A stretch of DNA of 64,000 nt. Source: Ruditapes philippinarum (taxonomy: Eukaryota). A program made the position numbers and the translations under genes. Position 1 is the stretch's first letter. Every line of letters starts with the position of its first letter. The stretch lies in contig NW_026859564.1 of NCBI RefSeq assembly GCF_026571515.1, positions 1 to 64,000 on the forward strand, written 5' to 3'. Of this stretch, positions 1 through 64,000 are shown piece after piece. The notes beneath the pieces are model-generated. The model saw nothing but the letters and a program-made list of their open reading frames with translations, had not been told where the DNA came from and made no database searches.

Positions 1-2533
1 GTGTAAATCAAAAGGACTTATCCTTTTAAAAGTAAAATTAAATTCCCGAAATTTAATTTAACGTTACTCAATGGTTATTTCATTTAAAGTATATTTATAA
101 AAGTAAAATTTCAAAAAATCGGGATTCAATTTTAAATTTTTAAATTGTTTTTAATTTAAAATTATCCCCTTTGTAAAATAAGGAATAAAAACTTGGGAAA
201 CAAACTCTTAAATTTATATTTAAAGAGAATCCCCTGGTTTTATGGACAATGTTTTTGCCCCTAAAAGAGAAAACATGCAAAGTCAAGGCATGAGGTTTCA
301 AATATGATATCTCCCAAAACTTTTTGTCAGGTTTGGAATTTGAGAAAAATTCAATCTTTTAAAGGGACAAAAACTCCCCCAAAACCTAAAAAAAGGGGGT
401 TTCTCCGTTTAAAACTTTAAAAAAAAATTATAAAAATGCCCCCAATTTATTAAAAACTTTAAAAATACACTAAAAACTCCATTTGAAAATTAGAAAAATT
501 TTAAAATTGCTAACAAAGTGTCTTTTTTAAATATTAAATAAAATGTACCCACTTCCCCACAAAATAGGGTATGTCCCTTTTTTTTAAAAACAAATACATT
601 AAAAGGTGACACATTGGTCTATAGTGTCATTTAACAAACTGGCAGTTTTCTTTTAAAAAAAAAAAACAAATTAAAATTTTACCCGTATTATGGTTTTCCC
701 CTATATGGTTTTTTTATATTTCTTTTAAATTTATAAACAAGGGCTTTCAGAAAGAAAATTTTTTTTGGATTCAATAGAAAGTTAATTTTAACATTCATGT
801 ACATGGAAAAGATTTTTAAAAAAGACAAAATCTAAAAAAATTTTCAACTGTTTTAGAAGTAACTTTAAAAAACATTAGTAGTGAACTTTAAAAACAGTAA
901 ATATTGTTTTTCTAGCTCACTCGATGAAATAAAATTTTATCTTACACACAAACAAAAAAATATCCTCTATATATGTCACTATCTACACAACCTAGAGTTA
1001 CAAGTGTTTTTACCGAAAGTGACTAAGATCTTAGTTTAGTTATATAAAGTCATGTATTCGTGATTCGTGTAAATTTTATTTTAAAACCTTGGGGAAAGAC
1101 AAAGGGATAAATGGGTTTCCCAAAAAGGGATTGTTATTGGCAAAAAATTTTGGTTTAAACCCTCTTTTTCGAGTTTTTATTGGAATTGTATAAGGAAAGT
1201 TTGGGTTTTTTTGGAGGATAAAACAAAGCCCCCAATTTTTTATCAGGGCCTAGTATAATAGGGAAAGAAACCCGAGCCCCTTTCAATTTACAGAAGGGTG
1301 GGAAAACACACCAAAAACTTTGGGGTTTTTATCACGTTAAGACGTTAAAATGAATTGTGTCCTTTTGCATTGGGAAAGGGGAAACCCACTGGATAAAACT
1401 TTCCCCATGGGGAAAAAGAAAAAAGATAAAAGCATCGGCATTCCCGCATTTTAGCAAAAGGAAAAATAAAACATTGTTATACTTTTTTTGTTAAATGAAT
1501 AACTTTTTTTTTATTTTTTTGTTTTTTACCCCCTTTGTTAATGAAAAAGTCCCTTTTTTTTTCTTTAAAAAATAAAAAAAGATTAAATTTTTCCCCAAAC
1601 CAGTGTTAGGCCCGGAATGGAGGGCAAAATGTATAGTCTTTTGGTTCAAAAAAATTTTTCTTTTAAATTTTAAATCCCTAATTAAACCCGCTTTTAAATG
1701 TCCCTTGGTTACACTTTGTCCTAATGGAGAAAAAGGAAAAATTTTAAAAGGGGCGCGCGCTGGACAAAAATTTAACCAAAATTTGATAAAAAAATTAATA
1801 AAAAGGGTGTCTGCAAACGGGTTTATTCCTTCCAGGTTACCAAAATTTGGAAAAAGAGCATAAAAATTTAAAAAGTTACTGGGGTTTTATCTAACTAGTT
1901 ATCTATTTATCTTAAAGCGAATAGCTATTTTATGCTCCACTGGAAAATTCGGTGAGATACAGTTGCTGATAAGTCCGTGCCTCCGTATTCTTCCTTGGTT
2001 TCGCTGCACTTTTCTACAGTTTGCCAGAGCAAATTCATTTATCTACAGAAATCTTCTATATTTTGGAGGTGGATACTTTGCGTTGTCCTCTAACGTAAAA
2101 TATATTTTGACACTTTCTCCCTATTAGGGTGATCAAAAAGGGGTCACCAGTATTAAAATAGTTTTCAACGTTTTTGGCTTCATGTTTTGATCCTTTATGT
2201 TTTGATCGACATCTTCATATAAGATACCAACATAAAGATACATAAGGGCTGAGCTCAAAGAATTTTTTGTCAAGATAACGGTCACAGGTACATAAAGAAA
2301 TTGCGTAATTAATTTCTTTGCTAATTCAACCTCATTTTACTTGCTAATGTATCTTTAAATAGATTGATGTCTTTAAACTATGGCAGGCAAAATATATTGG
2401 AAAGGTGCTTTTAAGTTGTCAAATGTTTCAAAGTTTATTTCGTTCTAAGGCCTTCGTCCCATATACAACATTTTGCAGTATATAACAATAACATGTATGT
2501 GTTGACAGGAAGATTTAAATAATGTCGAACATA

Positions 2534-3384
2534 CGAGGGGTTATCCAAAAATTCGTGGACTTTCTTTGTTGCGTAAAATATATTTGAGATATTAATTTGA
2601 AATTCTTACACTGGCCTAGAAGAATTAATAAAAATTTTAACACGAAAATTCATGTGAGTAGCTTTTTTACATTCCAACAATATTTAATTTTACATAAACA
2701 CATGCGGCGACAGCGGCGACTCCAAAAAGTTATTGACGTCAACGTCATAATATTAACGTACAACTTGTGCTTCAACGTTACGGCAGTAATGACGGTTAAC
2801 TGCTTCTCAAAGTAATGTCAAATCACTAAATTTATTTTGCCATTTTTTAACACACTAAATGATTTGGAAATTTTCTTTTCTCTGTTCCCCGTCTGCTGAA
2901 TTTATGAAATGTTTTTAAAGGTGTAAGCCCCCAAATTACAACAAAATTTATGATCGTTATATGATCTTGCGATTTTCTAATTACCGGCGTGTCCGTCATT
3001 TACAGTTGTAAACAATAAAGGCGGTCTGGCGTTTCCTAGCGATATCAACAAAAAAAACGTAAATGACGTCCATTATTTTAAAGAATTACTTAAATGATCA
3101 TCATAGAAAAAACATGCGATGTTCAGCGGGTTTTCTACGTTATTTTTTTAAGTGTTTTTAGCAAAAATATACGATGACTTACTATGTTTTTCTACCGTGC
3201 GCCGGGTGCCGTGTATGTGCTTATTTAAAAGCAACATGAAATCATTATTAATGGACACAACTGACTGTTTCTTTCAAAATGTGTTGATAATATTCTACAA
3301 TGTATGCTGATAAAATTTCATTACAATACACGTTGCTGTTAAAAAGATATTTAAAAAGTCCACGAATTTTTGGATAACCCCTCG
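2534..3384. mobile_element. Tc1/mariner-type MITE (non-autonomous)
   Basis: Perfect 30-bp terminal inverted repeats CGAGGGGTTATCCAAAAATTCGTGGACTTT at 2534 and ending at 3384; TA target duplication at 2532-2533 and 3385-3386; no transposase ORF inside. Confidence 0.93.
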
Positions 3385-6300
3385 TACATGTATACAATAA
3401 AGTTCTAATACTGATGCTTACAGTTGTGATTAGTTAAATTTTTGACTGACTTTGGTAAACATACATTGCAATCGTTTTTATTACATCTACGTTTTTTAGT
3501 AGAAATCAACATATAAAATATATGCAAAGAATGCTTACTTTAATATTTTGATGGAATATTAAACTTCTCTGATGTACAAAGGATATGTAATTACAAAATT
3601 AGTCTCATTTTCAGTATATGTACAATTTTTACAAAATATGATAAAAAAAGATCAACAAGGAAAGGTGGCGTTCAATGAACGCAACACCCACACGACCCAG
3701 CAACAAGAACCAGCGGCAAGGAGCCCAGTTGCAAGTGAGTTACAAGGCATATTTAAATGTCTACCAATTTCAATAACGAGGTTGTAAGTAGAACAACTTC
3801 ACTACGAAATGTACTAATAGTTATACAATCAATATAAGTTTCTTCTCCAAAAGACCTGCTAAGCATAAGTATAAAATGAGTTCAGTTATAAATTTTTTAC
3901 GTTTTGTCTCCAAATGTGTAGTTATTGGTATTTTAACCTTAAAACAGATCTGAACAAACATTTCTTTTTTATTTTAATTTTCTACTTCTTGTGCTTCCCA
4001 AACATAGTTGACTCAATTCCTTTCATTTACAATATAATACGTAGTTCGTTTAAAATTATACAAGCAACTGCTATATCTAAAACAAGGCACGCCCAATGGC
4101 AGAATGTCAAGCTCGCTGGTCTTTAATCAAATTGAACCTATAAGCTTAAGATGTACATAACTCGTTTACAGTATACATAAGTGAGATTAATATATTGTTT
4201 GCAACACTTCTGCTTATACCCAAGGCAAGATATTGACATTGTATCATCTAAGGTGACCATGACTATGACTAAGTGACCTGGTTAATATGCAACGCACTCT
4301 CGTGACGAATATATGTGCCTTAAAAACTCAATGCATGATTTTTGAAAATTTTACATGCACAAAGAAGTTATGGCATAGACAAGTTCAGATGCATGTTCAA
4401 CGCAGGCGCACCCAAACAACAAAAAGCCATTTTTACAACTAGTTCGGCCTCAATAAATATCTACCGACCACTAAGCATAAAACTTCAAAGCATAAGCAAA
4501 ATACAGTGCCAACAAACAAATTTTAATTTTTCTTTTTAACTTTTGATCTCTTGTGATCTAAACATTGACCTTCATTTTGCGCGGGCCAAGTCAACTAAAC
4601 GCGGCAAAACATTTATGCTAAGTTATATTCAAATCCATCCATGCATATAGAATATGAAAAAAACGGCCATTTAGAATACTAGTCACATCCTAGTCAGAAA
4701 GAGGTTACAAAAATTCAAAATAATTCTCTCCAGTGCTTAAAATAGATTTATTTACACTTTTAAGTAATAGCCATAATTGACGGACATCTTTCATCTTTGT
4801 AGATAGGTGACGATATGTAAGGAGCGGTTTAAGCCATTCTACTTTGGTCAAGGTCAAGATTGCAGGTGCTAAAAATATTTTTATTAACTTTGCTACTGCA
4901 ACCTTCATTTTTTTATCAATGTCTTCCATATTCAGTAGGCAGATACTTTAGTTGATATTCTGGTAAGGGCTACTAGTTTCAATTTTAAAGTTTCCAGCGC
5001 TAACAAAAAATATTTCTTAAGTTTTAGTTTTGCTCATGTAGACTTTATAACCTGATAATTGTTTTTCACATTTTGAAGGTTGATACTTTGGGTGGTTTCC
5101 TTATTTTGGCAAGGTCACAGTTGCCTTAAATATTATATAAAATATTTTATAATTTTACGCTTGTGTTTGCAGAACTTTTATTTATCGACTAATGTATTTC
5201 ATATATGATAGCTATATATGATAGCTTGAGTTGACAGAGATCTATACATGTTTATATATGTTTGCCGAATGTGTATTCATGTGCTTAATGCGTCCTGGGA
5301 ATGATCACAATTATATCCGCTAATACCATATTGTCTATCACAATCAAATAAATCAAGTTCTTGACCATTGCAATAAAGACGCGAAAGCCAAATTGGACCC
5401 GATCCTGTTGGGACATTATATCCTCCAACGCCCCTTGTAAATCCAGCTGCTCTGCATGCTACATTGGCGTTTTTCTCGCCAAAGTAATTATAAGCCGAGC
5501 ATACTGTGCCCCAGTGGTTGTTATATCTGACTTCAACGCGTCCTTCGACCGCAATTTCCGTAACTACTGCGTCTGCAATACGAATATTCTTATTGCCACA
5601 ATGGAAGGTTACCTTTTTGCCTGGTTGTGCATTGATATTGAAACAACTATTATTTCCATGATCATTTGCTACATCAAGTTCTTTTTCATAAACAACTTTG
5701 AAACAGCTTGCTGGAATTGTATCCTCCGAATCCGTTTGGCGAGATGTTATAGCTGACAAACTATCTGTTTTCATGGAATGACCCTTGATAACTTCTTTCA
5801 ATATTGTTTTAGCCTTCATTAGAATTTCACTATACTCGGCTGACGTTGTTTTATTTTCACTTTCATCATAACCTTTTGCACGGGGATTCAATGTGTCTAT
5901 GAGCGTTTCCAAATTTTCACAAATACAAGATTTTGTTTTGGACCCACACTTTTCGAAATACAAAGATATATTGTTCATGAATAAGTTTTGCTTTTCAATA
6001 AATGATTCCAACTTATTAAAGGTGTTAACTTGCAAAAACAATGAATGCATTTTCAGCTCTTTAAATGCATTCTGCAATCTTTTGATATCTGACTGAGTGA
6101 TATGTGTCTTTGGGTCCTTATGTAGATCCGAGATATTCACATCTTTCTATTTCGTAGTCGGTACATTAGTATTCTTTAGAATTGATAGGGTTTCGTGAAG
6201 CAAATCAGAATGCCCGTTTATTTTTGATTCAATATTATTTATTATTCCTTCATTTTTCTGTATGCCTTCAACTAATTCTTTTATACCTTCGGCATTTTTG

Positions 6301-6685
6301 TTTATCCCTTCTTTCATTATTTGCGTATCCTGAAAAAAAATTCCAAGTTATACAGTTTACAATTTAACACCCAAAAACATCAACGTGTTATGAAAATTCC
6401 CCAATTCTAAAGCAAAACAGTAAAAAAGAAAAATTATTAACTTGACGGTTTCTTCGAATTAAAGCTCATATCTATATTTATCAAAATGATAGTCTTCAGT
6501 TGTTCTAGTATGAAAATGTTAAGTAAGGGGTATATTTTCAACGATTGGCAACTTTTACAGAGCACTCAAACTATTCTTTAAAGACTCATGCTCTCAAGAA
6601 CAGAACTTTTGACAGCATTAATATTGCAAAGTCTACTAAATGAAATGATTCGGCTTGTGTGCTTCTTCTTACTGGCGGGAAGTAA

Positions 6686-6860
6686 GTGGTGACCTAGGAG
6701 TTAAATATCTGCCTCTCAACCCAGGGATCATGGGTTCGAGCCCGTCTTGGGTCCCGACCATATTTTTTTCATATGATATCAGTACTTGTTAGTTCTCGAA
6801 CGTGATTTTTATATGTTGCAAAAACGTGTTTCGCATTTGAGCTTAAATACATTTGTTTAA
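6686..6860 (+). mobile_element. tRNA-derived SINE, degenerate, intronic
   Basis: Pol III B box GGTTCGAGCCC at 6733-6743, A-box-like TGGTGACCTAGGAGTTAA upstream, tRNA-unrelated body and AT-rich tail; no complete cloverleaf. Confidence 0.6.
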
Positions 6861-7300
6861 TATAAAAATGAATGCAACGTAGAAGTTCAATTATTGTAAA
6901 TATGAAAATAAACTAAAGAAGAACATTTGTAGATCTTTACAGAATAACGAAAACAAACAAACGCCACACAGCAATGCTCATTTCATTCAAACGAATTGTT
7001 TAAAATAGATAAATACAGAATCCCTAAAGAAAGCCCAACACGGCAAATTTGAAGACACATTTATCCTCAAAATCATTTTTTTTTTCATTCTTTAGAAATG
7101 TCACACATGCAAAATGCAATTTTGATTCCCTATGAAATACAAATGCCCTAAAGTTATAACGATTGTCAATAGAGCTATAATTGCAAAAGATGTATATATC
7201 AATGTTTTTATCCAAATATTCATATAACATGTAAGGGCTTAAAGTAATGAGACGATATAAAAAGGTCTTTGTATTAAGGTCATTACAACCATTAAATAAA

Positions 7301-7374
7301 TTCTTACAAGGTATGTATTTTATGTATTCTTACAAGGTATGTATTTTATGTATTCTTACAAGGTATGTATTTTT
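7301..7374. repeat. 26-bp tandem repeat x~3 near the 3' end of the Penelope element
   Basis: TTCTTACAAGGTATGTATTTTATGTA repeated head to tail. Confidence 0.85.
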
Positions 7375-7451
7375 TGTTAAATAACATAAAGTAAGTTTGA
7401 ATATAGAAATCAACTCCAGTTTCAATTTAAAAATGTAATTATTTTATTTGA

Positions 7452-7497
7452 AAAATATACAACGTTTCGACTCAAAAGTCTTCATCAGGTATACTTT
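7452..7497 (-). ncRNA. Minimal type I hammerhead ribozyme (Penelope-associated)
   Basis: Minus strand reads AAAGUAUAC-CUGAUGA-A-GACuuuugaGUC-GAAACGUU-GUAUAUUUU: 9-bp stem I, intact CUGANGA and GAAA core, stem II GAC/GUC, palindromic ACGU in place of stem III, GUU cleavage triplet. Confidence 0.88.
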
Positions 7498-7767
7498 GTT
7501 TACAGGAAATGACGTCAACGTCATATGACGTCAAGGACAACGACGTCAAAATGTAATACATAATTTGGCGTATAAATGTTATATGTAGGATCTTTATAAA
7601 AGATACAAAACACTGGTGGAGATGCAGTAAAAAGCAATGTAAAATAAGAAAACCAGCATAAACTACATAATGACATGAAATTAGTTTTAAGTCATATTAA
7701 GCAAAAAATAGAAATACAATTTTTTATAAAAAAAATATATTAAAATGAAGAATTATAATCCTCAAAG

Positions 7768-8379
7768 TTAATAAAGTATTTTGGAATTCATGCCATCAGG
7801 AATAATTGTACCTAGCTTATACATCCATGAAGATTCTTTTAATAATCTTTGCCAATTATTCTTTACTTTATCAATTGGCATAAATGAAAAATCCTTGATA
7901 GAATGCCCTTCAGAATTAAAATGTTCAGATACATTGGTAATAGTGTCAGGAAAGTGTTTAATATCAAATTTGTGGCTATTCATTCTTAGACTACATTTTT
8001 GCTGAGTTTGACCAACATACTGTTTTTTACATTTTTTACAAGTTATAAGATAAATGACATCTGAAGATATACATGAAAAATCACGTTTTGTAGCAAATTC
8101 TTTAGGTATAGTAGTACTTGAAAAATTATCAGTTTCAACAATATTATTACAATGAGTACAACGAGGTCGACAGCATTTAGATACTGAACCAACCATGGGT
8201 TTGGCATTTAAATGAGTATGAACTAAATTGTCTTGTAAATTTCTCGGTCTCTTATAAGCAACAATTGGTTTGTATTTGTATAATTTACGTACACTTTCAT
8301 TTGGAGAAAATTTCAATAGGTTCCAATATTGGTTAATTATTTTACCTATATTAGGTAAAGATGGATTATATGTACACAC
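7768..8379 (-). pseudogene. Penelope Cys-rich linker and GIY-YIG endonuclease fragment
   Basis: PIVAYKRPRNL, CxxxxCxxC, VIY-YVG, EHFN...H, ESSW...L.T..P.G.N motifs. Confidence 0.9.
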
Positions 8380-8423
8380 AAAGGGGATAATATTTTCACG
8401 TTCTTCTGATTTGTCTTTTAATT

Positions 8424-9422
8424 TTAATGTATCCTCCCTCGATAAAGTTGATGCTCTGGTAATTGTGTCTGTAATGATATTTTCTGGATAGTTTCTGGCA
8501 CGGAAATAACCTCGTAGTTTGTCACAGTCTTTTTCATATATGTTGTTATTTGATGTAATTTAGCCAGGCTAAATGGAATACCTTTTTTACATGACAAAGG
8601 ATGGCATGAAGGAAATTCAATATATTGATGGGCATTGATTATTTTTTCATGGACACTAGTTTCAATTTCACAGTTATCTTTCTTTTCCAAATTTACGTCT
8701 AAAAATGTTGCATTTGTTTTTGAGTAGTTATAAGTAAATTTAATAGTGTTGTGATACTTGTTAATTTCATTAAAAAATGTAATAAGCTCCTCTTCACTGT
8801 GGTCCCAAATGAAAAAAACATCATCAAGAAATCGCAGCCATATTGAGGGTTTTCTTTCACATGTATTTAAAAAGTCCATTTCAAATTTTCCCATAAATAA
8901 TGAAGCATAAGATGGTGCCATTTTAGTTCCCATAGCTGTTCCTAAATTTTGTATATAGTTATCATCACCAAACTGGAAGTTGTTTTTTGTAAGCACTATT
9001 TCGATAAGATGTAAAATATCTTTAACTGAATGTTGTTGTCCTGTTCTCTGGTTAAGGTAGTACTGACATGCTTTGATTCCATCATTATGAGGTATATTAC
9101 TGTATAAAGATGATACATCCATTGTAACTAAGAATGATTCTGTTGAAATATTTGTTATATTTTGTATTTTTCTGATAAAATCTGTAGTATCCTTGACATA
9201 TGAGGGTAATGATTCCATGTGTGGTTTGAGTATATTATCGACATACGATGATATCTTTTCAGTTAATGAACCGCATCCAGATACTATTGGTCTTCCAGGG
9301 TAACCGAGTGGTAGATCAGAATTGAATTGTTTATGGATTTTAGGTAGAATATAAAAAGCTGGAACTCTATTGCTACTATCAGGAACCAAAGATTCTTTAA
9401 TAGAGTAACTTATATTGTCCAT
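8424..9422 (-). pseudogene. Penelope reverse transcriptase fragment
   Basis: PLE RT motifs (FYILPKIHK, GRPIVS, GTAMG, RFLDD, FLDV); frameshifts on both sides. Confidence 0.9.
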
Positions 9423-9937
9423 TTGATAAATTTCCTCATAGATTTCTTTTTTAAATTGTTCAGTTGGATTATTTTCAAGTTTTCAAGCTGTCTGTAAATT
9501 TAACTCATGTATTCAGTACGGTTCATAACAACAATTACAGAACGTTTATCAGCTTTTTTTGTAATGATATTTTTGTCTTTTTGTAAGGTTTGCAAGGCCC
9601 TCAACTCTTCTGGTGATAAATTTGTTTTATATCTATTGTGTTTGCTGTTTGACAGAATTTCATTTGTTATCGCTTCAATATAAAAATCAAGATTGGAATC
9701 TCTACTAGAAGGGGGAATAAAAGTAGATTTGTTTCTCCTCTTACTGTTATTGTCATAATTATTGGTGGTATTGTTTTCATTTTCCTCACTATTTTCCTGT
9801 TTTGCTGCAAAATATTCATTCAATCAGGATTTCTTGTAAATTCAAAAACATCTTGTTTAAGTTGAAGTTTATTATGAGGTTTTGGTGTTGGGCAAAATTT
9901 TAAACCTTTAACAAGTAACAAGATTCAGTGTTATTGA

Positions 9938-10234
9938 GCTGTTTATTAGAAAGATTTATTACAGTGTCCTTACCCCTTTCTATGTCTTTCTTTATTTTCT
10001 TGTTTTTCTTCCATTTGCTCTTGTTTGTGATTCGAAGCTGTTTATTAGAAAGATTTATTACAGTATTCTTACCCCTTTCTATGTCTTTCTTTATTTTCTT
10101 GTTTTTCTTCCATTTTCTCTTGTTTGTGATTCGAAGCTGTTTATTAGAAAGATTTATTACAGTGTTCTTACCCCTTTCTATGTCTTTCTTTATTTTCTTG
10201 TTTTTCTTCCATTTTCTCTTGTTTGTGATTCGAA
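9938..10234 (-). repeat. 99-bp tandem triplication at the Penelope 5' junction
   Basis: Unit encodes RITNKRKWKKNKKIKKDIERGKNTVINLSNKQL (33 aa); copies start at 9938, 10037 and 10136 on the + strand. Confidence 0.92.
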
Positions 10235-10311
10235 CATAAAATAACAGAAATTTATTAAATGCTTCTCTTGACATGAATATTTAAGTATCAAATTTACTAA
10301 GTTATACCAGG

Positions 10312-10404
10312 TACATATTTACCAAACTCCGCGCACTGGTTACGCTACGGTCAGTATCTAATCCTGTAAGGGGAGATCACTGCGTAGGAGATTACATATT
10401 TACC
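10312..10404 (-). other. 69-bp insertion flanked by a 12-bp direct repeat that duplicates the splice donor
   Basis: TACATATTTACC at 10312-10323 and 10393-10404 (G|GTAAATATGTA on the minus strand). Confidence 0.65.
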
Positions 10405-11409
10405 TGAAATATTAGTGTCTGCATTGCCTGTAGACGTTGCTCTAGCTGCTTATGAGACAGTTTTGCACATGGTGCAGCAATAAAGCAAAGCTGCAGGATT
10501 ACTATGTGTGCACATTTCATAGTTGGATATGCCTTTTTTCAACTGTAAAAATATTTAAATCTCATAATATGTGGTATAATTTATTCTCAAATTGGCTAAA
10601 TAATCGAGCCATTTTGAGAATGAATAATATACATATATATTTTACGTCTTACGTTGCCTATATTTCTACAGAGTTAATAAAGATTTTGCCAAAATGAAGA
10701 AGATACTTTATTATATAATCAAGTAATGATTTAATATCTTCTAAAGATCTGGCATTAAACTATTAAAATCTTTTAAAAATATCATTATATTTATCATTAA
10801 GTATTAATGGCTCCTTTTCGGATTTAGAGTTCAGATCTAAAATACACGAGAGTTTCAAAAATATTATAAATGTAACAAAAAATAAAATTAGTGAAAATAT
10901 AAATAACGATGAAATATAAACTTATGTTTTACCTTCTAGTTATAGTAAAGCGAATCTGGACTTGATCTAACAGTGGTTATCACAATATCAAAGTAATACA
11001 TACAAAAAAATTTTCGAGTCGACGGGTCAAGTTAATAGCACTACTTGAGAAAAGTTAAGGCTAAAAATGTTTTGAGTTTCTTAGACATTTTTAAGTTTGA
11101 TCAAGTATGTATACGTATTTTCTAACCTTTTTTCAAGCATGTACATGTTTCTGTCATTGAAAATCTCTACTTTTATTGATATGTCTTTGCATTTTTTTAA
11201 GTTTATGTTTTACTTCAGAGATTTGTCCTCGTGTCTTTTCATTTTGAAAGTTACTTTGATAGTGAGTAAATTTTAGAGATGAAGTTTACTTACTTGTGCA
11301 CCGCACCGGTGGAATGTTTCACTCCATGTATCGTTCGAAGAAACGGTAGTGTATTCATGATGTTATATGTGTGTAGATGAATTGATGTTTTAATTATCTG
11401 CGTCATATT

Positions 11410-11470
11410 CATCATAATTATCATCATCATTATCATCTTCATCATCTTCATTATGATAGTCATCATCATT
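11410..11470. repeat. Imperfect (CAT)n microsatellite
   Basis: catcataattatcatcatcattatcatcttcatcatc... Confidence 0.8.
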
Positions 11471-12456
11471 ACTTGCCACGATAATTATTGAAATAATTAT
11501 AATAAAAATAAATTGAAAGCAGTTTATTTAAATCATTGTTCGACTCAATTATATTTTGTCACACAATACGTTTTTCAAATAGTAAAAAAAGCTCTTTCCA
11601 ACATAGATATAAAATGCTCGTTTCAAAATAAATAATTTAAAACAACGAAGTTTATGTGAACATATTGACGTCATTAGAGTCTTCGATTATTTCAATTTTC
11701 TAGCAAGTGGAATTTCTGCAACCTTGAACTACATATAACAAAGGCTTCAAAACAACTCTTTTATTACCAATACTATATGCGACTGAATATAAATATTATT
11801 TTGTTAAAACAAAGAAATTTAATATTTTCTGTTTAGGCCTAAAACACTTAAATCTATCATCCCAAATATGTGAGTACGTTAATAACTTTAAAGATGATCT
11901 TATTTTTTACATCCGACATTGGCTCATTGAACAAAGTAAGGGCTGAACCAAAATCAGCTTATCAACATGTAACATATTCATATGATAAGTGGGCAATTTA
12001 TCGTCACAATATTTATGTTGCACATTAACGTATAAAGTATTTTTGTTTAACATTGACATTAAAATGTATTCATGTTTTTATATTAGATGAGAGATAATCA
12101 TGTCATCTTGTAATGTCATAAGTTCTCCTCGTTTTCTCCCTTAGAAGCCACGTGTGTCAAGTCTACATCGTAATGTACTCGTACATTACAAAATAAACGC
12201 TTAAAACACTCCCTTTCCCTCCTGAAATGATTTTCTGCTTCTGTTGTGCTTTCTTAATTTTTATTTTCAGCTGTATCTAAGAACAAATTGCATCATGGAA
12301 ACAAGACATCTTCGCTGGATTCACATTTGTGACTGTTTACTTTGTTTCAGAGACAAGTGCTTATAGTAATTGTTATTCAGTAATGTCAATAAGTTCCTGT
12401 TAGTTGATTTCTCTTCTGATTGTCCGGAGAGAATTCAACCATGTGATGAATGATAT

Positions 12457-13007
12457 TTGAGAACCGTTCAATCCGGTGCTAGGGTGCCATGAGGGATGTT
12501 GCACTTTTCATTATCTATCACATACATGAGTCTGCAATTTTCATGTATTTTTTCTGTTTTTAATGCTTCGGGGAATCACTTTGTTGCCAGATGTTTATGT
12601 ATCAATCAGTTATTAAATTAAAAGATATGTTAACTGATCTGCATTTTGTCTCTTTTTCAAAATATAATTTTCATTGATTATATCTTATGAAACATACTTT
12701 ACTTCCGAGCTTAAGTCACGATTTTTGATAAAAGAAATACTCTTTCGACTGCTCGGAATGTAATCAGCCTTATGGGCTTTAGACATTTTGAAATCTTATA
12801 GTAAATGTATATTATTTAGGATTATCCGGAATACATTGTATTAAATGTTTTATTCAGCCATTGGACAAAATACTGCCAAAAGAAATCTAAAAATCTGGAA
12901 ACAAAGTGATCCCTCGGAAGCTTTAATCACAACAAAATTACGTGTAAATTGCATACACGGTTTGATCGAGTCTGTACATAAGGGATAATGAATAAGTGCA
13001 ACATCCC
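12457..13007. mobile_element. Putative MITE; related ends also at 20967-21051 and 52861-52895
   Basis: CCGGTGCTAGGGTGC..GAGGGATGTTGCACTT at 12473-12506 is inverted at 21003-21051 and partly at 12994-13007. Subterminal AGTGATCCCTCGGAAG is shared at ~12905 and 20967. Confidence 0.6.
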
Positions 13008-15646
13008 AAACTCAGTAAATAGTTTAAATCTAAATGTGTGTTATTCTATATTATCTTATCCTATTCAAAATAATAGCACATTAATCAGTATATGTTTGTT
13101 AATACTCGCGGTGTTTAATGCTTGAAAATTGTTGCTGTTGTTCAAAACGATGTACCGGAAGTTAATACGTGTTCATTAAATATTGTTACCGACAGTGTGC
13201 CATCGATAAAATATTTTCTCATGATGGTCCATTTCCATTCTCCTGAACCTCAACAAAGTTTCTTTGAAATATATAACCATCCGTGGTTAAGTACCCAACA
13301 CTTAAAGATGACAAAGCCAATTTAGATTTTCTTTCTAATTGCGCATACGTCGCGTTAAACTTTGTTTTCTTTTTATATATGGGTGTTTGGCATCCGTTTC
13401 ATTTTGTGTGTGACGTGTGTACGTGCGCGCGTGCGTGCGTGCGTATGTGTCAGAGCAATTATTATTTATTATTTATGTTGTTAGGCGCTTTAAAGAGATA
13501 TTTTGGCAAATTAATGTCAAAAATATTATAATGATATTTTGTACACGATAAGTCCCAGTATGAATGAATTTCTTTATACATTCTATATATTTTTGGTTTG
13601 TAGCGGAAATACATCTATATTATATTGAACGAAATTTATACGCCGTCAAAATTACTAGGTATGTTTAAAAGAAATCATGTGATTTGAACAAACCCTGCAA
13701 TATACAATTACAGATATTGTTTATATTGTATGATCGAAACAAGAAGTCTAGGTCATTCATTTCAGATATTCTTTTACGTTTCCAGAGAACACTGTGACAC
13801 CTATTGTGTAATCGAAACGCTCTAAAAAATCGGAAACCACCAGTTTATTTCTTATAAGGAGAAAAGTTTTGTTCCTGTGACTACCTGCTGTATTTATTTT
13901 GAGGACATTAACAGAATAAAGAATGAAAAAAAATAAAGATACAATGAGTGTTACGAAATAAGTAATTGGTTTAACACATAAAGATGTAAAAAAAAATTGT
14001 AAATTATTGATTTTAAGTGAAGCATCACACAGATATCAAGTCCAACAAACACCAGGTAAGAGATGCTGATAATGCCCGAAAACTTACACGAAGATACGGT
14101 GAAAAGAAACAACCTATATCCGAAAATCAGCATTTCTCTTTCAAAAGCTTAAAATAATGTATAAATTCAAAATTTTGGAAAGTTTAATATCATGTTTGCC
14201 TCTCAATATGGAACTTAGTTATACTTGTAAATACAACGAATTATTTTTTAAAGTCTCATAACAATGTTTTTACGAATACATTTATTAATGTTCTTTAAGG
14301 TACCCAGTTATTGTAATCACCTACGCATCAACCCTACTAGTTACATCTGCGGGTATTTTATATATTTTTTTTTTCTGTCCGATGTTTTATCATTTATGTT
14401 TTGTTTTACTATGCTTGCAAGCAGTAAATAATTATTTTACACACGGCTGTCATGTTACCAGTGTTACATCGTAGTTTATGTTGAGCAGTATACTGGCATA
14501 CGGTAGCTTGTAGCATAACACAAAAATAGATTTTTAAACCTGTGTTTTCATCTTTTCGGAGTTTTAGATAATAGAAATAAATATATTGGAGCAACGAAAA
14601 TGGTTTTGACAATTTCAGGTAAGATATTGCTCTGTGCTCTCTCTCTTATTATCACGTTTCTTATGTATTTGTTTGCTTTTATTGAATCGACTAATGTTTG
14701 TTTGTATCGCAATTATCTCTATAGCAAATACACTACCGGCAATTGAAATGGCGCCTACCTACGTTTGCGAAATGTACTGAAATTACACTCTGTTAAATTA
14801 AATATAACAAACTTACCATGGGGTAAATGTTTCATCATAAACCTTAAGGAATGCTAAATTTCAAAGATAATGCATACTGAATGTAAACATCAATTGACTA
14901 TTCAATAATTACTCTTTGACTATATAACTTTATTAACAGTTTCGGCTTGACATAATCAAAACTATTCTACATATTTTAAAAAAGTTATCGAAGTACTCAT
15001 TTAACATGTCGTAAGTTAACACAGTTTACTCTCGTCCTGAGTACTTAGTAGAATGAATACCTATTTGCAAATTAATGCATAAAAGTACTGTTTTAAAAGC
15101 TTAATTACAGAACCGCTTTAAAATTAGGAATCTTCTAAATAATGCTTTTAAATCAAAATTATCTAAATATTTTTAACACAACATTGTTTTGGTCTTAAAT
15201 ACATATAAAACAAAGATTAAAAGACCATAAAACAAGCATCGTTTGGCCATTGTTTATACAATTACTAGATTTTACTAGAAGGGTTACTCCGCAGTACATA
15301 TTACCATAGAGTGCATGCGCCAGAGATTTATCTCCCTTATTTAAATATCACTACTACATGACTATATCTGCCTTTTAAATGACATCATCATAGGTAGCAT
15401 ATCATGATAACATACCAATAACTATAGTAAAATGACGAATGTTTCACTATCGCGTACCTTCTTTTGTAACGTTAGTATATTCACTATGTTTAGGTTTTCA
15501 AGAATAGTTTGAACTCTATGTAGTTGATTCTATTCTCTATCATCATGACTTTTCGGACAAAATCAATATGCCTAGTCAATGATTCGATAACTTATAAGTA
15601 TACAGTAAGTATTTCCTTTCCTTTCCAAGAAGAAGACATGTAGTGA

Positions 15647-15916
15647 GAAATATTATACTTGCATTTGACATATTTCTAGCATCCTTGAAAAGTTTTGTTG
15701 TGGTTTACCTGAATGTATGGTCCAACAGATTCGCTAGACCAGATGTATGCTACAAGATCTGTCAGTGCTCGGCAACTGATTTTTTTTCATTCTTTTTACT
15801 AATTCACTTATATGATATTGGTTGTTTATAACATAAAATGTGAAACCGTTTTTATGAGTGAAATTAAAAATTAATTTCAATAAATTAAAACAAGTAAAGT
15901 CGCTTGATAAATTATT
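15647..15916 (+). repeat. DIRS element 5' direct repeat
   Basis: GAAATATTATACTTGC...GATAAATTATT; by eye identical to 20084-20354 except one T in a homopolymer. Confidence 0.93.
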
Positions 15917-15980
15917 CAGCTTTGGACAGTCAGACTGACCTGTACACTTATTTTAAAACCGGTTTTGTTTACAACGTGTT

Positions 15981-16745
15981 ATGGCTTCGGGCGATGAAAC
16001 TAACAGTTCCAGTATGAATAATACAGGTATACATGAACAATTAAATGTGATATTGTCGGAGCTTTCCAGTTTGAAGAAAGAAGTACACAATAACAACGTT
16101 TCTGTTTCTTCAGAAGTAAAACATTTAAAAGCTGAACAGGAGATAAAGTGGAAGTTCGAAGGTAATAAGCAGCAGTATTGTTTCAACAGTGAACTTGCGG
16201 ACATTGTTAAGCAGGCCTCGTGGGCTATTGAACACGGCAAATTTGAATATTGTGGTGACCAGCTGAAAGAGTTGGCTGAGAAGTTGCACGTTAGAAATAA
16301 AGACATAAGGATAGCAGATAGTTCCCCTGCTGGGTGGGATACGGTGCGTCAGTATAAGTGCAATCCTGTAGCTAGCGATAGCGACGATGAAGCCAAGATC
16401 AATAAAGCGGAAAATCGTGCACTTAAACGTAAACGTTCTTCCACTAAAGGGCGTGGCGCACGTGACATTGTGCGTCCTGTTGGTCCTAGTTTTCAGCAGC
16501 CATATTCTTCAGTACAAAGCGGGATGTCGGGCCGGGGACGTAATTTTCGTCCCTCATTTGCTCCAGTCTTGCCATACGGATACGGCTCCAACTTCGCTTA
16601 TGGTACCGGAAGCGGCTTCCACGGCGGCCCTGTCACCCCAGGGCCATGTTTTCATTGCGGAGAGAACACCCACTTCCGAAGAGATTGTCCACGAGCGCAG
16701 TCATCAGCAACTTCCGGTTTCGGACAAGCCACAGCAAGGAAGTAG
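15981..16745 (+). CDS. gag: DIRS gag-like protein
   Basis: 254-aa ORF with FKFEGNKQQY-like and IRIADSSPAGWDTV.QY...PVASDSDDE motifs, plus zinc knuckle CFHCGENTHFRRDC. Confidence 0.85.
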   Translation: MASGDETNSSSMNNTGIHEQLNVILSELSSLKKEVHNNNVSVSSEVKHLKAEQEIKWKFEGNKQQYCFNSELADIVKQASWAIEHGKFEYCGDQLKELAEKLHVRNKDIRIADSSPAGWDTVRQYKCNPVASDSDDEAKINKAENRALKRKRSSTKGRGARDIVRPVGPSFQQPYSSVQSGMSGRGRNFRPSFAPVLPYGYGSNFAYGTGSGFHGGPVTPGPCFHCGENTHFRRDCPRAQSSATSGFGQATARK

Positions 16746-18758
16746 TTGTCAAGATACAGACATTTCTATGAAAGATGAGTATGATTGTTCACGGTTTACA
16801 CATAAATATCATGAATATGAACAAGGTCAAAAGAATATTATTGTTAAGGGCAGATTAAAAAGTCATATTGATTTTTGGAAGAAAATTGGTTGTAATGATT
16901 TCATATTAGATATTATTGACAAAGGATATAAGATTCCATTGTATTCTCAACCAGTTAATGTTATTTGCAAAAATAATAAATCAGCATTATTAGAGCAAGA
17001 TTTTGTCTCTGAGGCGATAAATGATTTACTTGATAGACATTTGATAAAAAAAATGTTCGAAAATTCCCTATGTAGTTAACCCTCTTACCGTATCAGTTCA
17101 AAATTCAGGTAAAAAACGTCTTATACTTGACCTGAGAGAGGTTAACAAGCACCTGTGGAAGCAAAGTGTTAAATATGAAGATATAAAAATTGCTCTTTCC
17201 TTAATTAAAAAAGGGTGTTTTATGATAAAATTTGATTTAACAAGTGCATATCATTTTGTTCAAATATTTGAACCGCATACAGAGTATTTGGGTTTTAGTT
17301 GGAAAGACCAAGATGACAATGTCATATATTATAAGTTTTTAGTACTTCCTTTTGGTTTATCGTCTGCCTGTTATTTGTTCACGAAATTGTGTAGGCCTCT
17401 GATAAATAAGTGGCGTGGAGAAGGATTGCTTGTTACAATGTTTTTAGATGATGGATTAGGGTGCGCGTATTCATTTGATAATACTGTGAGGTTAAGTCAT
17501 ATTATAAAAACAGATTTACTTAATTCGGGTTTCGTACCTAATGCTACCAAATGTATATGGGAACCTGTACAGATATTAGAGTATCTTGTGTGTGATTTGA
17601 ATACAATCAATGGTACTATTTCCATTCCCGATCGTAGATTGTTAAAAGCACAAGAAACTATTGATTTTTTGATTGGCCTCATTAACAAGAAGGTTTAAGT
17701 TCAAGTAAGAAAAGTTGCTAGTGCAGTTGGTCAGTTTATTTCTATGGCGACAGTCATTGGCCATATATCTCAAATTATGACTAGATATTTAACTTTAGAT
17801 GTATTAAATGCACGGTATTGGGATGAGCGCATTTCACTCAGTGCAGAAAGTTATGAACAGCTTTTATTCTGGAAAGGTTACTTGTCGTGTATAGACAAGA
17901 AAGATCTTGAACGATCTCATATCTGTACTAAAGTAGTGTATTCTGATGCAAGTGACACAGTTTACGCTGGGTATTAGGTTAATACCTTAAATGGGGGTAT
18001 CCCATGGCGTCTGGTCAGAAACAGAACGCACCAAATCTTCCACTTGGAGGGAATTGGTTGCTGTCTACAGAGTATTGTTGGCTCTAGGACATTTCCTTAA
18101 AAGTCAATGTGTTAAGTGGTTTACTGATAATCAAGGGGTTAAGGCTATTGTTTTAAAGGGTTCTATGAAGCAAGAACTGCAAGAAATTGCTTATGCAATT
18201 TTTCAGTATTGCATGAAGAATGCTATTTCCTTAGAAGTAGAGTGGGTCCCCAGAACACAAAATGAAAAGGCAGATTTTTTATCGAGGTTGTCTGATTTTG
18301 ATGACTGGGGAATTTCGTTTGATATATTACAAATGATAACTGATCGTTTCGGTCAATTAGATGTTGATTGGTTTGCGTCATATTACAATGCTAAACTGAC
18401 TAAGTTTTATTCAAGATTTTGGAACCCAGATTGTTTTGGGATCGACGCTTTTTCGGAAAGCTGGGAAGGGCAGTTTGGGTTATTTGTACCTCCTATATCT
18501 GTTATTCATAGAGTAATTATGAAATTGGCTTGTGATCATGCACATGGAGTATTAGTTATTCCTTGTTGGAAGTCCGCCTTATTTTGGCCGTTTATATGCC
18601 CGAATGGGTGTTTCATAAAAGAAGTTGTAGATTGGTTTGATTTACCTACGGAAAGACATTTTTATATTAAGTGTAAAAATGGAAAAGGTATCTTTGGAAA
18701 TACCGATTTAAAATTTAGAATGTTAGCTTTAAAATTACAGTTTACTCAAGGGAAATAA
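16740..18758 (+). pseudogene. pol: DIRS pol (RT, RNase H, Dam-like methyltransferase), disrupted
   Basis: GRLKSHIDFW, KKRLILDLREVN, FDLTSAYH, VLPFGLSSA, FLDDG (RT). YSDAS, SSTWREL, WFTDN, EWVPRTQNEKADFLSR (RNase H). DVDWFAS..NAKL..FYSR, DAF, FVPP (MT). Frameshift in the A-run near 17050 and stops at 17696-17698 and 17975-17977. Confidence 0.9.
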
Positions 18759-18929
18759 TTAAGTTTGTATTTCTATTAAGTAATAACCGGATGGTCTCCC
18801 TTGCAAAAGAAAAATTGCGGTATCGCACATAGCAGTATAAGGGAAATAATTAAGTTTGTATTTCTATTAAGTAATAACCGGATGGTCTCCCTTGCAAAAG
18901 AAAAATTGCGGTATCGCACATAGCAGTAT
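18748..18929. repeat. 91-bp tandem duplication between pol and YR
   Basis: AAGGGAAATAATTAAG...CATAGCAGTAT at 18748 and 18839. Confidence 0.9.
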
Positions 18930-19106
18930 TGCTTTATACGGCGGGATCGCCTTTTGTATTGCTTGTTACAAGAACATAATGCTGTATAGCATTTTTTGTT
19001 ATATAAAATTACAACAATAACAAGAGATAATAATAACAATGCATAAATTTGAGTTTGCGCTGATTTATATTATTGTCATTTTTCTTTTTTACATTTATTT
19101 CTGCAG

Positions 19107-19970
19107 ATATACGCTGAAGATATTGAAGAACTGCCGGATGTTTTGGCGGGAAAAGTGGACTTGCTCCCGGACCTGTTGCGTAATTCAAGAGCACGAGGAA
19201 CGGACAAAAAGTATACTGGTGCATTTTTACGTTTTCAAAAATGGGCTCTGTGTAATGGGTTGGGGAGTAGGGATACTTTGCCTGCTAAAATACTGACAGT
19301 TGCAATTTATCTAGCATCTCTTGTTCAGACTGTAAATTCGCCAAGCCCCATCGTTTCAGCTTTTTATTCTATTAAATGGTTTCACGATATGTATGGATTA
19401 ATTTCGCCTACAGAATCAAAATTGGTTTTAAATGTTCTTGAAGCTAGTAAACGACTTCTGTCAAAGCCAGTTAAAAGGAAAGAACCTATTAATGTAGAAA
19501 TTATTAATAGTATTTATGACAGATTGTATGTAGAGTATAATATAAAAAGTCAACGAATTATCTGCGCTATTTTGATTGCATACGCAGGTTTTTTAAGAAG
19601 TTCTGAACTTTTAAAAATTCGTGTTAGAGACATAGTGTTTAATTCTACTTATATGTCTGTTTTCATTGAAAGTAGCAAGACAGATAAATACAGAGATGGG
19701 GCTTGGGTATTGATCGCAAAAACGGGTACAAAGTTATGCCCAGTTGCAAATGTTCAGAAATTAATATTGTGGGGAGAATTTCTGGATGATTATTTTCTAT
19801 TCTGTAATATAAGTGCAACAAAAACTGGATACAGAAGAAGGAAAATAAATAAGCCAATGTCGTATTCTAATCTACGAGATATTTTTATTGAAGTGTTAAA
19901 ACCTCATGTTGATAATGTTAGTAATTATTGTTTGCATTCACTACGTTCAGGAGCAGCGAGTGTCATCTGA
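19107..19970 (+). pseudogene. DIRS tyrosine recombinase, C-terminally truncated
   Basis: AGFLRSSEL (catalytic Arg), SKTDKYRDG and HSLRSGAAS (HxxR); a stop follows before the H/W and catalytic Tyr region. In-frame pyrimidine-rich AG acceptor at 19105-19106. Confidence 0.88.
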
Positions 19971-20083
19971 CTGTCTAGACGCTTACTCAAATACAGAATT
20001 TGTATTGCAACTAGTTGTTGTTTTATATTAAAACAGTTTGAGGTATAGTCATACTCTTATGTAAGGGAAGGAATGGTATAAAG

Positions 20084-20354
20084 GAAATATTATACTTGCA
20101 TTTGACATATTTCTAGCATCCTTGAAAAGTTTTGTTGTGGTTTACCTGAATGTATGGTCCAACAGATTCGCTAGACCAGATGTATGCTACAAGATCTGTC
20201 AGTGCTCGGCAACTGATTTTTTTTTCATTCTTTTTACTAATTCACTTATATGATATTGGTTGTTTATAACATAAAATGTGAAACCGTTTTTATGAGTGAA
20301 ATTAAAAATTAATTTCAATAAATTAAAACAAGTAAAGTCGCTTGATAAATTATT
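20084..20354 (+). repeat. DIRS element 3' direct repeat
   Basis: Copy of 15647-15916. Confidence 0.93.
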
Positions 20355-21269
20355 AAAATAAAATGTTAGCAAAGTAGAGTCACGCTTTATGTTGCAAAAA
20401 TTATCCCACAGATGTAAAACTTAATTCGTAACCTAAACATTTCAATTAAACAATCTACTTTTTTATTTACATTACAAGGTTCACGGGTGTCGAGTAGCAG
20501 ATCTACATTTTACATTTCATATTCAATATACACATGTTCATGTATTCTGTTTTACATCATGTACGACGATTCGATTTTTTCGTTGACATTTTTTAGGGAT
20601 TTAAAACAATTAATATCATTCAAGTAAACTATTGAAACACAAATAAAATGTCGGTCATGATATCATACTTGGTTAATACACAGAAGAGTCGTCATTTGTA
20701 AAATGTTAAATCTAAGACAAAACAGAAATTCGACGACAAATAAACGAATGAAGTGACTAACACATTAGAACATGTTTAAAGACCATTTTAGCTATGTCTA
20801 CAAATGTAATGAAAATATAAAATAAAATTTTTACCAACTTTCTTAACGACTGTCCGAAATGAAACATTCGAAAGTTTGGAATGTGATTTTCTGTAGTAGT
20901 AAAATATCATTGTTCATTAAACTTTTAATTTTAGGTCATAAAATGTGTTGAAATATCTGGGAAAAGAGTGATCCCTCGGAAGAATTAAAACAGCAAAATA
21001 ACAAGTGCAACATCCCTCACGCACCCTAGCACCGGCTTTAGCGGTACTCAATTCTCAACACTTAAAAATGCTGGATTTTATGATCCCAAAGGACCAAAAA
21101 ATATAACAACACTGAATTGAAATACGAGTCAACTTTTTACGGCTGTCACACAAAACTTGACACCTGATGTTGTGTTGTGTAATGAAGCATTGATTTTTAC
21201 CTGACAACGCTATAAGATAAGGATGCATCACTTTCTGGTAAATATATTTTACTATAAAATACGTTTGTC

Positions 21270-21538
21270 TGAAACTGTATTCCTATTTAATACTACATTG
21301 CTGGAAACATAACCTGGTGTTTAAACTACTAAACCAACCAGATTGTTGAAAAATTCGGTGATAAATCTTTTCTTAAAATCTACATGTATTTCAAGAATAA
21401 AATTGAAACTGTATTCCTATTTAATACTACATTGCTGGAAACATAACTTGGTGTTTAAACTACTAAACCAAATCAGATTGTTGAAAAATTCGGTGTAAAC
21501 TCTTTTCTTAAAATCTACATGTATTTCAAGAATAAAAT
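21270..21538. repeat. ~134-bp tandem duplication upstream of the TIR ORF
   Basis: TGAAACTGTATTCCTATTTAATAC... at 21270 and 21404. Confidence 0.9.
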
Positions 21539-21781
21539 CATTGACATATTTCTACAAAATATTTGAGACATGCTTTCCTTCAAGTAAAATAAGAATACGA
21601 ACATCTATTTTTCCTATGACAGGTTTTGTGTGAGTTTCTTTTTTTAAATATTGTACCTTTGAACAAAATAATAATAATAACTGTTTAAGAAAATTGATGG
21701 CATACTTTTCAACGTAATTTCAACGCTAAATAAATTTCTGTTATATTTCAGAGTATATTACACTTCGCAGTTGGGCTGCAA

Positions 21782-24163
21782 TTGAAGAATTTAGCAGGGA
21801 AATGTATACTAGAATTTGGAAAGTTTGTTTGCCACTTTGTTGTATTGTTTCATATTGTTTTAGACCTTAATTCGGATATAATTGTATGTCTGTTCATCAT
21901 ATCATTTAAAGTACATGAAATGCCGTATTATGGAACGTTTAATACAACGAGCTGGATTGATATATTTAGACAAATAGTTTACATCGTACTAATAGCAGTA
22001 TACTGGCCTTTGTGCTTTGGTTACGAGGGTCCTAATTTAACATCCATTTCCTTATATATAATTCTCAGCTGCGTTGAATGTTTTGGAGACAGTTGTGCTT
22101 ATCCTTTCATTAATGGATCAAATCAAAGCCATATTTTTAACAATTATCATGATATATGCACCATCATAGCTTATCTTACAAGCAAGTACATGTTTGGCTA
22201 TTATAGTTTAATTGCGTTTATATTCACTGTTTTCCACCAATATTGTCACTTGAGCTTTGTATTACCTGTCTGTAAGCAATTAGAACATGCTATTAAGGAG
22301 GCATATTTGAGTTTACAATCGTATATTGTTCTACGGCAAAGATTTTTGAAAAAGTATGGCAGAAGGAAAGTCTGCTGTTATTTTCTAATTTTTGTACTGA
22401 AAATATGTTCTATGTTGATGTTTCCAATAGGAATAATCAAAATGAACCAACAGATTTCCGTTATGTTCAGAGAATACGGTTGGCAACAGACGATAGATTT
22501 TTCAAATGAAAGTTTGTTTGATTATAGATCCACTAGCATGAACAACTATTCCCATCCATTGCTTTATAGATTTGAAAAGTGCATCCAAAACACCTGCACA
22601 ACAGCAATATCTTACAAAACAGAAGAAAGCTATTTAAGAATATGTGACATGAAGAAAGCCATATTAAACGAACATGTATTATTATCCGTTAAGGATATCA
22701 ATTGGGATAGGAGTAGTTTGTATGTTTGGACTTTTAACGATATACCCGTTTCTAAAATCAGTGAATTTAAATATGTTCAAGTGAAAAAACCACCAGATTT
22801 TTATTTGATTATAAGAAAAGTGAATACTTATGACTTTGGAACATATACACTTGTAAAACAAAGGCGTATCAATCTAAGAAATTGTGAAAATACGCCTTTT
22901 TACAGGCCGTACAAACATCTCGTACAAAGTGAGATTATATCGATAAGAGCCATAGCATGTACTCATCTCTTTGAACAGGATAGTAATTTAATCATCCATG
23001 CTTCTTTAGGAGAATTTATAAAACTGGATAATATAACCGTAGTTATGGAAAATAAAGATGGCTTCTATGAATTTCTAAGTGATTCCTTTTGGCAACGGAT
23101 TGAAAAATGCCAATGCGGTGCTTTGGCAAATTCAATATTCAAAACAGGTCAGTCAATGCAATTAAGTGATATTACGGAGCAATGGCTTGTAATAAAACTG
23201 CACATGTCATTTTGCGCCTGTCCTATCATATACAGGAACAAAAATGATATATTTTTGTACTGGCTGAATGAAATTCCCATGCATCATAAAATTTCTTTTG
23301 AACCGCTACTGACTGATCTTTTTTATCAAGAATTTCTTGACGATTATATATGGTGTGAACGTATGAACTACAGCTTAAAGACATTTTACAAATGCATTGA
23401 TACATTTCATTTTCACAAAAAACATTTTCGGAATGTAATTTTAAAACAATACGATATAATGCAACTAAAGGAATCTTCAGTCCTCTTCTGTCTTCTAATG
23501 GTCCACTGTTTGTGGTTTATGATTTGTCATTGCATTCTAGATAAATTATTATTTCATATATTTCATACACAAGTTAGAAATCTTATAAGTAATATGCATT
23601 TGTTGTCAACTAAGCCGTTTGAATTTGACATTTATCTATCCTACAGTGATGAATTTCCAAATGATAAAAGCTTCGCCGAAGATACAATTAAACATTACCT
23701 AATAAAATCCAAAGGGTACAAAGTTTGTGATTGTGAAAATGTAAAGCCCGGCCAACACAGACGTATAGCATTTGAGGAAAACATAACCAAAAGTAAATTG
23801 CTGGTTATACTTCTTTCTGCCGAATATTTAAAAAACGAGATATGTATGCAGCTGGAATATGAATATACTTTGTTATCTCTTATTGGAGCATCGAAAATAT
23901 CTAGAGACAACGTTTTAATACTTAAAATGGATACTTGTCCACGAGACGCTAGACCGTTGACTCAATTCCACGTGCTTGATTGGACTGACACGGTAAATAA
24001 CTTACGAACGGAGTCAGAAAAGAAGGAGAAACTGCACGAATGGTTGGTTCAACGTTTAAGAAAACCTGGAAAATTTAAAATGTTTTTAAATTCTTGGGTT
24101 CTGTGTCCTATCTTACGAATGATTGGCTTAGATTTGCAACCAGGGAATATTGAAAGACAATGA
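21782..24163 (+). CDS. Multi-pass membrane protein with an Ig-like ectodomain and cytoplasmic TIR domain (IL-1R/TLR-like); true start uncertain, possibly on an upstream exon
   Basis: 793-codon uninterrupted ORF with several N-terminal hydrophobic segments. Ig-like YVWTFND...YLIIRKVNTYDFGTYT (~22670-22860). TM SVLFCLLMVHCLWFMICHCIL. TIR box 1 FEFDIYLSYS (from 23618), GYKVC..., KPG, SKLLVILLSAEYL, CMQLE. AG acceptors at 21750-21751 and 21769-21770. Confidence 0.88.
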   Translation: MKNLAGKCILEFGKFVCHFVVLFHIVLDLNSDIIVCLFIISFKVHEMPYYGTFNTTSWIDIFRQIVYIVLIAVYWPLCFGYEGPNLTSISLYIILSCVECFGDSCAYPFINGSNQSHIFNNYHDICTIIAYLTSKYMFGYYSLIAFIFTVFHQYCHLSFVLPVCKQLEHAIKEAYLSLQSYIVLRQRFLKKYGRRKVCCYFLIFVLKICSMLMFPIGIIKMNQQISVMFREYGWQQTIDFSNESLFDYRSTSMNNYSHPLLYRFEKCIQNTCTTAISYKTEESYLRICDMKKAILNEHVLLSVKDINWDRSSLYVWTFNDIPVSKISEFKYVQVKKPPDFYLIIRKVNTYDFGTYTLVKQRRINLRNCENTPFYRPYKHLVQSEIISIRAIACTHLFEQDSNLIIHASLGEFIKLDNITVVMENKDGFYEFLSDSFWQRIEKCQCGALANSIFKTGQSMQLSDITEQWLVIKLHMSFCACPIIYRNKNDIFLYWLNEIPMHHKISFEPLLTDLFYQEFLDDYIWCERMNYSLKTFYKCIDTFHFHKKHFRNVILKQYDIMQLKESSVLFCLLMVHCLWFMICHCILDKLLFHIFHTQVRNLISNMHLLSTKPFEFDIYLSYSDEFPNDKSFAEDTIKHYLIKSKGYKVCDCENVKPGQHRRIAFEENITKSKLLVILLSAEYLKNEICMQLEYEYTLLSLIGASKISRDNVLILKMDTCPRDARPLTQFHVLDWTDTVNNLRTESEKKEKLHEWLVQRLRKPGKFKMFLNSWVLCPILRMIGLDLQPGNIERQ

Positions 24164-24430
24164 CAACGATGATGGTATATTTTATACTTACATGAAAACG
24201 TGCTTATTCGGGAGAATTATTTATTATGTAAGCATTGTCACTGCTTGTTGTGTAAGATAACAATTTTAATTCAACCTCTTATAAAAATATCGTTTTGTCA
24301 CTCTTGTGACAATTATGAAAACTGTTTGTAAATTTAGTATGACTGTATTATTGTATTAAGTTTTGGAATATCGGATAGTATATGATCATCTTATCAACTT
24401 ATTTAGACATATATACACCCTTATCGGTGA

Positions 24431-26249
24431 TTGTTATCCCCCGTCGATGAAATCGGGAGCGGGATATTGTTTTGGCGTTGTCCGTCCGTCCTTCCGTCCA
24501 TCCGTCCGTCCGAATTTCGTTTCCGGACTTGTTCTTTGCAACTACTGGCTGGAATTCAACGAAACTTTATGGGAATCATCAATATCATATCGTCAGCTTG
24601 TTTCGGTCAGACCCTTCTACTCAGTGTTATGGCCCTTGATTTGTTATGCAGTATGCATATAGGGTACAGATCGTTTTCGCGCTATTTCTCTGCTACTACT
24701 GGCTGGAATTCAACGAAACTTAATTGGAACCTTCAATACTAAGAGGAGATGCGCATATCATCGCCTTGTTCAGGTCAGACACTTTAACTCAGAGTTATTG
24801 CCCTTGATATGTTATTCAGTATAAATATAGAACAATATTCATTTCCGCGCTACTTCTCTTCAACTACTGGCTGGAATTCAACAAAACTTTATGGGAACCT
24901 TCAATACCAAGAGGAGATGCGCATATCGTCAGTTTGTTCCGGTCAGATAATTTAACTCAGAGTTATGGCCCTTGATTAGTTATGCAGTATGCATATAGAA
25001 CAATATTCGTTTCCGCTCTACTTCTCTGCAACTACAGGCTGGAATTCAACAAAACTTTATGGGAACCTTCAATACCAAAAGGAGATGCGCATATCGTCGC
25101 CTTGTCCCAGTAGACACTTAAACTTAGAGTTATGGCCCTTGATGTGTTTTGCAGTATGCAACCAGAGCAATAATTGTTTACGTGCTACTTCTCTGTAACT
25201 ACTGGCTGGAATTCAACTAATTTTTATGAGAACCTTCAATTCAAAGAGGAGATGTGCATATCGTCGCCTTGTTCCGGTCAGACACTTTAACTCAGAGTTT
25301 TGGTCCTTGATTAATTGCGAAGTATGGATATAGAACAATATTCGTTTCCACGCTACTTCTCTGCAACTACTGGCTTGAATTCGATGAAACTTTATGGGAA
25401 CATTCAATACCTAGAGAGAATGCGCATATCGTCGCCTTGTTCCGGTCAGACACTTAAACTCAGAGTGATGACCCTAGATTAGTTATGCAGTATGCATATA
25501 GAACGAAATTCGTTCCTGCGCTACTTCTCTGCAACTACTGGCTGGAATTCAACAAAAGTTTATGGGAAAAATTAATATCAAGAGGAGATGCGCATATAGT
25601 TGGCTTGTTCTGGTCAGAGTCAGACACTTTAACTAAGAGTTATGGCCCTTGATTAGTTATGCAGTGTGCATATAGAGCGAACTTTATGGCGACCTGCAAT
25701 ACAAAGAGGAGATGCGCATATCATCGCCGTGTTCCTGTCAGACACTTTAACTCATAGTCATGGCCCTTCATTAGTTATGTAGTATGCATATAGAGTAATA
25801 ATTGTTTCCGCGCGACTTGTCTGCAACTACTGGCTGGAATTCAATTAAACTTTATGGGAACCATTAATACCAAGAGGAGATGTGCATATTGATGCCTTGT
25901 TGAAGTTGTTCAGACCAGACCCTTCATTACAGAATTATTGCCCTTGATTACTTATGTATTATGCATATAGAGCAATATTGTTATTTCTTTGCAACTGATG
26001 TATTGATTTCAACATAACTTTATGGCAACCATGGATACACAAAGGCAATTTACATCTCATTGACATGTCCAGATATTACTATTTAACACAAAGTTATGGC
26101 TCTGTTATTGCCATGAATATTTATCAAGTACAAAGAATATTACTGTTTATGCCATTATAAATAAATAAATAAAGCCTTATGTCTTCAGTTGTTGTGTTAG
26201 TAATAACCAGTACTCGGTGGGGAATATAAATTCAACGAATTTGCTTGTT
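24431..26249 (+). mobile_element. Non-autonomous Helentron-type (HINE/pearl-like) element with an internal ~168-bp tandem array (~9-10 units)
   Basis: 5' TTATCCCCCG subterminal repeat, (GTCC)n microsatellite, core units with ACTACTGGCTGGAATTC at 24541, 24695, 24863, 25031, 25198, 25366, 25534 and 25826, then 3' CGGTGGGGAATA, a short AATTC..GAATT hairpin and a T-rich end. Confidence 0.82.
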
Positions 26250-28496
26250 GGTATTGCATAACTCTATGACGTTATAGTTGGAATTAATGTAATGGCTCTA
26301 CAGTGATGGGTAAACGACGATTAGTTGACCCAGTGACATGGAATAGCAGTAATAAATCGTTGCTGAGAATAAATAGTTTTCCTTTTTAATTAACCTCAAT
26401 GTCGAAAATATACCCTTACAAAGCAAATATGATAGTGAAACAATTACTTTCAGTTATGAAATGCATTTGATTATGATTTACTGGCCATTTGTGTTTTCCT
26501 CTTAAATATGTATTTTATTTCACATGAACAAAAAATAAAACCATTAAGTAAATTAAAACTATCAACAATTTTTATTCAATTCATGTTAACTTGGTTTACA
26601 CATCTTAAACTGTTCATAAAAAACGAAGTCTACAAATTAAACTTCCTGGACAAATTTTAATAATTTTTATCAGTGCTAATAGAGATTAATTAATGCATCC
26701 GCTGTATTAACATTGATAGAGATCACTGAAGAAATCTTTAATACTTATCTACAATGTTTAAAACATTTTCATTATAAATTAATGCATTATAACACATGCA
26801 TAAGACACATATTTATTGACAAAAATGAATTCAAAATATAACTTTATGTCATTCAATTGAAATTTTATTTATAATTTGTTTTTTCAACAATAAAGTATGA
26901 TGTATATTTATACATTGCAAACATGTAAGTTATGTAAGTTTCAATAGTCCTCTATATAGTTTAATATTCAGGTTAACGTAAGCGGTTCAACAAAATGTAT
27001 ATTGACACAATGTTTTATTATGGGACCGCTTAAATATTGTGCCACAAAAACCATCAAAAGCATTTTAAAAACATGCACTAAATAATCTTCTTCGTGTGCT
27101 TGTTCGGTACGTTTAGTTTGTAATATTTTTTGGAAGTAATTATATGTTTTTTATCTGCCTATGAGATCCCTAATACCTTATTCAAATGGAGGTGGTTTGA
27201 TATAAAACTTTCAAAAAGTGGCATGTCCACTTTCGTGTCCACTTTCACAGTGAATAACTGTTACTTAAAACAAGTAAGCACACAAAATAGTGCAACTTGA
27301 TGTATTTAAGCTTTTTGATTTCTTGTTTATTTATTTGTTCTTGGACTTAAATCTATATTTCTCAAAATATTACCATATAATGACTGATATATCAGTTGAC
27401 AATATTATATGTACACTTTTCTTGCATATCAGACAGTTTTTTTCAACTGTTTAGTGTTAACACCGATGCTAGAAAATTTTTATACATCCTTTTAGGAAGA
27501 TAAGTCACATGATTTAAATAGCGTCATTCCCTTGTGTCTTTTATGCAAGGAATTTCGTGCTTAGTATGCTCATTTTACCGTAATGGTTATGAATGAAGTT
27601 ACAATTTCATACGCTACCATAAGAACAAAGTATTAAATAAAAATATTACTTTTTGCAATTATTTTCCGATTTATAATTTTTATGCTATTTGCAAAAAGAA
27701 GAATCAAACACCGGCTGCCGTGACAAGCCTTCGGATAACTGTTCAGCTGAAAATTGACAAAGTCTTGTTAATGCCGCGAACAGTTACCCGATTTTTATAA
27801 TATAAAATAACATTTAGTGACATCATCACTGAAGCAATGCATAATGTACATGTAAATCTACTGTTGAAAATATTATTATGATTTATATTTACATGGCAAT
27901 ATCGACAAGACAAACAAAAGGGTGATCCGCTATTGAGATATTTTCTGGAATTCATTTATCCTGATTTGAGTAGAAAGGAAAGCTCAACTTGAGTGTTTTC
28001 ACTGATGATATGTCGTACTATATATCCGAAGAGAAAGACACGTTGCCCTCATATTTGTTAATTTTGTTTTATTTTGTTGATAGGGCGTATGAATACATTG
28101 TACGTTATATTAAATGACACGTTTCCTTATCTGCATTGTTATAACAAAATCGGGTATTTTTTATTTCATTAAACATGTAAATTAAACTTCTAATTTTGCA
28201 TTGTAGTTCATGTGAAAAAGTGTTGATCAAAACATAATTTGCATATTCATTCATAAATATAAAATGGACACAATCTTGAAATTTTGAATGATTCATGTTA
28301 CAGTCCTTCTGTCCTGTCGTCAGGCAAATCAGAAGAAAAAGCATGTCTATTGCCCATGACTCGACATCACAAATGTAAGGCCTAAAAGAGGGATGAGAAA
28401 AAGTATAAATACAAATTTTTTTCCTGGTTTGCTTAAACATCTTAAACCATGAATGTCATAGATTTTTGTACAACGAATTAATAGATGTATACAACA

Positions 28497-28611
28497 ATGA
28501 AATCTGCACACATTTTCCCTTAATAATATTTCTGTCCTGTACCATGATGAATCCTGTGGAACTAAAGAACTAAAATAGCAGTCACATGTAATGTCGTCAG
28601 TGCCAGTTCAG
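28497..28611 (+). pseudogene. Orphan degenerate signal-peptide exon of the SRCR gene family
   Basis: CAACAATGAAATCTGCACACATT...GAACTAAAATAGCAGTCAC...TTCAG|GTAAA parallels the first coding exons at 48955 and 54846 but has an early TAA; no partner exon found. Confidence 0.65.
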
Positions 28612-30255
28612 GTAAATATTAATTTAGTCTTAAATCCTCTGTTTAATTAAATCTGCGAGTGCTTGGTTCTTTTAAATGGCATTCTATTTTACAACTCTTT
28701 CTAGAATCGACCATATGATAAAGGAACAAATATAATTTTACTATAAATCTTATAAAAAATTGTTCAAAAAGTATACCTTTACACCATTTAGGTAACAACT
28801 CATTACGTTAAATATGTCAAAATGTGAAATTAACAAGAACCCTACTAATTGACAAATAATTAAAATGTCAAAAGTGTATAATTCAGAACATTCTTTGATT
28901 ATTTGAAGGCCTTGTTCAAGACTTTGAAATGATATACTGTAAAAGACTTTTTACGTCTGTGATTTATAAACATGTTAACAGCGATAACTGGTTCCGTTTA
29001 ACTCCCGCAAAGGACACGTGATGATCAGAACTAGTTAGTAAAATGAAATAAAAGGTACAAAACAATGTTGTAAGTTTGTCAAGGGCATACATGAAGTTGT
29101 AGATTGACATATAAAACGTTGGTAGGAAATTTAAACTCGGAAACATTATATAACATAATATAAAATGTTTTGCCTTTTTTCTCAAGTGGTGCTCTTGACA
29201 TGAAATTTTGTCGACTTAAACGTCTTTGTATTATTTTCTTATATTTACATCTGTACAAGGCTATGCAATGATAGATTTATACATTGAAGGAATCTTTTAA
29301 TGTAAGTTATTATGTGAATGTTTGCAGTAAATGGACATTTGGATAGTTATGCTATGTTTAGTTAATTGTAAGTGTTATACTGAACAGTAATATATTTATT
29401 TACATATTATACATGTATGTAGTCATCTGACAACAAACATTCCATTATTTGGAATTTGTAATGAAAACAGACAGTAGGATTTTGAAGCACAGCACCAATT
29501 AAAACTAAGATGTGTGAATGCTACAGCTGAATACTAGATTGACAGAATAGGACATGTTCTTAGACTATCTCTTAATTTTTGTTTTATAGACCTCTTACGA
29601 TGACATGTGAAAGATTTCCCAATTATCCCCTCTTAATGTGTTTAATGAATGAAAATGCAGGACAATTAGGGCTAAAATATAAGCATATTAGAAAGATGGA
29701 GTAAGGATGTTGACAAAATCTTGGGGAACTCTCAAATTGAGGGATGTTCGAATCTCAAATTACACAAAAAGTGATAACTGACTTAAATGGTATTTAAAAA
29801 AAACAATGGAGTTATTTTCATCATCACTCCTGAAGGAAATATATTTTGTCATCGTGAGACCAAAATACAGAACAGTCTTTTGGCGCTTAGTTATTTTATT
29901 CATCCCAGAACATAGTTATTTCCTAAATCTTTCCTAAATAAACCATTCGGATTGAATTGTTTTGTAGGGAAACCTGATGATTCATTACATATAGAATTAC
30001 GGTTTGAATGCAAGTGTTGTATTGCATTGAAAAGTGTACATCCTATATTTAATTATAGTTGAACAACTAAATCCTACTGTCTGTTGATAGCTTTAGTTGC
30101 TGTCTCAAGCTATGGTCAATTTTTAGTACCTTGTTTGGCTCAGCATTTATATTTATATTTACATTTATAAACCGAGGAAATATTATTATAAATACTAGCA
30201 AATAATGAGTGTACATATTTTTTACAGGTAAAACGATTTAGAAGGTGTTTCAACA

Positions 30256-32994
30256 ATGAAATGTAGACATATAATTATCCTACAATTATGTTTTATTTTT
30301 GTACTATGTGCCAAACTGTCTCGTAAGCAGCTAGAACAACGACTACAGGCAATGCAGACACTGATATTTCAGGTAAAAACTTTCCTGCTATAACTTATGA
30401 AATAAAATTTCAAACTAATATATTATGTTTAATTACTTTGTCTTATGATGCATACAACTTCACATTTTTAGAAATAAAAGTTGTGGTTTTACCATAACAT
30501 GTATTTTGCGTTATCTTTAAGATTTTACAAAAACAATAACAAGCTTAATACTTAGTTTAAGCCTCTTTTTCAAATGTTCCGTTTTAATAATTAGCGTCAA
30601 TTTAGTAGGAAGTTGGTAGCTAGTTGGATATTCGAATAACCAACTACCTACTATCTTGTGGTAGGTTATTCGTTATTCTCAACTATTTTACAGCTGGTAG
30701 TAATTATTCAATTCACTATTTCTAGATCTCGATGTTCGGACACATCATAGATTGGAACCTAATTGATTATTCGCGCGAATCCCCAGCTAATTTACCAGCA
30801 GGTAGTTCATAATTTAAGCTTAACATGTTTCCCTTCAAAATAAAATGTACTGTTATATGGATATGTACTAAATATGTCATGTATGTCGACCTGGGGACTC
30901 AGTTGGTTATTTGCTTGAATACCAACTACCTACTAGAAGACAGTTGGTAATTCGGATATTGCATTATATTCCTCTGAAAACAGAAAGTATTTTTCTGAAA
31001 CAAATATTACGGTTTTATAACGAGATATGTCTTTTCTATTATATGGTTATACCCCCTTCGCAATAAATCGACTAGGGGACTCAGATGGTTATTCGCAAGA
31101 ATCCCCAACTGCCAAGCAGAATATTGTAATTCTACAAACGGAAAACATCTTTTAATGATAAACGATTCAGTCATTATTTTATTTATATTGCTCTCAAGAA
31201 AACATTACAGTGACAATATGAAAGATAAAGATTGATTTGTGGTGACTATAAACTCTTTATTCATCTTTGAGTTGATATTCTAAATCTATTTTTTAAACAA
31301 TGAATACTGTTCAGGATAAAGAAGTCGATGTGGACCTCGATATACAGATTGGTTCATCTCTTGCACAAGTTATTTCAAACTAAAACTGAATGTTTTTGCT
31401 CATGTTTTTAAATGTCTCCCAAATTCAAAATTGATGCATTTAATTGACGTTTGAAATAAGTGTCTTCTTCAAAAATTGGATCAATGTTTACTTTATGAAA
31501 GTAAAATGGATATATATGAATATAGGTTGGTTATGAATGATGAACACTTTTTCATCATTATGATTTTTTACTTTTAAAATAATGAATTAATAGTTGATAT
31601 TTTCTTGAATTTGAATGTTTTATGCAGTAAAAAGAAGCAGTCAAACGGAATCTGCAATTTTCATTATCTGCGTGTTTTGTATCAAGTGTGTTATCAAGCG
31701 AATTAATGTATTACAGAACTAGATATCTTAAGGTATTTTATGGTAAATGGTTTCGTTTTTTATTTAAACGTGTACATATGTGTTTTGATAATTTACTGCA
31801 TAGTACTGCAACGTGCGTTATTCATGATGCTAAATGTCCCTGTATCGATCAGTTTATTTTATGATTCAGTCATTCTGTTTGTGTTTCATGTTGTATTTGG
31901 TAACAACATGTTTTTTTAAAAGTTATTTTTTCAACACATTTTAGCGCTTAGATAAATAAATCTTTCTGCATATGTTTTTTCAGGATGCGCAAATCATGAA
32001 AGAAGGGATCCGTAACAATGCTGAAGGTATCAAAACGTTAGCTGATAGCATGAAGAAACATTTTGATTCCCTTCAAGAGACCTTATCAATTCCTAGGAAT
32101 ACTAAGACACCTAATGCGAAACGACCAATCGGAGAATTACAATACGACCCTAAGCCACAAATCAACCAGTCAGATATCAAAAGATTGCAGCAAGCATTTA
32201 AAGAACTCAAAATGCATTCATTGGCATTGCAGGTTAACACATTTAATCAGTTGGAAATTGCACTCATTGAAAAACAAGAACTGTTTATGAAAAATATTTC
32301 TATATATCTTGCAAATATGGTGTCCAAATCGAACACTGAACTGAGTGAAACTTTGATATCCAATTTACAAAAATTTGCTTCCTGTACCGAAAAAGTTCAA
32401 GGAGGTATAACAGAACCACCATTGGCTGCATACAGTCAAATTATAAAGAAGGTTGAATCAGTTTTGGAAGAAGTGATTAAAGGACAATCAATGATATCAG
32501 ATCGTCTCTCGTCATTGAATACCCATCAAACGAATTCAGAGAACAAGATCGCAGCTAGCTGTTTCAACGTAGTTTATGCACAGAAACCTGATTTTGAAGG
32601 TGTACATGACCATAAATGCTATAATATTAGTGCACAGCCAAGGAAGAAAGTGACTTTTCATTGCAACAATAAAAATATTCGACTAGGTGATGCAATAATT
32701 ACGGACGTTGCCGTTGAGGGACGTATTGAAGTCAGATATAATAATCATTGGGGCACTGTATGTGATGATGGTTTTGATGAGCAAGATGCTATAACCGCAT
32801 GTAGGTCGGCCGGATTTGCAAGAGGTGTAGTCGAAAATAGAGTCCCTGCAGGGTCTGGACAAATTTGGCTTTCGTATCTTGGTTGCAATGGTGAGGAGTT
32901 CGATATATTTGATTGTAGCAGAAACCATGGTATTGGACATCATCAATGTTCTCATTCCGAAGACGCTGGTGTTAGATGTTTTTGGTTGCCTTAA
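30256..32994 (+). CDS. Secreted coiled-coil/SRCR protein copy 2 (exons 30256-30372, 31984-32994)
   Basis: Signal-peptide exon MKCRHIIILQLCFIFVLCAKLSRKQLEQRLQAMQTLIFQ, phase-0 GT-AG intron, canonical 6-Cys group A SRCR (EGRIEV..WGTVCDDGFD..CSHSEDAGVRC). Confidence 0.92.
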
Positions 32995-33941
32995 GTGATT
33001 TAAGAATGCGGCTGTAACAAACTTGACTATAAATAAGTGACCTTTGTGATAGGATGTTCTTCTGCAATCAAGCGTAGTCGTGTAATCCATTTATGAAACC
33101 CTTCAGAAATGTATATATTCTTGTTCAATGTTTGTTACTACAAATCACCATGTACAGACTTAATCAAACTGAGTATGCAATTGTCAAGTAATTGTGTTGT
33201 CCTTAATGCTTCCGAGAAACACCATTATCCACATTTTTTACATTTATAGACTACTCAACATTTCTGTGGAGCTCTATGCATTCTTCAATGATTTCGTATG
33301 AAGATTTGTTTAATTTGAGTCAAACTAGAATTTGTAATGGAGTATTGCAAGGATCTGTCAAAATGTATTCTCCCAAAAATAATTTTTTTCCGGTTAATTG
33401 AAAGTGACTTAAAGGTAATTTATGTGTTATAAAGTGTTTTTAAAAAAGAAATCACATTATTAAAAATAAAGTTTTGTAAATTCATGCTGAGATATCCGTG
33501 AAATATTTGTAAAGCAAATACCTACTATTGAATTGTTTAATAACCTATGTGAGCAAATTTATTAATATTTCTTTTTACAATAAAAAACGGTTTACCTATT
33601 TGGCAAAATACTGACATTTATTCTTGACAAATAGAAGGTTATTACTCTGTAAATAAAATACAGTGTTAAGTAGTTTAATTTCTAGAGTATTCTCCCTTTT
33701 ATGAACTGAGAGTGTCGTGCAGGTTTATTATAAATCACCTTTGCAGTGAGTAAATTGAAAGAGTACCTCGTCGATATTTAATGCCAAATCATTTTATCAC
33801 TTTATTCAAATTCAATAATGACAGCCATAAAGTAACCGGTAGCTGAATGACAGTGCTTTTGGTGCGGTTTTTTTTATTACCAAACACTTTGTCGTGTTAT
33901 TTGCCATCTGAATATATCTTAGTAGTATACTCTACAATGAT

Positions 33942-34120
33942 ATATGAGCCCCGTCACGACAAAACCAACGTAATGCGTTTGCGACAAGGATGGATCCAGA
34001 CCAGCCTGCGCATCCATGCTGTTCGCTTACAAACCCTAGCTATAACAAGTAGAAAAACTGATAGCGAATCATGCTGGTCGCAAATGCATTATGTTTGTTT
34101 TGTCATGACGCGGCTCAAAT
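33942..34120. mobile_element. Palindromic MITE (ATATGAGCCGCG family)
   Basis: Ends ATATGAGCCCCGTCACGACAAAACCAAC and GTTTTGTCATGACGCGGCTCAAAT; second copy at 36120-36311. Confidence 0.8.
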
Positions 34121-34239
34121 ATTTCAACCAATGACATTCTTTCTCTTTACTGTAAGAGTTGGTTAGTAAAAGAGTACACTATTTTCAGATCACCATATTT
34201 CTCACTATTCAAATCTGGATTATTTCAAATTTATGTATA

Positions 34240-34353
34240 GGTTAGAGTGCATATTGGGTGTTCTTCGTAAATAAGAAAGCTAAAAAGGAGCGGAGCTTGC
34301 GAAGCGACTGTAGCTTTCTTATTTACGAAGAACATCCAATATGCACTCTAACC
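34240..34353. repeat. Near-perfect 43-bp inverted repeat (hairpin), probably part of a larger non-autonomous element
   Basis: GGTTAGAGTGCATATTGGGTGTTCTTCGTAAATAAGAAAGCTA and its reverse complement (1 mismatch) around a purine-rich GCGAAGCG loop. Confidence 0.88.
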
Positions 34354-35057
34354 GGCTTAGTGCTCCACCCACTTGCGTTTTATAATAAAAAACGTCCAGT
34401 TTATATATTAAAATCTGTTCTATTAAGATTTGAAACCTGAAAATTTGAAAAAACCTCGTCGGCGATTGGCTTAAAAAAATCGGTGAGCACTAATTAGCTA
34501 AATTGTATGCACATTGATCACTCTGGATAGATGGCTGCCTGATCAATCGCCCAAGAAGTTTAGAAAAACAATCTGTTTATAAACATGTAATCGTAACTGC
34601 ATATGACCTTATCAATTTCTAAACACTCTTTTGTAAATTGTTCATATGAAAATAACTTCCCTGTTTAATTCAACATCTATAACATCCTTATCATAATAAA
34701 ATATGTTAATGTTATTTAATAATAAAAGATTTACTTCCATTATTAAAAAAGAAACATAGCTAAGCTGTCATATAATTTCAAAGTGGTTGTGGAATACCAT
34801 TTTTTGTATTGTCCAGGTCAAGCAAATATAACTTGCAAGACTTACTTGTTTGGTATGAGATAAAACACAACACTTAGGTTGAATGAAATAGGGCATTTAA
34901 TAAATGCCATAAATGACAAATGTTACATAATAACAAACATGGCATGAACACACTTGTATCGAAATAACCAAACTTGGAGGTAAAACCCGCCAAAAAGGGA
35001 ACCTTCCGCCACCCAGAGACACTTGACTAGAATATGAGCTTTTATCTCTAAAAATAG

Positions 35058-35330
35058 ATTGACGCATGCGCATTTTATGGTAGCAGTTTATTTACCGTCG
35101 CTGTCATATTATTACGAGAAGTTAAGGAGTAAACAGTTTATACGATGTCGATATATATTTTAACAGGTATTTATCTCATAAAACAACTTTATTCATTATT
35201 TTATTTTATATTGAATACGTTCATGCATATAATAGAAGGTAATTTATTGATTTAACGTACTTGTGTTCAACCATATTTTGTAACTCCGATAAAAAGAGGG
35301 TTAATGCACTATTTACATGATTTAAGGATG
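35058..35330. repeat. Dispersed repeat, also present at ~45385-45640
   Basis: Shared blocks GATTGACGCATGCGCATTT, GGAGTAAACA, ATATATT..AACAGGTATTTAT and GAGGGTTA.TGCA in the same order. Confidence 0.65.
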
Positions 35331-36119
35331 CATTTCAACGCATTTAAGCACGTCCGAATAATCTAATAAGTTCGAGGGCATCTGGTGATGTAAAGGCAAG
35401 AAAGTAAGTTGCACGGTTGCTATCCTTTCATCAAATAATACATCTAAACCGGCTATTCCGCCGCATTCCGTTATCTGTATTGTGTAGAAAGTTACTATTG
35501 ACTAGTTCGAGTTAGACGTCGTTTGTCATAACTTGTTGATAATACATGTTACATAACTCCCTGGAACCGCTTTTGCAAATATAATGTCGCGCCCTGGGTC
35601 ACGCATTTTCAAAAACGTGCAACAACCACAGCAACAACTCAGAATCTTTCAGTTAATGTTACTGTTTCTTTTCTATTAATGTATACCTCGTAACGTGACT
35701 TGTCATTTAATGTAAAAATATATGTGCAATAATTTTCATTGCTAAATACAATGAGACATTTTGCCTCCCGTTTAAGGTATCGATGACCTTACATTAAATG
35801 AATTTTTGCTTGAAAGTTACGTTACAGTACTTGATGTACATCTTGGGCAAGGGCTTATCTGAGTTTATTTGAATATATACCAAGCTGAGGTTTCGGACTA
35901 AATGGTTGCTACGACTAAATGATAGGGGATAAAACGTAAGAAAACAAGTGTTGTGTAACCAGTTTCGGACATATACATTGCATTTTGAAACATTCCTCTC
36001 CGAATATGAGTTGAATTATTCTGCTTCGTATTAATCAACGTAAGATAAATTAATTTTATTTATACCTTTAATAAATGTGTTCCTTCTTCATTAATGTAAG
36101 TGTCAAGTGCATTTAAATA

Positions 36120-36311
36120 ATATGAGCCGCGTCACGAGAAAACCAACTTAATCCGCGCAGTCTGATCAGGATCCATGCTGTTCGCTATCAGTTTCTCTAC
36201 TTGTAAACGAACAGCATGGATCCTGATCAGACTGCGCGGATACACAGACTGGTCTGGATCCATGCTGGTCGCAAACGCATTACTTTGGTTTTGTCGTGGC
36301 GCGGCTCATAT
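36120..36311. mobile_element. Palindromic MITE (ATATGAGCCGCG family)
   Basis: Terminal ATATGAGCCGCG/CGCGGCTCATAT and internal inverted repeat ATCCGCGCAGTCTGATCAGGATCCATGCTGTTCG. Confidence 0.85.
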
Positions 36312-38259
36312 GCTGTTTTCAATGACGTCACCGGTCTAACAAATATTAAAGCACACTTATAATAAGTTTTTGTTGGACACTACAGTGTTTCTGCGTGTGA
36401 ATGTAATTGACATTTTTATTAAATGCTCATTATACAGGCCGTCTTTTGAGAGCATTTTACTGGGTATTTTAGTTACTAAGTATTCAAACAATGATTTAAT
36501 TCCTTGTTGAATTTTTTACCATTATATTTTAGTAAAGTGCGGTCTTATGAAAAATATAATAGCGCACATTATTTCAGAAATCATAGCGCAGTCAGGCAGC
36601 AACAAATTTAACAGACCGACGGGAAAGGCAATGCTTTTGCAAAACAATTAACAACAAAACGTTCTTTATATTCCTTTTAGTGAAATTTTTACTATTTTTT
36701 TTAAAATAAAATGTCATTTTTTATCTTATTTTTCATTTGTCGTATATGGAAAAAATATTTAGGAAAGGAAGAACCGGTTGTTCTTTTCGAAATATTGCTT
36801 TTTAAACTACGTTAAATAGGACGACATCTGAAATTTAAAAAAGTGCCATTTGTGATTTAACTTATATATTTTTCCAGTGCGATCTTTCAGTTTTTCAAAA
36901 ACATTTGCTAGATTTAATTGATTTGTTCAATGACAACTTAATATGATACACTTTTCAGTTATATCAACTTATACTTGCGCTGCATAATTATATAAGCACA
37001 GTAGACCGCGACGAACAGATTTATTTATTCATAACAGGCTGACATAAAAGCTTTATCCCAGCCGCAATAATATGTTTGCAAAACGAGCTCTGAAATAGGA
37101 TCTACTTGTTTATATTTTGGAAAATTCCCTTCCATTTCAGCTGAATTATTTAAATCACGCAATGTAAATACTATTCAAATCAAGTCAACTATTCAAAATC
37201 AATCGCTAAGCAGATCAAAATAAATAAACCTTTATGTTATACCATTGACGTCAATTTCCTCAAAAACATGCAGTGCTGCATTGTATCATATGTCTTTGCG
37301 GGGTTCTATAAGAAAATAATTGAAAATAAATATATGGACGAATTGTTGTACAATATTATTTTGAAGTGAATTTAGACCTCTTTACTGGGTAGAGTCATGG
37401 GTTTTTTTGTGTTTTTTTATTGGTTTTTTTATTGGGTACTATCAGAATTTGCACCTTGAAAATATATTTTGGTTATAATTTACTTAGTTATTACCTTAAA
37501 AAGGAATGAGTATTTTTATAATTTTGTTTACCTTTTTTATATTTACTATATATTTATTCATTTATCCCAATTTCATCATAAAGCTTGGACAATGCCACCT
37601 ATTTTGTACAATAAGTGATAAGTTTTACAAGTATGCTCATATCACAGTTGGAGGTGACCCTCTTTTCTGTATTTATTACAACAAAATTTATCAGTTCACG
37701 ATAGATTTTGCAAACAATCGAACACTACACCAAACTCCGTATGCCTAAGCTTTATGTCAGATATTGTGCCTTAGCAATTTTCTTTCTTATTTCTAAACAA
37801 GTTGACGGAATTTATGAATTTAGAAGAGCTATCTTGGGGAAACTTACATTAATCATTTAAAAGGAAGATGGAGGATGAATGGCATAAAAATAAATACTTT
37901 TGTCAATCAAAACATCACAAAATGGCATGTTTGTTTTACAAGACTCAACAGCATGAATCTCAGATTGATAATTATTTTTTCACTCTCAGCATTGCTAATT
38001 GCGGTCGACAAAAAAGAAATAAAACATTTATAGAGTCCCTTGTTGACAAAAAAAACAACTTGAATTATATATAATTTGAAAAAGGCTTTACTCATGAAGT
38101 TATAAGTTATTGCACTATTAAGTCTTTGGCTTTACTAATGAAGTTATAAAGTTAATGTACCGACCGAGATAGAGTGTAAATGGTTTTAAATACATGTAGT
38201 ATAAGAATCTTCATCTTTTTAGTAGAAAACAACTAAACAATTGAAAGGTGTATTCAGCG

Positions 38260-39477
38260 ATGAACTCTACACATATTCTCATCCTGCAGCTTTGCTTTTT
38301 ATTTGTGTCATGTGTCAAGGTCTCTCAGATAGAGTTTACAAAACAGGAGGAAATGCGACATTGACAGTTGAGGTAAACATTTTAACTAAAGNNNNNNNNN
38401 NNNNNNNNNNNNNNNNNNNNNNNNNNNNNNNNNNNNNNNNNNNNNNNNNNNNNNNNNNNNNNNNNNNNNNNNNNNNNNNNNNNNNNNNNNNNNNNNNNNN
38501 NNNNNNNNNNNNNNNNNNNNNNNNATAATAATAATAGCAGTAATAATGATAACAATGATAATAATAATAATAATAAACAAAAAACAATGATTAAAAAAAA
38601 ATAATCATTATACGAGTATAATAAATGATGATGATGATGATGATGACGTTGGTGATGATGAGAAGCAATTAATTCATATCACTTGCTCTGTTTCGCTTTA
38701 TCTCGAGAAAATAAGACTACAACTGTTTCAACTGGTAAATATTGATGTATGGCAGCTTTAAAGACTGTCTTTTATATTCCGTACATTTAATAATTGCATA
38801 AGAGCAATGGCAAATGTATTGAAACTACGACATTATATCTTCGTTCTACAAATAACATAGAAATTTAATACTTAGAAAAAAACGTAAATCAAAGCCGGGT
38901 ACTAAAATTGACTAATTGCACAATGTTATTTAAATGTACCTTCTTAGTGTCAATGTTGAATTTTGAAAATTTGGTAATTTCTCAATTATTGCAACTTTTT
39001 TGTTTACTAACAACGGCGTTTGTTTTAATATAATTTTTTAGGATATGAAAACTATGAAAGAAGATATAAGGAATAATGCTGAAAGCATGAAAAACATTAT
39101 CGAAGACGTTAAGACTATTGAGGAAGAGTTACAAAGTATGTCTGACCTTGTGCACAAAACATTATTAACTTTCAAAAATGCCTATAGGCCTAATCAAATA
39201 CCTGGAGCTGATACCATCCCAAATGAACATCCTGTGGAATATCAGCTTAGTGAAGAGTTAAAAGTAAACATAGACAAAATAATTTCCTGTGCAGATGGTC
39301 GCGAAGGTGATACGACGGGAATACCGTCAGTTGAATACAGGCATATGCTTAATAAGATTCAATTGCTTTTGAAAAATGTTGTCAAAGACCAATCCATGAT
39401 ATCTGGAAGAATATCAGCATTGACCCAACAAGAAAGCGAGTCCGTCAAGTCCGCAGCTGGCTGTTTCACCATAGTTA
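38260..39477 (+). pseudogene. Secreted coiled-coil/SRCR protein copy 3, truncated before the SRCR domain
   Basis: Exon 38260-38372 (MNSTHILILQLCFLFVSC...) is 113 nt and so frameshifted, though it lies next to the N gap. Exon from 39042 (DMKTMKEDIRNNAE...) matches paralogs only up to AAGCFTIV. Confidence 0.8.
38392..38524. other. Assembly gap (N run) flanked by (AAT)n/(GAT)n microsatellite
   Basis: Run of N followed by ataataataatag...gatgatgat. Confidence 0.99.
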
Positions 39478-40544
39478 AAGTTATATATCTGTTGCCAATA
39501 TTTTACAAATTATTGTTTGAATTCCGGTAAATAACAATTTCACAAAATTTGTTTGAATAAAACAGGTTTATGCATTTCCTTCAGAGAGAATGGTACATAC
39601 ACAAAACCATTGATTGTCTGTTGAAACACTACATAAATAGTGGCACAAAATTTTGTTACTTAATAGTTTATTCTGTTTACATGCATTATTTACATGTGCT
39701 TAATAACAAAGCCATTACAATACTTTCAAAATTTGACATACTAGTTTTGAAACAACAGAATTGTACCGTTTCTTAATTGTATGGGAAAATGTGCTATATA
39801 ACTCTACGACTTAATACCCTTTAACACTAATGACACTGATATGGAGTGTGATTATGAAATAAATGCTTACAAAAGGCGCCCACCCAGACAATAGAGTTTT
39901 CAATTGCAATCAGTGTTTGTCCGTAAATAGTTAAGTGCACATGGTCTTTCTGATATGTGTCAACCGTTTATTTTAAATATTGTGAAGTTTTGGCGTATTG
40001 TTTTTAAATTGTATATATGAAAGCAAAATTGCCATGAGTTTCAGGTTTCCCAATTTTTTTTAAAAAAAAATTATTTTATTGATTCATTTTTTATTTTTTT
40101 ATTATTTTTTTTGATAACATAAAACATTTATACTCGTACATTAAATGCCTGAATGAGTCTGTTTTTTACCAACCTGTAAATAATATGATACTGTAGCGTA
40201 AAATGTGACCCTTCTTAATTAGACTGCAATGTCAAATGTATACTGCTATTTCATCCATTTTATCTTTAGTTTTATATGTGTGATTGTTTTCTCTAACCTG
40301 GATATGAATAAAAATTTACCAAACTGGCAAACTAATTCAATTCAATTTCAGAGACAGTAACAGATTTGTTTGTCAAAAATAAAAATGGTAAACATTTGAG
40401 AACTGACTTAAACTGTCAAAAACTTAAAAACTTGTTTTTGTAAATGGTTGTGTAAGCTCTCGATTGATATAAGTGTAATTCAGTTCAGTCTAGCTTTAAC
40501 AGTAGCTCGATAAACGTTTTCTACTCGTAAAAAGTAAAGCTAAA

Positions 40545-41679
40545 ATGGTTTGGAAAAGGTCTCCTTTCACTAACCAAATATAGTCCTATATCAAGAACCG
40601 CTGTATTCTTGGTATACAGGCGAAATACATATTTAATAAAATATGTCGTGTTTATGGGAACAATGAGCTCTTTTTTATCTGTCATACGATGGTGTAAGAA
40701 ATCTAAAAGTGGTGTGGATTCAGTAAAAGGATGCATCTAATGCATGCATTCTGAAAAATGCATATTCGCCAAAAATGTTTGGAAGAGTGAACGATTTTAT
40801 ATTGCTACTGATGCAAGATTTACAATTAGATATGAAGCTAAATGCGTTGGTATATCTGTAGGAGCCGCTCTTGCAATTTTCAGACGTGTAATAGAATATC
40901 AGAAGGATAAGTGCCAGATGGATATCCCATCTCCTTACAAAAGAGCAAAAGCTTACTCGAACAATTGATTAAACAGTTCCCTAAACACGACATTCGATCT
41001 GTCGCAAACATAATCACTGGCGATGAGACGTGGGTTCCCTTCTATGAGCCAAAGCGAAAGATACATCACAAAATATGGGCAACCAAAGAAAGTCAAGACC
41101 TTGCATATCAAAACGCACAATGAGCGTCAAAAATGGCATGTATGTAATTGTCTTTAACAGTCAGGGTCCTGCTATTCAAATTACCGTACAATAGGGGTTA
41201 ATCTGTAAATGCCAAGTTTTACAAAGGCAAGGTCCTTCATAAATTAAAGAAATATTTCAAAAACCGTCGACCAGCACCTGGTCTCCTTAGTGTCGGGTTT
41301 TTGCATGACAATGCTTCGTCACACAAAGCGGTCATTGTACGAGAATATCTGAAACAGGAAAAGCTTTTAAAGCTTCCTCACCGTCCTTATTAGCCAGAAA
41401 GTGTCCCTTGTGACTTTTTCCTATTGCCTAGGCTCCAAAAACACCTTGCTGGAAGAAAACATCAAACGCGAAAAAAATCTCGGTTTGGCTATTTTCCAGT
41501 GTCTGAACAGTATACATCGAAAAGATTATAAAAACGCATTTAAAAATGGATTAAAAGACAAAAGCTTTGTATATCACATGGTGGTGAATATTTTGAAGGA
41601 TTGACGTAAATATTTTGGCACTATTTGTTAAGCACTTCTGAAAATTGACCCAGTTGCATTCATATTTGAACACTCCTCG
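40545..41679 (+). mobile_element. Mariner (DD34D) transposase remnant with right TIR
   Basis: Broken frames give YIKNRCILG..VYGNNE..RWCKK.KSG (HTH), ITGDETWV, LHDNASSH, PY*PESVPCDF (34 residues between the second and third Asp) and terminal GGEYFEG. Ends ...TGAACACTCCTCG|TA. Left TIR not found. Confidence 0.9.
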
Positions 41680-44529
41680 TATATACTTTAAAATTTAACA
41701 TTTAATGTTGCGCACACTCTTTGCATGTTTGCCAAATTTGAATAACCATGACATATCTAGTTGAGTTTTTTTTCACATGAAACAAGTATTGTTTAGGAAT
41801 AATTTATGTTTTTATTCAATTCCGACCTATATTAGTATAGTAATTGATAATTGTTTTTAAGCTTATTTTTCCCCTTGGAAAAACGAATGCTGGTAAAATA
41901 GACACATAAGAAGCATAGCCGTGTCAAAGTAATGATTCCTCGTACTACCTTGTACATAAGTACTTCTTATTTCTAACGAGCAGACCCTCAAGTGACTAAA
42001 ATGATCTAACGTGTTTAACAATAAAGCTTTAAATTAGTATATATGCGTATACGCCTCAGAAATCAATTTCTTTTATTCTTCTTGAGGAAACATTTGTTTA
42101 TGAATTGAAAAGCTCTTAATGGACCATACAATGGACTGATGGAATTCTTGAATATGGCACTCTATGGTTTCTGTCTTGCAAGTGTTGGTTAGAGTCAATA
42201 AACATGCATATTTGAATAGTTACAATGATGTTTGTAAAAGATGAGCCTCTGAGATCATTTTAGATGGCCTTCAAAAATATAGTACAATCAAGGTCATTAA
42301 TGATTACATAATAAGATTAATAATTCTGATGGTGATGGTGGTGGTGGTGATGGTGATGATGATGAATAAAGAAATTTTGTAGATAGTTGTGCTAAGAACT
42401 GCTGAATTCAGGTGAACGTACATAAATTGAAAAACAATATGGATCTCCTTGCGACATAAAAATGCAGGAAGGTAGGCAAAATTTGAAGAACAAGGGAAAG
42501 GATGAAAAAGAGAAGGCAAAACTAGAAAAACGATTGGAAAGAGGATACTTTCCGTTAACTACAAATAAAAAGCAGGGACACAAACAGTGTCATCACAATT
42601 GACATGTAACAATAAACAAGACAACCGAAAAATTATACACTTTTGATCTTACCCTGGGTCACTTATACGTCGGCTTGTTAAGGGATGAAATATCCTAGTC
42701 AAGCATACAAAGTATGATATTTACAATGTACATTACACATATATACTTAAACAAAACAGCTATACTTCTGAACGTTAAACAAATTTACCTTTGGCTTAAC
42801 ACTTTCATGAAGATAATTTACCACAAATCACAGTTTTCGTACTTTAATCACATTTTACATATGCCTACAAATTGAATCCTCATGATACCATGTATACTTT
42901 AATTCTCTTTGACAGATTTCTAGTAAAAATAAATTTTTATGCTAATAAATGAAACGTTTATGTCTTAATAGACATTTATTAAGCATTTGCAAGGAATTTA
43001 AGATTTTTTGCAAGCACATGTTCACAATGTGAGTTGATATTTTTTAAGAAATATTTTTTCTTGTATGATTTTCATGACAAATCCTTCCCCAGCTAATGTG
43101 CATTGCTCAGTTTGATAAAATTCAGCACCAGATAATATTATTGTACATTGTATACATGTGTTTTACATATTGTAAAGTTTTGATAATAGCTTAAAATCAT
43201 CGTTCATGTACCCGTACTAAGTATTGGGATATTAAATGATCATATGTTGTTTTTTTATACTAATTTGTGCCGGGAGAATATAATTATGATATTGTTGCTT
43301 TACATTTATAATATTTAAGGGCACCGTTTTCATCTGATCCTCTTAGCATTATAATGATATTGCATTTATCTCCTTGTTAAATGACCATTGTCTGTCGTTA
43401 CGGCTATCTAACATAATCATCATGTTACTTGACTGACCAATATGGTAATTTAGTTTCATGTTGCATTGCGAAAGTATTCCCTTCATCTTGCATTAACTTC
43501 GTCTGCGTTTCCTTCAGTTTATGCTTCGCGTATTGCCTACATCATGTTGAATTGCATTCATGTAACGTTACCTTCAACTTAAATTGTCATCGTTTTGCAT
43601 TGTCACCATATTGCATTTAAACCGTTCTGTTGCACATTAAACGTTGTTTTGAAACTTTGTTTTCTTGATTTTGTGGCAAACAGTCCTATGTTTCTGCAAA
43701 GTAAATAGTGCAAACATGTTCTATATTTTCTTTTCTATCAAAACTAGCAATTTGTTTTTGCTTAATTCATAATAAAATGTCATGTGTTTCTATTGCTGCA
43801 AACGAAGCGTATGTAAATACATGTAAACAAATATATATCTAGAAGAACGATTTAACAAATGTTTCTCATACTTTATCAAAACATCCGAGTAAAGCTATTC
43901 ATGAAAGTGACTGCTTACGAATGCAAGTTTTGAAACACGACCTAATTGTTAATGATCCAGGAAACCCCCTTCCATACCCGCTGAATAAGCAATGCGTACT
44001 TGTAAATTATTCGGGAAACCCCCCTTGATATCCGCTGAAGGTAGTTCAAAATATGATCTACTTCTTTCAGGTAGGGTGATCATATTACCTTTGTTTAGAG
44101 CAACATTTGGGTCCCGCGAATGGCTTTTGTTAATTACTGCGTCGTATCTTTTAATATTTTATACATAATCCGTGTTCAGAAAAAATGCATTCCTATTCCA
44201 ATGGAAAATATTTTCCATATTAGCTCTTGTAGTTTTCCCGATATGCCTGCAGAAATTGTGAAACATATTTTCATCAAAATATTGCCGCATTGGAAAGTTT
44301 CTGCAAGATTATCGGGACAAGGCCAAGATCATATACCACTGAATTCAGTAAATAGCACCGGGAGCTAGCTAATTGTTTATTATTCAAATATTAAAAGATA
44401 CAAGTGATGACGTAAACAATTGTCACGAGATTACCATCCCGGTTCTTTATAATTTGGGCAGTCATAATTTCTTGTGGATAAATGAATTATACATTAAGCA
44501 TATATCTTAATAGTGTTCACCAGGCAAGT

Positions 44530-45050
44530 ATACGAAAGAAATGAACGCTAAGCATGGTATACCTTAATAGTGTACGCTTCGTATGTATAGCTAAATATCA
44601 TACGCTTTGAATGATGTACCTAAATATTGTACGCTTAGCCTGTATAGCTAAATATTGCACGCTTATCATGTATATCTAAATAGTGTACATTTAGCAAAAT
44701 TACCTAAATAATGAACGCTTAGTATGGTGAACCTAAATAGTGTACACTTGACATGTATAGCTTGATATTGCGCACTTAGCATGTATATAAGCGAGTGCAG
44801 TTGCTTGAAATCTGAAAAGTGTACACTTTGCATGATGTACCTAAATAGTGTTTGCTTTGCATGTATAGCCTCATATTAAACGCTTAGCATGTAAATTTAA
44901 AAAATAAATATCTAGTGAGTTTGCCTATAGATTAAGTACTATCGTTGTGTATGAAGAATTGTACAAGTATACTGAAATGTTGCGCACTTAGCATGATTTG
45001 CATAAATAATGTACGTTTAGCGTGGTTACCTTGATATTTCACGCTTACAT
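44530..45050. repeat. Degenerate ~27-28-bp minisatellite
   Basis: Recurrent CTAAATAGTGTACGCTTAGCATGTATA-like units. Confidence 0.75.
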
Positions 45051-48000
45051 TACGCATTTATCATTAATTCCTAAAGCTTATAAAAGTTCGTGTAACTATG
45101 TCAGTACATGTTTTTGAAACGTTCGAATGACGATATTTATTACCCTTCCAGATTTTTTTCATATAATTAATATGCACAATAAGATATTTCAAAAGCATAA
45201 AATATAAAACCAATGGCCAGGTAAAATTAAATAATATCGACCACATGATACGATTTAGTTGCTTTTGCTATTCTTTGCAAGAACGGAAGTGTTCGCTAAA
45301 ATTATTAGACCAAAATAACACATCGACTATTTCAAACTTGAATGCTTTAGTTCAAGGTTTGTTGTGAAAAACATCTCTTAAACTGATTGACGCATGCGCA
45401 TTTAAGGAGAACAATTTATTTTCTGAAGCAGGTAATAGCGTTACGGAACGTTTAGGAGTAAACAATTTGTATTTTGCAGATATATATTAAACAGGTATTT
45501 ATTTATATAATGGAATATATTTTTTACCTTATATTAAAATTAATATTTACCAGGTAAATAGTACGTTATAGAGATACTTTTGTTTAAAAAAGAATTCATT
45601 TTCAATCGTATTTAATGGTTCTTTTAATTGAGGGTTAGTGCAGCTTTTTTCCTGCAAAAGCATAAAGACGCACTTAAATCCCATGTGTACAGGACGAGTT
45701 ATTCCGAGTTACATTATCTGATTCTTTTTTTTTCTATTTATTTATTTATTTATTTGTAGACTTATTTCAATAAGGAGAAAATTGTGTCATATGTCTTTAT
45801 TTGCTGGTTCGAATTCTTTGTTTATCAATTATGTTTCTGTAATGAAAATTAGAGACCATTTGATCTCTATAAAAGCTTACATTTTGCTCAATATCTCTAT
45901 GTAATTTTTTGTTGAAAAGCTGGGGAAAAGAAAGTTTATTCTATATGTATAACCATTGCAAAACATATTTTTTCAACCTTAATAGAAGTTTGGTGGGAGG
46001 GCTTGAACAGCTGTAAACATTAACATGTATATGTATTATAAAAAGTAAAGCACATTGTAAAAGCACATGCCATTTATCAGAAATCAGAAAAAATATGTAT
46101 ATTGTGTTGATCCTTATGATAACGATGTAAAGATGGATCAAATTGTCTTTATTGTTAAATATTTGACATGACGCCCACAGTCATGCATATTTGGGGGAAA
46201 AAACAACAAAAACATGCAAAAATCAGGCGTTCTTACGTAATTTTGTCGTTAATGCCAGTTTCCTTCTACATTATAGTAAGAATATTCCCTGGGGACTATT
46301 CTTTCTATGTGTCAAAGATTTAAATGCATCACTAAATTGTGCTCGAAATTTTATCTCACTGTTTAGGGTCAAAGACGTTTTTCATGACAAAGGAACACAC
46401 ATTTTGTGTTATGTAAGGATTGAGCATATCTTTCATATTATTTTTCTCTATAGACAATTTGAAGGGCAAGTTGACTTCAGACAAAGGAGAGCTAGGCTCG
46501 GGGTAGTTTATCCTATCTGTTTACAAGTCCGTGCGATTTGCTGTGACTTTGTCGTGTTATTTCACTTTAACTTGCTGACTGTCTTCAATGTCCAGCTTTA
46601 ATTCTAGAAATTTGTGATATCAACTTAAGGATATTAAGATAAGAGTTTAAAGTTAGATGTACAGATGAATAGGCTAACCAGTCTCTATTCTGTTGGCAAA
46701 AGGCTACTCACTTTTTATTATACAAGGTGAGGGGTTCTACTGTAATTAATATTTATCGGTGTAGTTTCGTCTGGCAGGTTATTGTTTTATTATTTAACTT
46801 GTACAAAAATAGTCCGTTCTCAATTTATCATTTATTTGCGCTTATACTCTGTATAAGTTGGCAACGACAGAAGGGAATGTTGAATTATCAGCACAATTGA
46901 AATAGATAAATAGATATAAACATGGAACAAGTAAGTTCATAAGAACTTATCCGAAACAGGCATTGTTAACACATGCATCTTTTTTATGAATTGCGAGATC
47001 GGAGCTCGGTCGAGATAATTAGCGCTTAAAACCGAAATAGTTTCTGATTTAGGCCTAAATGGTTTCTGATTTATTACCGATAGGTTTTCGATGTGAAAAT
47101 AGGTCATACGGTCATCATAAAGGAGGATTTCCTGAAGACGGTGTGTGTTACGGTTAAGTGAGCACCTACCTTATTACTTGCCTATTCATTGTTACTTGGT
47201 TTGTAAACGGGTAGTCACGAGAAATCAAATCGCAGCAGCAGCAGATTTTTCTGATGCATTTACATCATTTTGATACGAACTTTATAGCTTGTAAGAAATG
47301 CAATGTCTCATCGCGCAAATGCTGGATGTTCTTTGGTTGCATTTAATAACGTGTAAAATATACCTAAATATAGGTATGTATATCTAAAACTTATAACCGT
47401 TCGGGTTAGCAAACTATTATCTATTTCTCGGTGTTCTTGATGACACACAGCAAGTTTAACTTGTTTTGTTGATGTACTTGGTGGCATTTTAATTAATCAA
47501 GGTTGATTAATCATACTTTTATTAGGTAAATTAACCCTTTTATGTTCACATGCTATTGACACATTATTGCCAGTTTTTTAATGACACCAATATTCATATT
47601 GTGACCACCTATATTGTGTAGAATTTTAAACATAACATATCTACTTTGTGCGAAGTAAAACATGTTTATTTTATAATTACAAAGAGACTGTGTAGTAATT
47701 ACTAATATTTCATAATATCAAATTTGAGCATAGAATATCTTTAAATTTTGAAGGTGATTATATTTCATATACAGCACTGAAAATATTTTGGTCAATCAAC
47801 AATTTCAAACAATATGATATATAAATACTGACATGGATCATAGTTGTTATAAATATAATCTATTCATTTGATTTTAATCTATATAATCAATATTCGATAT
47901 ATTTCCACAAACTCCTCGAGTGGTGCTGGTTACGTGACATTTTTAGACGCATGATTCCTTGTATTCTCCTCCTGCTTATCATACGAGTATGTTCACCTTT

Positions 48001-48954
48001 ATCACATTTACAACAGTATCCGTAAAATACATTATTATCTAACTTTTATTTACTTACTTAAATTCCAACTTGAGAGCTTGGAAAATATTATCCAAGTAAT
48101 ATGATAAGTACAAACAATAAGTTTGAATGATTTATGATTTCCGGTTAAACTCCAGATGTTACAAAGTATTATTTGTATCATCATATTTCAGATGCCAGTG
48201 TCCCTGCATTCAGTATCCTTGCCACCAGGCTAATTATTTTGAACAGATCGATCACCTCTTTTGCAAACAGTTTGGTAATACAAATGACGCCGAAAGTCTG
48301 AGCGTTATATCGGGTTTTACGCCGTCTGGAAGTTGTTTCATTAAATTCTGAAAAACAAAAATGATAAAGTAAAAGAAATAGGCAGAACACATTTTAATAA
48401 ATCAAATATTCTATAAAACTCTTAATGATAAACATAAGCCAACGTTTGTTGTTGTTTTTTTCACATTATTAAAATGAAACAGCTGCGGGTGTCGAATAGC
48501 ATAAAGCATATAGTTTTATCATCTAAGCTATAACAAAAAGGCATGTGTACTTGAAAGCACTTGTAATCATGCGATTTATGTTAATAAAATTTATTGCCTC
48601 TCGTCTAAGCTAATCGTGACCGAGAAAAGAAATTATAGTTTTCCTTGAAGTTCGCGGAATTGGATTTAGTTCCTTGACGTCAAACAACTCTTTACCCGCT
48701 CATGGTGTATGTGAAGGATTCATCTTCTTCAAATGATTGCCACCAATTGCAAAACATTTATGTTTTCTCTGAATCCATTCGTTAAGCCAGACACTGTTAC
48801 TAATAAAATGCCTTTTAGGACAGCCCTCGTACACTGCTATGTTGACAAAAAATCCTGAATAGTGTAAGCAGAGTGTAAATGATTTTGAATATTGTTTAAG
48901 AATCTACGTCATCGTTACAGTTGAAGTACAAACAAACTGTAAGGTGTTTCAACC

Positions 48955-50696
48955 ATGAACATTGCAAACATCGTCATCCTGCAGCTGTGCATTGTATTTG
49001 TGTCATGTGACAGGCTTAGTCCATTGGAGCTAAAACAGCAGTTACAGGAAATGCCAACAGTGACAGAGCAGGTAAAAAGAAGCTTATGTAAATTTAGATC
49101 ACTGATTTAATCTTTTAAAGATAAAAAGTTATTATCCCAGTATTCCAAAATGGTTACGTATTTGTTCTTAAACCTTGTACATTTCTAATATATTTAATTT
49201 ACGCTTTACATTTATAATATGTCGAAGTTCTAATTGAATCGTGGTAACGAACTAAGAACAATAACCTAAACCTTTAACGATGCATAACACAAAGGCCAAG
49301 TAGACATTGATTTAATGGTTAAATCTTCGTCATTGTGCAAGACTTATTTCTAACTGAAAGCTAAGAATCTGGTTTAGCTCCGGGTGATTCTTCCATTTGC
49401 TCTACAACAAATTATAGCTTTAAGAGATTGAGGATCATAATATAATAATAAATAATTACAATAATAATTGTAAGTTAAAAGTTTCCTTGTTTTGGTTTCC
49501 CTTGTCGAAAAAAATAATATAACTGATCGTTATCATTTTTTTTAATGCTTTGTTGTTTTTATTTGTTTTTGTTTGTTGGAAATATTGAATGATACTGCGG
49601 AGTATAATAAGGGAGTGGATTGTGTTTTAATTTGTAAATTATGCCTTCATTCTATAATCTAAAGCCTTAATGCACAACATTGCCTAAATGCCTAGCTTTC
49701 ACCCAGACAGATGGACAATTGACGTTGAACTTTAAACAAAATTTGAGGTCCAATTTGGAAAAACATAGGCAAATTCACAAATATTTTATCTTTGATGTTT
49801 ACTTACAAATTTGAGACAAAGCCATTATGTGTTCGATATCTGTTTTTCAGGATATCGAAATGATGAAAGAAGGTATAAGAAATAATGCTGAAGGTATCAA
49901 AGTTATAACCAAGGGCATTCAGAATATTGAAGAACAGTTCAAAAGTCTGTCTGACCTTATTCATGAAACATTATCAGCCAGTGAGTCTACTACAATATCT
50001 AAAGAGGTTACAAGTTCAGATGAGCCACACAAGAAATGTGAGCTAAGTGAAGATTTGAAATCAAACATAGAAAAACTTGCCTCTTGTGCAGAAAATAACC
50101 AAAATGATACAAACAAAATACCGTCAGTAGGGGATATGGATATTCTAACGAAGACTGAATCAGTTTTAAATGAAGTTCTGAAAGGCCAATCCATAATATC
50201 AGAAAAACTGTTAGCATTTCCCAAACCTCAAAAGGATCCTGAAAACAAAGTCGGGGGTGGCTGTTTCAAGCTGGTGGATACCAATGAACCGGACGTAGAA
50301 GATGATAATGACAATAAATGCTTTAATATCAGCGCCCGCCCAGACAAGAGAGTTACTTTCCATTGCGGCAATAGAAATAGCCGTATAGCAGACGCAGTAG
50401 TTTCGGAAATCGGTGTCACTGGTCGCATCGAAGTTAGATATAACAACTTCTGGGGAACTGTATGTTACATGACATTTTCCCATGAGGACGGAAACGTAGC
50501 ATGCAGATCAGCTGGATTTGCTAGAGGTGTACGAGCATACATAACTCTTCCTGGATCTGGTCAGATTTGGCTGTCAAATCTTCATTGCAAGGGTACCGAA
50601 TCAGATTTATTTGATTGTGAAAGGGAGTTCCCTATTGGCGGTCATAGTTGCACCCATTCAATGGACTCTGTTGTTACATGTTTTTGGTTGCCTTAA
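48955..50696 (+). CDS. Secreted coiled-coil/SRCR protein copy 4 (exons 48955-49071, 49851-50696)
   Basis: MNIANIVILQLCIVFVSCDRLSPLELKQQLQEMPTVTEQ, phase-0 intron, open frame through a 6-Cys SRCR ending VTCFWLP*. Confidence 0.92.
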
Positions 50697-52292
50697 ATAA
50701 TTTAAGACAATGGAATGAATGTGTCGTGAAAATCTGAAATGAACAGTGAAATGATTGCAAAAGACTTTTAATTAAGGAAGCTTTTCTTGAAACAAATGTA
50801 GTTGTTTATTTTAAAAGTGAATTAAAAACATGTCTGCCCGTAGACGTTTCACACATAAATGTTTTTATTAAATGCTTGATGCTAACGATTTTAGCTCACA
50901 CATTGTATGTTTTGTAAGTAAATATTTCCTGCTAGATGTAAATAGTGCAGCGTATGAACAAAACAGGACAACCCGTACAAATGCACAGATAAACAAACTT
51001 AGCAACTGGAAGAACAATTGTTGCAGGTTGAATCTCCTTTGATATGAAATGTTTGTTTCTTTTGCAGACTATTCAATGTTAAATATCCTTTTAAGAAGCC
51101 GTTAGTTGTATTGGAGTCAAGTAGAGTGCAGTGTCTATCTCCTATGATATGTTGACATATGTTATTATCATGTATTGTCTGTTGTAAATAAATAAAAACA
51201 TAACTCCATTCAGTTTTATCATACTTGAAAATTACTAAGACAAAATTTTATTCAATGTTAAAGATGTAGTAGAAAGTCGATTTTAATATGAACAATTGGA
51301 AAACTTATGTTGAGACATGGAAATTTCAGGAAAATGTTTGTGAAAAGAAAAGAATAATCATAGAATTACTTGGTACTCTATATAAAATATTAACCTATGT
51401 GTATACATTTAAAATATTTAGTTTTATGTATGTTTCCAAAATAACAATTTGTGATATTTTACAATAAATTACCGTGTTATTACCGTGTTATATACTTGTT
51501 TTGAGTATTTTCCCTTTCCTTAATTTAAAGAAAAGTTTCCCTTTTCTGCAAGTTTAAGATTTTTCACTTTTTCCTATCCAGCTAGTATTAGTATCATTAA
51601 TTTTAAAATTTAAAGTTCATGTCAGCTATATATGAAAGAGTGGCAGGATGGCGGTGCATTTCAGTTGTTTGCTTTTGAGTTCGTTTTGTATAACGTTATT
51701 TTCCATATTTACTATTCTCTTATATCGTCATTATCATCGTCAATATAATATGTTTTAGTCGAGGGCATTTCCACTCTAGATCATTCAGAATCGCCTTTAT
51801 AAAAACAGTGAGGCATGACTTGGGTTGTGGGATGAAAAGTACAATAGCATTCTTTAAATTACCACATTTCACAATTTCCTGTTCTAGCCATGCTATAGAG
51901 AAGCTATGTAAACTTTCAAATTAATTACATCGTGCTATAATTCAAACAATTGTTCACTGCAATACAATTCAACAACGAAAAATGCACACATAAACAAGTT
52001 TCAACACAATATAAATGTAACGTCTTTACTGTCCTGTCTGCAAGGCTTTGAAAGAGATATTAAGATGAGAGTTAAGATAGACAGGTAGAAAGACTTCCCT
52101 CTTTGTTTACTTCAATATTGAATGCATGAGTATTGCAACTGTTCATCAATGTGCATCTATATCATGTTGTTCAAAACAATATTAACTCACCAAACTTGAC
52201 AAAAGCAGCTCAAACCATGTACTGCAACAGTTAGGTTTACATTCTAATTTCAATAACCATATGCTGTACAAAGTGCAATATTATTTCTTTTC

Positions 52293-52419
52293 TACGGAGC
52301 CCCTAAGGTGACATTTTCCACACTTTTTCTCGAACTTAATTCGTAATTACAAAATATTAATTCGTAATTACGAATTACTAATTCATTTTTACGAAATATT
52401 AATTCGTAATTACGAAATA
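52293..52419. repeat. Truncated DNA-transposon-like end with ~21-bp palindromic tandem units
   Basis: TACGGAGCCCCTAAGGTGACAT followed by repeats containing the palindrome TTCGTAATTACGAA. Confidence 0.55.

Positions 52420-64000: not shown

Follow-up and report, generated by a model that had tools for sequence, protein, structure and literature searches.

Can a TIR-domain receptor of a bivalve carry a multi-helix membrane module at its N-terminus, so that both ends of its outer region are tethered to the membrane? With few exceptions, the passages cited here describe animal TIR receptors as single-pass proteins. A locus of the clam Ruditapes philippinarum raises this question. It lies in a stretch of 64,000 nucleotides of contig NW_026859564.1 that was analysed as a whole (‘the window’) and to which all coordinates refer; residue numbers (aa) refer to the encoded protein.

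Gene structure and transcripts

The forward-strand frame at this locus is open from stop to stop over 809 codons (21734-24163), as compared with 163 codons for the longest open frame across 20 shuffles of the window. Its product is an 808-residue R. philippinarum protein (100% match) that is labelled by NCBI as uncharacterised (LOC132757038 / XP_060604200.1, here P0002). An earlier note on this DNA had described a single uninterrupted reading frame beginning at 21782; the frame is indeed open from there to 24163, but position 21782 opens a TTG codon, and the true start is an ATG at 21223, on the far side of an intron (Table 1). The main exon holds 803 of the 808 codons and the upstream exon the other five, and an in-frame stop at 21202 lies upstream of the ATG.

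Two contigs (X1 record 5 and X15 record 9), from two runs in two different studies, splice out the intron at 21238-21751. Both start on the window at the AG at 20933-20934 and align through 21236/21237; they carry, respectively, 88 and 104 additional 5' bases that have no match in 10000-29999, and there is at least one further 5' exon beyond the upstream exon, outside that interval. The sequencing runs behind these contigs have no RNA record (4 of the 24 listed runs were compared with the window), and their source is probably processed RNA, because the intron is cleanly missing. Since the spliced contigs enter from upstream exons, the hydrophobic N-terminus is part of the transcript; a transcript starting downstream of it, which the earlier note had set in advance against its own reading, was not seen. 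The main exon is covered by pieces from X1 (21751-22071, 22042-23190 and 23526-24343) and from X15 (21784-22127, 22116-22491, 22547-22966, 22947-23629 and 23627-24491), and among the pieces listed (16 of about 1710) none joins the N-terminus to the TIR domain. Some of the pieces diverge from the window sequence by 3-6% and contain gaps; other alleles or other gene copies may be their source. Raw reads, sampled at about 4% of X19 and about 6% of X21, covered the coding exon to depths of 0-1.4 and 0-0.08, respectively.

Table 1. Features of the TIR gene and of its predicted product, in window coordinates.
Feature	Position	Strand	Basis or remark
Upstream exon	20935..21237	+	5' UTR and first five codons, ATG 21223; agrees with P0002 start
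Intron, GT..AG	21238..21751	+	absent from both spliced contigs
Main coding exon	21752..24163	+	aa 6-808 and stop; spliced translation 808 aa, ends as P0002 does
Hydrophobic segment aa 24-58, one helix or hairpin (predicted)	21806..21910	+	hydropathy 1.5-2.1, three homologues
Membrane-module core aa 76-176	21962..22264	+	two clear and two weaker predicted helices; Mercenaria conservation
Polybasic patch aa 200-211, predicted cytosolic	22334..22369	+	charge bias
Predicted membrane helix aa 213-235, inside to outside, signal-anchor type	22373..22441	+	hydropathy 2.43, 2.61, 2.33 (three proteins)
Predicted extracellular or lumenal region aa 236-581, 346 aa	22442..23479	+	no hydrophobic peak, 4 sequons
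Likely I-set-like Ig domain aa ~305-402	22649..22942	+	sub-cut-off Pfam matches in both copies, PDB matches
Possible second, membrane-proximal Ig-like domain	23213..23470	+	C493, W509, Y551-x-C553, by eye
Predicted membrane helix aa 582-602, outside to inside	23480..23542	+	hydropathy 2.35, 2.72 (two copies)
TIR domain aa ~628-775	23618..24061	+	Pfam above cut-off; 144/155 identical between copies

Several smaller features of the locus were also recorded. Near the start of the main exon (21752-22071) both spliced contigs exceed the window by a net 3 bases, and a second gene copy (P0003, below) has one additional residue, an in-frame variation in length. The 5' UTR exon contains a highly abundant repeat at about 21000-21174, with a further copy at about 12890-13010, and five short upstream ORFs, all of which close before the main ATG; the intron holds a tandem duplication of about 134 bases (approximately 21270-21540, by eye). 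An out-of-frame ORF of 22 codons at 21802-21870 (+) resembles a signal peptide followed immediately by a stop, and is probably due to chance. Just 3' of the gene (about 24530-26300) is an array of similar repeat units of about 170 bases that is abundant in reads.

Genomic surroundings

The TIR gene is located inside an immune-type gene cluster. Related long exons with a helical region are found at 5277-6146 (-), 31960-32994 (+), 49815-50696 (+) and 55769-56680 (+), with a shorter relative at 39042-39530 (+), and four of these exons encode an SRCR domain at the C-terminus (E 1e-17 to 1e-21). A DUF4559 exon is present at 59378-59986 (+; E 3.7e-10). Several frames at 15957-19970 (+), covered by X1 contigs, encode a zinc knuckle, reverse transcriptase, RNase H, Dam-like methyltransferase and tyrosine recombinase, an element that we take to be a DIRS-like retrotransposon; two overlapping frames at 7768-9482 (-) encode a reverse transcriptase and a GIY-YIG domain, presumably of a Penelope-like element. 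The first 1900 positions are very AT-rich and homopolymer-heavy, and look like a low-quality contig end.

Homologues, conservation and coding status

Queries corresponding to aa 60-620 and aa 560-808, searched against proteins of 444-1416 aa (at E<=1e-5 for aa 560-808), returned two Ruditapes proteins only. The second of these, LOC132714858 (P0003), is an intact copy on another contig, 77-80% identical overall to P0002. A search of aa 62-628 against 1.84 billion cluster representatives gave two matches, P0003 and an uncharacterised 376-residue protein of Mercenaria mercenaria (XP_045157018.2, P0004; E 3.7e-38), which is collinear with aa 41-346 (33% identity, 104/311, E 1e-43) and has, as does the Ruditapes protein, Met-His-His at its N-terminus. 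None of 160 candidates for shorter relatives (30-205 aa) qualified, the range of 206-443 aa being covered by the representatives search only, and a metagenome scan gave 110 pattern matches and zero relatives. The homologue set used below is thus these three proteins, whose accessions found no mention in a literature search.

Clear orthology to a characterised receptor, the second result that the earlier note had set against its own reading, was not found; the relatives are two uncharacterised venerid proteins. The note's suggestion of a possible, poorly characterised molluscan family stands as regards the lack of characterisation, but ‘molluscan’ is too wide, because relatives were found only in Veneridae. 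On present evidence, the relatives are confined to that family, and the full architecture with its TIR domain to Ruditapes.

A skeptical interpretation of the locus is that the N-terminus represents chance read-through of AT-rich non-coding DNA, or that the gene is a decaying pseudogene. Frames in AT-rich DNA appear hydrophobic, and counts of hydrophobic peaks are accordingly weak as evidence: at least four peaks occur in 14 of 497 chunks from the six frames of the window, and shuffled versions of the first 240 residues reach four peaks in 123 of 500 trials, which renders a peak-count test uninformative. Because AT-rich frames look hydrophobic by chance, the case for a membrane module rests on conservation. 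The alignment of aa 61-212 to the Mercenaria protein scores 252, as compared with a maximum of 65 among shuffles (0/500 as high), and aa 61-135 and aa 136-212 each separately outscore all 500 composition-preserving shuffles; the similarity of aa 1-60 is not significant (47/500 shuffles equally high). The two Ruditapes copies have diverged at about 19% of residues with both frames open; in simulations of neutral substitution to the same 19% difference, every one of 1000 runs acquired a stop (mean 11.9). Identity between the copies is unevenly distributed: 144/155 in the TIR domain (93%), 151/180 in aa 61-240, 132/160 in aa 241-400 and 120/178 in aa 401-580 (67%), with the last of these and the helix that follows it (31/45) being the most divergent parts. 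The low raw-read depth and the degenerate TIR boxes described below might be taken to favour an artefact. However, the conservation in Mercenaria, the two open copies, the spliced transcripts and the contrast between the TIR domain and aa 401-580 largely refute that explanation, which we consider very improbable, and argue that the hydrophobic N-terminal 240 residues are coding.

The same comparison bears on the history of the gene. The Mercenaria protein, the sole homologue outside Ruditapes, is without a TIR domain and without the second half of the outer region, and the query of aa 560-808 matched no protein beyond the two Ruditapes copies under the limits given above. Both observations would be expected if the TIR domain were a recent addition, within the Ruditapes line, to an older multi-helix and Ig-like protein of the Mercenaria type, with no venerid family of such receptors. 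The Mercenaria protein, however, breaks off partway through the Ig-like domain, short of its F-strand motif, which looks more like a broken frame or gene model than an evolved terminus. A young fusion therefore appears rather unlikely to us; it is a question of origin, and does not conflict with the same receptor function.

The TIR domain

The C-terminal TIR domain, which the earlier note had recognized, is secure at the level of profile matches: Pfam TIR_2 (PF13676) scores 42.7 bits (E 9.4e-11) against a cut-off of 28, and PF01582 is also above its cut-off (32.1 bits). By these matches the product is a TIR-domain protein. The core strands of the fold are kept, as are S694, Y697 and E707 (the Ser-x-x-Tyr and Glu landmarks), and the PDB matches (E 0.002-0.003) are exclusively to IL-1RAcP and a SIGIRR TIR.

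The motifs that define TIR groups are only partly retained. In the available text of PMC7075850, the extended Box 2 of group 4 is given as E-x3-G-Y-x-L-x-I-x-x-R-D-x-x-P-G; in the clam protein G660-Y661 and P671-G672 are kept, the leading Glu and the Arg-Asp are missing, and the motif is one residue shorter. In P0003, the BB loop has a Leu in place of the Pro. Of the group-3 Box 2 (C-x-H-x-R-D-F-x-x-G) the Cys and Gly are present, and the His, Arg, Asp and Phe are missing. The Phe-Trp of Box 3 has apparently been lost as well, with Leu766-His767 in its place (by eye, past the end of the HMM alignments); W749, which corresponds to the Trp that group 4 has at the end of strand E, is kept. Judged by motifs, then, the TIR domain falls outside both the IL-1R and TLR groups and resembles the IL-1R group.

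The strand-B region serves as a site of TIR dimerisation and adaptor binding, according to PMC7075850. Because the Arg-Asp of Box 2 has been lost at this site, recruitment of MyD88 may be altered or weak. Glu707 aligns with the conserved TIR glutamate, and is not diagnostic of NADase activity; the same source reports the glutamate in more than 70% of TIRs, and not as a predictor of catalysis or NADase activity.

The outer region

Between the last N-terminal helix and the helix that precedes the TIR domain lies the loop that the earlier note had estimated at about 345 residues with N-glycosylation sequons, and which the present analysis places at aa 236-581 with little change. Three of its four sequons (257, 270 and 432) are kept in the second copy.

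The evidence for an Ig-like domain in this region is weak but consistent, and points to one such domain. The segment at aa ~330-373 corresponds to the C-to-F strands of the Pfam I-set profile and scores 15.1 bits (E 0.024) where 23.7 would be the cut-off, with E ranging from 0.024 to 0.18 according to the stretch submitted and below the cut-off each time; the same region of P0003 matches Ig_3 (E 0.043) and I-set (E 0.062), both again sub-cut-off. The Ig-like motif of the earlier note is thereby seen as a signal repeated in both copies, but every one of its Pfam scores falls short. All three PDB matches to the I-set stretch at E<=10 are to OPCML, contactin-5 and contactin-6 (best E 0.053), and a fourth match, obtained from a profile, displays the same W...D-x-G-x-Y pattern. 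In the putative domain a Leu replaces the F-strand cysteine, and the likely B-strand position is occupied by Val.

A second, membrane-proximal Ig-like domain is possible. C493, W509 and Y551-x-C553 are invariant between both copies, at a spacing that we take to be the pattern of a membrane-proximal Ig domain; the stretch gave no Ig match in Pfam or PDB searches. A GAF match at aa ~423-503 (E 0.011-0.08) was rejected, as the second copy does not show it. In agreement with the earlier note, no LRR family was matched in either copy in Pfam at E<=10. The ESM features of the whole protein lie nearest to IL-18R1/IL-1RAcP clusters (score 0.89, 186/256 shared), a result at the level of a lead only.

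The predicted N-terminal membrane module

Hydropathy analysis (Kyte-Doolittle, 19-residue window) identified peaks of at least 1.6 at aa 37-55, 76-94, 158-176, 216-234 and 582-600, and none within aa 241-580, in keeping with the several hydrophobic segments and further transmembrane segment that had originally been noticed. The four N-terminal peaks (the first at ~aa 25-55) occur at aligned sites in all three homologues, and the peak at ~aa 582-600 is present in both Ruditapes copies. Weaker helix candidates are found at aa 102-118 and aa 140-156 and as a second arm within aa 24-58, so that by hydropathy alone a total of 5-8 membrane helices is predicted. Polar residues of the module (D75, R78, E114, D139, K150 and H171) are conserved.

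The predicted orientation of the protein follows from its charges. Basic loops lie on the cytosolic side of membranes (the ‘positive-inside’ rule), and aa 177-212, which include the polybasic patch already described in the earlier note, contain 9, 11 and 5 Lys and Arg residues vs 2, 2 and 1 Asp and Glu residues in the three proteins; the 20 residues past the following helix show no such excess. Because aa 177-212 are basic, aa 236-581 are predicted to lie outside and the TIR domain inside. Hydropathy in three homologues and the distribution of charge thus favour, as a prediction, the earlier proposal of a non-canonical TIR receptor with an ectodomain anchored at both ends. In all three proteins the loop at aa 60-73 carries a sequon (near aa 69-70), which fits an outside location, whereas the simplest arrangement of hairpins puts this loop inside.

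Internal signals take the form of a basic stretch with a hydrophobic helix after it, as is seen here, and the rest of the protein resembles an IL-1R-like receptor. It might accordingly be imagined that the N-terminal 235 residues are a long leader that is cut off after the last helix to leave an ordinary single-pass Ig-TIR receptor. We regard this as improbable: with 33% of residues identical between genera and polar positions fixed, the constraint is greater than a disposable leader would require, and no shared small-residue cleavage site is visible (by eye) past the helix.

The module gave no informative match to a family or structure in Pfam, NCBIfam, PADLOC and structure searches. The NCBIfam and PADLOC matches were weak ones in the TIR region together with drrC, which is taken as chance, as are the weak matches to UPF0150, MT-A70, MCSS, SEN1_N, drrC and EF_HD. 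An ESM feature search with aa 60-300 returned no match, which shows neither novelty nor absence. AlphaFold2 models of the full-length protein (pLDDT 30.8) and of the N-terminal 243 residues from a three-row alignment (pLDDT 36.5) were unusable, and a Foldseek search with the latter, without a match at E<=0.001, is uninformative given the quality of the model. No internal repeats were detected among helix pairs or among outer segments (best probability 3.5%).

Comparison with known receptors

The closest parallel is the IL-1 receptor family (IL-1R1, IL-1RAcP, IL-18R1 and SIGIRR; TIR group 4 in the available text of PMC7075850), with which the clam protein shares the order of Ig-like domain, membrane helix and TIR, the Gly-Tyr before strand B and the Pro-Gly of the BB loop, and to which its best PDB and ESM neighbours belong. 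There are also differences. Members of that family are single-pass and restricted to jawed vertebrates, as far as that text goes, whereas the clam protein has at least four extra N-terminal hydrophobic segments (five strong segments in all, by hydropathy only). They have one or three Ig domains; in the clam protein one weak, repeated I-set signal is seen, and a second domain is possible. The likely Ig-like domain is without the F-strand cysteine, Box 2 has lost its Arg-Asp and Box 3 apparently its Phe-Trp, and a single exon holds nearly all of the coding sequence.

Invertebrate ‘Ig-TIR’ proteins of cnidarians, echinoderms and oyster also combine Ig and TIR domains, with function untested; an N-terminal multi-helix module is not described for them in the available portions of the reports (PMC5094078, bioRxiv 10.1101/2025.07.17.662885, PMC4346834), and no sequence link to the clam protein was found. 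Bivalve Toll-like receptors, a family that is expanded in Manila clam, likewise have a helix and a cytosolic TIR, but contain LRRs, whereas the clam protein has neither LRRs nor the group-3 His-x-Arg-Asp-Phe. A survey of Manila clam TLRs, in the part available, assigns a single-pass helix to all its genes (PMC9720247). An Aplysia TLR with three helices is on record, and looks like an end-to-end fusion. The ecTIR-DC families (Gerdol et al. 2017) are, according to excerpts of citing papers, widespread in invertebrates, whereas relatives of the clam protein were found in Veneridae only.

A precedent for a lineage-restricted multi-helix module on the N-terminus of an animal immune receptor is provided by anthozoan (anemone) NLRs, for which 3-5 N-terminal transmembrane segments are described in PMC5094078; these belong to another receptor class, and no homology is implied. 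A literature search that did not extend to the main survey of bivalve TIR proteins (Gerdol et al. 2017) or to the supplements of papers found no description of a multi-helix, Ig and TIR architecture; further background on invertebrate TIR receptors was taken from excerpts of PMC10279657, PMC6836662, PMC6321704, PMC9334734 and PMC8905726.

A proposed role for the receptor

Beyond what is established (the structure of the gene, its splicing, the TIR domain, the intact paralogue and the presence of a conserved N-terminal module in a second venerid), the reading that we favour, and hold with about even confidence, is that of a doubly anchored, IL-1R-like membrane receptor of a venerid clam that probably acts as a modulating co-receptor for Toll/IL-1-type signalling. 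Its outer region, which probably contains an Ig domain, is predicted to sit between the N-terminal helix bundle and the pre-TIR helix. There would be no cleaved N-terminal signal peptide; a permanent membrane module, inserted as helical hairpins, would take its place and would fix the location of the receptor or its assembly with partners, and the helix after the basic patch would carry aa 236-581 outward. The outer region may bind a ligand or a partner receptor, because divergence is fastest in its membrane-proximal half and the TIR domain is conserved. Such binding would place the TIR domain beside partner TIRs, where it would more likely modulate or dampen signalling than recruit MyD88 directly, given that the Box-2 Arg-Asp and apparently the Box-3 Phe-Trp have been lost and that the BB-loop Pro is changed to Leu in P0003. 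The co-receptor role is likely, with this loss of motifs as its sole basis.

The division of labor might also be reversed. In a polytopic receptor class with 6-8 helices, the N-terminal helices would themselves be the working part (a channel or pore, or a sensor of lipid or damage) that switches on a TIR domain without the usual MyD88 surface, possibly an enzymatic one that cleaves NAD+, and the doubly anchored Ig-like loop would be accessory. Polar residues inside the helices are kept across two genera, the module is as conserved between Ruditapes and Mercenaria as the Ig region (59/180 vs 37/105 identical residues), Glu707 is retained and the adaptor-binding Box 2 is degenerate, all of which suit this arrangement. 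The module, however, matches no fold or family, the nearest TIR matches are of the IL-1R family and not SARM1 or plant proteins, and the glutamate is too common among TIRs to predict catalysis (PMC7075850, in the part available); we consider such a receptor quite unlikely.

Significance

The protein would be an undescribed variant of the IL-1-receptor/Ig-TIR design, judging from its sequence, whole in one species and partial in one other venerid; because this distribution is narrow, its general importance is limited. The gene should be easy to clone and to test, because it is compact (with nearly all of its codons in a single exon) and comes from a major farmed clam. Its membrane module of 240 residues is a protein family without annotation and, if the reading proposed here is true, a doubly tethered Ig-TIR receptor that is transcribed and selectively maintained would add an architecture to those of innate immunity.
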